From: an uncultured bacterium
Lineage (GTDB): Bacteria > Patescibacteriota > Patescibacteriia > Magasanikbacterales > UBA922
Direction: 5' to 3'
DNA: 53,211 nucleotides
Assembly (NCBI GenBank): GCA_937861125.1
Contig: CALMAY010000039.1
Coordinates: forward strand, 1 to 53,211
Shown: positions 1 to 53,211 of the stretch, piece after piece
Layout of the letters: every line of letters starts with the position of its first letter
How positions within the stretch are numbered: the stretch's first letter is position 1
The notes under the pieces: model-generated
The model's input: only the letters and a program-made list of their open reading frames with translations
The model's database searches: none
What the model was told of the DNA's origin: nothing
Program-made: the position numbers and the translations under genes

Positions 1-139
1 ACGGCGAGGATGGTGCGCAGGGTGAGCCCGGCGCCACGGGTCCGCAGGGTCCCGCCGGACAGAACGGCGAGGATGGTGCGCAGGGTGAGCCCGGCGCCAC
101 GGGTCCGCAGGGTCCCGCTGGACAGAACGGCGAGGATGG
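1..139 (+). repeat. 63-bp tandem repeat, about 2.2 copies, encoding collagen-like G-X-Y units
   Basis: Units at 1-63 and 64-126 differ at one base (gcc/gct). A third partial unit starts at 127. In frame 3 each unit reads [21 protein letters not shown]. Confidence 0.9.
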
Positions 140-833
140 GGCTGACGGGGCTGACTACCCCGACTGCCATCTCGCGGGCAATGCCTGCGAAAGCGGGTAT
201 CTCTGCGACAGCCGCGGTCGCTGTGTCCCGCCCCTGCCCGATGAGGGTTCGGGGGAAGAAGGTTCCGGAGAAACGGATCTGTGCCCCGAGAGCGATGAGC
301 TCGAGGAGCCGGTGACGTACTACGGCGATATCGACCGCGACGGGCGTGGCGAGCCCGATGTGGAGATCGCGGTATGCGAGACGGAGGCGCCGGCGGGTTA
401 CACCGCCAGTGCAACGGGCGACAATTGCCCGCTTACTCCCAACGCCGACCAGGTCGACACCGACGCCGACGGACTCGGCGACGCTTGCGACACCGTCGTC
501 ACGCCCCCACCGACCACCTCAACCATCACCGTTCAGGTACTGTGCTCGGCCTTGTGCCAGGCGCATATCTACTACGGGGTAGAGGATCAGATGGGGTTGT
601 CTCCTTTCACGTTCGAGGTCCCTCGGGACCAGGCCTGCGAGAGTGGGATCGAAGTGAAGGGGCGCGTACCATCCGGCAATTGGTCGTGGTACGGTGATGC
701 TGGTGCACCGACGATGAGCACGGTTTCCGTGTATATCGAAGGTGTTCGGAGGTCAGGGGTACTTCGTGTTCGTCCTTGGACGAACTCGGAGGGTAACCTC
801 TACTTCTCGCCCGCGTTGCTCGGCTGTCCGTAG
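3..833 (+). CDS. Collagen-like (G-X-Y) / thrombospondin type-3-like repeat, Cys-containing extracellular protein; 5' end lies outside the window
   Basis: Frame 3 is open from nt 3 to the TAG at 831-833. My translation begins [21 protein letters not shown] x2 and continues into the listed ORF 312..833. That ORF contains [24 protein letters not shown], a TSP3-type Asp-rich motif. The listed Arg-rich ORF 10..315 is the wrong frame of the same repeat. Confidence 0.6.
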
Positions 834-1120
834 CCGGCTCGTCACCGGCAACCCGTTCGAGCCGGGCAATGGTATCGATATGGCGGTGACACCCGCCCCG
901 CTCGTTCACTCGAGCTGCAACGAACTTATTCTCCCACCGAGTTATGTCGAGGAGTTGGCATCAGTAATGATGCGTCAGATTTCGCCTGTCATAGGAGGGC
1001 GGCGGAGTCGGGGTTGTGTCAAAAGCAACCCCATTCCGATTATGTTCATAATCACTAATGTGATTGTGAAAAGATGAGGAAGTTGTTGAATGCAGAATGA
1101 GGAATGAATAATTCAGAATG

Positions 1121-1150
1121 AAAACCGCCTTTGATTGGGCGGTTTTTCGT
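1121..1150 (+). terminator. Hairpin plus T-run, candidate intrinsic terminator
   Basis: aaaaccgcc / tttgattg / ggcggtttt, followed by tcgttgctttttt. Confidence 0.4.
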
Positions 1151-1178
1151 TGCTTTTTTGGCTGGGTTGTGGTATAGT
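1150..1178 (+). promoter_or_regulatory. Candidate sigma70 promoter TTGCTT-N17-TGgTATAGT
   Basis: The TGTGGTATAGT motif at 1168-1178 recurs at 13968, 20210 and 47215. It lies inside the N-terminal extension of ORF 1135..1611, which favours the ATG at 1207. Confidence 0.4.
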
Positions 1179-1206
1179 TTTTTTATCATCTTTTACTCTT
1201 ATTCAT

Positions 1207-1611
1207 ATGCCAAAAGGATTCAAAAAACGCACCAAAAAAGAGCTTGATGCTCCCGTTACGTTGGGTGTGCTTATGGACACCTTTGCAGAGTTTAATGAGA
1301 GTGTGATTGTGCCACAGTTCGTATCATTAAGAACTGAGCTGAAAGGTGATATGAACTCACTAAGAACTGAGCTGAAAGGTGATATAGCTCGATTGGAGAG
1401 CAAGATGGATGATGGTTTTTACAATCTTCGTCGTGATGTTCGTGTGCTTGAGGAAAAGATTGATGCGCTCCGTCGTGATGTGGATGCACTGATGAAGCGA
1501 GTCGATGAAGAGGGGAGTGCGTATGGTAGGGATATTGTAGCATTGCAAAAACGTACCACGATGCTTGAGCATGAACTTATACAGATGAAGCAAAAATTAG
1601 CAGTGGTGTAA
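1207..1611 (+). CDS. Coiled-coil protein of unknown function
   Basis: Starts MPKGFKKRTKKE at an internal ATG. Heptad-like, charged sequence. Contains an 11-aa tandem duplication LRTELKGDMNS / LRTELKGDIAR. Confidence 0.55.
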   Translation: MPKGFKKRTKKELDAPVTLGVLMDTFAEFNESVIVPQFVSLRTELKGDMNSLRTELKGDIARLESKMDDGFYNLRRDVRVLEEKIDALRRDVDALMKRVDEEGSAYGRDIVALQKRTTMLEHELIQMKQKLAVV

Positions 1612-1673
1612 ATGCCCTGCAAAATGTTGTTTTTTCAAAGATCATTTGATCATCCGATCATATGATTTTTTAT

Positions 1674-1702
1674 TTGTAAAAAGAACGGAGATAGACTATA
1701 CT
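1674..1702 (+). promoter_or_regulatory. Candidate promoter TTGTAA-N17-TATACT
   Basis: The -10 element ends 13 nt before the ATG at 1716. There is no SD, which implies a leaderless or very short-leader mRNA. Confidence 0.4.
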
Positions 1703-1715
1703 ATGAGCAGTTTTT

Positions 1716-2804
1716 ATGAGTACACAGAGATCGAAATCAATCCACGTCGTCCACGTGATCCCCACACTCAATATCGGTGGAGCGGAGCGATTTTTGGTAT
1801 CGCTGGTTGGTTCTACTGATGCTTCCATTCGTCATACTGTGGTGACACTCTGGGATAGTGCACCACTCGCAGACGAGCTGCCAAGTACTGTATCGTATAG
1901 GTGTGTACATATTAATCGTATATCACGGATCAAACGCGTGCAGACATTGGCTGTGTTGTTTGTAGAGCTTGGTGCTGATGTGGTGCATACTCATCTCTTT
2001 AGTGCTGATCTCTGGGGACGGCTCGCAGCTCGACGCGCTAATGTTCCAGTGGTGACGACAGAACACAATATTAATGTCAGTGAACCACTCGTCTGGAAAT
2101 GGATCAAGCGATGTATGCATAATATGAGTCGTGTGTACACTGCACCATCGCGTGCGATTCAGATGTATCTGGAGCAGGCGTACCATGTTCCATCTGATCG
2201 GATTGTTGTGATTCCACATGGGATTGCACTTAGCTCATTTTTGGCATTACCAGAACCGTCGTTTGTGTCACCATGTCGTATTGGTTTGATCGGACGATTG
2301 GTAGAGCAAAAGGGGCACAAAGTACTTATTGATGCGCTAACACAGCTCTCTGATGTGCCACTGCAAGTAATGTGTGTGGGTAGTGGCGAGCGTAAAGATG
2401 CGCTGCAAACATATGCAAAAGAAAAAGGTGTATCAGAACGTATCGTGTGGCGCGAGGCAGTGCAGGATGTATCTGGTGTATATGCGCAGTGTGATATTGT
2501 CGTGATTCCGTCTTTGTGGGAGGGATTTGGTCTGGTGGCGCTTGAGGCTATGGCGAGTGGACGATATGTGATTGTCTCCAATGTAGATGGACTCTCTGAG
2601 ATTGTTGCAGATAGTCAGACTGGTGCGTTGTTTCCAGTCGGTGACAGTGCTGCGCTGGCAGGGTGTATTCGTGCTGCAGTTCAGAATGTAGGGGAATCTC
2701 AACGTAGAGCCGAGCGTGCTCGTAAGTGGGTGTCCGTACATGGTGATGTGGCGACAATGGGAAAAAAATACACAGAGCTTTATCACTCAGTAGTATCAAA
2801 ATAA
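1716..2804 (+). CDS. Glycosyltransferase family 4 (GT-B)
   Basis: N-terminus HVVHVIPTLNIGGAERF and C-terminal EGFGLVALEAMASG motif, typical of GT4. Confidence 0.85.
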   Translation: MSTQRSKSIHVVHVIPTLNIGGAERFLVSLVGSTDASIRHTVVTLWDSAPLADELPSTVSYRCVHINRISRIKRVQTLAVLFVELGADVVHTHLFSADLWGRLAARRANVPVVTTEHNINVSEPLVWKWIKRCMHNMSRVYTAPSRAIQMYLEQAYHVPSDRIVVIPHGIALSSFLALPEPSFVSPCRIGLIGRLVEQKGHKVLIDALTQLSDVPLQVMCVGSGERKDALQTYAKEKGVSERIVWREAVQDVSGVYAQCDIVVIPSLWEGFGLVALEAMASGRYVIVSNVDGLSEIVADSQTGALFPVGDSAALAGCIRAAVQNVGESQRRAERARKWVSVHGDVATMGKKYTELYHSVVSK

Positions 2805-2805
2805 T

Positions 2806-4311
2806 ATGTCTCTTGTATCTGATCAAGCACAACATGTACAGTCGCAAAGCTTTTTTTCGTGGCGTTGGTTTTTTGTGCTGTCCGTTATGGCTGCGGTCGC
2901 GACTGTGCTGTTTGGTCCTATTTGTATTGTTGTGTTGGTGGTATTGTTTTTGGGATATAGTATTTATGTCAAACCAGAAATCGGACTCTATATTATGGTA
3001 GCTCTCTCACCAATGATTGGTTTGACAGTGACACCTGATTCTGTATTTTCTTGGTTGGGTTTTTTGCACACACCGTGGTCATGGTATGCACCGCTTGTAG
3101 ATGTTTGGACATTGTTTTTTTTACTTGTTTTTTTTATTCGTACGTGTGTTGATTTGCTACAGACAAAAGAAAAGAGAATTATACTGCCGGGTGTATGGTG
3201 GTATCTTGCCTTTTTAATTTCTGCGTATGTGTCTTTACTTCATCTTCCGCATGAATTATTTTCTGATGGGGTCAAGTATCTTATTCGATTTCCATTGTTT
3301 GTGTATGTTGGCTATATTGTTGTTGGTATAAATACGATTACAAGAAAAAGTATACTTTTGCATGCATTACGTGTGTTCTTCTTTGTTGGATTGTTTGCTG
3401 CTATCTTAGGGGTTAGTTCACTTTTGGTCAATGCGTATCATGTCATGGGGCTGACACGAGCGGTGCCGATATCATTATTTGGTGTTAATTTTTTTAATTT
3501 TTCCAATGATATTCGATTTGGTCATATTTTATTGGCTGAGTTTTTGACTCTTGTGTTGCCTGTTGGTATCTACTTGATGTATACAGCACAAGCTGTACAA
3601 AGTCGTCGTTGGTATGCGTTGGGTAGTTTTTTTGTGTTTTTGGTGTGTATTCTTACATTCTCTCGAGCGGGTTGGTTGACACTCGGATTTCAAGTATTTT
3701 TAGGTGCGCTTGTGTTGCGTAGACAGATACCTTGGCAACAGGTATATCGATGGGTGCCTGTAGGACTATTGTGTTTATCTGTCCCTATATGGTATATGTC
3801 TTTGTTTTTGCAAAGTAGTATTGTTTCATCTTCCAATAGTGCACGACTTGCATTGACTGAAATTGGTTGGCACTTCTTTTTAGATCGCCCATTGTTTGGG
3901 CAGGGGGTTGGTATGTATACAGTACTTCTGAAAGATGTCTTTTATTTTACATCACAGTTTGGCGATCCAATTGATGCGCATAGTATTTTTACCAAGATTA
4001 GTGCTGAGCAGGGTATGTTTGGATTGGTCACGTTTGGTCTATTTGTGTTGTGGGTGTTACATGTTATTTTTAGACGTCTTATTGATGAGTCATTTTCAGA
4101 TGAGGCACGTATGGCAGCGATTGTATCTTTGTTTTTAGTTATGACACCGTTATTTTTTCAATTATTTAATACGCAGTATTATTCCGCGCGTATGTGGGTG
4201 CCATTTTTATTTGCGATGGGGTTGAGTATCGTTCATAAAACAGATAAACGTTTATCGAGTATATCAATTTCTTTTGTTGAAAAAAAATCGGCTGTAGATA
4301 TCAATTTTTAA
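2806..4311 (+). CDS. O-antigen ligase / Wzy_C family polytopic membrane protein
   Basis: Many TM segments. Contains FSRAGWLTLGF and DAHSIFTKISAEQGMFGL motifs characteristic of the Wzy_C family. Confidence 0.8.
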   Translation: MSLVSDQAQHVQSQSFFSWRWFFVLSVMAAVATVLFGPICIVVLVVLFLGYSIYVKPEIGLYIMVALSPMIGLTVTPDSVFSWLGFLHTPWSWYAPLVDVWTLFFLLVFFIRTCVDLLQTKEKRIILPGVWWYLAFLISAYVSLLHLPHELFSDGVKYLIRFPLFVYVGYIVVGINTITRKSILLHALRVFFFVGLFAAILGVSSLLVNAYHVMGLTRAVPISLFGVNFFNFSNDIRFGHILLAEFLTLVLPVGIYLMYTAQAVQSRRWYALGSFFVFLVCILTFSRAGWLTLGFQVFLGALVLRRQIPWQQVYRWVPVGLLCLSVPIWYMSLFLQSSIVSSSNSARLALTEIGWHFFLDRPLFGQGVGMYTVLLKDVFYFTSQFGDPIDAHSIFTKISAEQGMFGLVTFGLFVLWVLHVIFRRLIDESFSDEARMAAIVSLFLVMTPLFFQLFNTQYYSARMWVPFLFAMGLSIVHKTDKRLSSISISFVEKKSAVDINF

Positions 4312-4316
4312 TATAT

Positions 4317-5408
4317 ATGAAAAAGAAAGTGGTTGTACATATTATTCCTCGATTTTGTTTTGGTGGGGCCGAACGATTGTTGGTGTTGTATGCGCAGATG
4401 TATGATACTGCGGTGTATGATATGCATGTGGTGAGTTGTGTAGAGGATGGTGAACTCAGAGCTTCGTTTGATGGTCTTCCTGTCTCTCTCTTTGTCGGAT
4501 CTCGATTACAACATGGCGGGAGGTGGGGCGCGTGGCGTGCTGTACGGCGCTATTTGGATCGTGTGCAACCAGACATTGTACACACACATTTACTCAGTAG
4601 TGATCTGATTGGGTTTGTCTACAAATATATATATCGTCGTCGTGTACAATGGGTGAGTACACAGCACAATGTCGAGGATACGCGGCCGTGGGTATATCGG
4701 TTTCTTTGGCGTATGATTCTGCCTGCTGCGGATGCGGTGATTGCGGTTGCACCACGAGTGTATGAGTTTGCTCGCGACACATTTGGTGTATCAGACAAAC
4801 GTCTCCATGTGGTAAATAACGGTATCTTGGTGCAAAAGTGGAAACCACTTCTCTCACAGCCGGTTTGCCGACAAAAGGTATTGCAGATTGCTTCTATCGG
4901 AAGACTCGAGATACAGAAAGGTCATGTGTATGCACTTCGCGCATTGGCTCAATTGTCAAAAGATATTTCGTGGCACTATCATGTCTATGGTGATGGTATG
5001 TTGCGTGAAGAATTACAACAGTTGGCTCATGAATTATATATTGATGATCGTATTACCTGGCATGGTGTGGTGAATACACTTGAACAGGATCTTGGGTCTG
5101 TTGATATTGTCTTTCAGCCATCATTGTTTGAAGGGTTGAGTTTGGTGATTTTGGAATCTATGGCAGCGGGACGCTGTGTCGTGACGACACCGGCTGGGGG
5201 AGAGGGTGTGATCACACATGGGGTGGATGGATATATTGTGCCATCCATGGATGTAGAGATGATGAGTGCGCAGCTCACAACACTGGCACTGGATCGTCAG
5301 CAGATCATTCGTACTGCCGCTGCAGCAGGTGTGCTCGCACAACGTGAATTTGATGTGTCAAAAAATATGCACGGTATAGAAACAGTCTATCAGCAATTGC
5401 TTTCGTGA
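4317..5408 (+). CDS. Glycosyltransferase family 4
   Basis: VVHIIPRFCFGGAERL N-terminus and EGLSLVILESMAAGRCVV motif. Confidence 0.85.
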   Translation: MKKKVVVHIIPRFCFGGAERLLVLYAQMYDTAVYDMHVVSCVEDGELRASFDGLPVSLFVGSRLQHGGRWGAWRAVRRYLDRVQPDIVHTHLLSSDLIGFVYKYIYRRRVQWVSTQHNVEDTRPWVYRFLWRMILPAADAVIAVAPRVYEFARDTFGVSDKRLHVVNNGILVQKWKPLLSQPVCRQKVLQIASIGRLEIQKGHVYALRALAQLSKDISWHYHVYGDGMLREELQQLAHELYIDDRITWHGVVNTLEQDLGSVDIVFQPSLFEGLSLVILESMAAGRCVVTTPAGGEGVITHGVDGYIVPSMDVEMMSAQLTTLALDRQQIIRTAAAAGVLAQREFDVSKNMHGIETVYQQLLS

Positions 5409-5409
5409 T

Positions 5410-7419
5410 ATGGTGTTGAGACACGCACAGACATCTTTGTTTTGGTTCATTGCCGCTGTGGTCAGTATGGCGATGTGTCTATCTGTGTCGTTTACCTTTC
5501 TCTCTACATCAGCAGAGGAGTTTCCAAAAACGGCAAACTATTTTCTCAAATGGTCTATGACGGCTGCTGAGATGGAAGAGCTCTCCAAGTGGGATGTGCT
5601 GGTGCTCGATATGGAGCAGCAGATTCAAAATCCGCAGTATCTCAAAGAGTTGCGAAAACGAAATCCAGATATTATTTTGCTTGCATACATCACCCCTCAG
5701 GAAATTCGTACCGATGCGGTCGGTGGATATAGTCAGATGCGTGATCGTCTCGCGCGAGGTATCTCGGCACAATGGTATCTGGTGGATGACAAAAAAACGT
5801 CATACAGCTTTTGGCCTGGTACTGTCATGCTCAATGTGACCAATCATGCTCCGCTTATTGGTGGGCAGCGATTCAATGAATATCTCTCCACGTTTGTTGC
5901 TGATGAGATTATCGATACTGGACTATGGGACGGTGTGTTTTATGATAATGCGTGGAGTGATGCGACGTGGTTTACTGGAAACAAAGTTGACTACAATCGT
6001 GACGGAAAAGCAGATACAGATATTGATAAAAAATGGTATGCGGGAATGAATAGTCTCTATGAAATGACGAGAGAAAAAACACCAAAAGGGACAATTATTG
6101 TTGGTAATGGTCACACAAAAGGATACACTGAATCACTCAACGGCAAGATGATTGAAAATTTTCAGATACATGGGTGGAATGACATCATGAAAGTGTATGC
6201 GCAAAATCAGGCTGCAGAGCACAAGCCGCGTGTCAACATCGTCAATGGAAATACGGGAAATAAAAATACTCCTACGGCGTATCGAAGTATGCGGTATGGA
6301 TTGGCGAGTACGTTGTTGGTTGGCGACGATGGATATTATTCGTTTGACTATGGTGCCCAAGACCATGGACAAACGTGGTGGTATGATGAGTATGATGTGG
6401 ATCTGGGCGAGCCAGTCGGCTCTGCTACGTCACCCACAGGACAGACATCATTTGCAACAGGTGTGTGGCAGCGTGAATTTGCGCAGGGGATAGCAGTGGT
6501 CAATAGTGGTAAGTCATCCAGCAAAGTAACGCTACCGGGTGAGTATGAAAAAATTCGAGGAACGCAGGATAAAACCGTCAATGACGGTGCAATTGTCTCA
6601 TCCGTGACTGTACCTGCTCAGGACGGGCTGCTGCTCATGAAAACAATTCAGCGTTTGGACAACATCATCTATACCAATGGTGACTTTGCACGGTTTTTCA
6701 AACACAGTGGTGATCGTGTTCGCAACGGTTTCTTTCTCTATGACAGTATTGCACCAGGTGGTGCGCAGGTGGGGCGTATAGACATCGATGGTGATGACAA
6801 ACTCGATAGTGTCGTCGTGACAAAAAATCGCATCACGGTTCGTAGAAACAATGGAAAATTACTCGCACGTTTTCGTCCATACGGCGTCTCATTTTCATCT
6901 GGGATACGGATTGCATTTGGAGACATTGATGGGGATAATAAAAAAGAGATGATTGTCGCACCAGGTGCAAAAAATCTTCCGGTCAGAATATATGATTACA
7001 CTGGTTCAAAAGTGGGTGAGGACTGGTATCCGTTTGGCAAGTCGTATGCGGATGGATACTCTGTCGCTCTGTCGCAACAGTCAGACGACGCGCGTGTTGC
7101 CATCGGCAGTAGTAAAGGATCTGTCTCCGTCTTTGACCCACAGACACGTAAACAGGTAGGTACATCGTGGAAAGCGTTTGGCGGCAATAGTGTGCCATAT
7201 GTGGCCATGGGAAACATTGATACCTCTGCCGAAGAGGAGATTGTCGTAGGCGCTGGCAAAGGTGGTGGCGCCAATGTCAAGGTATTTTCTGTGAGCGGAA
7301 AGGTGCAATCAGAGTTTGTGGCCTATACCACGATTGTCTCGCCTGGACTACCCGTGCAGCTCGCTGATGTGGACAGTAATGGGGTGCTTGATATTGTGAC
7401 GCTGAGTAGTGGGTTTTGA
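5410..7419 (+). CDS. Secreted or membrane-anchored protein: N-terminal glycoside-hydrolase-like (GHL-type TIM barrel) domain plus C-terminal FG-GAP/VCBS-like repeats
   Basis: N-terminal hydrophobic segment. WDVLVLDME...NPDIILLAYITPQEI resembles GHL families. Repeats DIDGDDKLD, DIDGDNKKE and DVDSNGVLD are FG-GAP-like. Confidence 0.55.
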   Translation: MVLRHAQTSLFWFIAAVVSMAMCLSVSFTFLSTSAEEFPKTANYFLKWSMTAAEMEELSKWDVLVLDMEQQIQNPQYLKELRKRNPDIILLAYITPQEIRTDAVGGYSQMRDRLARGISAQWYLVDDKKTSYSFWPGTVMLNVTNHAPLIGGQRFNEYLSTFVADEIIDTGLWDGVFYDNAWSDATWFTGNKVDYNRDGKADTDIDKKWYAGMNSLYEMTREKTPKGTIIVGNGHTKGYTESLNGKMIENFQIHGWNDIMKVYAQNQAAEHKPRVNIVNGNTGNKNTPTAYRSMRYGLASTLLVGDDGYYSFDYGAQDHGQTWWYDEYDVDLGEPVGSATSPTGQTSFATGVWQREFAQGIAVVNSGKSSSKVTLPGEYEKIRGTQDKTVNDGAIVSSVTVPAQDGLLLMKTIQRLDNIIYTNGDFARFFKHSGDRVRNGFFLYDSIAPGGAQVGRIDIDGDDKLDSVVVTKNRITVRRNNGKLLARFRPYGVSFSSGIRIAFGDIDGDNKKEMIVAPGAKNLPVRIYDYTGSKVGEDWYPFGKSYADGYSVALSQQSDDARVAIGSSKGSVSVFDPQTRKQVGTSWKAFGGNSVPYVAMGNIDTSAEEEIVVGAGKGGGANVKVFSVSGKVQSEFVAYTTIVSPGLPVQLADVDSNGVLDIVTLSSGF

Positions 7420-7466
7420 TGAAAAATAAAAGATATTGAGATTGAGATTAAGATCGTGGCATAATT

Positions 7467-7494
7467 AAAAGAGACGCTGTGATGCGCCTCTTTT
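7467..7494. terminator. Bidirectional hairpin terminator between convergent genes
   Basis: aaaagagacgc / tgtgat / gcgcctctttt (one mismatch), flanked by A and T runs. It is nested inside a 17-bp outer inverted repeat, 7435-7451 with 7494-7510. Confidence 0.55.
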
Positions 7495-7519
7495 TAATCT
7501 CAATCTTAATTTTGTTTTT

Positions 7520-8689
7520 TTACATTGCCGCACTAGTCATAGACATTGGTGCTGGCTTTCTGGTCTGCAGATCATCATACAACTCAGACGTCTGTTTCCC
7601 AATACGTTTCCAGTCAAACTGCTTTTTTACTTGTTTTTTGTACATTTCACCAAGTGTTTGTTTTTCACTCTCTGTTTTGCTCAGTATTTCAGACATACGC
7701 TCTACAATGGTCGTTGTGTCATTGGTAGAGCAGTAGTAGGCTGGATCAGTGATCAGTTCACAGTGTTCTGGAATATCTGAGACGAGAATCGGCAGTCCAT
7801 AGCTCATCGCTTCAAGCACGGTGATCGGCATACCCTCGAGTTTGGACATGTGGACATAGAGCCCGGCATGTGTGTAGAGTTCTGCCAGAGCAGTGCCGTA
7901 CTGTGCACCAGTAAAGATGATATCAGCACGTCCGTTTGCGAGTGAGTGGAGATATGATGCGTACGAATCAGTGTAGTGTCCACTTCCCACCACAACCAGT
8001 TTCATCTTTGATGATATACTGTTGTTTGTTTTTGCTTTGATGAATGCAGCGATAGCATGGTGGATCGCCTTGTTTGAGATCAATCGTGAGACAACAAGGA
8101 TATACTGTTTTGGTACTAGGTCAAATGTATCTAGTGTTGCTGTGGTTGTCTGTGCAGCATATGCTGGTACACCGTTTGGGATATACTCAGCTTCTTTGCT
8201 ATACGTATCACGAATGTATTGACGGATGGTTTTACTGACTGCGATGGTCTTGTGTGGAAAGGTACATGCTGCCCACTCACCAACCCACAGAGCAATCTTT
8301 GCAAAGTACCCCCATTTTTCTTGCTTGCGATCGATCGAGTGAAATGTCGATACTACCATGATGTGTGGGGTAAAGATACGAGGAATCCATGAGAGGAGGG
8401 AGGGGCCTACTGCGTGGAAATGGATTACATCTACACCGCTGTACATGGCGTGCAAAAGGGCGGTAAAGGTGTGTGTGATAGCATCCAAATGCTTGGTTTT
8501 GATACCTGCTGTGTGTTTGAGTTCAATCCCATCAATCATGCCATCCTGCTGTCCAGTGAACCAGGTGCGTCCATAGATGCGTACCTCATGTCCCAAAGAC
8601 ACCAAAGCACGGCTGAGCTCCTCTACGTGGCGCTCAACACCACCCTGTTGTACAGGGATGCCTTTTTGTCCAAGCATGGCGATTTTCAT
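7520..8689 (-). CDS. Glycosyltransferase family 4
   Basis: Starts MKIAMLGQKGIPVQQGGVERHVEELSRAL at an internal ATG. Contains the KLEGMPITVLEAMSYGLP motif. The upstream ORF extension overlaps the predicted promoter. Confidence 0.85.
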   Translation of the reverse strand: MKIAMLGQKGIPVQQGGVERHVEELSRALVSLGHEVRIYGRTWFTGQQDGMIDGIELKHTAGIKTKHLDAITHTFTALLHAMYSGVDVIHFHAVGPSLLSWIPRIFTPHIMVVSTFHSIDRKQEKWGYFAKIALWVGEWAACTFPHKTIAVSKTIRQYIRDTYSKEAEYIPNGVPAYAAQTTTATLDTFDLVPKQYILVVSRLISNKAIHHAIAAFIKAKTNNSISSKMKLVVVGSGHYTDSYASYLHSLANGRADIIFTGAQYGTALAELYTHAGLYVHMSKLEGMPITVLEAMSYGLPILVSDIPEHCELITDPAYYCSTNDTTTIVERMSEILSKTESEKQTLGEMYKKQVKKQFDWKRIGKQTSELYDDLQTRKPAPMSMTSAAM

Positions 8690-8720
8690 ATGGGACGAGG
8701 TTAGCTGAATAAAACAGATA

Positions 8721-8749
8721 AGTATAGCACAAAAAAGACCTCCTGTCAA
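8721..8749 (-). promoter_or_regulatory. Near-consensus promoter TTGACA-N17-TGcTATACT
   Basis: Reverse complement of tgtcaa (8744-8749) and agtata (8721-8726) with exactly 17 nt between them. About 30 nt upstream of the ATG at 8689. Confidence 0.55.
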
Positions 8750-8879
8750 GGGGTCTCTGGTTTCATCTGTGGATTGTTTTTTTAGCTTATTTTAGTCAAA
8801 AAGCTATCAGTATCCTCAGCATCCTTAGTCACTTTAGCACCCTTAGATTACGGCTTTGCTACCATCCTACTGGAGAATA

Positions 8880-10780
8880 GTACCAAGGCTGTCTCGGACG
8901 CGTGTGTTTCATGACACGCGCCCGAGGAGGAGCCCTCTTCACATCAGGAGCTGCGGTTCGCTCCTGTTCGTTGTCTTACCTCCCCAACCGCGGGGAGGGG
9001 GCGATTACTCGACTGACGGCCAATCGAGCACCGGCCCGTCGCAGGTGCGACCTCCGCCCGGCCATGTGGTGTTGCTGTCTGCGACGAAGCAGCAGCTACC
9101 CGTCATGGGGTACGTGCTCGGCGAACCGGGCGCGCCACCGGTGCAGGCGGGAGCGCCGACCATGCCGAGGGTAAGCTCGGTAAAGGTCGTGGGCAATTCG
9201 GTCGGCCAGACGGGCGGCTCCACGCGGGGGTCGCATGCGGTCACCGACGACCAGCACCAGTAGGTGTCGGTGTCGGGCGCGGCACAGATCGGATTCTCGG
9301 CGCAGTCGGCGGAGTCGGCGCAGTCGGCGAGTTCATCGCCGTCGTTGTCGAAACCGTCGTCGCACACCTCGTCGGGCATCGGGCAGGAGGGGGTGCCGAG
9401 GCAGTCCTCATCCCAGCAGTCGCCCCAGCCGTCGAAGTCGTTGTCGACCTCGTCGTTGCACGTGACTTCCGTCTCCGGAAGGTCACATGCGCCGCCGTGC
9501 TGCGCATCGTACTCGCGGACGCAGATCGCGTCCCACGAGGTGGCGCAGCAGTAGCTGTCGCCGAGTTCGATGCAGACCTCGAGCATTCCTACCGAGTCCG
9601 AGCACCCAGCGCCGGTCGTGTTGAGCTCGCAGCAGCTGGTTGTGGCCGTACAGAACGACGCATTGTCCGCACACTCCGGATCGGCGCAGTCGAGGAGGCC
9701 ATCCTCGTCGTTGTCGATGCCGTCGTAGCAGATCTCAACGCCGAAGTATACGCAGCTGCACTGACCGAAGTCGCTCTCGAGGATGGGTTCGGAGCAGGAG
9801 CGGTACACTCCGTCGCCCCACCCGTTGCACATGTCGACGGGGCAGTCGGTGGCGAGGGTGCAGCACGTCGAGGTGCTGGTATCCGCGACACAGGTGCCGG
9901 TTCCGTTGCAGTAGCTGCCGACGTTGCATTCCTCGTCGAACTCGCCGCAGGACGTTTCCGCCGGGAGGGGCTCAGCACCCCAACCGACTTCCGGATCGCA
10001 CGAACGCTCGAAGCACTCGCTGGCCGGGGGTCCGGGATCGGGGGTGGTCAGAGCTCCGACGCATTCGCCGTCGAAGCAGAAATCACCCGCGGTGCACGCG
10101 TTGCCGTCGTTGCACCCGATGCCCATGCAATCGAGGTCGGCGCAGTCGGCATCGCCGTCTGCGTCGTCGTCGGTCCCGTTGTTGCAGTTCTCGGTACCGT
10201 CGCTTGCGAGGTCACCCACGCAGGCGAGGTCGACGAGACCCACACAACCCATGAAGCTGTCGCCCGACGCCGGGTCCTCCAGCTCCTGGCACGTGCCGTC
10301 GGCGACCATACAGGCCGCGATCGGCGCGTCGGTTGCGTTGACGGCCGCGATCGTGCACTGGCTCGAGCTGTTACACCCGATACCCAGCGCCTGCTGGATC
10401 GTGTTGTTGTCGCCACCTCCGGGCGAACCGTCGGTGGCGCTGTCCGGCGCCTCGGAGTTCTCGTCGCCGCTCATGCAGGCGGGGAGGGTGAGGAAGACGA
10501 TTGCCGCGAAGAAAGTCGCGGCGAGCTCGATCGTTCGGTGGGTGATCAGCCCTTTCCAGGAATTGCGCGTCATGAGTTGTAACTCCGTTTGTGACGCGTT
10601 GTTGAACCGAGACAGTAGACGACACTATGTCGCCACCATCTCACCGCTGGCTTTTGGCCATTGGATTTTGTGAAGAGAGCACCCTTGCAATCAGGTGCGC
10701 TCCATCAGGTGTAGTGGCAATTGATATTGTCAAAACACACGATAGAACGACCCAGGTTGAAGGGACAGCTGAATATATCA
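8880..10780. other. Embedded high-GC island (foreign-looking DNA) carrying a single gene
   Basis: 39/60 G+C at 9241-9300. Sampled 60-nt lines rise from ~45% to ~62% G+C around 8880 and fall back gradually over 10600-10780. The island is flanked on both sides by low-GC genes. Confidence 0.8.
9005..10573 (-). CDS. Cys/Asp-rich secreted lipoprotein with repeated CxDGxDNDxDGxxDCxDxxC modules
   Basis: Signal peptide with lipobox-like LTLPAC. Modules include CYDGIDNDEDGLLDCADPEC, CNDEVDNDFDGWGDCWDEDC, CDDGFDNDGDELADCADSADC and CNNGTDDDADGDADCADLDC. A GGAG lies 9 nt upstream of the ATG. The plus-strand ORFs here are GC-rich shadow frames. Confidence 0.7.
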   Translation of the reverse strand: MTRNSWKGLITHRTIELAATFFAAIVFLTLPACMSGDENSEAPDSATDGSPGGGDNNTIQQALGIGCNSSSQCTIAAVNATDAPIAACMVADGTCQELEDPASGDSFMGCVGLVDLACVGDLASDGTENCNNGTDDDADGDADCADLDCMGIGCNDGNACTAGDFCFDGECVGALTTPDPGPPASECFERSCDPEVGWGAEPLPAETSCGEFDEECNVGSYCNGTGTCVADTSTSTCCTLATDCPVDMCNGWGDGVYRSCSEPILESDFGQCSCVYFGVEICYDGIDNDEDGLLDCADPECADNASFCTATTSCCELNTTGAGCSDSVGMLEVCIELGDSYCCATSWDAICVREYDAQHGGACDLPETEVTCNDEVDNDFDGWGDCWDEDCLGTPSCPMPDEVCDDGFDNDGDELADCADSADCAENPICAAPDTDTYWCWSSVTACDPRVEPPVWPTELPTTFTELTLGMVGAPACTGGAPGSPSTYPMTGSCCFVADSNTTWPGGGRTCDGPVLDWPSVE

Positions 10781-10820
10781 TATAGAACAGGTCTTGTCAA
10801 TAGCACTTCTTGTGAATAAA

Positions 10821-10844
10821 AATACTACCCAAATGGGTAGTATT
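10821..10844 (-). terminator. Intrinsic terminator of the DUF11-like gene
   Basis: aatactaccc / aaat / gggtagtatt. On the minus strand it is followed by tttattc. Confidence 0.6.
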
Positions 10845-10862
10845 AGGAGTATTTTTTGTTAT

Positions 10863-12686
10863 CTACTGCACAATTATACCTTTGTCTGCACCGATCTCAT
10901 CTTTTGGAATCGAGATGTCCAATGCCGGGGCAGTTTTTTGTATGTGCACTTGTGTAAAGGCATCTGTTGCACGTATGTCGATATTTTCAAGAAGTTTTGG
11001 AGAGGTATTTCGTTGTCCTTCAGATGGTGTCAATGCAAGTTCTATATAGATACCAGCTGTGTCCCTCGCCTCGAGTCGGGACAGGTTCCAGGTGACCTTC
11101 TTGGATGATGGGGTATATACTGGCGCGTCACCGTGACTGACACTGGTGCGTCCTGTGTAGGAAACGTGGTCAGGGAGTGTGGCTGAGAAACGTACATCAT
11201 CAAGCCCGTTGGTACTATTGTTAATAGCAATGAGCGCCCAGTATTTGGTCTCTTCACCAACCACTGGTGGTAGTGGTCCACGGCCGAGTTGATCGCCCTC
11301 TTCTGTGTAGTAGCGACTCTCAGCGCTGAGCGTGACGAGGGTGCTGATAGGGATCGGTGTAACAGGCACAGCAGTGCGGATAGTCGCGTTGTCTGTCCCA
11401 GCGATTGTTGCTATGACAAATGGGTCAGGGGAGAGTGAGATGTTGGTCCCAGAGTCAACACGCAGTGGTGCGTCGATACGCAGTGTCATAGATCGCTCTG
11501 TGTTTGGTTCTAGTGTCTCAAATGGTGCTGGTACTGTGTATGTACCATTTTTGATAGTACCGCCATTTTCACTCGTGAGTCTGATGAGACTCATACTCGT
11601 ATTGGCAAGCGGTATTTCAATGCGAATATTGTGTAGTGTTGTTTTTCCAGTGTTTTTGGTAGTAATGGTTAATTCTCTTTCTTCGCCTGGATTTATTGGG
11701 TTTGTGGTGTTCCATGCTGAAGAAACAGAGAGTGATGGTTTGGTGATTGAGATAGCTGTTTGCGCACTTCGTTGAGCGACACGTCGGTTATTTGGGTCTA
11801 TGAGCAGTGGTGTAAGTATGATAGATGATACGGATTCTTTTTCTATTACCATGGTACCAGTAAGTATCGTAGTTGTTTTTGGTGCGAGGTTTTCTATAAT
11901 CCATTCATCTCCAACAACAGTGATATCTGATGATATTGTGGGAACAAACCGAACGCCATCCTGTGCGAGAGGTACTATTACTTTGGTGGCAGTGTGGTGG
12001 TCGTCATTTGTGATTTCAAGTGTAAATGCAGATGGAGCACCGAGCACTACTGATGCTGCGGTGGTGAGTTTGCTATTGACTACTGAGCCGCGGAGGTTTT
12101 GGATAATGGTTCGTATTTTTTGCTCTGGTAGTTGACTGTTTTCTTGGCGGTAGCGAATAACAGCGCTGACATGATGTTCTACATCAACCGATTCAAACAA
12201 AAATCCTTCGATGGTCACTGATTGCGTTTCATTTGGTTCAAGAATACCAAGTGATGTATCAATAGATCCGTGTTCGACAATGAATCCATGTGGCATTTCA
12301 AATGACAAAAGAGAGTCATGAAGTGCTGTCTGTGCATTGTTGGTTATCGTTGCTGTGTAGGCCACGTGTTCACCACTGCGGATAATTCCTGTTTCATTGT
12401 GTGCCTCTGTGGTAAGTCGCAGATCCACAAATCGTGCTACGGTTGGATCATAGGTAAACCAGATGTATGCACTCAGTGCAAGGATAATAGAGGCAAATAC
12501 CAGACTTAAATCAAAGAAAAAAAGTTTTTTTGCATGGACGAAATTGAGATGGTATTTTTGTTTGTAGTACATCTCACCCGCATGGATAGGGGACAGTAAC
12601 AATGCCAAGGTGAAGTGGTGGGGAGCTGAGATGGCCTTACGTGGCTTTAGGTTTTCTGAGACGTATTTCATAATTCGGAAGGACAC
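10863..12686 (-). CDS. Membrane-anchored surface protein with DUF11/CARDB-like repeated beta-sandwich domains
   Basis: N-terminal TM segment (FFFDLSLVFASIILALSAYIWF) followed by repeated T/S/N-rich Ig-like segments. GTG start at 12686; an alternative ATG is at 12671. Confidence 0.55.
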   Translation of the reverse strand: MSFRIMKYVSENLKPRKAISAPHHFTLALLLSPIHAGEMYYKQKYHLNFVHAKKLFFFDLSLVFASIILALSAYIWFTYDPTVARFVDLRLTTEAHNETGIIRSGEHVAYTATITNNAQTALHDSLLSFEMPHGFIVEHGSIDTSLGILEPNETQSVTIEGFLFESVDVEHHVSAVIRYRQENSQLPEQKIRTIIQNLRGSVVNSKLTTAASVVLGAPSAFTLEITNDDHHTATKVIVPLAQDGVRFVPTISSDITVVGDEWIIENLAPKTTTILTGTMVIEKESVSSIILTPLLIDPNNRRVAQRSAQTAISITKPSLSVSSAWNTTNPINPGEERELTITTKNTGKTTLHNIRIEIPLANTSMSLIRLTSENGGTIKNGTYTVPAPFETLEPNTERSMTLRIDAPLRVDSGTNISLSPDPFVIATIAGTDNATIRTAVPVTPIPISTLVTLSAESRYYTEEGDQLGRGPLPPVVGEETKYWALIAINNSTNGLDDVRFSATLPDHVSYTGRTSVSHGDAPVYTPSSKKVTWNLSRLEARDTAGIYIELALTPSEGQRNTSPKLLENIDIRATDAFTQVHIQKTAPALDISIPKDEIGADKGIIVQ

Positions 12687-12704
12687 AAATTAAAAGGATA
12701 CAAG
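12679..12704 (+). repeat. Copy 1 of the GGNYACAA-ATTAAAA-GGATACAAG motif
   Basis: aaggacacaaattaaaaggatacaag. Overlaps the GTG start of the DUF11-like gene and abuts the left 37-bp inverted-repeat arm. Confidence 0.7.
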
Positions 12705-12708
12705 TACA

Positions 12709-12745
12709 CAATACCAATATACGAATGCATGCGAATTTAACGAAT
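12709..12745. repeat. Left arm of the perfect 37-bp inverted repeat
   Basis: caataccaatatacgaatgcatgcgaatttaacgaat. It contains the stop codon of the enclosed gene. Confidence 0.95.
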
Positions 12746-13144
12746 ATGGTGTTTGAGATTGTGTCTTTTTATCTTAATTATACGGTGTGGTTTCAAATAT
12801 GTTTGTCTAAAATTAACCAGAATAGCTAGGGGTATATTTATACATTGAAGGTATCGTTGTGTTTGGAGATAGTCTTCTTTGGTGAGAATCGTTTTTGCTT
12901 TTAGTTCTATCAAAATGTATTCATTATTTTCATTTTTTACAATAAAGTCCACAATATTTCCTGTGCGCCCAAGTGGATATTCTCGTACGTATTGTATGCG
13001 TTCTTGCTTCAGTACTGTTTCGAGAAAATTACCATATTGTTTTTCACGGCAGTATCGATCCAATGTATTATGTGTTGTAAAGAGAAGACCAGCAATGCGA
13101 TATGAAAAATTCCTATGAATGAGATCCTCTCCTTTTGTATACAT
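12737..13144 (-). CDS. GxxExxY family protein (PD-(D/E)XK nuclease fold)
   Basis: YGNFLETV ... IVDFIV ... ILIELKA ... QTQRYL ... LAILVNF matches the GxxExxY / PD-(D/E)XK layout. Confidence 0.75.
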   Translation of the reverse strand: MYTKGEDLIHRNFSYRIAGLLFTTHNTLDRYCREKQYGNFLETVLKQERIQYVREYPLGRTGNIVDFIVKNENNEYILIELKAKTILTKEDYLQTQRYLQCINIPLAILVNFRQTYLKPHRIIKIKRHNLKHHIR

Positions 13145-13149
13145 AGCAC

Positions 13150-13186
13150 ATTCGTTAAATTCGCATGCATTCGTATATTGGTATTG
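13150..13186. repeat. Right arm of the perfect 37-bp inverted repeat
   Basis: attcgttaaattcgcatgcattcgtatattggtattg is the exact reverse complement of 12709-12745. It ends 5 nt from the start codon at 13144. Confidence 0.95.
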
Positions 13187-13191
13187 CCTGT

Positions 13192-13220
13192 ATTATAGTA
13201 TATGCACCCAATTCAGTCAA
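13192..13220 (-). promoter_or_regulatory. Near-consensus promoter TTGACT-N17-TATAAT driving the GxxExxY cassette
   Basis: Reverse complement of agtcaa (13215-13220) and attata (13192-13197), with a 17-nt spacer. The expected start site (~13185) coincides with the outer end of the right inverted-repeat arm. Confidence 0.55.
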
Positions 13221-13250
13221 AACAAAAACCCCGCACAGATATGCGAGATT

Positions 13251-13583
13251 TTATAGAGTTTCAGTGGTTGGAGTATCCTCTGGTTTTGTGAATTTCTTTT
13301 TGATGAGCTTGGCGCTTGGGGAGTAGAGAGTGTTACGTATTTTCCATTTCTCTACATACTGTCCAATCCCTTGTTTTTCGGTCTTATTTTTGACTGTTGT
13401 TTTGACTTGGGACCAGCGGACAAGTGCTTCAAAGTTGAGTTTGTATCTACCGCCTACTACTACATAGGTGAGTTCTTTGTCTTTGATGGCACGACGAATA
13501 GTCTGTGTACTGACACCAAACAACTTCGCTGCCTCAGAAATGGAGACACGTATGATTTCTTTCTGTACCTCTGTATCAGACAT
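13251..13583 (-). CDS. Excisionase/MerR-type helix-turn-helix DNA-binding protein
   Basis: ISEAAKLFGVSTQTIRRAIKDKELTYVVVGGRYKL is a typical HTH_17-like motif. The start at the internal ATG (MSDTEVQ) is supported by the promoter position. Confidence 0.7.
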   Translation of the reverse strand: MSDTEVQKEIIRVSISEAAKLFGVSTQTIRRAIKDKELTYVVVGGRYKLNFEALVRWSQVKTTVKNKTEKQGIGQYVEKWKIRNTLYSPSAKLIKKKFTKPEDTPTTETL

Positions 13584-13608
13584 ATGTTTGTATAGGGAAA
13601 CGTTGACA

Positions 13609-13637
13609 ATTGTACCATATTTTTGAGGTTTTGTCAA
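13609..13637 (-). promoter_or_regulatory. Near-consensus promoter TTGACA-N17-TGgTACAAT
   Basis: Reverse complement of tgtcaa (13632-13637) and attgta (13609-13614), with a 17-nt spacer. About 25 nt upstream of the ATG at 13583. Confidence 0.55.
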
Positions 13638-13804
13638 GAGAGATGATTTGTGAAAGAGGAAGAATGGGAATATTTTTTGTATACGTTTGTTTATACAAAT
13701 TTACAATATAAACTATAAAATAGAAGCATGTTGAGATGGAAAAAATGGTAAATAGCCTAGTATGTTCATATTTTTGTATACGCTTGTGTAGACAAAATAT
13801 ATCA

Positions 13805-13837
13805 AAGGGCACAAATTAAAAATTCCAAGGATACAAA
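13805..13837 (+). repeat. Copy 2 of the motif
   Basis: aagggcacaaattaaaaattccaaggatacaaa. Confidence 0.7.
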
Positions 13838-13901
13838 AAAACTAAAAATCACAATTTTATTAATATATTTGAAATTATACTTTGATGATTGATTATATTG
13901 T

Positions 13902-13932
13902 TTGTACCTTGTATCTTTTAATTTGTGCCCTT
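13902..13932 (-). repeat. Copy 3 of the motif (inverted)
   Basis: Its reverse complement reads aagggcacaaattaaaagatacaaggtacaa. The 15-nt core gggcacaaattaaaa is a perfect inverted repeat with 13807-13821. Confidence 0.7.
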
Positions 13933-13949
13933 TTCTCGAATTGCTCTAT

Positions 13950-13978
13950 TTGATTTTCTAGACTGTATGTGGTACACT
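13950..13978 (+). promoter_or_regulatory. Candidate promoter TTGATT-N17-TGgTACACT for the sigma-factor gene
   Basis: TGTGGTACACT at 13968-13978 belongs to the recurring TGTGGTAYAST motif. Confidence 0.35.
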
Positions 13979-14045
13979 TATTCCCGTTATGTAGGACGTG
14001 GGTTGTTACTGAATGTAGCGCTTTTTTTATTCTACCAAACACTCT

Positions 14046-14600
14046 ATGCTGAAGCTCAAGGAAAAGCGACTGCTCTACTTGATCAAAGTACACAAAGACG
14101 CAGATGCTTTTGCGTCTCTTTATGATACTTATGTTGGGCGGGTGTATCGATTTGTCTATTTCAAGGTATCCAATCAGCAAGACGCTGAGGATATTACCGC
14201 AGATCTATTTTTGAAAGCATGGAAGTATCTCACATCAGATGACACCAAAGAGGTGGGGAGCTTTAGCGGGCTGATCTATGATATGGCACGCAATGCGACG
14301 GTGGATTGGTATCGCAAAAATGCTCAGTCCCATATTTGTGCATTGGACGATATTATGCATATGAGTGACGGGAGTGATGTGGCTCAGACTACGGCTGATC
14401 GGTTTGACAGCGCAGCACTCTTGAAGTGTATAAAAAGTATGAAACATGAGTATCAAGAGGTGTTGATTCTCAAGTATGTCGAAGAGCTGTCTTTGTCTGA
14501 AATAGCCACGCTTCTTGGGAGAAGTCAGGTATCGGTGCGGGTGACACTGCATCGGGCGACAAAGAAGTTGAAGGAGATTGCTGGAAAGGATACAAATTAA
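14046..14600 (+). CDS. RNA polymerase sigma-70 family (ECF-type) sigma factor
   Basis: Region 2 (FASLYDTYVGRVYRFVYFKVSNQQDAEDITADLFLKAW) and region 4 HTH (LSLSEIATLLGRSQVSVRVTLHRATKKL). Confidence 0.85.
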   Translation: MLKLKEKRLLYLIKVHKDADAFASLYDTYVGRVYRFVYFKVSNQQDAEDITADLFLKAWKYLTSDDTKEVGSFSGLIYDMARNATVDWYRKNAQSHICALDDIMHMSDGSDVAQTTADRFDSAALLKCIKSMKHEYQEVLILKYVEELSLSEIATLLGRSQVSVRVTLHRATKKLKEIAGKDTN

Positions 14601-14618
14601 AAATTCCAAGGATACAAG
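14585..14618 (+). repeat. Copy 4 of the motif
   Basis: aaaggatacaaattaaaaattccaaggatacaag. It contains the sigma-factor stop codon (14598-14600). Confidence 0.7.
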
Positions 14619-14710
14619 ATGGTGTATGGGGGGACTGTAACAAAATCCCAATTTCTGCGTCTACTACAGTATAGACATTAAAATCTGTGTTATCGTCAAA
14701 TCAGTGGTTT

Positions 14711-15916
14711 ATGTCAAAAGAGCTCAAAGCACAACTAAAATCTCTCAAACATACACATAGTTCGTTTACCCCACGGGCTACTTTTGTTTCTCAAACACGC
14801 ACCTCTTTGATGCGCTCTATTGCAGTAGAACAGGCAGCTCATACGCCGTCATCTTCGTTTCTCAAGACACAGTCATTTTTTCATATTTTTGTCCCTCAGA
14901 CACTCCAAGTAGCACTACGTCCTGTTATGACACTGGCTTTGGTTGTCGGTGTGTCTATGGCTGGATTTAGTCTGAGTGCATCTGCGAGTAATACGAGTTT
15001 GCCAGGAGATCTGCTCTATGGAGTCAAACGCGCGACAGAAAAAACTGAAGCGGTGATCATCTCAGCAGTGGGTACCAAGGCAGATAAAACAGAAATGCTT
15101 GCCAAGCACGCAAAGGAACGTGCCAATGAAACAAAAGAATTAATTGTACAAAACAAGACAGAACTAGTCGCGGAGTCAGTTGCCTCTCTCAAAGAAGCTG
15201 TTGCAGAGGTGAGCCAACACGCCAATGATGTGGTAGAAAATGATACCAGTGCGATGGCTGTGACAATTGCTCAGGTGGCTGATGTACAACAAGAAATTGC
15301 GACGACACTCAGTGAGGCGATTGATAGTGTGGCTCTCTCTGACAATGCTACATTTGTGATGGCGCAGGTGACCGATGCAGTACAGACAGTCGTCAATGAG
15401 AGTGTTTCTGTCGCACAGGCAATTGTAGAAAAACAAAAGAGTGGTGAACTTAGTGGGGTGGATGTAGAGAGTGTGAATGAGGGTGTCAAAAACACATTGG
15501 ATACTGCTGTGACGAGTATCGCACAGACGACACAGAGTATCGAAGCGGTGATTACACAGCAAACAGCTCTTGTGGAGGTAGCTCCAGTAGTAGGTGTGTC
15601 TACTGAGATTGTCGGTACTCCTGTATCGACAGGAGAAGTCTCTACTAGTAGTACAGCTCCAGTAACTAAAGCGACTACCACACCTACTGCAATGGTACCA
15701 AATACATTATTTTCTTCATCAACACTTCCTATTATCACTGAAGTAAAGCAGACCACTGAAGCTGCGGTACAACAGACACAGGTACTCGTTGAAGAGGGGA
15801 GACTGCTCGAAGCGATAGAAAAGACAAAGACAGTAACAGAGTCGATTAATCAGGTGATGCAGGATGTAGCAATACAGAGTGCGGTGATTAGTGAGGCTGG
15901 GTCGGTTAAAAATTAA
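14711..15916 (+). CDS. Single-pass membrane protein with a DUF5667-like domain; putative anti-sigma or sigma-associated factor
   Basis: Lies immediately downstream of the ECF sigma gene. A central TM segment is followed by LPGDLLYGVKRATEKTE (DUF5667-type motif) and a long helical, A/V/T/Q-rich region. Confidence 0.55.
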   Translation: MSKELKAQLKSLKHTHSSFTPRATFVSQTRTSLMRSIAVEQAAHTPSSSFLKTQSFFHIFVPQTLQVALRPVMTLALVVGVSMAGFSLSASASNTSLPGDLLYGVKRATEKTEAVIISAVGTKADKTEMLAKHAKERANETKELIVQNKTELVAESVASLKEAVAEVSQHANDVVENDTSAMAVTIAQVADVQQEIATTLSEAIDSVALSDNATFVMAQVTDAVQTVVNESVSVAQAIVEKQKSGELSGVDVESVNEGVKNTLDTAVTSIAQTTQSIEAVITQQTALVEVAPVVGVSTEIVGTPVSTGEVSTSSTAPVTKATTTPTAMVPNTLFSSSTLPIITEVKQTTEAAVQQTQVLVEEGRLLEAIEKTKTVTESINQVMQDVAIQSAVISEAGSVKN

Positions 15917-16308
15917 CGATCAAATGATCGGATGATCGAGAGAATTAGTTGGTCGTATGATCATGTATTATTTACAATAAGTGTTCTGTCTGGCGGTAAA
16001 ACGGTGTATGTTCACGTTCTGTGTTACATCGCCCTTCGTCCGCCATACAGAAACAATCGGGCCCATGCAGGTATGTGTGTTTACACACAAATCAGCGTGG
16101 TTTAACAACAAGTGCAGTGATTCCCTAGCAAGGGCGCTGTCACCAGAGGTGTAATGGCCCTTTGGTCGTGTTTTGACAAAAATTAAAGGTCGATCTTACT
16201 GAACAAGTAAGAGTCAAAAACATTTATATGCTACGAGTATATTGTCGGACGCTCTGCCTTTATTGTAGAGTCGCGCTGTACAAGTACTCATTTATATCTA
16301 AAATATTT

Positions 16309-19300
16309 ATGACAAACGTATTGAAAAAAGCGTTTACATGGTCAGTCGTGGCTGTGACAATCCTTTGGAGTGTGGGCTTTGCTGCTTTCGCACCAATGAT
16401 TGCTCAGGCTGCTGAATGTCCAGAGCTCGAAGCTGGTGATCTTTGGAAGACCGCTAGTAAACCAGCTGTGTACATGCAAAATGAGGACGGCGAAGCACTT
16501 GCTTTCCCAAATGAGAAAACTTTTCTCTCATGGGGATTCAGTTTTGCTGATGTCGTAACTCTCTCAAACTCATGCGCTGAAGATATCGAACTCGCAGGAT
16601 TTGTTCCATACGCTCCTGGTACACTTGTGTATCGTGAGGGCTTTGGTACAGTTTACGTAGTTGGTATGGACGGTGCAGTTACTCCATTTGCTGATTACAC
16701 TGCACTTAATGCAGTATTTGGTGCAAATGCAGTATCAAAAGCACGCTCAGTAGGTGATTCACACTGGTTGGCAGCATATGACAACACAGGTGACGAGCTC
16801 GACGGAGAAATGCTTCCAGATGGCATCTTTGTAAAAACAAGTGCTTCATCTAAAGTATACTTCGTGCTCGATGGTATGCTCTACAATGTAGAGGGTACTG
16901 TTCCTGCTCCATGGACAGTAGTTACTGTTTCTGCTGATCTTCTTGATTCAGTTGAAATGGCTGACGAGTCTATGACTCCATCAGAAGTTGCAGGTTCTGC
17001 ACTTGATGAAGTATTGATGGGCAGTGGTTCAACATCAGGTAGTGGAACTGGAACTGGAAGTGAAACTCCAGCAACAGGATCTCTCTCTGTTTCTTTGAGT
17101 GGATCTACACCTGATAGTAGTAATGTCGTTATCAATGCTGATAATGTTACATTCTCAAAATTTGTATTGGCAAACGGTAGTAGTAGTGATGTAAAAGTAA
17201 ACTCTGTTCGCATCGTTCGCAAAGGACTTGGTGCTACAGGTAACATTACATCAGTTACTCTCTACGATGGTAGTACAAAACTCGGTGAATCACGCACATC
17301 ATGGACATCTGATGATTACATGACATACAGTATCTCTGGTGGCTGGACAATCCCAGCAAAATCATCAAAGACATTGACTGTTGTGGCAAAACTTGGTACT
17401 GCCGGTACATACAATGCACTTGGTCTCTCTCAAGTTACTACAGCTAGTGGTGCTACTGTAAGTGGTTTACCAGTATATGGTAACGAAATGCAGGGTGTGA
17501 ACGTGTCTGTAGGTACTGTGACTGTTACAGGTCGTGGTGCAAGTTCAGTAACACGTGAAATCGGTGCAACTGACTCAGTTGTATCTGAATTTCGTCTTGC
17601 TTTGAATAGTGTTGAGGATGCAAAACTCCACAGTATTACTCTCAAAAACGAAGGAACTGCATCAGACAATGATGCAACAAACTTCTACCTCAAAAAAGGA
17701 TCAACTGTTATTGCAGGACCTGCAATGATGAAAAATGATGAAGTGGCATTTGTACTCGATGAGGCATATGCTATGGAAAAAAGTAAGAGTTACGACTTCA
17801 AAGTAGTTGCTGATATCGTCGATGGTGATGCACGCACACTTGAATTTGTACTTAATGCTTCTTCTGATCTTGCAGTTGTTGGTAATACATACAACACTAA
17901 CTTGTCTGTTACTCGTACTTATTTTGATGGTACAGGTGATAGTGGTACTACTGCTGTTACTATCGATGGTGCTGAGCTCAACCTCGCATTCACAAGTACT
18001 GCAAAAGAAAGTACTGATGACACAGATGATGTTGAACTTGGTCGTTTGACTCTCTCAGCAGGTGGTACAGATGTAGAAATCTCAACTCTTGTCTTTGCTG
18101 TTGATGAAGTAGATGGTAACTCATCTGCTACAGACAACAAAGATATCGACGAGCTCGAACTCGTTGATGTTGCAGACGGTACTGCATACGCTGGTGTTAT
18201 GACAAACGGAGGAGATACAAATGCTAGTGATGAAACTTGGACTTACGATGATAACATTTATCTCGAAGCAGGAGTTTCACGCACATTTATCATCCGTGGT
18301 GATCTTCCAGATGGAATCGGTGATGGCGACCAATATCGCTTGACTGCAACTATCAACACTACAAATGTCGACGCTGAAACAAAACCAGCAGGCGACACAG
18401 TAGACAACTTCTCAGTAAGTAGTTACACTGGTCAATTCTTGACCATCCGTACTCCATACCTCAAAGTTCGCTCTATTGCAGCAAATGATAGTAGTGCTGT
18501 AGCAGCTTCTACTGGTGTAGACATCTACACAGGTAGTCTCGAAGCAGTTGCAGGAGAAATCACTGTTGAAGATCTTACTTTTGTTGGTGCTAACACATCT
18601 ACAAGTAACACTTCTACAGTTACTGCAAACTTTGATGAGGATAACTGGACAGACCTTTACTTCTATGTAAAACAGGGAAGTAGTTGGGTTGAAATTGATC
18701 ATCTCCAAAATGGTGATCTCGGTGACGGCACATTTACATTCGATGGATTCAGTGAGTTTGTAGTAAAACCTGGCTCAGCAAATAGAGTTGAGTTCAAGGT
18801 TGCTGGTACTCTTGAATCAACATTGACTGGAAACACAACTGTTCACCTCCAATTGCAGTCTGGTACTGTAAAAGATGGTGAAGGTGATGATGCAAGTCTC
18901 AAGAACTCAGCAGGAAATGCTGTAAGTGCTGTTGGTTACCCAGTAGAACGTGCTGGTACACTCACTTTGACAGACACTGGTATCTTGTACGTATCTATGC
19001 GTAACAATGACGCAGGATACAACAAAGATCGCTTTGTTCTCGCTGGTGAAGGTGCTTTCGTTGGTAAACTTCGCTTGAAAGTTGATTACGAAGCAATTCG
19101 TATCGAGGATCTCGTGTTGACAAACGCAACTGCAAATGATGAGGATAGTGCAGCTACTGTCTGTTTGTATAAAGCAGCAGTCGTAAGTGAAGCAAACCTC
19201 GTTGCATGTAGTACTCTTGATGAGAGTCAGAAGGTAACTTTTGACAACATCAATGTGACATTGCCACAAGGCAACAACGATTGGTATGTACATGTTACAA

Positions 19301-20130
19301 CCAACGCTATGAATGATGGCAGTGGTACAGCTGATTCTGCTGATGCATTTAGTTTCCGCATCGCTGCATCAAGTACTGCTGATCAAATCGTAGCATACGG
19401 TGATAGTTCAGGTGATGAATTGTCATTTGGTAACAACAACGGTACAGCCGCAGGTGGTGAAATCGTCTTTGATGCTGACCTCGATGGTAGTTTTGACGAA
19501 GCAGGTGATACAACAACTGCTTACACAAAAACATTCACTGTCGCTGGTTCAAAGATTACAGACATCTCACTCGTTTCAAGTTACGGTGGACAAACAGTTG
19601 ACACTGTGTTGACTGGTGGTTCAAATGTCTTGGCAATTTTGAAGATTACAACTGCAGGCAACAGTAATACTGATGATGCAGGTACAAATCTTCGTCTTGC
19701 TTTGACTAAGTTTGATTTCGATGTCACTAAGTTTGCAAGTACAACTATTAACAGTGCTACAATTCAGCGCATTAATGGTGTATCAACAACTGCAGCTACA
19801 TTGACAATGGATCAATCTGCTTCAACAAACGAAAGTACATCTGATACTGCCGGTGGTTGGGCACTCTCAACTGTGACTGGTTCTGCTTATCTTGGCGATG
19901 ATGCTCTTATCGACGCTGGTGACACTGCATACTTTGTAGTGAAAGCTAACGTTACATTGGGCACAGGACAAGACTGGGTACAGGTTGGTCTCAGTAACAT
20001 CGATTCAGGAGTTTCAGGTACTGCAAATGTACAATGGAATGATGGATACGATCTTAACGACGCATCTTTCTACAGTCTCTTGATTGATAAAACAAGTTTG
20101 GACGGTACAAAAGCACTTGAAGCTATCTAA
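16309..20130 (+). CDS. Giant (1273-aa) secreted Ser/Thr/Gly/Asp-rich surface protein, S-layer or adhesin-like
   Basis: The ATG at 16309 gives MTNVLKKAFTWSVVAVTILWSVGFAAFAPMIAQA, a signal peptide. A long, low-Cys beta-rich sequence follows. A strong terminator lies downstream. Confidence 0.7.
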   Translation: MTNVLKKAFTWSVVAVTILWSVGFAAFAPMIAQAAECPELEAGDLWKTASKPAVYMQNEDGEALAFPNEKTFLSWGFSFADVVTLSNSCAEDIELAGFVPYAPGTLVYREGFGTVYVVGMDGAVTPFADYTALNAVFGANAVSKARSVGDSHWLAAYDNTGDELDGEMLPDGIFVKTSASSKVYFVLDGMLYNVEGTVPAPWTVVTVSADLLDSVEMADESMTPSEVAGSALDEVLMGSGSTSGSGTGTGSETPATGSLSVSLSGSTPDSSNVVINADNVTFSKFVLANGSSSDVKVNSVRIVRKGLGATGNITSVTLYDGSTKLGESRTSWTSDDYMTYSISGGWTIPAKSSKTLTVVAKLGTAGTYNALGLSQVTTASGATVSGLPVYGNEMQGVNVSVGTVTVTGRGASSVTREIGATDSVVSEFRLALNSVEDAKLHSITLKNEGTASDNDATNFYLKKGSTVIAGPAMMKNDEVAFVLDEAYAMEKSKSYDFKVVADIVDGDARTLEFVLNASSDLAVVGNTYNTNLSVTRTYFDGTGDSGTTAVTIDGAELNLAFTSTAKESTDDTDDVELGRLTLSAGGTDVEISTLVFAVDEVDGNSSATDNKDIDELELVDVADGTAYAGVMTNGGDTNASDETWTYDDNIYLEAGVSRTFIIRGDLPDGIGDGDQYRLTATINTTNVDAETKPAGDTVDNFSVSSYTGQFLTIRTPYLKVRSIAANDSSAVAASTGVDIYTGSLEAVAGEITVEDLTFVGANTSTSNTSTVTANFDEDNWTDLYFYVKQGSSWVEIDHLQNGDLGDGTFTFDGFSEFVVKPGSANRVEFKVAGTLESTLTGNTTVHLQLQSGTVKDGEGDDASLKNSAGNAVSAVGYPVERAGTLTLTDTGILYVSMRNNDAGYNKDRFVLAGEGAFVGKLRLKVDYEAIRIEDLVLTNATANDEDSAATVCLYKAAVVSEANLVACSTLDESQKVTFDNINVTLPQGNNDWYVHVTTNAMNDGSGTADSADAFSFRIAASSTADQIVAYGDSSGDELSFGNNNGTAAGGEIVFDADLDGSFDEAGDTTTAYTKTFTVAGSKITDISLVSSYGGQTVDTVLTGGSNVLAILKITTAGNSNTDDAGTNLRLALTKFDFDVTKFASTTINSATIQRINGVSTTAATLTMDQSASTNESTSDTAGGWALSTVTGSAYLGDDALIDAGDTAYFVVKANVTLGTGQDWVQVGLSNIDSGVSGTANVQWNDGYDLNDASFYSLLIDKTSLDGTKALEAI

Positions 20131-20169
20131 TATTGATAGAATCAGTACTAATATAGTACATGTTCAGAT

Positions 20170-20203
20170 AACCCCGCCCTTTACGGGCGGGGTTGTTTTT
20201 TTT
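20170..20203 (+). terminator. Intrinsic terminator
   Basis: aaccccgccc / ttta / cgggcggggtt, followed by a T8 run. Confidence 0.85.
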
Positions 20204-20220
20204 ACTTGGTGTGGTATAGT
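20193..20220 (+). promoter_or_regulatory. Candidate extended -10 promoter (TGTGGTATAGT)
   Basis: TTGTTT-N16-TGgTATAGT. The -10 ends 20 nt before the ATG at 20241. Confidence 0.4.
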
Positions 20221-20240
20221 ATGAGAGTATTTTTTCTCCT

Positions 20241-22283
20241 ATGTCCTATTCTCAACGATCAGTGTTGTATCATATAGCATTTTTTATCACAGTTGGTACG
20301 TTTTTGACGCCATTATTGGTAGATCTCAATAGCTATATTTTCCCTTTTATTGTACTTAAGGTATTCGTATTTCGGTCATTGGTGGTATTGTTGGCAGGTA
20401 TATACGCATTGCTGTGGTACAAAGATCGTGAGCGTTTTCGACCGTATATGACTCCGCTCCACTGGGCAATGTTGGCTTTTTGGTTGGTGTATGTGGTGAC
20501 TAGCCTCCATGCGGTGGATGTTCGTCGTGCATTTTGGGACAACCACGAGCGTATGTTGGGACTTGTGACGGTGAGCCATGTTGTTTTGTATGCCTTTCTT
20601 GTTTCTTGGATATTTCGTACCAAAAAAGAAATTATAGATCTCTGGAAATATTTTTTGGTGGCTGGGTCTTTTGTTATGTTTGTTGGGGCACTGCAGATGT
20701 ATGGAGGTGAACCGGTATTGATGAGTCATGGGGGGCGAGTGTATGGAACACTTGGGAATCCAATTTATTTTAGTGCGTACGGGTTATTTTTATTTTTTTC
20801 TGGTGTGTTGTGTGCGTATTGGCATAAACAGCATATACTGTGGCGTAATATCTGTATCATAGCCAGTTTACTTGGCTTTTTGGGGGTGTTTTGGGGTGGA
20901 ACACGTGGTACGTTGTTAGGTTTGATGGGTGGCGTTGTGATCTCTGCTTTGCTGTATGGAGTGTATAATCCGATAAAAGAGCGTCGTAAGTATGCGTGGA
21001 GTGTGTTAGGTGTTGGTCTGGTAGTATTAGTGTCGTTGTTTGTATGGCGTCAGACACAATTTGTGCAATCAATCCCGGCTGTTGGGCGTTTAGTGAATAC
21101 ATCTTTATCATTTGACACGTCTGATACACGATTAATGGCTTGGAAAGTTGGATTGGAGGCGTGGCAAGAGAAACCATTTCTTGGGTGGGGTCCAAATGGT
21201 TTTTTCTTTGCGTTTAATCAGTACTTTAATCCACGTTTTTTGATGTATGGATATGGAGAGACGTGGTTTGATAATGCGCATAATGTTTTGGTAAATACGT
21301 TGACTACACAGGGTATCTTTGGGTTCATTGTCTATATTGGTTTATTTGGGACTGTTGTGTGGTCGCTTTGGTTTGTATATCAGAAAAACAAAGATGACTT
21401 ATTAGTTGTTTCTCTTTTTACAGGTTTTTTGATTGGTCATTTTGTAAATAATTTATTTGTCTTTGAGAGTCCGACGTCATATTTATATTTCTTTTTCTTT
21501 TTAAGTTGTGTTGCAGTGTGGTTTCGTCAGTATAGTTCTGTGGAAAAAATAATGACGTCTCAACCATATCGCACAGTACCTATTCCATTTGTCGTTATTG
21601 GTTCTCTTGTTGTGTTTATTTGTATATGGGTGGTGAACATAAATCCTGCCCGTGCTAATAGAGAAACATTACATGTTATGGCTCTTCTAAACAGCGGTAG
21701 AGCGTCTGAGGCAATTGAATTGTATGAGAGTGTCGTGCAGCATATCCCTACTCCACACAAAGATGATGTGCGTAGTGACATATCAAGAACTATCGCTGCG
21801 AGCATTAATGATAGTCGATTAAATGCTGCTATGTCGAGTGATGTAAAAAAGAAATTGACAGATATTGCATATCAGCAAATTAGTTTAAATATACGTGAGT
21901 ATCCATACGACATACGACATCATTTGTCCTTTGTGCAAATGACACAATCTGTCATGTTGAATTATTCACAACCTGCACCACTGTTACAAAATGCTTTGAA
22001 ACATATTGACGACGCATTGGCTTTGTCACCAACCAGACAGCAGTTATTTTTTTCAAAAGGTTCGTTGTTGGCTCAGCTTGGTGATATAGCACAGGCAGTA
22101 CAGTGGTATAAGAAAGGGGTTGATGTAGATAATACTATCCAAGAGAGTTGGAAGCAGTATTTGAGATTTTTACAGATAACAAAACAGCAAGATTTGTATG
22201 AGCAGGTTATAGAAGAAGTCCGTAATATTCCTGGTGTATTTACTCCCTCTGATATCGAATCCTACACCTCTTTCTCTTTCTAG
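20241..22283 (+). CDS. O-antigen ligase / Wzy_C family membrane protein with a C-terminal TPR-like domain
   Basis: Polytopic N-terminal part with GGTRGTLLGL and DNAHNVLVNTLTTQGIFGF motifs. The C-terminal ~200 aa are soluble and helical-repeat-like. Confidence 0.8.
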   Translation: MSYSQRSVLYHIAFFITVGTFLTPLLVDLNSYIFPFIVLKVFVFRSLVVLLAGIYALLWYKDRERFRPYMTPLHWAMLAFWLVYVVTSLHAVDVRRAFWDNHERMLGLVTVSHVVLYAFLVSWIFRTKKEIIDLWKYFLVAGSFVMFVGALQMYGGEPVLMSHGGRVYGTLGNPIYFSAYGLFLFFSGVLCAYWHKQHILWRNICIIASLLGFLGVFWGGTRGTLLGLMGGVVISALLYGVYNPIKERRKYAWSVLGVGLVVLVSLFVWRQTQFVQSIPAVGRLVNTSLSFDTSDTRLMAWKVGLEAWQEKPFLGWGPNGFFFAFNQYFNPRFLMYGYGETWFDNAHNVLVNTLTTQGIFGFIVYIGLFGTVVWSLWFVYQKNKDDLLVVSLFTGFLIGHFVNNLFVFESPTSYLYFFFFLSCVAVWFRQYSSVEKIMTSQPYRTVPIPFVVIGSLVVFICIWVVNINPARANRETLHVMALLNSGRASEAIELYESVVQHIPTPHKDDVRSDISRTIAASINDSRLNAAMSSDVKKKLTDIAYQQISLNIREYPYDIRHHLSFVQMTQSVMLNYSQPAPLLQNALKHIDDALALSPTRQQLFFSKGSLLAQLGDIAQAVQWYKKGVDVDNTIQESWKQYLRFLQITKQQDLYEQVIEEVRNIPGVFTPSDIESYTSFSF

Positions 22284-22289
22284 TTTTTT

Positions 22290-23090
22290 ATGACAAAGGA
22301 TCTTCCTGTTGTGTCAGTGATCATGTCGGTTCATAATGATAAAAAAACAGTGGATGAGGCTATTGAAAGCATTTTGTCTCAAACGTATGGTCAGTTTGAA
22401 TTTTTGATTATGGACGATGGTTCATCTGATGGTTCGTTTGAAATAATACGGGCGTACAGTCTGACAGATTCACGTATTCGAATTTTTTGTCATGAGCGTG
22501 GGATTGGACTGACAAAATCGCTAAACGAATTACTCGTGCATTCTGTAGGAAAGTATGTCGCTCGTATAGATGCTGATGATATATCACACCGTAGTCGACT
22601 GGAGGTACAGGTGCGATATATGGAGTCACACAGTCATGTTGCTTTGTGTGGTGCGCAGGGGTGGTATATGAATGAAGCGGGCATGGAGGTCGGTGTAAAA
22701 AATGTTCCCCTAGATACTGCTGTGATACAGAAAAAACTACTATGGAATAACCAATTTATTCATAGTAGTTGGTTGTTTCGTCGAGATATAATTATTGAGA
22801 ATGGTGGGTACAATCCTTTGTTTTTGAAGAGTCAGGACTATGAACTCATCTTGCGAATTGCACAAAAATATACTGTAGTTAATTTAGCAGATCGTTTGGT
22901 GTGGTGGCGGGTGAGATCAAATTCAATATCTTGGCAAAATCGCCAACAAGAGTGGTATGCACTCAAGGCTCGTTGGTATGCTGTGACAGCATACGGGTAT
23001 TCATTTTGGTACGGTATGTATTGCATTGTTATCCGATTTCTTTGGATGTGCATACCAGTATATATAAAACGCAAACGATATGCTCGTTAG
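22290..23090 (+). CDS. Glycosyltransferase family 2
   Basis: VSVIMSVHNDKKTVDEAIESILSQTY...LIMDDGSSDGS and the DADD motif. Confidence 0.85.
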   Translation: MTKDLPVVSVIMSVHNDKKTVDEAIESILSQTYGQFEFLIMDDGSSDGSFEIIRAYSLTDSRIRIFCHERGIGLTKSLNELLVHSVGKYVARIDADDISHRSRLEVQVRYMESHSHVALCGAQGWYMNEAGMEVGVKNVPLDTAVIQKKLLWNNQFIHSSWLFRRDIIIENGGYNPLFLKSQDYELILRIAQKYTVVNLADRLVWWRVRSNSISWQNRQQEWYALKARWYAVTAYGYSFWYGMYCIVIRFLWMCIPVYIKRKRYAR

Positions 23091-24027
23091 TATTGTGATA
23101 CCAACTATTGGTCGATTTGATTCACTTGCACGTTTGCTTGAGTCTTTTGTGTCGCAAATCCGTTCAGCGGATGAGATTGTTATTATTGACCAGTCTGTAG
23201 ATGGTTGGAAAGAAAGAGAAGCGTGGCAAAAAAAACTTCCAATTGTGTATGTTCATACTGATGTACGTTCACTGCCAAAGGCAAGAAATATTGGTGTAGC
23301 AAAAAGCAGGGGAGATATTGTTGGTTTTTTGGATGATGATATCGTGCTTTCTCCTACGTATATACAACAATTGCATTCTTTTTTTGAAACACATCCAGAG
23401 GCACTCGGAGTTCAGGGAGTAATTGAAAATTTTATTGACGGACATGCACAAAAAGTTGGTAGTACTTTTTTGTATAGTGTCTATGCACGTGTGAGTCGTT
23501 TTTTTTGCCTTAATACAGCAGGAAAAGAGAATAAAATATTTCTCTCTGGTCGCAATTGTTATGCGGTAAATCCTACCTATGTGCTAGCTTCGCAGTGGTT
23601 GAGTGGAATTGGAAATTATCGTCGATCTGTATTTGAAACGCATTCGTTTGATGAATTTTTGGTTGGATATGCGTTAGGGGAAGACAAGATGTTTAGCTAT
23701 GGTATTTATCGTCAACAGCGTCAAAGTTTATTTACAGATCCGTCTGTAAAGTGTTCACATTACCATGCATCTGGTGGAAGACCAGAGCAGCGAGAGTGGA
23801 CACGTATGAAAGTGTACTATACCTTTTATTTTTGGTATACCTATTTTGCACACATGCCAGTGGCTCATCTCGTATTTTGGTGGGCAAATATGTGGGATGT
23901 GGTACTCTCTGGAATTGCGGTCTTGTTGGGTCGTCAATCGTATCGTGTATGGTTTTGGCAAGTTGTGTATTACATACAAATTTTGGTTCAAGGAAAACAA
24001 GTAATCAATAGGTATATATGCAGATAA
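23080..24027 (+). CDS. Glycosyltransferase family 2
   Basis: VSIVIPTIGRFDSLARLLESF, IIDQS and FLDDD motifs. Overlaps the upstream gene by 11 nt. Confidence 0.8.
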   Translation: MLVSIVIPTIGRFDSLARLLESFVSQIRSADEIVIIDQSVDGWKEREAWQKKLPIVYVHTDVRSLPKARNIGVAKSRGDIVGFLDDDIVLSPTYIQQLHSFFETHPEALGVQGVIENFIDGHAQKVGSTFLYSVYARVSRFFCLNTAGKENKIFLSGRNCYAVNPTYVLASQWLSGIGNYRRSVFETHSFDEFLVGYALGEDKMFSYGIYRQQRQSLFTDPSVKCSHYHASGGRPEQREWTRMKVYYTFYFWYTYFAHMPVAHLVFWWANMWDVVLSGIAVLLGRQSYRVWFWQVVYYIQILVQGKQVINRYICR

Positions 24028-25139
24028 CTCTTTTTTTTACCTATGGCGTGGGGCTTTCTACCTGGCAACAGCGGGGGTTATTTTCTCGTGAGGTGGGGTA
24101 TTATCGCACATTTACAAAACACAGTGTGGATAGGGTAATTTTTGTTACATATGATCCTTCTGATAGTGTCTATGTGGATGAGCTAAAAAAAGACAATATT
24201 ACAGTTTGTGTTCGTCCTGTGTGGATACCTCAAATATTCTATTCATTTGTCAGTCCTATAGTTCATTGGCGTGTAATGAGGCATACAACCGTGTTTAAAA
24301 CAAATCAGATGTCTGGATCATGGAGTGGTGTGATTGCAAAAGTATTATTTAGAAAACCGCTCGTAGTACGGACAGGGTATTCTTGGAGTGAGACAAAGCG
24401 AAAACAAAATAAACTTTTTTCTTTATTTGCTGCTCGTTGTATTGAGTGGGTGTCTTCGTTGTTTGCAAATCATATTATTGTCTCTACAATTTCTCAACAG
24501 AAATTTATTCCAAAACCATTTAGGAATAGTATAGTGGTAATACCAAATTTCATTGATACACAATTATTTTCACCATCGATATCGGTAGAAAAAAAATCTT
24601 CATCCAGTAAGTGTACTATAGTAGGTGTTGGACGTTTAGCATCAGAAAAAAATTGGTTTTTTTTATTTGACGTTCTTTCTAATTTGAAGATGGATGTAGC
24701 TCTGATTATTGTTGGTGATGGAGAAATGAGAATGGAATTGGAACAAGAAGCAAAACGTCTAGGTTTGTCTGTGCAATTTGTTGGTATAGTGCCAAATCAG
24801 GAATTACCAGTGTGGTTTGCGCGTGCAGATATGTTTGTGTTGCCAAGTAAGTTTGAGGGGAATCCAAAGGCATTACTGGAAGCTATGTCGTGTGCTGTGC
24901 CGGTGGTGGCAGGTGCTGTACCTGGTGTGATTGATATTATTCAACATGGCGTAACTGGTTTTCTAGTACATTTAGATGTTAAGCAGTTTGCTAATATGAT
25001 ACAGTATGTATATGAACATAAAAATATGGCAAATGTTGTTGGCGGTAATGCACGACAGTGGGTAGCGGATCATCAGTCTTTGGAGAATGTATTTAAAAAA
25101 GAATTTCTATTATATAATAATTATATATCTCATGTATGA
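24018..25139 (+). CDS. Glycosyltransferase family 4
   Basis: C-terminal FEGNPKALLEAMSCAVPVV motif and GT-B layout. Confidence 0.8.
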   Translation: MQITLFFTYGVGLSTWQQRGLFSREVGYYRTFTKHSVDRVIFVTYDPSDSVYVDELKKDNITVCVRPVWIPQIFYSFVSPIVHWRVMRHTTVFKTNQMSGSWSGVIAKVLFRKPLVVRTGYSWSETKRKQNKLFSLFAARCIEWVSSLFANHIIVSTISQQKFIPKPFRNSIVVIPNFIDTQLFSPSISVEKKSSSSKCTIVGVGRLASEKNWFFLFDVLSNLKMDVALIIVGDGEMRMELEQEAKRLGLSVQFVGIVPNQELPVWFARADMFVLPSKFEGNPKALLEAMSCAVPVVAGAVPGVIDIIQHGVTGFLVHLDVKQFANMIQYVYEHKNMANVVGGNARQWVADHQSLENVFKKEFLLYNNYISHV

Positions 25140-25774
25140 AAAAATATATTGTGCAGTATCTCATTCATTTTGTTTGTTTTGTTCATAATTGGTGTTATAA
25201 GTTTCTCACTAAATTGGCTATTGCTGAAAATAATGGATTACACCCAAAACATCGTATATTAAATTATCATAAATTTTTTGTCGATAATGTATTACCTACA
25301 GATCGTGTAGTTGATATTGGTTCTGGTAATGGTGCAAATGCGTATGATGTGGCTAGTAAAGCTGTCGAGGTAGTTGGTATTGATATGAGTGAAAAAAATG
25401 TAGAAAAATCAAAAAAGAAATATATATTACCTAATCTCACATACATTGTTGGTGATGCGACGGTATATCAGTTTGGTCGTCGTTTTGACAAAATTATATT
25501 GTCTAATGTATTGGAACATATTGAACATCGAATTCCATTTTTGCGTTCATTGCACAATATCTCTGATGTTATTTTGTTGCGTGTCCCTATGATTGATCGT
25601 GACTGGGTGGTTGTGTATAAAAAGGAACATGGTATTGACTATCGTCTGGATCCAACTCACTTTATTGAGTTTACTAATGAGAGCTTGAGAAAAGAATTGA
25701 CTGAGGCGGGGTGGATCGTAGAATCACATTCTGTCCAATTTGGAGAGTGGTGGGGTGTACTCAAAAGTGCATAA
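25136..25774 (+). CDS. Class I SAM-dependent methyltransferase
   Basis: VVDIGSGNGANAYDVA (motif I) and ILSNVLEHI. ATGA overlap with the upstream gene. Confidence 0.8.
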   Translation: MKKYIVQYLIHFVCFVHNWCYKFLTKLAIAENNGLHPKHRILNYHKFFVDNVLPTDRVVDIGSGNGANAYDVASKAVEVVGIDMSEKNVEKSKKKYILPNLTYIVGDATVYQFGRRFDKIILSNVLEHIEHRIPFLRSLHNISDVILLRVPMIDRDWVVVYKKEHGIDYRLDPTHFIEFTNESLRKELTEAGWIVESHSVQFGEWWGVLKSA

Positions 25775-25775
25775 T

Positions 25776-25805
25776 TTGACATGTTTTGACCCTTTTTGAT
25801 ACTAT
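25776..25805 (+). promoter_or_regulatory. Internal promoter TTGACA-N18-(TGa)TACTAT
   Basis: TTGACA at 25776-25781. TG at 25797-25798 and TACTAT at 25800-25805. About 20 nt upstream of the ATG at 25825. Confidence 0.5.
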
Positions 25806-25824
25806 ATATGTATATTTTTATAGT

Positions 25825-26070
25825 ATGAAAGCAATTCAACCTCATATCGTGTATACCGCTGAAGAGACGCAGCAATTACTTAAGATCAGCGCAAGTACGT
25901 TTAAACGTCTGGTAAAAAAAGGTTTACTCCGTGCTAATAAAGTTGGTGGACAGTATCGTATTTTGGGTCATGAAATATTGCGAGCTGTTTCACCGGATGT
26001 GGATAAGGGTGCAACTGATGTATATCAAAAAATTAAAACAAAAACAAAAAAAGTTATTCAGAATTGGTAA
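25825..26070 (+). CDS. Excisionase/MerR-type HTH DNA-binding protein
   Basis: YTAEETQQLLKISASTFKRLVKKGLLRANKVGGQYRI. Same fold class as the gene at 13251..13583. Confidence 0.65.
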   Translation: MKAIQPHIVYTAEETQQLLKISASTFKRLVKKGLLRANKVGGQYRILGHEILRAVSPDVDKGATDVYQKIKTKTKKVIQNW

Positions 26071-26076
26071 TTTGTT

Positions 26077-27102
26077 ATGAAACGAGCTCTCATTACTGGC
26101 ATTACGGGGCAGGACGGATCATATCTGGCTGAGTTTTTATTAGAAAAAGGATATGAGGTGCATGGTATTATTCGCCGTTCTAGTTCTTTTAATACAGAAC
26201 GTATTGAACATATTTATCAAGATCCACATGAAAAAAACGTGCGTCTTCGTTTGCATTATGGTGATTTGACTGATGGAAGTAATCTGTGTCGTATTTTGCA
26301 AAAAGTTCAGCCAGATGAAATTTATAACTTGGGTGCACAGAGTCATGTGCGTGTGAGTTTTGATATGCCTGAGTATACTGCTGATGCTGATGGTTTAGGA
26401 ACGCTACGGCTACTCGATGCTATTCGTGAAGAAGGTGTGAAGGTGAAGTTCTATCAGGCAGGGTCTTCAGAAATGTTTGGTTCGACCAATCCACCGCAAA
26501 ATGAAGGTAGTGTCTTTCATCCACGAAGTCCCTATGCGTGTGCCAAAGTATTTGCACACCACACGTGTGTGAACTATCGCGAAGCGTACGGTATGTTCGT
26601 TTGTAATGGTATTTTGTTTAACCATGAATCTCCTCGTCGAGGTGGTACGTTTGTGACAAAAAAAGTGACTCGTGGTTTGGTAGATGTAAAATTAGGAAAG
26701 CAAGAAACATTGTTTCTTGGTAATCTTGATGCGAGACGTGATTGGGGATACGCCAAAGAATATGTGGAGGCTATGTGGCTGATGTTGCAGCAAGACACAC
26801 CTGATGATTATGTTATTGCAACAGGAGAGTCGCATGGTGTGCGAGAATTGGTAGAACATGCTGCCACCTTGGTTGGGTTTGATATAGAATGGAGTGGAAG
26901 CGGTATGGAGGAAAAGGGGATCGACCGAAATACAGGAAACACTATTGTCGCGATTGATCCGCGTTATTACCGTCCTTCGGAGGTTGATGCATTGTGTGGG
27001 GATGCGAGTAAAGCAAAAAAGATGTTAGGTTGGGAACCGAAAGTGACGTTTAAAGAACTTGTTGAGATTATGGTCAGAGCGGAGTTTGATCAGTCAAAAT
27101 AA
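26077..27102 (+). CDS. gmd: GDP-mannose 4,6-dehydratase
   Basis: [47 protein letters not shown] and the downstream [12 protein letters not shown] motif are diagnostic. Confidence 0.95.
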
Positions 27103-27113
27103 AATACAATAGT

Positions 27114-28076
27114 ATGGAGCTTCATGCTAAAATTTATGTTGCAGGACATTGCGGTTTAGTTGGTTCTGCGATTGTCCGTGCACTTCAGCAACATGGGTAC
27201 AATAATATTGTTGTAAAAACTCATGCTGAGTTAGATTTGCTTTCACAGAATGCTGTTGGGGAATTTTTTGCTACTGAAAAACCTGAGTATGTTTTTTTGG
27301 CTGCTGCCAAAGTAGGTGGCATTTTGGCCAATAATACCTACCCAGCAGAGTTTATCTATCAAAATATTCAAATTCAAAATAACGTTATTCACCAGTCGTA
27401 TGTGCATGGTGTTAAAAAGTTACTTTTTCTGGGATCATCTTGTATTTATCCAAAGCTGTGTCCGCAGCCAATGAAGGAAGAATATTTACTTTCTGGACCA
27501 CTGGAGTCAACCAATGAGCCTTATGCGATTGCAAAGATCGCTGGGATAAAAATGTGCCAGAGCTATAACCGACAGTACGGCACTAATTTCATCGCAGTCA
27601 TGCCGACTAATTTGTATGGCATTGGGGATAATTTTGATTTACAGAATTCTCACGTACTTCCAACGCTGATTCGTAAATTTCATGAGGCCAAAGTGCAAGG
27701 GGATAAAACAGTAACTATGTGGGGCACGGGAACACCTAGACGAGAGTTTCTCTATGTGGATGATATGGCTGAGGGGTGTCTCTTTTTGATGGATCAGTTT
27801 AATCCAACAAAAGAACAAAATGAACGTGGAGATGTGTTTGTCAATTTGGGTACAGGACATGATATTACTATTCGCGAACTTGGTGAATTAGTAAAAAAAG
27901 TTGTTGGATTTCAGGGAGATATTGTTTGGGACACTACGAAACCAGACGGGACACCTCAAAAATTACAGGATATGACCAAGGTGCATGAGTTGGGGTGGAA
28001 ACATACTGTGGCGCTCAGAGAGGGAATTGAAAAAACGTACTCCTGGTATCAATCATTAGAGCAGGCAAAAAAATAA
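27114..28076 (+). CDS. fcl: GDP-L-fucose synthase (GDP-4-keto-6-deoxymannose 3,5-epimerase/4-reductase)
   Basis: [27 protein letters not shown] and PTNLYG motifs. Adjacent to gmd. Confidence 0.9.
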
Positions 28077-28087
28077 CTTTTGATTAT

Positions 28088-29113
28088 ATGCGTTTTGTTA
28101 TCAATACAAATTATGAATCCGCAGGCACTAAGGTGTGTGTTGATGATTTGATACCAAGATTGGTCGCTGCGGGTCATATTGTTAAACGTAACGATTGGTC
28201 ACACTATGACCAGTATGATGTGGCTCTTTTTATGGCTCCAGATTCAGCAGTAGACATCGCCAAGGCGAGTAATCCAAAGATTCTGACTGGCATTATGGAT
28301 CCTAAACTAACACTCAAACGTCAACGTGAAGAAGCGGTGCGGGCTGATTTTGTCTTGGTGAGTTCTTTGGAACAACGCGATATTTTCTATCGATATAACA
28401 AACAGGTGGTGATTTACTACATGTTTCCACATGTACCAGCACAGAATAAAGTGCACACATCCAAAAAAAGCGAGGAACGTATTCGTATTGGTTACCATGG
28501 TAATAAGTTGCACCTACATTGTATGCAGCCCGTGTCTGCTGCCCTAGACGAGCTATCAGACAAATACCTAATTGAATTTGCACCAATTTATAATGTTAAA
28601 AACTTGGGAAAGTGGACACTTAACCGTCCAAAACGGTGTCCTGTTGTGGATGTACAGTGGCAAGCAGGATCGTTTTATAATGATGTTCATGCCTGTGACG
28701 TGGGCATTATACCGAGTCTTATCCCAATACCACGTACAGCCCAGGTTTTTACCCGTTCATTCTTAAGTTATGTTTGGAATCGTATTGGGTATTTTCGTCA
28801 TGATTATATTCTGCGATTTAAATACTCGACTAATCCGGGTCGTTTGTACGTTTTTAGTCAACTTGGAGTGCCGGTGGTTGCAGATTTTGTTCCATCACAT
28901 GTACAATTTATCGTTGATGGTGTCTCTGGAAGATTGGTGTATTCAAAAGAGAGTTGGTATCAGGCATTAGAAGAACTTATTTTGGATGCACAAAAACGTC
29001 AACGTATGAGTGATGCACTGCGAATGTTTGTTGATTCAACCTATTCACCAGATATTAATTTTAATCATCTCATGGAGTTTATCCAAGAGAGACAAAAGAG
29101 TTTATTTGTATGA
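28088..29113 (+). CDS. Probable GT-B fold glycosyltransferase (uncharacterised)
   Basis: The C-terminal GVPVVADFVPSHVQFIVDGVSGRLV resembles the GT1/GT4 nucleotide-sugar binding region. There is no clear family motif. Confidence 0.4.
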   Translation: MRFVINTNYESAGTKVCVDDLIPRLVAAGHIVKRNDWSHYDQYDVALFMAPDSAVDIAKASNPKILTGIMDPKLTLKRQREEAVRADFVLVSSLEQRDIFYRYNKQVVIYYMFPHVPAQNKVHTSKKSEERIRIGYHGNKLHLHCMQPVSAALDELSDKYLIEFAPIYNVKNLGKWTLNRPKRCPVVDVQWQAGSFYNDVHACDVGIIPSLIPIPRTAQVFTRSFLSYVWNRIGYFRHDYILRFKYSTNPGRLYVFSQLGVPVVADFVPSHVQFIVDGVSGRLVYSKESWYQALEELILDAQKRQRMSDALRMFVDSTYSPDINFNHLMEFIQERQKSLFV

Positions 29114-29751
29114 ACATTATTGCAATAGGGGCACACCTTGATGATATCGAGTTAGCTTGTGGTGGTACACTGGCGCGTGCGGTAAAAAATGGACATAAGG
29201 TAAAAATGCTTGTACTTACCAAATCTGCGTATACTAATTTTGATGGTACTGTGCTTCGTACAGAGGAAGAGGCAATTTTAGAGGGAAAAAATGCTGCGCT
29301 TGCTTTAGGTGTGACTGACTTGCAGGTTATGAATTTTCCAAATAAAAACGTACCTTATGATGGTTCTATCGTTGAAGCAATTGATCGTGTGCTTAATAAA
29401 TTTAATCCAGATATTATCTTTACTCACTGGATGTTCGATACACATCAAGATCATCGTAATGTGTCGTTGGCTACTATATCTGCAGCACGTAATTTCTCTA
29501 ACATATTTTTCTATGAACCGTTTCCACCTTCTGGACGTTCATATATGCCGTTTAAGCCGCAATCCTACATAGATATAAGCCATACATTGGACGATAAAAT
29601 ACGTTCTTTGAAAGCGCATGAGAGTCAATATAAGAAATATGGTGAACACTGGATTGAGGCTACTATTGGGCGCGCTCGTTTACGAGGTTTTGAGCATGGG
29701 TATCTCTATGCTGAGACTTTTGAAGTCTTGCGTAATAGTTTGGATATATGA
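29110..29751 (+). CDS. PIG-L/LmbE family deacetylase
   Basis: IIAIGAHLDDIELACGGTLA and HWMFDTHQDHRNV motifs. Confidence 0.85.
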   Translation: MNIIAIGAHLDDIELACGGTLARAVKNGHKVKMLVLTKSAYTNFDGTVLRTEEEAILEGKNAALALGVTDLQVMNFPNKNVPYDGSIVEAIDRVLNKFNPDIIFTHWMFDTHQDHRNVSLATISAARNFSNIFFYEPFPPSGRSYMPFKPQSYIDISHTLDDKIRSLKAHESQYKKYGEHWIEATIGRARLRGFEHGYLYAETFEVLRNSLDI

Positions 29752-30443
29752 AGGTAACGATCCATCAACCAGAACATCTTGTGTGGCTGGGTTTCTTGGA
29801 TAAAATAGCCCAAGCTGATCTGTATATTATTCTTGATTCAGTTCAGTTTAGTAAAAATAATTTTCAAAATAGAAATAAAATACGTACGGCTAAGGGGTGG
29901 ACATGGGTAACTGTTCCTGTGGAGCAGCATCCACTTGTGACACCTATCAATAATATTAAGATCGCACAGCATCTTTTGTGGCAAAAAAAATATTTAGGTG
30001 GTATCGCTGAGGTGTATCGTAGGACAAAGTATTTTGATGATGTATTTCCTGCATTGTCTCAGATTGTCTCTGCTCCACATAAGACAGTTGTTGAATTGAA
30101 TATGGAGTTGCTAAAGTTTTTATTTTTAATGTTTGATATTCGTACACCCTATGTTTTTTCATCAGACATGACGGCTAGTAAGAGTGGTGTGGCGAGTTCC
30201 GAGCTTATTTTGTCTCTTTGTAAAGAAGTAGATGCAACAATGTATTTGTCTGGATCGGGTGGTAGAAGTTATTTGGATAATGTGGCATTTGAAAAAGCTG
30301 GCATAGGTCTATCTTTTCAATGTTTTCAGCATCCTATATATACACAGGCATTTGAGCCATTTGTAGTGGGTATGTCGAGTATTGATTTATTATTTAACTA
30401 TGGTAAAGAAGGTGCTCAACAAATTCTTTTTCATAATTTTTAA
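29748..30443 (+). CDS. WbqC family protein
   Basis: IHQPEHLVWLGFLDKIAQADLYIILDSVQFSKNNFQNRNKI...WVTVPV matches the WbqC-like signature. Confidence 0.8.
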   Translation: MKVTIHQPEHLVWLGFLDKIAQADLYIILDSVQFSKNNFQNRNKIRTAKGWTWVTVPVEQHPLVTPINNIKIAQHLLWQKKYLGGIAEVYRRTKYFDDVFPALSQIVSAPHKTVVELNMELLKFLFLMFDIRTPYVFSSDMTASKSGVASSELILSLCKEVDATMYLSGSGGRSYLDNVAFEKAGIGLSFQCFQHPIYTQAFEPFVVGMSSIDLLFNYGKEGAQQILFHNF

Positions 30444-30448
30444 TCTCT

Positions 30449-31063
30449 ATGTTTGGACAAGCCATGCAACGCATTATTGAACGATTGGAGTACAGTAATA
30501 TACCGTTATCTACCTATAATGCGGTTGATATTTTTGCTCGCGAAGGAGATTGGCAGACGGTTGCGTATGCACAACATGTTGGCTCACTTGAGGCATGGGA
30601 GGTAGACCCATCATTTATCAATGCGCTACAAGCAAATTTACCACGCGCACATGTTCGTTGTGTGGATTCATACGAAGAAATGAAAAAAGCAGAACATGCT
30701 CATAGATATCAGTTTGTTGTTATTGATAATCCACAAAATTGTTTTGGGGTAAATCGTGAACATTGTGAACATTTCGACGTATTTCCAGAAATATTTAATA
30801 TGTTTGCTGATCACGGGTATTGTATTTTTAATCTCAATCGACAACCGTTTGGGTTTGAAAAATTTCCAGATTGGCAACAGAGACGTAAGGAATTTTATGG
30901 ACGAGAAGATGTTTCATATATCCCATTGCCTTTTTTTGAAGAATTTTACATTAAATTTTTTACAAACCATGGTTTTAAAATACTCTCTTGTCGATTAGAA
31001 TCACGAGGTGATTACGATCATAATGATTATTTACACTATATCTGTCTAGAGTGGTCTCGTTAA
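30449..31063 (+). CDS. Hypothetical protein, possibly Rossmann-fold methyltransferase-like
   Basis: AVDIFAREGDW (motif I-like) and VVIDNPQ (motif IV-like). Weak evidence only. Confidence 0.35.
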   Translation: MFGQAMQRIIERLEYSNIPLSTYNAVDIFAREGDWQTVAYAQHVGSLEAWEVDPSFINALQANLPRAHVRCVDSYEEMKKAEHAHRYQFVVIDNPQNCFGVNREHCEHFDVFPEIFNMFADHGYCIFNLNRQPFGFEKFPDWQQRRKEFYGREDVSYIPLPFFEEFYIKFFTNHGFKILSCRLESRGDYDHNDYLHYICLEWSR

Positions 31064-31065
31064 AT

Positions 31066-32238
31066 ATGTCTGTTTTTACTGTCGTCAAACAACGTATTGG
31101 ACGTCCTTCGATTATATATAATTATAGTCGGGATTTGCAAAAAAAAGCACATGGTAAGGTCTTGTTGTATTACAAGACAGATCCATTTGGGCTGAGTGGT
31201 CGTATGCATGGGTACAAACACGTAAATAATGCTGAAGTGGTTATGATGGTGCGTGCACTCAATACACTTGGATTTGCAGTTGATATCATCGATCGTACTG
31301 CGACGCCAGACCAGCTTGTCTTTCGTGATGAGTATACTCTTTTTATAGGTATTGGTGCAGGGGATTCTGGAAAATATTTTGCCCGTATAGCCGCACAAGT
31401 ACCACGTGCAAAAAAAGTGTTTTACGCTCTTGGTCCGGAGCCAATGTTGAGTAATAATCTTATTCTCAAGCGGTATGATTATTTTTATGAACGTCATCCT
31501 GCATATAAAGACAAAGTACAACTACGCCGCATGATTACTGCCGTTGATATTGATGCTGCAATGAGTTTGGCGGATATAATTTTGTGTTGTGGTGGAGATG
31601 ATTTTGCGGCGGATACATACAAAAAATTTAATAAACCAATATATTCAATTTATCCGTCAAGTGATCCGTTCGCTGATATTCCACCAGTGGTAGACAAAAA
31701 AGATCCGCTTCATTTCCTCTATTTTGGGGGTAACGGTAATATTGTCAAAGGTCTGGATATTGTCTGTGATGTTTTCAGTCAATTACCGGAAAAGTTTCAT
31801 CTTACTATCTGTGCACCAAAAAGTGAGAAAGATTTTAATGAGGTGTTTACTAGAGAATGGGGTAATTGCAAAAATATTAGTTTTATGGGTTTTGTCCGAA
31901 TTGGAAGTCCTGTTCATACGAATCTCATTAAAAGTGCGAGCTATGTCATTTTTCCTTCGTGTTCAGAAGCATGTGCTACATCAGTGAGTGCGTGTTTGCG
32001 TGGTGGACTTATTCCGATTGTGACGCGTGAGACTGGTATTGGTATTGCTTGTGAAATTGGGGTAGAATTACAGTCAGATCGTGTAGAATATATACGTGAC
32101 GTGGTTCAGTCAAAAGAGCAATATACGAAACATGATATTTTAAAACAAGGTATATCCGTATACGAAAAATCTTTCATATTTACTCAGGAATATTTTTATC
32201 ATCAGTTTTTATCCTTTTGTTTACATATTCTTAACTAG
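31066..32238 (+). CDS. Probable GT-B fold glycosyltransferase
   Basis: LHFLYFGGNGNIVKGLDIV ... VIFPSCSEACATSVSACLRGGLIPIVTRETG. The ATG at 31066 avoids overlap with the upstream stop. Confidence 0.5.
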   Translation: MSVFTVVKQRIGRPSIIYNYSRDLQKKAHGKVLLYYKTDPFGLSGRMHGYKHVNNAEVVMMVRALNTLGFAVDIIDRTATPDQLVFRDEYTLFIGIGAGDSGKYFARIAAQVPRAKKVFYALGPEPMLSNNLILKRYDYFYERHPAYKDKVQLRRMITAVDIDAAMSLADIILCCGGDDFAADTYKKFNKPIYSIYPSSDPFADIPPVVDKKDPLHFLYFGGNGNIVKGLDIVCDVFSQLPEKFHLTICAPKSEKDFNEVFTREWGNCKNISFMGFVRIGSPVHTNLIKSASYVIFPSCSEACATSVSACLRGGLIPIVTRETGIGIACEIGVELQSDRVEYIRDVVQSKEQYTKHDILKQGISVYEKSFIFTQEYFYHQFLSFCLHILN

Positions 32239-32244
32239 ATTTTT

Positions 32245-33210
32245 ATGCTTTCTCATCTCAAATCAGTTACTATCAAAAATGGTATCTTAAAATCTGCAGA
32301 TAGTTACACAAAGAAAATAGCTTCTATATATCATAAACAGGGTATTATAGTGTTGTGTTCCACTATCTTGTGTTCATGTGTGCGTTGGACAAAACGTTTT
32401 TTTCGTGAATATATCCCAATGAAGTTGTATGCGCTGCGGGCGGATGCGAACGGTTTGGTGCGATGGCCAGTACAAGATCATATTATGATGTTAAATGTAA
32501 CTGATACAGGTATTTCTCGTGAATTGCTGTTGTACGGTGTACATGAAGCGAATAGTACTCGGGTTGTACAAGAAATCATACGCCCGGGTATGCATGTGTT
32601 GGAGGCTGGTGCCAATGTCGGTTATTATGCGTGCATGCAGGCAAAATTGGTTGGCCCGACTGGGCATGTGTATGCGGTAGAACCATCGCCAGCCAATGTG
32701 AGTATGCTACAAAGGAATATTTTGGAAAATGGATTTACTAATATGACAGTTCTTCAGTCTGCATTTGGTGCAGAAGATGGTGAACAGCCATTTTATGTTG
32801 ATCGTCGTTCAAATTTGTCTAGCTTTGTACGTCGTGATGATCTTGGGGAATATGAATGTATACCAATGAAAATTCAGAGTATCGACACGTATGTGGCTGA
32901 TAAAAAAGTAGATATGATTCGTATGGATGTAGAAGGGTATGAACGTGAGATATTATTAGGCGCAAAAGAAACACTTACTACTCGTCCACCATTATATTTT
33001 TTTATCGAGGTGCATTCTGAGCTACTTGCCAAAAGAAATAGTTCAACCAAAGAAGTGTGTTCATATTTACAGCAGTATGGATATGATATTCATATTGGAT
33101 TTTTCCGAGGTCGTGGTGATGTGGTCGTAAAAAGTATGAGTGAGCTATTTCAACATCCGCAGTGTGAGGTTGGATATTGGGAAATATTTTTTATTCATAA
33201 AAATAAATAG
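32245..33210 (+). CDS. FkbM family methyltransferase
   Basis: VLEAGANVGYYACMQA, VYAVEPSP and MDVEGYEREIL motifs. Confidence 0.8.
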   Translation: MLSHLKSVTIKNGILKSADSYTKKIASIYHKQGIIVLCSTILCSCVRWTKRFFREYIPMKLYALRADANGLVRWPVQDHIMMLNVTDTGISRELLLYGVHEANSTRVVQEIIRPGMHVLEAGANVGYYACMQAKLVGPTGHVYAVEPSPANVSMLQRNILENGFTNMTVLQSAFGAEDGEQPFYVDRRSNLSSFVRRDDLGEYECIPMKIQSIDTYVADKKVDMIRMDVEGYEREILLGAKETLTTRPPLYFFIEVHSELLAKRNSSTKEVCSYLQQYGYDIHIGFFRGRGDVVVKSMSELFQHPQCEVGYWEIFFIHKNK

Positions 33211-33224
33211 AGGAAGTGTGGTGT

Positions 33225-34514
33225 ATGGTGGGTAATTTCTTACAATTTGTCCATAGATTGTATGTGAGGTATTCTACTACAGCTATGCTTCTTGCAATTC
33301 CACAGGTTGTTGCTGTTGTGGTTGGTTTTTCTACATTACCTATCATTTTGAAGCATTTGTCTCACGAAGATTATGGTGCGTTGCAATTTGTTTTAGCTGT
33401 TCAAGCGTGGATTGTGGTATTTTCTGGATCCAATGTAACGACTGGTGCAAAAAAGAGTATTGTGGATGGAAAAGACGGTACACTGTGGTATGCATGCTGT
33501 ATGCGCATGAAACTATTATTTCCATTTGCGTGTTTACTAGGTGTTGGTGCGCTAGTGTTCGAAATAACCGATTATTTTTTTGTTGGGAATTTGGCTAAAT
33601 TATCTTTTTTTGTCAGTATTTTTTTGATAGGCGCGTATGTTCCTAGTGTGACGTATCAGGAATATTTTATTGCTAAAAATAAGTTTAAAGATTTGGCCGT
33701 ATGGCGGATTATTTCTTTGTTAATTATTGGAGGAACTTCAGCGTTTACTGCATGGTATTTTCACAACATTTTTTTCTTTTTTGGACTACAGTTATTGGTA
33801 ACCGCTATCGTAGGGTGGAGTGGTATGATTTGGGTTGGTGTACGTGAAAAAGTTTTTTCTTCGTATAAACGAGGTGAGGTGGATACTGGGTGCTATACAT
33901 ATGGTGTAAAAATGATTCCGTCTCAGATTATTCAGACCACGGCGAGTTCTCTTTCTTCGTTTGTGGTCGGTCCTTTTTTTGGTTTTGTTCAGTTAGCCGT
34001 TTTTTCTGTTGCGTCAAAAATAGAAGTATTGTGCAGAAATTTTCTCACCTCGTCATTATATACTATTTTTTATTCAGATTTTGCGCAGAGGAATCCTGCT
34101 GATGTAAAAAAAATACTCTATCGTTATGGATTGCATACATTCTTAATTTCTTTTTTATTAGGATTTTGTATGTGGTTGTTTGGGTCGATGTATATCTACA
34201 TGTATCTTCCTGAGTCGTATAAGATGGCTTCGGTTTATTTAGGAATTTTAGCCCTAGGATTTCCTGCATATGTAATACAAATTATTCTCAAGACGGTATT
34301 AGAAGCTTTTTGGTTACATAAAGAGTTAATATTTATTGCAATTGTGCCAAATGTATTATTTATTGCAGGTGTTGTTGCGTTCGGTTTTATTATGGGTATT
34401 ATTGGATTCTGCATCGCTACTGTTGTCCATGCGTGGGTAACGGCTTTTTTGTATTGTGTACTTGTTTTTTATAAAGATACAGTAAAGAAATATATGACTA
34501 GGTTTGTTTTATAG
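33225..34514 (+). CDS. Polysaccharide flippase (Wzx / MOP superfamily-like)
   Basis: About 12 predicted TM segments, located in a Wzy-type locus. AGGAAG lies 8 nt upstream of the ATG at 33225. Confidence 0.6.
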   Translation: MVGNFLQFVHRLYVRYSTTAMLLAIPQVVAVVVGFSTLPIILKHLSHEDYGALQFVLAVQAWIVVFSGSNVTTGAKKSIVDGKDGTLWYACCMRMKLLFPFACLLGVGALVFEITDYFFVGNLAKLSFFVSIFLIGAYVPSVTYQEYFIAKNKFKDLAVWRIISLLIIGGTSAFTAWYFHNIFFFFGLQLLVTAIVGWSGMIWVGVREKVFSSYKRGEVDTGCYTYGVKMIPSQIIQTTASSLSSFVVGPFFGFVQLAVFSVASKIEVLCRNFLTSSLYTIFYSDFAQRNPADVKKILYRYGLHTFLISFLLGFCMWLFGSMYIYMYLPESYKMASVYLGILALGFPAYVIQIILKTVLEAFWLHKELIFIAIVPNVLFIAGVVAFGFIMGIIGFCIATVVHAWVTAFLYCVLVFYKDTVKKYMTRFVL

Positions 34515-34524
34515 GTGTAGTTTT

Positions 34525-35931
34525 ATGAAAATTCTTTATATTGGTGCAGGTTTTGTCGGTACATGTAGTGCTGCGGTGGCAGCAGATAGTGGTCATCAAG
34601 TACTTGTATATGATGTGGATGAACAAAAAATAGCTCAATTAAATACATTTGGTAGAGATAATATTGAGGCGTGTTTATTTGAAAAAGGCCTAGGTGATCT
34701 GTTGGTTCGTAATCGTGAACGTATTGAGTTTGCAGCTGATTATGAAAAAGTAATTCGATATCTTGACTCAGTTAATGCTATCTTTCTGTGTCTTCCAACC
34801 CCTGAAATTGGGGAGACTGGAGAAAGCAATTTGTCGTATTATACACAAGCATTGAGTACGCTTGTGCCACATTTAAAGACTCGTTTGAGTGGTATGCAGT
34901 CCAATCATATTGTACTGATCAATAAAAGTACTGTACCCATAGAGATGGTAGATGTGACACAGTGTATGCTTGCGGAAGCTGGGGTGATCAATGTGGGCGT
35001 CGTTTCTAATCCAGAGTTTTTGGTTGAAGGAAGGGCGATTGAAGGATCGCTCAAACCTGATCGTATTGTGGTCGGAGCATGGACACAAAAAGATTTTGAG
35101 GTGATGCGGTCACTGTATCGTCGCTTTGTTGATGCACCAGATGTGCAGTATATTGAGGTCAATCCAAAAGAGGCAGCAGCTGGAAAATTGCTTGCTAATT
35201 TTATGCTGTTTAATAAGTTGGCACTTTGTTTTGATGTGGTGGGGCGTGTATCTGAATTATTTCCCAATATTCAATATGAACAATTACGCAAAATACTTGC
35301 AAGCGATGCACGTATTGGGTCATGGGGTCTCTATGATAGTCTCTATGCTGGGGGAAGTTGTTTTATCAAAGATGCCCGTTCTCTTTCGTTTCAACTTCGT
35401 GCTCAAGGAGTCGAACCAGCATTGGTAGATCAGGTTCATCTCTCCAACAAGAAACAATTGGAAAGGTTTTTGAATCGAATTATGGATGTGGCTGGACAAC
35501 AGGTCGATGGAAAAACTATTGCACTGCTTGGAACTGCATTTAAGCGTGACACAAATGATGTGCGCAATTCACCAAGTATTGATATCGTCCGATTTTTTGT
35601 GGCACGCGGTGTAGGAAAAATTTTTGTTCATGATCCTGTGGCAGTTGAAAACTTTTTGAACGTCTTTGCACATGAGTCAGAGATACTGTCTCACCTTGAA
35701 GTGGTTTCACATGAGTTTGAAGCGGCTAGACAAGCAGATATTGTGATTGTTAGTACAGATTGGCCACAGTTTCGTGGTTTAGCGGATATGTTAATATCTG
35801 AAACTTCACACAGACCAATTATTGCTGATGGCCGTCGTATGTTGCAGCATCGGTATGCAGATCTTTGTTCAGCTGGATATACTGTGGTTGCGGTGGGGAG
35901 TCCAAATTATACTATTTCAACTTTAATATAA
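34525..35931 (+). CDS. ugd: UDP-glucose 6-dehydrogenase family
   Basis: MKILYIGAGFVGTCSAAV (NAD-binding) and GGSCFIKD (catalytic Cys). Confidence 0.85.
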   Translation: MKILYIGAGFVGTCSAAVAADSGHQVLVYDVDEQKIAQLNTFGRDNIEACLFEKGLGDLLVRNRERIEFAADYEKVIRYLDSVNAIFLCLPTPEIGETGESNLSYYTQALSTLVPHLKTRLSGMQSNHIVLINKSTVPIEMVDVTQCMLAEAGVINVGVVSNPEFLVEGRAIEGSLKPDRIVVGAWTQKDFEVMRSLYRRFVDAPDVQYIEVNPKEAAAGKLLANFMLFNKLALCFDVVGRVSELFPNIQYEQLRKILASDARIGSWGLYDSLYAGGSCFIKDARSLSFQLRAQGVEPALVDQVHLSNKKQLERFLNRIMDVAGQQVDGKTIALLGTAFKRDTNDVRNSPSIDIVRFFVARGVGKIFVHDPVAVENFLNVFAHESEILSHLEVVSHEFEAARQADIVIVSTDWPQFRGLADMLISETSHRPIIADGRRMLQHRYADLCSAGYTVVAVGSPNYTISTLI

Positions 35932-35940
35932 TAGAAATAT

Positions 35941-37248
35941 ATGGTTACGTTTGAACAATTACAAAAAAAAGAAAAAACTATTGCGGTCGTTGGTTTGGGA
36001 TATGTTGGACTACCACTTGCAGTACACTTGGCCAAACATTTTTCTGTGATTGGGTTTGATGTGAATGCAACCCGCATTGCAGAACTTTCTGGGGGGTATG
36101 ATAAAACCTGTGAAGTTTCTGACGAAATGTTGCAAAACATATCAATGATATATACCACAGATCCTACTCGCCTTAGAGAAGCTGCGTGTATTATCGTTGC
36201 TGTTCCAACCCCTGTCAACGAAGATACAACACCAGATATGTCTATTGTAGAAAAAGCGTCTGTAACTGTAGGGTCTCATATGCAATCAGGGACAGTCGTC
36301 GTGTATGAGTCAACAGTGTATCCAGGTGCTACCGAAGAAATCTGCGTTCCTATTTTGGAGCAGCAGTCAGGTCTTCGATCAGGTGTTGATTTTTTTGTGG
36401 GATATTCTCCAGAGCGTATTAATCCTGGAGATAAAACCCATACAATTGATAAAGTAACAAAAATTGTTTCTGGGATGAATAAAGAGACGCTAGATATCGT
36501 TTCGGCGGTGTATGGCACAATTACACAGGTGCATCGTGCGTCGTCTATCCGTGTTGCTGAAGCTGCGAAAGTAATTGAAAACGCACAACGAGATATTAAT
36601 ATTGCATTCATGAATGAGTTAGCGCAAATTTTTTCTCGCATGGGAATCCCAACGTATGATGTGCTTGCTGCTGCACAGACAAAGTGGAATTTTCTTTCAT
36701 TTACTCCAGGTCTTGTTGGGGGGCACTGTATTGGAGTGGACCCGTATTATCTTACGTACAAGGCCAAACAAATTGGATATGAGTCCAAGGTAATACTCGC
36801 TGGACGTGAAATAAATGACACGATGCATCTGTTTTTTTTGGACAACTTATCTATACAGTTACGTATGTTGGATAAAGATGTTGCTGGCTCTTCTATAGCT
36901 CTGTTTGGCGCAACGTTTAAAGAAAATATTCCAGATGTTCGTAATTCTCGTATTATGATTTTCGCACAAGTATTGCAGCGTGCTGGTGCAAAAGTGTACG
37001 TATGTGATCCGCATGCGGATAGTACAGATGTGCTGCATGAGTATGGTATCGCTCTGACCAACCAGGAGGATATTCCACCAGTGGATGTGGTTTTGTTTGG
37101 TGTATCACATGATGTATATAGAGCAATGGCACCAGAATATTTGAAACGATACCAAAAAGATGGGGAAAAACTTTTGTGTATGGACATTAAAAATATACAC
37201 AGTAGACAATTGATGGAACAGTCTGGGTTTGTGTACTGGTCTCTATAG
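35941..37248 (+). CDS. UDP-N-acetylhexosamine 6-dehydrogenase (TviB/WbpO/WecC-like nucleotide-sugar dehydrogenase)
   Basis: IAVVGLGYVGLPLAVHLAKH and GGHCIGVDPYYL motifs. Confidence 0.85.
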   Translation: MVTFEQLQKKEKTIAVVGLGYVGLPLAVHLAKHFSVIGFDVNATRIAELSGGYDKTCEVSDEMLQNISMIYTTDPTRLREAACIIVAVPTPVNEDTTPDMSIVEKASVTVGSHMQSGTVVVYESTVYPGATEEICVPILEQQSGLRSGVDFFVGYSPERINPGDKTHTIDKVTKIVSGMNKETLDIVSAVYGTITQVHRASSIRVAEAAKVIENAQRDINIAFMNELAQIFSRMGIPTYDVLAAAQTKWNFLSFTPGLVGGHCIGVDPYYLTYKAKQIGYESKVILAGREINDTMHLFFLDNLSIQLRMLDKDVAGSSIALFGATFKENIPDVRNSRIMIFAQVLQRAGAKVYVCDPHADSTDVLHEYGIALTNQEDIPPVDVVLFGVSHDVYRAMAPEYLKRYQKDGEKLLCMDIKNIHSRQLMEQSGFVYWSL

Positions 37249-37310
37249 GAGGTTGAAGATTTTGTCTTTTTGTGGCATGATGAAGTATATACTGTAACAT
37301 ACTATTATTT

Positions 37311-38231
37311 ATGAAATATCTTATCACCGGTGGAGCTGGTTTTATTGGTACCAACCTTGCAAAGCAACTTCTGGCAGAGGGACACTCAGTGCGTGTGTTT
37401 GATAACTATTTTGGTGGTCGTATGCCAGAGCGTGTGCTAGATGGTGTCGACTATGTTGAGGGTGATATTCGCGATAAATCAGCACTTGATTCTGCAATGC
37501 TGGGGGTTGATGGTGTGTTTCATATGGCGGCATTGCCTCGTGTTATTTTTTCGATAGAGCATCCACTAGAAACACATGATGTAAATGTAAACGGGACGTT
37601 GAATGTACTGCTCTCTGCGAGAGATAATGGAGTGAAGCGGGTTGTGTTTTCTTCTTCATCATCTGCTTATGGTGATCAGCCACCGGAGTGCTATCCACTT
37701 AAAGAGGATGGACTGGTAAAGAAGCCATTGGCACCGTATGCACTGCATAAGTTTATTGGTGAGCATTATTGTCGTTTGTTTGCAGAGTTGTACGGGTTAG
37801 AAACCGTCTCTCTCGTTTATTACAATGTCTTTGGACCGCTGTGTGATCCAAATGGTGCATATGCGCTCGTGATTGGTAAATTTTTGCAGCAACGAAAAGA
37901 GGGAAAGCCAATGACAGTACGAGGTGATGGGGAGATGTATCGCGACTATACCCATGTCTCTGATGTCGCTCGTGCCAATATTTTGGCAATGACTAAAGAA
38001 ACTGTGGGGAAAGGGGAAACGATCAATATTGGTGCTGGTCATCCATACTCGGTCAATGATCTGACCAAGCTGATCGGTGGACCAACAGTAACAGTGGATG
38101 CTATGCCTGGTGAGATGAAGTATACGAAAGCAGATATTACCAAAGCGCGTGAGTTGCTTGGATGGGAACCAACTATCTCTGTTCCAGAAGGTATTGCTGC
38201 ATTAAAAAGAGAATGGGGATTAGAAGAATAA
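37311..38231 (+). CDS. NAD-dependent epimerase/dehydratase (SDR), likely a nucleotide-sugar 4-epimerase
   Basis: ITGGAGFIGTNL and YALHK (YxxxK). Adjacent to the HexNAc dehydrogenase, as in TviBC/WbpOP pairs. Confidence 0.75.
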   Translation: MKYLITGGAGFIGTNLAKQLLAEGHSVRVFDNYFGGRMPERVLDGVDYVEGDIRDKSALDSAMLGVDGVFHMAALPRVIFSIEHPLETHDVNVNGTLNVLLSARDNGVKRVVFSSSSSAYGDQPPECYPLKEDGLVKKPLAPYALHKFIGEHYCRLFAELYGLETVSLVYYNVFGPLCDPNGAYALVIGKFLQQRKEGKPMTVRGDGEMYRDYTHVSDVARANILAMTKETVGKGETINIGAGHPYSVNDLTKLIGGPTVTVDAMPGEMKYTKADITKARELLGWEPTISVPEGIAALKREWGLEE

Positions 38232-38256
38232 AAAAACAGCCAAAAGGCTGTTTTTT
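38231..38256. terminator. Bidirectional terminator between convergent genes
   Basis: aaaaaacagcc / aaaa / ggctgtttttt. Confidence 0.8.
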
Positions 38257-38260
38257 ATTC

Positions 38261-39649
38261 TTATTGCCCCATAGCTCTGAGTACTAGCCGAAATGTTTTA
38301 AGAATAATTGAAACATCCAAAAGGATAGATTTATTTTTGATATAGTAGAGGTCGTATTGAAGTTTTTCTAGGGATGTTTCAATGGTGTCTGTGTAGTTTT
38401 GGTGAAGTACTGCCCAGCCGGTGAGTCCTGGTTTGATCACGTGTCGGAGTGGGTAGTATGGCATAATTTTGGTGAGTTCTTCTACTATCTCAGGACGTTC
38501 TGGTCGTGGTCCAATAAGGGATATATCTCCACGGATGAGGTTGAGTGTTTGGGGAAGTTCGTCGATACGAAAGCGGCGTAATATTTTTCCAAATGGTGTG
38601 ATGCGAGTGTCGCCCCGTTTTGAAAATTCAAAACCGTGCTGTTCGGCACTACCATCTGGGGAGAGTGTATACATGGATCGAAATTTGTACAGAGTAAATG
38701 GAATACCATTCCTACCAATTCTTTTTTGAGTAAAAAATATTGGACCATGTGAGGTGAGTTTGATGCCAAGAGCGACAAAGGGTAAGAATATTACAGTGAT
38801 ACTGCCGATAATAATTGCGCCTAGTATATCAACACCACGTTGCCATTTTTGGTGTACGTATTGAGTAGATGTGCCAATGTGGCGCAAAAACCACCCTTCG
38901 GTAAACGCAGACGTCGGCAGGCTGCCAGTGATTTGTTCAAAGAGTGAGATGGAGTCAATAATTTTGACATCCCAAAATAAGAGTTGGTAGAGTTCTGCGG
39001 TAGTACTCGGATTTTTGAGCTCCTCAGGTGTGACGACGACCATACCCACCTCGTGGTTTGAGACAATACTTCGAATCTTGTGTGTCACATCGTATTGTTC
39101 TAGGGGTATGTGTGTGTCGACAGGTGTTTCTTGTGTGCAGTAGAGGGCGGACGGTCGTAGTCCATGCTGTGTCTGCGCTGTGAGAAGTGCTGCGATATGT
39201 GCTGTGTCAGCATTCCAACCAACAAACAAGATCGGTGTACTCAAACGATTGTGTGTATTGTATATGTGGGTGATATAGACGCGTAGTACATATGCACTGC
39301 TGTATCCAAGCGTTGCTGTGAGTATGAGGAGGGTTTTTGGCTGGATGGTACTTTCTTTGTATATATAAAAAAAGAGTACACCCACTACAATGGAGATAAA
39401 CCATGTCTCGATAGATCGTCGACTAAGTGGTGTATCTGAAGCAAAGCCACGGAAATCATAGAGTCCGTTGATATAGTTGGCGACAATCCAGAGAGTAAAA
39501 ATAGAGACAAACACACCATGTGCTAGATAGGTCTCAAGAGAGGGGATGGAGGTGGTGCGCACCGCAAGCGCGAGGTACAGTGATGTAGCAAACAACATGC
39601 TATCAGCGCTCAAAAGAAGGAGTTGTCTGATACGGTAGGGGGTATTCAT
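38261..39649 (-). CDS. Polyprenyl-phosphate glycosylphosphotransferase (WbaP/EpsB-type initiating sugar transferase)
   Basis: N-terminal TM segments plus C-terminal PIFFTQKRIGRNGIPFTLYKFRSM and DELPQTLNLIRGDISLIGPRP. Confidence 0.9.
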   Translation of the reverse strand: MNTPYRIRQLLLLSADSMLFATSLYLALAVRTTSIPSLETYLAHGVFVSIFTLWIVANYINGLYDFRGFASDTPLSRRSIETWFISIVVGVLFFYIYKESTIQPKTLLILTATLGYSSAYVLRVYITHIYNTHNRLSTPILFVGWNADTAHIAALLTAQTQHGLRPSALYCTQETPVDTHIPLEQYDVTHKIRSIVSNHEVGMVVVTPEELKNPSTTAELYQLLFWDVKIIDSISLFEQITGSLPTSAFTEGWFLRHIGTSTQYVHQKWQRGVDILGAIIIGSITVIFLPFVALGIKLTSHGPIFFTQKRIGRNGIPFTLYKFRSMYTLSPDGSAEQHGFEFSKRGDTRITPFGKILRRFRIDELPQTLNLIRGDISLIGPRPERPEIVEELTKIMPYYPLRHVIKPGLTGWAVLHQNYTDTIETSLEKLQYDLYYIKNKSILLDVSIILKTFRLVLRAMGQ

Positions 39650-39673
39650 ATCTTTGGTTTGGTATGCTATACT
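39645..39673 (+). promoter_or_regulatory. Candidate promoter TTCATA-N17-TGcTATACT
   Basis: Extended -10 at 39665-39673, about 40 nt upstream of the ATG at 39715. Confidence 0.35.
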
Positions 39674-39684
39674 AGATAAGGCCT

Positions 39685-39713
39685 AGTATAGAGTAAAATC
39701 TCATAAAAATCAA
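39685..39713 (-). promoter_or_regulatory. Candidate divergent promoter TTGATT-N17-TATACT
   Basis: Reverse complement of aatcaa (39708-39713) and agtata (39685-39690), with a 17-nt spacer. About 35 nt upstream of the ATG at 39649. Confidence 0.45.
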
Positions 39714-39714
39714 T

Positions 39715-41262
39715 ATGTTTCTTCGTTTTTTTTCAGCGTCAATATTTTTTGTTTTTTGTATCATTATAGCCTCTTTTTTTGTTTCATCTTCTGTATCTGC
39801 AGCAACTGTATCTGCGCAGGGCAAAGTGCGCATTGATGGAGGTAGATCAGTCACGTATGACCGTCGTGTGACATTGAGTATTGACCCGCCAGTTGGGGCA
39901 AAGCAGATGATGATTGATGATGACGCTGATTTTGCCGGTGCCAAATGGGAGTCAGTAAAAAAACGCAAATCAAATTGGTATCTCGATTACGGCGCACGTT
40001 CACAGTCGGTATTTGTACGATTTCGTTTTAAAAATGGTGATGTAACAAGATATATTTATGATACTATCACACTACGCCCAGCAACACCAAAAGTAACATT
40101 GTCACTAGATGAGGAGGTGGTAGAGGATCGATATGTTCGTGTTTCCTCGACCCTCTCCAATGGTATTGAAGGGTATCGATATGGAACAGTCAAAGATCTT
40201 TCAAAACTTTCTTTTGAACGGATCACTGATCGTGATGTCATTGATGTAATCGTGCCAGCTGGAGATGGCAAAAAGACGCTATATCTGGATTTTCAAGATT
40301 CCAGCGGACAAGTCATCCAGCGGACACTCGTATTGACACTCAAGCAAACAGGACGATCTATTGCAGAGGGGTCAGTGCTGTATGGACAGGACAAGAAATA
40401 TTATTATTTTGGATATGATGGGCGACTCCATATGTTCCCAAATGAGCAGGTGTATCGTTCTTGGTATCCTACAGATAAGGAGCTGGTCTCGGTTTCCAAG
40501 GGTAAGATAGAGGAGTATGCGCAAGGTGAGATGATGTGTGTACGACCAGGGACATATGTTGTGACCTTTGCAGGTTCCACCAAAGCATATCTTCCAGAAC
40601 CTGGTTGTCGTTTACGTCCTGTTCGTTCAGCTGTGGAGGCCTATGTACTTTACGGTGCCACATGGCGTTCTCGTGTACTTGAGCTTCCTTCTACCTATCT
40701 CCTACATTATGATGTAGTGACACTTGATGCGACTGATACCAAAGCGGGATTAAAAGATCGTGATAAAGATGGTGTTTCAGATGAGACTGAAGCTGATTAT
40801 GGTACGAGTGATCGTGATGATGATTCTGATAATGATGGACTCAGTGATTATGAAGAAATCGAATATTGGTTTAGTGACCCTATTCGCGCTGATTCGGACG
40901 GTGACGGATATCGTGATATGCAGGAAATTCTTAACGGATACAGTCCAATTGGCTCAGCGCCGTTGACTGAGGTACCTGAAGAGACATATACATATCCGTT
41001 GGGAAGTGTCATTCGCCCCAAGGTAACAACAAAAAAGAAGGTCTTGCCAATGTATTATGTACGTAGTGAGACAATGTTCAATTCTTTGGGAACAAAAACC
41101 ACTGCTGCTGCATTTGTCAATAATTATTTTCAAGATAGATTTATCGCTGAACCACCACTTTTGATGACGCTCCCAAAAACAAAGGGAGGGCTGACGTCCA
41201 AGGAAGACACTACTGTGACACAACCATATACACTTCGTAATGGTGTACTTGAGAAGTTGTAA
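39715..41262 (+). CDS. Secreted protein with thrombospondin type-3-like Asp-rich Ca-binding repeats
   Basis: Signal peptide (MFLRFFSASIFFVFCIIIASFFVSSSVSA). DRDKDGVSDETEADYGTSDRDDDSDNDGLSDYEEIEYWFSDPIRADSDGDGYRD. Confidence 0.6.
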   Translation: MFLRFFSASIFFVFCIIIASFFVSSSVSAATVSAQGKVRIDGGRSVTYDRRVTLSIDPPVGAKQMMIDDDADFAGAKWESVKKRKSNWYLDYGARSQSVFVRFRFKNGDVTRYIYDTITLRPATPKVTLSLDEEVVEDRYVRVSSTLSNGIEGYRYGTVKDLSKLSFERITDRDVIDVIVPAGDGKKTLYLDFQDSSGQVIQRTLVLTLKQTGRSIAEGSVLYGQDKKYYYFGYDGRLHMFPNEQVYRSWYPTDKELVSVSKGKIEEYAQGEMMCVRPGTYVVTFAGSTKAYLPEPGCRLRPVRSAVEAYVLYGATWRSRVLELPSTYLLHYDVVTLDATDTKAGLKDRDKDGVSDETEADYGTSDRDDDSDNDGLSDYEEIEYWFSDPIRADSDGDGYRDMQEILNGYSPIGSAPLTEVPEETYTYPLGSVIRPKVTTKKKVLPMYYVRSETMFNSLGTKTTAAAFVNNYFQDRFIAEPPLLMTLPKTKGGLTSKEDTTVTQPYTLRNGVLEKL

Positions 41263-41267
41263 TTTGT

Positions 41268-43262
41268 ATGCGTTTTTTTGTCCGTGTACTGAGTGTCGTG
41301 TGTTTTGTTTGGTGTATACCACAAATTGTTTTGGCTACTACATCAAATGATCCACTCGTCTCACAGTGGGCATTTGAAAAAACTAATGTATTTGGTGCGT
41401 GGGATATAGAAACTGGGTCTCGAGATGTGGTAGTCGCGGTGATTGATAATGGGTTTGATTCGCTCCATCCAGATATTCGTGGGAATGTGTGGCAAAATAC
41501 TGATGAAATTGCTAACAATAAAAAAGATGATGATAAGAATGGATATATTGATGATGTGTGGGGATGGAATTTTGTGGTTGAGGACGTAGACGGTGACGGT
41601 GCTATCTCTGCTGCAGAAAAAAAGGGGAACAATGACCCGCGTCCAAATGCGACGGGAGAAAACAGTGATGATCCTCGATCAGCAATTCACCATGGGACGG
41701 TTGTCGCAGGACTGATTGGTGCAACCGGAAACAATCAGCTCTATGGCAGTGGTGTGGTATGGCGTGTACGATTGATGAATGTCAAAGTGGCTACAAATGG
41801 TGGTACAGGCTCGCTTTCTGATTTACCACAAGGTATTTTGTATGCAGTGGATAATGGGGCAGATATTATCAATTTGAGTTTGGTTGGGTATACATATCCG
41901 GAGACTCTCATTGAAGCACTACGGTATGCCAAAGAAAGAGGTGTGCTTGTGGTGGCCGCTGCAGGGAATAATAGCGCCGATCTTGATACAGGGGAATTGG
42001 CCTATCCCGTTTGTGCTGATGGTGAAACGGATGAGCAGTTGGTACTGGGGGTGACTGCTGTTCGTGAAGATAGACGTTTGGCACGTTTTTCCAATGTTGG
42101 TGGTGGATGTATTGACATGGCGGCACCTGGGGTAGGAGTTTCAAGTACAATGCGTTTTTCACCTACCAATGGTTTTCGTGATGGGTATGGTGGGAATTGG
42201 AATGGAACGTCGTTTGCTGCACCACTCGTCAGTGGCGCAGCTGCTTTGATAAAGTCAGTAAATCCCCTGTTGAGTGTGGCGCAGATTAGGGAGATATTGC
42301 TGAGTACTACAAGTAAAACACCAACAACAGATGAAGTAATGTATAAAAAATTATTTGGTGCTGGTTTTTTGGATATTGCAGCGGCGGTTCGAAAATCACA
42401 AGATTTGCGCGTTGAAAAACAAGAAAGTGAGCGCGTGGTGATAGATCATTATGGTCGTGTGTATACACAACGAGATGACACGATAACATTTGTTACATCA
42501 TCTCCTCGTCTGAAAAAAGTTGATGATATCGCCATGTTTTCAAATGCAGAAGGGACGTGGTATGCAAGTGTGAAATGGGTGCGTCATCGTGCGGTTGTAT
42601 CATTGTTTTCTGATGATTGGACATTGATACGATCATTTAGTAAAACAGTGCCTGTTAAGCAGACTATTGCACTTGCAGATATGGATTATGATGGAGAAGT
42701 TGATATACTCTTGTCGCCACAGGATAGTGGTGATACTGTACTTGCACGTGTGTATACTCAGTATGGCGTATTGACACAAACGATTATGCCGCAGTCCGGT
42801 ACACTTCATAGTGGTGTTTCTGTCGTGGTACAGCGTGTGAATGATAAAAACGAACTGCATGTGTGGTATGTGGGGGATGATGGGGTCCATATTGATACGA
42901 TGAATGAAACGGGTGGATGGGTACAGACACGTCGTATTGAAACATCTGCAATGTCAAGTGAACTTTTGGTTGTTGGTTCACAGTTTTTGACTATAGCTAC
43001 TCCTGAACCGGACAAGACAATCATAACTGTGTACCATAGTGATGGTGGGGTACTCAAACAGACAACGCTACTGGGAAGTTTTGGTTCACCAGCGATTTCT
43101 GTGGGTGATGCAGTGACCACTGTCTCGTTGTTGTCTGCTACTACTGGGATAGTGCGTACTTACACATATCCGTCTTTGAAACGCAGCACTGAAGTTTTTG
43201 CAATAACACCGGACGCAATTAAGGGAAGATTAACACATATCCTCTTCGCACCAGCGCTATAG
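41268..43262 (+). CDS. S8 family (subtilisin-like) serine peptidase with a C-terminal FG-GAP-like domain
   Basis: Catalytic triad contexts VVVAVIDNGFD, HGTVVAGLIGA and GTSFAAPLVSGAAALI. N-terminal signal-like segment. Confidence 0.85.
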   Translation: MRFFVRVLSVVCFVWCIPQIVLATTSNDPLVSQWAFEKTNVFGAWDIETGSRDVVVAVIDNGFDSLHPDIRGNVWQNTDEIANNKKDDDKNGYIDDVWGWNFVVEDVDGDGAISAAEKKGNNDPRPNATGENSDDPRSAIHHGTVVAGLIGATGNNQLYGSGVVWRVRLMNVKVATNGGTGSLSDLPQGILYAVDNGADIINLSLVGYTYPETLIEALRYAKERGVLVVAAAGNNSADLDTGELAYPVCADGETDEQLVLGVTAVREDRRLARFSNVGGGCIDMAAPGVGVSSTMRFSPTNGFRDGYGGNWNGTSFAAPLVSGAAALIKSVNPLLSVAQIREILLSTTSKTPTTDEVMYKKLFGAGFLDIAAAVRKSQDLRVEKQESERVVIDHYGRVYTQRDDTITFVTSSPRLKKVDDIAMFSNAEGTWYASVKWVRHRAVVSLFSDDWTLIRSFSKTVPVKQTIALADMDYDGEVDILLSPQDSGDTVLARVYTQYGVLTQTIMPQSGTLHSGVSVVVQRVNDKNELHVWYVGDDGVHIDTMNETGGWVQTRRIETSAMSSELLVVGSQFLTIATPEPDKTIITVYHSDGGVLKQTTLLGSFGSPAISVGDAVTTVSLLSATTGIVRTYTYPSLKRSTEVFAITPDAIKGRLTHILFAPAL

Positions 43263-43283
43263 GTGTGTTATACTAACAATACT

Positions 43284-44306
43284 ATGCCAAATCAAACACC
43301 AATTTTTGAACGAAAAAATGTCCTGGTCACTGGGGGTGCAGGTTTTGTTGGTTCTCATTTGTGTGAACGACTGCTTCGTGAGGCCAATGTTATTTGTCTA
43401 GATGATTTTTCTAATTCCTCTATTGCAAATATTGAACATCTACTCCAATACCCAAATTTTGAATTTATCAAGGCTGATATTTCCAAACCAATTGATTTGT
43501 CCATGTATATTGAGTTGGAAAAATTTAAACTGCGTTTTCAAGGCGTTCAAGAGATTTATCATCTCGCTTGTCCGACGAGTCCAAAGAATTTTGAGCAGGT
43601 AAAAATTCAATCTTTGCATGCCAATAGTACGGGTATGATTCACACGCTTGAGCTAGCAAAACAGTATCGTGCCAAGTATGTGTTTGCCTCTAGCTCGGTC
43701 GTGTATGGTCCGCCAGCAGAAGGTCGTAATTTTTTTGCTGAAACAGATGTAGGGATACTTGAACATCTTTCTCCGCGAGCTTGTTATGATGAAGGGAAAC
43801 GATTTGCTGAAACGTGCGTTTATACATATAAAGATGTCTATGGATTGGACGCCAAAATTGCGCGTATTTTTACCACCTTTGGTCCACGGATGCGATTGCG
43901 TGATGGATTACTTGTGCCTGATTTTATTTTGGATGCACTCGAGGGCAAGGATTTGGTGATTTATGGTGATGAGCAGCTATCACAATCGCTATGTTATATC
44001 TCGGACTTGGTGGATGGTTTGGTTCGTCTGATGCATGCAGAACCTCAGATTTCTGTCGTCAACTTTGGATCAGATACGATGGTCAAGATGGTGGATGTGG
44101 CGCAAATGATTATTGATATGACTGGTTCAAGCTCTCAAATTGTCTTTGATAATCCACTACTCTTTTTGACCAAAAAAGGTGTGCCTGATTTGCGTCGGGC
44201 AAAGAATGAATTAGCGTGGTTGCCACTGGTCCGTATTGAGGAGGGGTTGCAAAAAACGATTGATTATACTGTGGCAAATAAAGAGGCGATTCGACTTCAG
44301 AGATAA
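43284..44306 (+). CDS. uxs: UDP-glucuronate decarboxylase (UDP-xylose synthase)
   Basis: VLVTGGAGFVGSHLCERLL, YDEGKRFAETCVYTY and IARIFTTFGPRM motifs. Confidence 0.85.
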   Translation: MPNQTPIFERKNVLVTGGAGFVGSHLCERLLREANVICLDDFSNSSIANIEHLLQYPNFEFIKADISKPIDLSMYIELEKFKLRFQGVQEIYHLACPTSPKNFEQVKIQSLHANSTGMIHTLELAKQYRAKYVFASSSVVYGPPAEGRNFFAETDVGILEHLSPRACYDEGKRFAETCVYTYKDVYGLDAKIARIFTTFGPRMRLRDGLLVPDFILDALEGKDLVIYGDEQLSQSLCYISDLVDGLVRLMHAEPQISVVNFGSDTMVKMVDVAQMIIDMTGSSSQIVFDNPLLFLTKKGVPDLRRAKNELAWLPLVRIEEGLQKTIDYTVANKEAIRLQR

Positions 44307-44309
44307 TGT

Positions 44310-44972
44310 ATGGTGATCGTCGTGATTCCGGCATTTAATGAGGCGGCAACCATTGGTGGGGTGGTCCATGCGGTGCGACGGGTTTGTAACCTGTGTGTTG
44401 TAGTTGATGACGGATCAAAAGATGATACCGCTGATATTGCGCGTGGTGCTGGTGCTGCGGTACTCTCTCATGAGATCAATCGGGGGCAGGGGGCAGCGAT
44501 TGAAACTGGGTTTGTATATGCACGAACACTTTCACCAACTGCAGTAGTGACGTTTGATGCGGATGGGCAGTTTGATGCCACTGATATTCCACGTGCTGTT
44601 GAGTATATGGAACAAACACAGTCAGATATTGTGTTTGGAACTCGTTTTTCTACAAGTGCTCGTGCGGTTCCTGTATTGAAGCGATTTTTCTTGATGCCAC
44701 TGGCAAAAGCGATTGATCGTCTGTTTGGTGCGCCAGAGCTCAGTGATGTACATAATGGGTTTCGTGTGCTTGGTCCAAAAGCGCTTGCGTGTATTCGTAT
44801 CACCCAAGATAGAATGGCGCATGCTAGTGAGATCCCTCGCTTGGCTCATCAGCATGGCTTGCGAATTGGACAATTTCCTGTTACCGTACACTATACTGAG
44901 TTTGGACAAGGAGTCTCTGGAGGTGTGCGAATTGTGCGGGATCTGATAGTTGGTTTGTTTGTGAGAAAGTAA
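44310..44972 (+). CDS. Glycosyltransferase family 2 (polyprenol-phosphate glycosyltransferase-like)
   Basis: VVIPAFNEAATIGGVV, VVVDDGSKDDT and FDADGQ motifs. Followed by a DUF2304 gene. Confidence 0.85.
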   Translation: MVIVVIPAFNEAATIGGVVHAVRRVCNLCVVVDDGSKDDTADIARGAGAAVLSHEINRGQGAAIETGFVYARTLSPTAVVTFDADGQFDATDIPRAVEYMEQTQSDIVFGTRFSTSARAVPVLKRFFLMPLAKAIDRLFGAPELSDVHNGFRVLGPKALACIRITQDRMAHASEIPRLAHQHGLRIGQFPVTVHYTEFGQGVSGGVRIVRDLIVGLFVRK

Positions 44973-44995
44973 TCAATTGTATCATTAGGAATTAT

Positions 44996-45023
44996 CCGCC
45001 CGAGGCGGATCCGCCTCGGGCGG
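44996..45023. repeat. Perfect 28-nt GC-rich palindrome (hairpin, possible terminator or REP-like element)
   Basis: ccgcccgaggcgg-at-ccgcctcgggcgg, centred on GGATCC. No T-run on either side. Confidence 0.8.
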
Positions 45024-45045
45024 AGAAATTGGTAATTTATATTGT

Positions 45046-45390
45046 ATGCTTATTTTATTTCAAATTCTTTTTACTCTTTTTACTCTTTACGCACTGAGTA
45101 GTGTTGTAGCACGAAAACGATCCGGTGAGCTCGGACCCAGAGGTCTTGTATTTTGGGTGTCATTTTGGGTAGTTGCCACTGTCTTTGTTTGGTATCCTGA
45201 GGCAACCAATAGAGTCGCACAGGCGTTTGGGATTGGGCGTGGTGCTGACTTTGTCTTGTACATTTCACTCGTTGTTATCTTTTTTGTCCTCTTTCGGCTT
45301 CATGTCAAAATTGAATCCATGTCGCGTGATGTGACCAAGGTGGTGCGGGATAAAGCACTTGATACTGCACTGTCATCCCGAACAAAGTGA
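45046..45390 (+). CDS. DUF2304-like small membrane protein
   Basis: Three hydrophobic helices followed by a charged tail. The position after a GT2 gene is typical. Confidence 0.6.
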   Translation: MLILFQILFTLFTLYALSSVVARKRSGELGPRGLVFWVSFWVVATVFVWYPEATNRVAQAFGIGRGADFVLYISLVVIFFVLFRLHVKIESMSRDVTKVVRDKALDTALSSRTK

Positions 45391-45502
45391 GGGATCGCTT
45401 TCGTAAGTTTCTCTACTGCTTTTCACTTCGTTCTAGCTAAATCATTTGTAAGAAAGGGATTCCTCACCCACTTGGTGTGGTTCGGAATGACAACACCGCC
45501 AT

Positions 45503-46693
45503 ATGAAAATCGCTCACATCGTCTCTACATTTCCTCCCTACTATGGCGGTATGGGAACTGTTGTGTTTGAGACGGCTGTGGCACTTTCTGAGATGGGGCA
45601 CGACGTGCAAGTATTTACGCCAGATTATTATGAAGACAAGGAAATTCGTCCGAGTACTGCACTACCCGTTGAGACGCATAGCGAACATCTTCAATCAGTG
45701 ATTGATTCAGTACAGCGAATCAAGCCATCAATTTCGTATGGAAACGCTGCGCGAATTCCTGATGTATTACGTCAGCTTGATGCTTTTGATATTGTCCATC
45801 TACACTATCCATTTTTTGGTACAGCAGAGTTGATTGCAAAATGGAAAAAGAGAAATCCACACAAAAAGCTGGTGTTGACGTATCACATGGACACACGTGC
45901 GCCTGGATGGAAAGGGTTGATATTTGCCCTATATAATCGTTTTTATTTACCAAATATTCTGGCTTCTGCTGATGTCTGTATTGGCGCGACGTTTGATTAT
46001 ATTGCGCTTTCTGATGCACGATACAGTCTAACACAACACAAACATAAGTGGCAGGAGATTCCTTTTGGAGTGGATATTAAACGATTTGAACCAAAAGAGA
46101 AATCAGCAAAACTGTTTCAAAATCTCAATCTTGATCTCAATCTTCCAACTATTTTGTTTGTTGGGGGACTTGACGATGCGCATTTTTTCAAAGGCGTGCC
46201 AGTATTGCTCAAAGCACTTCTTGGTCTGCGTATGCAAAAAACTGCTGTGCAGGCAGTGTTTGTAGGTGATGGAAATAGGAGAGAGGAATATGAGAGTCAA
46301 GCACATGGGTATGGTCTGGACCACATGGTTCGTTTTGCTGGGAGAATTGAACATGATGAATTGCCAGAGGTATATGCAAGTAGTGATCTACTTGTGCTAC
46401 CGTCTACGACAAAAGGGGAGGCATTTGGTATGGTGCTCCTTGAAGCATTTGCCTGCGGTGTACCAGTCATCGCGAGTGATTTGCCGGGGGTTCGTTCTGT
46501 TGCTAGTCAAGCGGGTCTGACTGTGCCTCCAAATGATCCACGAGCGCTGATGGATGCGATTTCTGGATTTCTCGCCCTCTCTTTTGATGAAAGAATGCAG
46601 ATGCGTCAGCAAGCACGGAGCGTAGCAGAGGAAAAGTATCAATGGAAGACAGTCGTGTCTCAGCTTGATGAGGTATACCAATCTTTGGTATAA
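45503..46693 (+). CDS. Glycosyltransferase family 4
   Basis: MKIAHIVSTFPPYYGGMGTV and GEAFGMVLLEAFACGVPVI. Confidence 0.85.
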   Translation: MKIAHIVSTFPPYYGGMGTVVFETAVALSEMGHDVQVFTPDYYEDKEIRPSTALPVETHSEHLQSVIDSVQRIKPSISYGNAARIPDVLRQLDAFDIVHLHYPFFGTAELIAKWKKRNPHKKLVLTYHMDTRAPGWKGLIFALYNRFYLPNILASADVCIGATFDYIALSDARYSLTQHKHKWQEIPFGVDIKRFEPKEKSAKLFQNLNLDLNLPTILFVGGLDDAHFFKGVPVLLKALLGLRMQKTAVQAVFVGDGNRREEYESQAHGYGLDHMVRFAGRIEHDELPEVYASSDLLVLPSTTKGEAFGMVLLEAFACGVPVIASDLPGVRSVASQAGLTVPPNDPRALMDAISGFLALSFDERMQMRQQARSVAEEKYQWKTVVSQLDEVYQSLV

Positions 46694-46750
46694 TGTAGGA
46701 AAGAAAAAATAAAGATATAAATTTGCGTATTTTTTATTGTTTGTATTTTG

Positions 46751-46790
46751 CCACCCTACGGGTGGTCACCCATAGGGTGATTTCTTTTTA
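46751..46790 (+). terminator. Tandem hairpins plus a T-rich tract
   Basis: ccaccc-tac-gggtgg and tcaccc-ata-gggtga, followed by tttctttttattttt. Confidence 0.6.
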
Positions 46791-46809
46791 TTTTTAATTT
46801 TCTCACCGT

Positions 46810-47163
46810 ATGGGACAATTCAACAAAGGACTTTTCTTTGGTTCACTCTTTGGCGCTGGGTTGACGTGGCTGGCTGTGACAAAAAAGGGAAAGGAAGTGC
46901 GTGGGCAACTACTCGATCACGCTGCAGTGGTATATGAAGAGGTCAAAGAAAAAGTATTATCTCAAGAAGAATGGCAAAAAATTTCTCAGACAGAATTTGT
47001 CAAACGTGTGGAAGAGATTGTGGCTCGCTATGGTGGGGCAAAAAAGATCTCTACAGATGTGCAACGAGTCATTGTAAAAGTGATTGGGTCTCAGTACAAA
47101 ACACTCAGAAAAATTGTACAGACACAACCGCAAAAACCGGCCAAGAAGATAAAGAAAAAATAG
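46810..47163 (+). CDS. YtxH-like protein
   Basis: KGLFFGSLFGAGLTWLAVTKKGKEVRGQLLDHA N-terminus typical of the YtxH domain. Confidence 0.6.
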   Translation: MGQFNKGLFFGSLFGAGLTWLAVTKKGKEVRGQLLDHAAVVYEEVKEKVLSQEEWQKISQTEFVKRVEEIVARYGGAKKISTDVQRVIVKVIGSQYKTLRKIVQTQPQKPAKKIKKK

Positions 47164-47172
47164 TATTATATG

Positions 47173-47195
47173 CCCACGGATAGCGTGGGTTTTTT
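47173..47195 (+). terminator. Intrinsic terminator
   Basis: cccacg / gatag / cgtggg, followed by tttttt. Confidence 0.7.
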
Positions 47196-47196
47196 G

Positions 47197-47225
47197 TTGA
47201 GGTGTATGCGCTCTTGTGGTATACT
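47197..47225 (+). promoter_or_regulatory. Candidate promoter TTGAGG-N17-TGgTATACT
   Basis: The -10 ends 9 nt before the ATG at 47235, so the pilT mRNA is effectively leaderless. Confidence 0.45.
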
Positions 47226-47234
47226 ATAGACACT

Positions 47235-48269
47235 ATGAAATCTATCCTTTCGTACTTCAAAGAGACAATTGAACGAGGTGCATCTGATTTGCATCTCGTG
47301 GGTGAAGAGTTGCCATTAGTTCGTGTTCACGGTGAGTTAACGGCGCTGGATGACAAGGCAATCTCTGCCAAAGAGCTCGAGTCAAATATTTGGGAGATGT
47401 TTGGCGTAGATGCCAAAAAGAAGTTTGCAGACACACTCGAGCTTGATGTCGCGTATGATCTCGATGGTCAGCGGTTTCGTGTCAATATACATCAGCAAGT
47501 AGGCGTGATTGCTCTTGCTGCTCGTGCGATCCCAACTACTATTCCCACACCCGATGAACTCAATTTCGAACCAGCGCTTCGTGAGACAGTGACATTGATG
47601 GATGGACTTGTGCTGGTGGTGGGTCCAACAGGGCATGGAAAATCTACTACTTTGGCGAGTATTATTGAGGAGATCAATCGGACCAAGAAAACTCATATCA
47701 TCACAATTGAAGATCCAATTGAGTTTTTGTTTGATGATAAAGAGTCGTTGATTGAACAGCGTGAGGTGGGGAGTGATACTCGTTCATTTGATGAGGCACT
47801 CAAGCACGTGTTGCGCCAAGATCCTAATGTGATTTTGGTCGGTGAGATGCGTGATCCTGAAACGATTACCACTGTTTTGACAGCTGCTGAGACAGGTCAT
47901 CTTGTGTTTTCCACACTTCATACCAGCAGTGCTGCTGAAGCAATTGAACGTATCGTAGATGTCTTTGATGGTGCGAAACAAAAGCAGGTGTTGATTCAGC
48001 TTGCATCTGCCCTGCGCGTGGTGGTGGCGCAGCAGCTTGTTCCGACAGTAGATGGGAAACGTATGGCAGTTCGTGAGGTGCTCGTTAATACCCCTGCTGT
48101 AGCTAATTTGATTCGTGAAAATGCTGTGGCTCAGATCCCAAGTGCGATGCAGACAGGTGCCAAGGATGGTATGGTAACGATGAGACAATCACTCGAAGCT
48201 GCGAATAAAGCTGGTTTGATTTCTGATGATGTATTGGAGCGACGTGTAGGGAGACAGCGGAAAATGTAG
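47235..48269 (+). CDS. pilT: Type IV pilus retraction ATPase PilT family
   Basis: GASDLHL, Walker A GPTGHGKST, EDPIEF, ILVGEMRD and GHLVFSTLHT. Confidence 0.9.
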   Translation: MKSILSYFKETIERGASDLHLVGEELPLVRVHGELTALDDKAISAKELESNIWEMFGVDAKKKFADTLELDVAYDLDGQRFRVNIHQQVGVIALAARAIPTTIPTPDELNFEPALRETVTLMDGLVLVVGPTGHGKSTTLASIIEEINRTKKTHIITIEDPIEFLFDDKESLIEQREVGSDTRSFDEALKHVLRQDPNVILVGEMRDPETITTVLTAAETGHLVFSTLHTSSAAEAIERIVDVFDGAKQKQVLIQLASALRVVVAQQLVPTVDGKRMAVREVLVNTPAVANLIRENAVAQIPSAMQTGAKDGMVTMRQSLEAANKAGLISDDVLERRVGRQRKM

Positions 48270-48296
48270 TGTGTGTAATTACTAATTACTACTCTC

Positions 48297-50090
48297 GTGA
48301 AACAATCATATCGACGTACCACTTCCGCAGATGAGGTGACAACTGAACGTACGAAAGCAGAAGACAACTCTTTGCGTTTTCAGTTTGCGTCACTTATGGT
48401 AATACTGATTGCAGCTATTGTTGCGGTGCGTCTTTTTTTCTTTATGGTTGTTGAACATGCGTGGTATGTGGCAATGGCAGAGGGGACGCACGAGGTGAGT
48501 GCGCAGTTGAGCCCAAGTCGTGGACGCGTATTTATGAGAGATTCTCGTTCTGGCGAACAGTTTCCGTTTGCTCTCAATAGAGATGTATTTACTGTGTTTA
48601 TTGATACACGTCCATTGGATTCAGAAGAAAAGCGGGATCGTGTATTTGAAGCGCTGCATGAGACATTTCATTTTAATGATGAAAAAAAAGCAATTGTATC
48701 GGCACAAATACAAAAAGAGGCAGATCCATATGAAGTTATTGAGCAAAAAGTAGATGAAGCGACTGTAGACAGTTTGAGAGAGAAAAAAATTGATGGGATT
48801 GGTTTTGTTCGTGTACCTGTACGGTATTATCCAGAAAAAGATGTTGGTGCTCACGTGATTGGCTTTGTTGGGAAAGCGACAGATGGTACAGATATAGGAC
48901 GATATGGTATTGAGGGATATTTTGAAAAAGAATTGGCTGGAACTGGTGGTTTTTTTCAGGGCTTAACTGGTGCTAAAGGGGATATTATTACTTTGGGAAA
49001 TCACACGCTTGAAGAACCAAAAGATGGGGCAGATATTGTTTTGACGATCGATCGGACGATCCAGTACAAGACGTGTGAGTATGTGTATCAAGGGGTAGTA
49101 GAGCACAAGGCGGTTTCAGGTGCTGCGGTGGTGATGGATCCGCATACTGGTGCTGTTCTTGCGCTTTGTAGTGTGCCTGAGTTTGACCCAAATTCGTATA
49201 ATAATGTTGAATCTCCTCGTGTATTTAATAACACTGCGATATTTCAAGCCTATGAACCTGGGTCTGTGTTTAAGGCGATAACCATGTCAGCTGCTTTGAA
49301 TGAAAAATTAGTTAATCCAAATACGCCGTTTTTTGATCCTGGTTTTGTAGATGGTGGCTGTACTAAACATATTAAAAATGCAAATGAAAAAAAATATGGC
49401 GATGTAACTATGACGGGTGTAATGGAGAATTCTATTAATACAGGACTCGTATATGTGGCAAATTTACTTGGAAAAGATCGTTTAAAAAAATATATTAACG
49501 ATTTTGGATTTGGAGTTAAAACTGGTATTACTTTGGATACAGAAGAGTCAGGAGATATAAGTACATTGTCAAAAAATAAAGGAGACAAGATTGATTGTTA
49601 TGGTTCGACAGCCTCCTTTGGTCAGGGTATCACCGCGACCCCAATTCAGCTTGCTTCTGCGTATAGTGCTATTGCAAACGGAGGAACGTTGTATCAGCCC
49701 TATGTCGTTGATTCGATTACATATGCAGATGGTGCGGTAGAGGTAACAAAACCAAATCCAATCAAGACAGTACTTACACCGAGCGCTGCACAGCTGATGT
49801 CTGCTATGCTTGTTTCAGTAATTGACAATGGACATACATCAGCGGCGCGTATACCACACTACTATGTCGCAGGAAAGACAGGTACAGCACAGATTGCCGG
49901 ACCGGGTGGATATAGCACTGAGACCAATCATACCTTTATTGGATATGCTCCAGCGAGTGATCCAAAGTTTGTAGTATTGGTCAAATATGAAAAGCCACAG
50001 CGTGTCTTTGCGGATAGTACCGCAGCGCCGACGTTCAAGAAGATCGCGACATTTTTGCTTGATTACTATAGTATTGCACCGGAGCGGTAG
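48297..50090 (+). CDS. Class B penicillin-binding protein (PBP2/FtsI-type transpeptidase)
   Basis: N-terminal TM segment. SVFK (SxxK), SIN (SxN) and KTGTA motifs. GTG start. Confidence 0.9.
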   Translation: MKQSYRRTTSADEVTTERTKAEDNSLRFQFASLMVILIAAIVAVRLFFFMVVEHAWYVAMAEGTHEVSAQLSPSRGRVFMRDSRSGEQFPFALNRDVFTVFIDTRPLDSEEKRDRVFEALHETFHFNDEKKAIVSAQIQKEADPYEVIEQKVDEATVDSLREKKIDGIGFVRVPVRYYPEKDVGAHVIGFVGKATDGTDIGRYGIEGYFEKELAGTGGFFQGLTGAKGDIITLGNHTLEEPKDGADIVLTIDRTIQYKTCEYVYQGVVEHKAVSGAAVVMDPHTGAVLALCSVPEFDPNSYNNVESPRVFNNTAIFQAYEPGSVFKAITMSAALNEKLVNPNTPFFDPGFVDGGCTKHIKNANEKKYGDVTMTGVMENSINTGLVYVANLLGKDRLKKYINDFGFGVKTGITLDTEESGDISTLSKNKGDKIDCYGSTASFGQGITATPIQLASAYSAIANGGTLYQPYVVDSITYADGAVEVTKPNPIKTVLTPSAAQLMSAMLVSVIDNGHTSAARIPHYYVAGKTGTAQIAGPGGYSTETNHTFIGYAPASDPKFVVLVKYEKPQRVFADSTAAPTFKKIATFLLDYYSIAPER

Positions 50091-50128
50091 AAGTAGCGAA
50101 GTAACGAAGTAACGAAAAAGAGCCACTT

Positions 50129-50689
50129 TTATGTGAGCTCTTTTTTTATCTCGCTTAGAAGTTGTGGAAATGTGGTGTAGCCGGCGGGTGTGTTGAAATG
50201 TCCGGCGTTTTGTATAAGTATAGATTCTGTTTGTAGCTGTTCAGCGAGATGTTCTGAGATTGTTGCTGGTACGTATGGATCATTGTCGGAGTGAAAGAGG
50301 TAAAAGTTTTTGCAGTTGTCTTGTATTTTTTTCCAATCAAAATATTTTTGTATAAAAGTGCGATTGAGTTGATCAAATGTTTGGTTACCTAGTGGCTCTG
50401 TAAATCCAGCTACAAAATACGCCGCTTTGATGGATGTTGTGCAGTCCTCAAGAATGCTCAGTAAAAACGCAGGACCGAGGCTGTGTCCGATCATGATTGT
50501 GTTCGTATCTATGTGCTGTGTGTATTGCGCAAACACCTGCTTCCAACTTTCCAGTGTCTGGTTATCTGGGGTGGGAAACGCTGGTACAAAAACAGTGTGC
50601 TCCAGTAGTTGGAGTTCTGACTTGAGCCATGGAAACCAGTTTTCATTAGGATTACCAAATGCGCCGTGTATGAGAAATATGTTTGCCAT
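50129..50689 (-). CDS. Alpha/beta serine hydrolase (YdeN/RBBP9-like)
   Basis: IFLIHGAFGNPNENWFPWL and the GHSLGP nucleophile elbow. Confidence 0.7.
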   Translation of the reverse strand: MANIFLIHGAFGNPNENWFPWLKSELQLLEHTVFVPAFPTPDNQTLESWKQVFAQYTQHIDTNTIMIGHSLGPAFLLSILEDCTTSIKAAYFVAGFTEPLGNQTFDQLNRTFIQKYFDWKKIQDNCKNFYLFHSDNDPYVPATISEHLAEQLQTESILIQNAGHFNTPAGYTTFPQLLSEIKKELT

Positions 50690-50781
50690 ATATGTGTAGT
50701 GTACTGATATACAAATAATTCTTCAAGTTTATTCGTAGTAATTCTTTTGGTTTTGAGATTGGTATTTGGAATTTGGAAACT

Positions 50782-50804
50782 AAAAACGGCCCAAAGGCCG
50801 TTTT
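50782..50804 (-). terminator. Hairpin terminator downstream of the tRNA pair (symmetric A/T flanks)
   Basis: aaaaacggcc / caaa / ggccgtttt. Confidence 0.6.
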
Positions 50805-50809
50805 GCTTG

Positions 50810-50883
50810 TGTCAAGGGGGAGACTCGAACTCCCGACCTGAGCGTTATGAATGCTCCGCTCTAACCGGCTGAGCTACCCTGAC
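50810..50883 (-). tRNA. tRNA with CAU anticodon (Met; tRNA-Ile2 cannot be excluded)
   Basis: Manual cloverleaf: acceptor GTCAGGG/CCTTGAC (one G-U pair), D arm GCTC-AGCCGGTTA-GAGC, anticodon loop TTCATAA, T arm GGGAG-TTCGAGT-CTCCC. No encoded CCA. Confidence 0.85.
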
Positions 50884-50988
50884 CCGTGAAAAATCTCAAA
50901 ACACTAAATTCCAAACACCAAACTTATTACCAGATATACTTGTATCTTGGTGTTTTGAGATTTGGAATTTCCACCCGTAGGGTGGTAG

Positions 50989-51060
50989 TACCGCCAAGGG
51001 GAATCGAACCCCTATTACTGCCGTGAGAGGGCAATGTCCTAGCCATTAGACGATGGCGGC
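50989..51060 (-). tRNA. tRNA-Glu (CUC anticodon)
   Basis: Manual cloverleaf: acceptor GCCGCCA/TGGCGGT, D arm GTCT-AATGGCTA-GGAC, anticodon stem TTGCC/GGCAG with loop CTCTCAC, T arm AGGGG-TTCGATT-CCCCT. Confidence 0.9.
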
Positions 51061-51064
51061 ATAA

Positions 51065-51088
51065 TTCCCTCAGGATAAGATGAGGGAA
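51065..51088 (-). terminator. 8-bp hairpin between hup and tRNA-Glu (terminator or processing stem)
   Basis: ttccctca / ggataaga / tgagggaa. No clear T-run. Confidence 0.3.
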
Positions 51089-51102
51089 GAAGAGAATAAT
51101 CA

Positions 51103-51387
51103 CTATTCTTTCAGAGCTTTTTTGAGTGCAAGCCCTGCTTTGAACTTTGGTACAGTCACTGGTGGAATTTGAATCTTCTCAGTTGGGTTTTGTGGATTGA
51201 CTCCGACGCGTCCAGCACGAGTTTTGGACAAGAATTGACCAAACCCAGCAAGAGTAACACTCCCACCAGCTTTGACGGTGTTGATGATAACTTCAACGGT
51301 TGCCTCGAGCATACTCTCAGCCTCTTTTTTGGAGAGACCAACTTTTTTTGCAATTTCTTCTGCAAGTGCAGCTTTGTTCAGATGCAT
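51103..51387 (-). CDS. hup: HU family DNA-binding protein
   Basis: MHLNKAALAEEIAKKVGLSKKEAESMLEA...GFGQFLSKTRAGRVGVNPQNPTEKIQIP is the canonical HU/IHF fold signature. Confidence 0.9.
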   Translation of the reverse strand: MHLNKAALAEEIAKKVGLSKKEAESMLEATVEVIINTVKAGGSVTLAGFGQFLSKTRAGRVGVNPQNPTEKIQIPPVTVPKFKAGLALKKALKE

Positions 51388-51430
51388 ACAGTGTAATTAG
51401 AAAAATGAGTAGAAGATATTTCTGGGTGGG

Positions 51431-51459
51431 AGTATAGCAAATGTTGTTTTTTGTGTCAA
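51431..51459 (-). promoter_or_regulatory. Near-consensus promoter TTGACA-N17-TGcTATACT
   Basis: Reverse complement of tgtcaa (51454-51459) and agtata (51431-51436), with a 17-nt spacer. Upstream of hup. Confidence 0.55.
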
Positions 51460-51468
51460 TAGAGCGGT

Positions 51469-53019
51469 TTAGCGTGCGTATTCGATCACACGAGTCTCTC
51501 TGATAATCATTACACGAATTTCACCTGGGTATTGCAATTCACTTTCAATTTTGCGAGCGATATCTTTGGCGAGATTGTATGATTGGTAATCATCAATTTT
51601 TCCTGAATCAACAAAGACACGAATTTCACGACCCGCTTGGATAGCGTAGACTTTGTCTACACCTGGGAAATCTTTGGCTGTTTTTTCAAGTTCTTCGAGA
51701 CGTGCAACGTATTGTTCATATGTGTCGCGGCGAGCTCCTGTGCGTGATGCTGAGATCGCATCTGCAGCCATGACAATCTTGGTGAGTAAGAGCGGTGGAT
51801 TTGGATCATGGTGAGTGAGAGCAACCTGAGCTACATCTTCATGCATGTTGAATTTTTTCAAAATAGTGTATCCGATTTGAGGGTGAGTACCCTGACTTTC
51901 TTGGTCCACAGCTTTTCCAATATCGTGAAAGAATCCCGCTTTGCGAGCAAGTGACACATCGATGCCAAGCTCTTCAGCCATCATACCAGCAAGCCATGCG
52001 ACCTCCATTGAGTGATTGAGGACATTTTGACCATAACTCGTACGGTATTTAAGACGTCCAACGATACCAATCAGTTTTGGATCAAGTCCGACGATACCGA
52101 GTTTGTGCAGTGCTTCTTCACCAGCTTTTTGGATATCAACTGCGAGTTCTCGTTTGGCTTCTTCTACCATCTCTTCAATCTTGGCTGGTTGGATACGGCC
52201 ATCTTTGATCAGTTTGTCAATTGCAAGTTTACAGACACGGCGGCGAATAGGGGAGAAACTAGAGATGAGGATCAGTCCTGGTGTCTCATCAATAATAAGT
52301 TCACATCCGGTGATTTTTTCAATCATCTTGATATTGCGACCTTCTTTTCCAATGATACGTCCTTTCATCTCGTCACTTGGGAGCTCTACTGCAGTAGAAG
52401 TCGTTTCAGATGCATGACTGCTAGCAGTGCGTTCCATGGCGTTGATAATAATCTCACGAGCTTTTCCTTGGAGTTCTTCGTCTGCGGTTCGATCGAGTTT
52501 GATTTTACGATTGACCAGCTCTTCGGCTGATTCTTCTTCCATGCGTTTGAATACCAATTCTTTGGCCTCTTCTTTACTCATGTTGGCAACTTCTTGAAGT
52601 TTTTTGTCTACCTCAAGTTTGGCTGCATCAATGCGCTCTTTGATAAGTTTGAGCTCTTCTACCTTGCCTTGAAGTTTGGTTTTCTCTTCTTCAAATGAGA
52701 GGAGTTGTTTGTCAAACATGTTTTCACGCTGTTCGACGCGTTCCTGCATCTTTTTGATCTCAGCGCGGCGGTCTTCTTCGTCTTTTTTGGCTGCGTCGAT
52801 AATTTTAATTGATTCTTTTTTTGCTTCAAGGAGGATTTCTTGTTCCTTATTTTTGACCTCAACGAGGCGTTTTTCTGCGATAGCTTCGATGGAGTTGGCG
52901 TCTTTGCTTGCGACCTGTTTTCGGTAGAAATACCCACCGATAGCACCAAGTGCAAGGGCAATGAAGCCAACACCAATAATGGTAATTGACATAAAAATGA
53001 AAAATAAACCGGGTATCAT
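51469..53019 (-). CDS. rny: Ribonuclease Y
   Basis: N-terminal TM segment, long coiled coil, KH domain (GRIIGKEGRNIKMIEKITG) and HD domain (FFHDIGKA). An alternative ATG start is at 52992. Confidence 0.95.
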   Translation of the reverse strand: MIPGLFFIFMSITIIGVGFIALALGAIGGYFYRKQVASKDANSIEAIAEKRLVEVKNKEQEILLEAKKESIKIIDAAKKDEEDRRAEIKKMQERVEQRENMFDKQLLSFEEEKTKLQGKVEELKLIKERIDAAKLEVDKKLQEVANMSKEEAKELVFKRMEEESAEELVNRKIKLDRTADEELQGKAREIIINAMERTASSHASETTSTAVELPSDEMKGRIIGKEGRNIKMIEKITGCELIIDETPGLILISSFSPIRRRVCKLAIDKLIKDGRIQPAKIEEMVEEAKRELAVDIQKAGEEALHKLGIVGLDPKLIGIVGRLKYRTSYGQNVLNHSMEVAWLAGMMAEELGIDVSLARKAGFFHDIGKAVDQESQGTHPQIGYTILKKFNMHEDVAQVALTHHDPNPPLLLTKIVMAADAISASRTGARRDTYEQYVARLEELEKTAKDFPGVDKVYAIQAGREIRVFVDSGKIDDYQSYNLAKDIARKIESELQYPGEIRVMIIRETRVIEYAR

Positions 53020-53211
53020 CGGTTTGGCAGGGGAAAATGTGAGAAAATCAAGAGAAAGTACACGTTAGTGTGCACTTGGTGTATTTGAGGTTGAAGAGAG
53101 GTTTTTGTGCTGTATGCACGTTAATTTCTTCTGGTAACACACACGATTTTGTATATTTCTCAGCATGTTGCTGCTCAATTCCGGAGACGTCCGTTTGCGA
53201 ATGAATTATGG

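Follow-up and report, generated by a model that had tools for sequence, protein, structure and literature searches.

The island studied here occupies positions 8880-10780 of the stretch of DNA that was analysed, which is 53,211 nt in full length and is called the window throughout. As an earlier note on this DNA had stated, the island contains one gene, whose 522-aa product is termed W522. The host-side borders given in that note, the promoter of a GT4 gene (8749..8721) and the terminator of a DUF11 gene (10844..10821), were both found again. The features of the locus are as follows.

1..836, plus strand: 3' portion of another GC-rich gene, in island A, whose collagen-like product has a lipobox-like FVAC besides Cys-rich and thrombospondin-3-like stretches
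8721..8749, minus strand: promoter of the GT4 gene, TTGACA-17-TATACT; its ortholog in sister L017 is the only promoter of the empty site there
8750..8842, minus strand: low-GC spacer from the 3' element to the GT4 promoter, partly common to sisters L016 and L020
8843..8975, minus strand: 3' element, GC-rich, conserved and structured, with three hairpins (7, 13 and ~16 bp) and no U tract
8976..9004, minus strand: GC-rich hairpin right after the stop codon, variable between the window and L020
9005..10573, minus strand: coding sequence of the Cys/Asp-rich lipoprotein W522, 522 aa, GC 0.66, GC3 0.85, net charge about -93
9302..9364, minus strand: acidic double-disulfide repeat 4 (CDDGFDNDGDELADCADSADC), residues 404-424, pLDDT about 90-94
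9401..9460, minus strand: acidic double-disulfide repeat 3 (CNDEVDNDFDGWGDCWDEDC), residues 372-391, pLDDT about 90-94
9671..9730, minus strand: acidic double-disulfide repeat 2 (CYDGIDNDEDGLLDCADPEC), residues 282-301, pLDDT about 87-90
10127..10186, minus strand: acidic double-disulfide repeat 1 (CNNGTDDDADGDADCADLDC), residues 130-149, DNA repeat family D1
9497..10582, plus strand: shadow ORF opposite the W522 gene, 361 aa, which the public gene calls of L001 and L002 report in place of the real gene
10475..10573, minus strand: putative signal peptide with lipobox-like LTLPAC, first Cys being Cys33, as read from the sequence
10574..10639, minus strand: less conserved part of the 5' UTR, with a small hairpin carrying two compensatory changes and the Shine-Dalgarno GGAG
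10640..10766, minus strand: 5' leader, conserved and structured, folding into a long, irregular hairpin (~32 bp) that begins just past the -10 box
10772..10800, minus strand: host-type sigma-70 promoter-like site, TTGACA-17-TATATT with TG, 11/12 matches
10821..10844, minus strand: terminator-like (intrinsic) hairpin that ends the upstream DUF11 gene at the host-side border, a 10-bp stem then a T run

The composition of the island is far removed from that of its surroundings. It is 64.1% G+C, compared to a background mean of 41.0% (sd 2.7, max 45.4) in 1.9-kb windows past 11 kb, giving z = 8.6, and its tetranucleotide distance from the background has z = 12.2. At the left border GC climbs within 8850-8880, and at the right border it drops from 0.6 to 0.3 across 10540-10780. 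The neighbouring genes have GC3 values of 0.25-0.49 against the 0.85 of the W522 gene, whose codon choice is opposite to that of the host (GAC 0.81 vs 0.21; TGC 0.85 vs 0.18). The compositional jump described in the earlier note is therefore real. The GC-rich stretch extends past the coding sequence, as positions 8843-8975 are a non-coding element outside it. Amino-acid composition was considered as the cause of the high GC and rejected, since GC3 does not depend on which residues are encoded and some homologs are low in GC. A second GC-rich island, island A, lies at 1-~900 of the window and is added here to the earlier account; it is complete in the contig L001 (~2100-5500), where it spans ~3.3 kb and three genes.

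Scans of the neighbours and borders upheld the reported absence of mobility signs. No integrase was present among the scanned neighbour genes, no tRNA was seen near the island (the only gathering-level Rfam matches in the window are two tRNAs), and neither direct nor inverted repeats, nor a convincing target-site duplication, were found at the island borders. Compared with an integron cassette, the island combines this lack of an integrase among the scanned neighbours with a conserved structured 3' element and a gene that has its own promoter. The promoter start TTGACARGA occurs at both ends of the island, which may be chance. A hairpin equivalent to the DUF11 terminator is also present in the empty site of L017, and the spacer at 8750..8842 carries a 45-nt insertion relative to L020.

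W522 contains 53 Cys, 64 Asp and 1 Lys. Its N-terminus, MTRNSWKGLITHRTIELAATFFAAIVFLTLPAC, was compared to a lipobox criterion of a basic n-region and a hydrophobic h-region followed by [LVI][ASTVI][GAS]C; it has both of these regions and a conserved Cys preceded by Ala at -1, and the Pro at -2 is non-canonical. P0248, the homolog in L020, has kept the MTR..GLITH start and the PAC motif, the latter as LFTPAC. The protein is probably exported and lipid-anchored at Cys33. Neither Lgt nor LspA genes were seen among the scanned ORFs of the 53-kb window, which is a part of the genome and not the whole. Up to 26 disulfides would be possible from the 52 Cys that follow Cys33 if all were paired.

The NCBIfam model NF033662 matched W522 at 92.1 bits (E = 1.2e-26) over 4 stretches, with a curated cut-off of 41 bits; this cut-off is likewise passed by its orthologs, P0248 with 79 bits and P0012 with 66 bits. 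The unit of this type, ~30 residues with four Cys and an Asp/Asn run, was found four times in W522 by regex, coinciding with a four-copy DNA repeat family, which agrees with the "at least four modules" counted previously. No Pfam match to the 522-aa protein was obtained, and PF11617 (Cu-binding_MopE) was absent even at E <= 10. The structure model is poor overall (mean pLDDT 53) and is confident in the repeats only. The region of repeat 3 (residues 369-397, 29 residues) aligns to the C-rich domain of teneurin-4, 7plp, with E = 0.008; the match of residues 282-314 to teneurin-m, 8fia, is weak and not significant (E = 0.51). Inside the 7plp alignment lies the ligand pattern E-x-x-C-x-D-x-x-D-N-D-x-D-x-x-x-D-C-x-D-x-D-C, whose ligands are listed in PMC9058538; 4/4 modules keep this pattern with conservative D/N/E swaps. 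The four repeats are predicted to be calcium-binding modules, and W522 may serve a Magasanikbacteria-like CPR bacterium as an adhesin or recognition protein at the cell surface. The earlier interpretation of the product as an exported, lipobox-bearing, Cys/Asp-rich protein with putative calcium-binding modules is supported, and the Myxococcota-type likeness is borne out in that the best named relatives are 'MopE-related' proteins of Polyangiaceae/Sorangium. Exact look-up of the 522-aa product returned no record because the locus is called on the opposite strand, and look-up of the 607-aa product fails because the annotated start differs.

A jump of this kind could arise if a high-GC fragment of another organism had been joined into a CPR contig, as the earlier note had allowed; the compositional jump is the one observation in favour of such a chimera. 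It is clear, however, that both junctions are real and not an assembly artefact. A Logan assembly (L002, SRR5676435) is 100% identical over window 3814-12738, spanning both junctions, and L001 (ENA ERZ724552) is 100% identical over window 1-17419, these being independent assemblies from other samples. Furthermore, the neighbouring gene is found on eleven contigs, L020, a different species-level genome from another study, has the identical arrangement, and the promoter, Shine-Dalgarno and terminators are mutually consistent. The probability that remains for a chimera is negligible.

The signals around the gene are of host type. The promoter, which is added here to the earlier account, is located some 200 nt ahead of the ATG, where the DNA is low in GC; L020 has a promoter-like sequence at the equivalent position, and L019, which also holds a homolog, has TTGACA-N17-TATGGT about 190 nt before its ATG. 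As the note had it, GGAG (10583-10586) stands 9 nt ahead of the ATG, and the same motif precedes the ATG of the homologs in L020 and L019. The leader is 85% identical to that of L020 over 136 nt, where the coding flanks are 68-81% identical, and the 3' element is 90% identical over 134 nt; both are more conserved between the window and L020 than the neighbouring genes are. Folding gave MFE z = -3.2 for the leader and z = -5.3 for the 3' element, a consensus fold was obtained for each, and the GC of the 3' element is 0.61-0.63 in both genomes. Nothing relevant to either was found in Rfam at E <= 5 across 8700-10900. From these features the gene would be expressed from a host-type promoter via the conserved structured leader, with the structured 3' element following it.

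The same slot was then compared in sister genomes, which were located by protein search; when genomes and metagenomes were scanned with the DUF11 gene next door, only relatives of <= 43% identity were obtained. The gene order in L020 is DUF11 (80% aa identity), P0248, GT4 (68%) and GHL15 (87%), so that P0248 occupies the slot of W522. It is a full-length ortholog with 41-42% aa identity, collinear over residues 7-455 with a like N-terminus and domain order, and its GC (0.64) and GC3 (0.78) are also high. Homology between the window and L020 is unbroken through the low-GC promoter, leader, Shine-Dalgarno, ATG and first signal-peptide residues, and is seen again in the 3' element. P0012 is a further collinear homolog. 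L020 is the only genome in which a same-slot ortholog was found, and a second protein search with P0248 as query gave none beyond itself. The empty site looked for between the GT4 and DUF11 genes exists in L017/L018, but the slot holds a methyltransferase gene in L016 and the ortholog in L020. L016 and L017, which do not have the gene, are equally close or closer sisters than L020.

The main interpretation of the earlier note was that this genome alone had acquired the gene, in one very recent horizontal transfer out of a high-GC donor. The extreme and uniform composition, the lack of the gene in L016 and L017 and the Myxococcota-like modules would all agree with this. The note had itself named a relative with the same gene at the same GC as the sign of an older feature, and L020 provides exactly this: a same-slot ortholog of equally high GC3 with saturated synonymous sites, between flanking genes whose dS from the window is 1.1-2.1, an estimate that saturation limits. 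Flank identities of 68-87% exclude L020 as a mis-assembly or a member of the same population. Furthermore, the gene is fused to a host-type promoter and conserved leader, and a search of 5.8 billion proteins gave no near-identical donor; the best collinear matches have 38-42% identity and lie in low-GC contexts. A single recent acquisition is therefore very improbable.

The age of the two alleles can be seen from their synonymous sites. At 4-fold sites of conserved residues the island gene is 42% identical between the window and L020, compared to 42-48% in the flanks and a random expectation of 32%; among the sites where both copies have G or C, C/G mismatches number 11/37 in the island and 13/55 in GHL15. 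Since these values are like those of the flanks, the two alleles are as old as the flanks, and both remain 72-85% GC at 4-fold sites. The protein has changed faster, with dN/dS of about 0.6 vs 0.07-0.12 in the flanks. A polarised count with P0012 as outgroup gave 23 GC->AT vs 3 AT->GC substitutions, which is uninformative: it is expected from outgroup composition bias and saturation, and it also fits slow decay from a GC-richer ancestor. Trees built for the flanking genes give a mosaic picture; the locus therefore undergoes recombination, and simple vertical descent may not describe its history.

That recombination leaves room for another explanation, in which the slot is a hotspot into which already-diverged, GC-rich alleles of the family are imported repeatedly from a GC-rich pool. 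Such a pool might consist of a GC-rich mobile element or of high-GC bacteria, for instance Myxococcota, which may be the hosts of the symbiont. In that case every copy would still have the composition of its source, without any force to maintain it. Apart from the mosaic flanks, it would account for a slot that is polymorphic in close sisters (gene, methyltransferase or empty), and for a related slot beside a radical-SAM gene, where every pair has 83-87% identity in the flank, yet identity of the island protein is 91% for one pair and 33% for another. The best module-level matches are Polyangiaceae/Sorangium proteins, the codon usage of W522 equals that of P0001, from a true 63% GC organism, and island A encodes an outer-membrane-type-looking protein ending ...WRF, which would presumably be useless in a single-membrane cell. 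Against repeated import, all three full-length collinear homologs (W522, P0248 and P0012) are in low-GC contexts with TTGACA-type promoters and long leaders, 0/3 being in a high-GC genome. A foreign import would also bring its own upstream region, yet the homology with L020 runs continuously from the promoter to the first signal-peptide residues. Together with the absence of an integrase among the scanned neighbours, of a tRNA and of a border repeat, and the lack of a close donor among 5.8 billion proteins, this makes repeated import unlikely, although it is a stronger contender than a single transfer.

We consider it reasonably probable that the island is instead a fast-evolving cassette for a surface adhesin, in which the high GC content is actively maintained. 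The cassette would have resided for a long time in a variable slot of a cell-surface glycan locus, its protein evolving quickly while its GC-rich codon usage stayed unchanged through the turnover of synonymous sites. Such persistence would imply that some force maintains the high GC. Selection at the nucleotide or mRNA level is our preferred guess; alternatively, GC-biased gene conversion, or exchange of alleles within a pool of GC-rich cassettes, could have the same effect.

Similar genes recur in relatives: GC-rich genes for Cys-rich secreted proteins were found at six other related CPR loci. An orthologous lipoprotein is present in both L016 and L017 with GC3 of 0.65/0.67, between saturated flanks at 0.24-0.42. 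L007, L008 and L013 have GC-rich Cys-repeat genes (GC3 0.76-0.87) in one slot upstream of the radical-SAM gene, and in L006 and L019 the contrast between gene and surroundings is like that in the window. Homologs in the non-CPR genomes L004, L021 and L022 have the composition of their own genome. The DPANN contigs L009/L010 were rejected as a parallel case, their homologs having native low GC3, and serve as a control. Searches of the literature gave no report of GC-rich islands in Patescibacteria, nor any mention of the sample accessions. It is conceivable, at somewhat less than an even chance, that these genes form a class of CPR surface-protein genes (Cys-rich, calcium-binding and fast-evolving) held at GC3 ~0.65-0.85 within genomes of ~0.3-0.4 by an active, locus-specific process (mRNA selection, biased gene conversion or targeted repair), in cassettes bounded by conserved structured RNA and overlooked partly via wrong-strand gene calls.

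Sharp GC islands are routinely taken as recent transfer or contamination. The anomaly of W522 has survived while synonymous sites turned over completely, and it is seen again in several CPR lineages; composition alone would mislead both screens for horizontal transfer and the decontamination of MAGs, where such genes could even be deleted. With two compositional regimes in one small genome, the locus offers a testable case of mutation bias vs selection vs biased conversion. Genes of this type likely encode the proteins by which episymbionts, few of whose partners have been identified, contact their hosts. If opposite-strand calls such as that seen at this locus are common, such proteins will be missing from protein databases.

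Among the closest known systems are the NF033662 proteins, many of them 'MopE-related' in Polyangiaceae, Sorangium and Chondromyces, with which W522 shares C-x-D-G-x-D-N-D-x-D-G-x-x-D-C-x-D-x-x-C repeats (n=4). The Sorangium/Chondromyces proteins align over ~56% of P0248 at ~32% identity. Unlike MopE motif proteins, W522 has no PF11617 match; and full-length collinear relatives of W522 were found only in low-GC CPR-like contexts, whereas the genes of Myxococcota and ordinary bacteria have the composition of their own genome. The C-rich motif of teneurin-4, a cell-adhesion protein, binds three calcium ions with a coordination like that of thrombospondin T3 repeats (PMC9058538). The acidic ligand pattern and Cys spacing of this domain (PDB 7PLP) resemble those of W522, though the match is weak and the bacterial repeats have four Cys to the six of teneurin; calcium binding by W522 is suggested by this likeness.

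CPR Peribacteria have large, strain-variable Cys-rich extracellular proteins of about 1,650 aa, weakly like Myxococcus Cys-rich repeats and proposed for attachment, in a genome of 58.5% GC (PMC4736985). These are secreted, Cys-rich and strain-variable like W522 but much larger. No compositional contrast was reported for them because the genome itself is 58.5% GC, whereas the W522 gene is 25 points GC-richer than its own genome. A classical recent genomic island also has sharp compositional borders, foreign codon usage and patchy presence in relatives; W522 is unlike it in having no integrase, tRNA target or flanking repeat, and in having a host promoter, a conserved leader and an old ortholog at equal GC. 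Of the marks of a recent island, W522 thus has the atypical composition and codons, but it is not absent from all relatives (L020), and neither a close homolog in a plausible donor lineage nor mobility signs were found. O-antigen (rfb-type) and other surface-antigen loci are hypervariable and mosaic, and their atypical GC persists without amelioration; the classic O-antigen cases are low-GC sugar-synthesis clusters in mid-GC enterobacteria. Compared with these loci, the anomaly at W522 is opposite in sign and is limited to one protein gene and its UTRs.

Between positions 8880 and 10780 of the window the G+C content is 64.1%, against a mean of 41.0% in the background (z = 8.6; 1.9-kb windows beyond 11 kb, sd 2.7, maximum 45.4% G+C), and the strand-symmetric tetranucleotide distance of this island from the background gives z = 12.2. 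The GC3 of its gene, which encodes the 522-aa Cys/Asp-rich protein W522, is 0.85, whereas all other ORFs in the window lie at 0.25-0.49. Codon shares are reversed with respect to those of the host (GAC 0.81 vs 0.21, TGC 0.85 vs 0.18, ATC 1.00 vs 0.24); C-ending and G-ending codons are both enriched, and the overall pattern matches a protein of a genuinely 63% GC organism. A tRNA-Glu gene with anticodon CTC, which reads GAG, adjoins tRNA-Met at 50988-51060(-); GAG makes up 74% of Glu codons in the GC-rich gene vs 40% in host genes. The features of the locus are:

10844..10821, minus strand: terminator of the DUF11 gene
10800..10772, minus strand: host-type promoter-like site, TTGACA-17-TATATT with upstream TG, in low-GC DNA, some 200 nt ahead of the island ATG
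~10766..10640, minus strand: 5' leader, 85% identical to sister locus L020 over 136 nt
9005..10573, minus strand: W522 CDS, 522 aa, the only convincing gene of the island
9497..10582, plus strand: shadow ORF, 361 aa, called in ENA/Logan records instead of the 522-aa gene
~8975..8843, minus strand: 3' element, 90% identical to L020 over 134 nt
8749..8721, minus strand: GT4 promoter

The high-GC island with a single convincing gene described in the earlier note is thus upheld. The Shine-Dalgarno-type GGAG 9 nt ahead of the ATG, the GT4 promoter and the DUF11 terminator were also borne out on re-examination, at the positions first assigned to them, and, as before, no tRNA, border repeat or integrase domain was found at the island borders or in the scanned neighbours. 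The assembly chimera offered there as an alternative is rejected: contig L001 (ENA ERZ724552, 55.7 kb) is 100% identical to window 1-17419 and L002 (Logan assembly, SRR5676435) to 3814-12738, and therefore both island junctions are spanned. The neighbouring GHL15 protein is recorded on 11 contigs. The true 522-aa product is missing from the protein collection because the gene caller took the 361-aa plus-strand ORF; such wrong-strand calls may conceal similar genes in other CPR genomes.

Among the gene products of the window are RNase Y, PBP2, PilT, numerous GT4 glycosyltransferases, a Wzy_C ligase, a GHL15/FG-GAP protein and a DUF5667 protein adjoining an ECF-type sigma factor. The island is set in a locus for cell-surface glycans and surface proteins. 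Because homologs of the DUF11 neighbour are mostly named Candidatus Magasanikbacteria (some Falkowbacteria, Parcubacteria), the host is taken to be a Magasanikbacteria-like CPR bacterium.

Three sister loci, reached via protein search with the DUF11 neighbour, differ in the slot between the DUF11 and GT4 genes. An empty site is found in one of them only: in L017/L018 (DUF11 63% identical) the slot is reduced to 116 bp (L017 8605-8720) comprising the DUF11 stop, terminator, one TTGACA-17-TATACT promoter and the GT4 start, but in L016 (DUF11 81%) it holds a low-GC Methyltransf_11 gene on the opposite strand, 11823-12449(-), and in L020 (NCBI GCA_020049755.1) the gene itself is present. An exhaustive representative search gave one full-length collinear match to W522, the 511-aa P0248 of L020 (W522 residues 7-455, 42%), which has the same N-terminus (MTR..GLITH...PAC) and domain order. 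The gene order in L020 is DUF11 C-terminus (80% aa), P0248, GT4 (68%) and GHL15 (87%); the P0248 gene has a GC of 0.64 and a GC3 of 0.78, and its flanks 0.43-0.48 GC. The very recent transfer proposed in the earlier note is therefore not supported, since a diverged ortholog occupies the same slot at similarly high GC. A TTGACARGA promoter start is seen at both ends of the inserted unit, 10772-10800(-) and 8721-8749(-), and the empty site of L017 has a single promoter of this type; the pair could go back to a duplication left by the first insertion event, or simply be two functional promoters.

The window and L020 parted long ago. Flank dS is 1.1 for GHL15, 1.5 for the DUF11 end and 2.1 for GT4, with dN/dS of 0.07-0.12; for the island gene dS is ~1.06, dN 0.65 and dN/dS ~0.6. 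Four-fold sites at conserved residues are 42% identical in the island and 42-48% in the flanks, where 32% is expected at random. Where both copies have G or C at a site, C/G mismatches number 11/37 in the island and 13/55 in GHL15. Transversions between C and G are a minor mutation class, G/C to A/T mutations being far commoner, and this mismatch level therefore implies ample time for the latter; the compared island sites are still 72% GC, with a whole-gene GC3 of 0.78-0.85 (flanks 0.40-0.47). Two readings are left: either something keeps the GC-richness up in place, or the two alleles came into the slot independently, after diverging in GC-rich surroundings.

Nowhere in the locus is conservation higher than in the 5' leader and the 3' element; nucleotide identity in the coding flanks is only 68-81%. 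The leader folds into a long hairpin of ~32 bp (MFE z = -3.2) and the 3' element into three hairpins of 7, 13 and ~16 bp (MFE z = -5.3); between the window and L020, the two sequences compared, a few changes are compensatory or wobble-compatible, most pairs being invariant. Neither has a match in Rfam. They may act as RNA, in regulation or stabilisation, or anchor the recombination of a cassette. Homology to L020 runs unbroken from the low-GC promoter through the leader, SD and ATG to the first signal-peptide residues, and picks up again past the stop codon.

A third collinear homolog, P0012 (38-40% identity), lies at 318-1820 of the 1.9-kb contig L019; its CDS has 0.65-0.73 GC and the 250 bp upstream 0.43-0.45, with a TTGACA-N17-TATGGT promoter ~190 nt ahead of the GGAG-ATG. 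Repeated import of already-diverged GC-rich alleles is kept alive by the polymorphism of the slot among sisters and by the flank trees (window 5410-12686 against L016, L017 and L020), which are discordant: by GHL15 the window falls with L020 (87%, against 61% for L016), by the DUF11 end with L016 (89% vs 80%), and GT4 joins L020 to L016 (79%), so that the surface locus reads as a recombination mosaic. However, all three full-length family members are found in low-GC, CPR-style contexts and none in a high-GC genome, and a separate foreign import would carry its own start region, whereas the homology to L020 is continuous there. For these reasons long residence is favoured, perhaps combined with exchange of alleles between CPR bacteria.

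Distant CPR loci obtained via the DUF11 gene also have islands of 60-70% GC encoding Cys/Asp-rich secreted proteins. L006 9223-10989(-) encodes a 588-aa lipoprotein-like protein with thrombospondin-3 repeats, which scores 181 bits, under cut-off, against the Myxococcus MtsC model. In L007 (~100-2229), L008 (1-2217) and L013 (1-753) a 'CDGVDNDCDG' repeat gene lies immediately upstream of one radical-SAM gene, the same in all three loci; in the L007/L008 pair, dS is 0.3-0.4 and GC3 0.77-0.83 for the island, and 1.2 and 0.41-0.44 for the adjacent gene, while the L013 protein is only 33% identical to that of L007, with flanks at 83-87% in all pairs. In L008, a Falkowbacteria MAG, the repeat gene (71-2217) is broken up into three ORFs that overlap in different frames and all lose frame within the same repeat unit, a sign of either repeat mis-assembly or a pseudogene; the L007 copy is intact except for masked N runs. 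L016 20512-21279(-) and L017 16525-17394(-) encode an orthologous lipoprotein (59% aa, GC3 0.65/0.67) between flanks of GC3 0.24-0.42 with saturated synonymous sites. Across these seven loci (L006, L007, L008, L013, L016, L017, L019) the secreted-protein genes have 59-72% GC and their surroundings 38-45%, and orthologous pairs stay high in GC3 despite flanks saturated at silent sites.

The window holds a second such island, island A, at 1-~950, ~8 kb from the W522 island on the far side of the glycan genes. In the longer contig L001 it extends over ~3.3 kb (62-70% GC), and its inner junction is crossed by L003 (SRR5676447). It is represented by:

window 3..836, plus strand, frame 3: 3' part of a GC-rich gene inside which the window begins, encoding collagen-like G-X-Y repeats, then thrombospondin-3-like and Cys-rich segments
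L001 ~2100-5500, full island of three genes: a collagen-like, thrombospondin-3-like lipoprotein of 324-338 aa
L001, also: a membrane-anchored coiled-coil protein of 153 aa
L001, also: a secreted protein of 246 aa with the ending ...VGWRF

The last ending looks like an outer-membrane beta-barrel terminus, which would be odd for a single-membrane CPR cell. The start of the NCBI contig falls within the collagen region, among its perfect tandem repeats of 63 nt, and a 33-nt tandem duplication (97% identical; 1324-1385(+)), encoding the repeated peptide LRTELKGD, lies within the gene of a 158-aa coiled-coil protein adjoining island A.

Control homologs match their own genome composition, both in ordinary bacteria (L004, 63% GC; L021, 63%; L022, 50%) and in DPANN archaea (L009, L010); therefore amino-acid content does not force the GC and is rejected as its cause, and the contrast seems peculiar to these CPR lineages. 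Less conserved non-coding DNA adjoining the W522 CDS likewise has elevated GC (0.51-0.63, vs 0.29-0.40 further out), which hints at a regional or RNA-level cause and not pure tRNA matching. Two ortholog pairs show a synonymous divergence in the island that is 2-4 times below that of the flanks, which fits silent-site constraint or gene flow of more recent date. A polarised count of substitutions is dominated by saturation and outgroup bias. Among the possible causes, selection acting on properties of the nucleotide sequence or mRNA is ranked first, biased gene conversion in a locus that recombines second, and repeated import third.

The protein-level reading of the earlier note was right. W522 contains 53 Cys, 64 Asp and a single Lys; Cys33, the first of the cysteines, lies within LTLPAC, and there are four modules of the form C-x-[DN]-x-x-[DN]-[DN]-D-x-D-...-D-C-x-[DN]-...-[DE]-C. 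NCBIfam NF033662 (acidic double-disulfide repeat) matches it four times (92 bits, cut-off 41) and matches P0248 and P0012 too. In the structure model the repeats alone reach pLDDT 87-94, the rest being poor (mean over the whole protein 53). W522 would be exported and putatively anchored via Cys33; a short acidic linker would hold it away from the membrane, where it would expose a surface braced by disulfides, loaded with calcium and carrying a net charge of ~ -93. A putative role in attachment to a partner cell fits the high dN/dS, the surface-glycan gene context and the strain-variable Cys-rich extracellular proteins described earlier in CPR (PMC4736985).

The modules can be aligned to the teneurin-4 C-rich domain (7plp, E = 0.008). 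Teneurin-4 is a cell-adhesion protein, and a 1.5 Å structure of this domain has three calcium ions bound via the same acidic pattern, with a coordination resembling thrombospondin type 3 repeats (PMC9058538). No report of such a persistent GC contrast with flanking RNA-like elements was found in the literature. What is new here is that persistent, recurrent contrast together with the conserved flanking elements, a variant of island and surface-locus phenomena; W522 itself is a further member of a known repeat family, NF033662.
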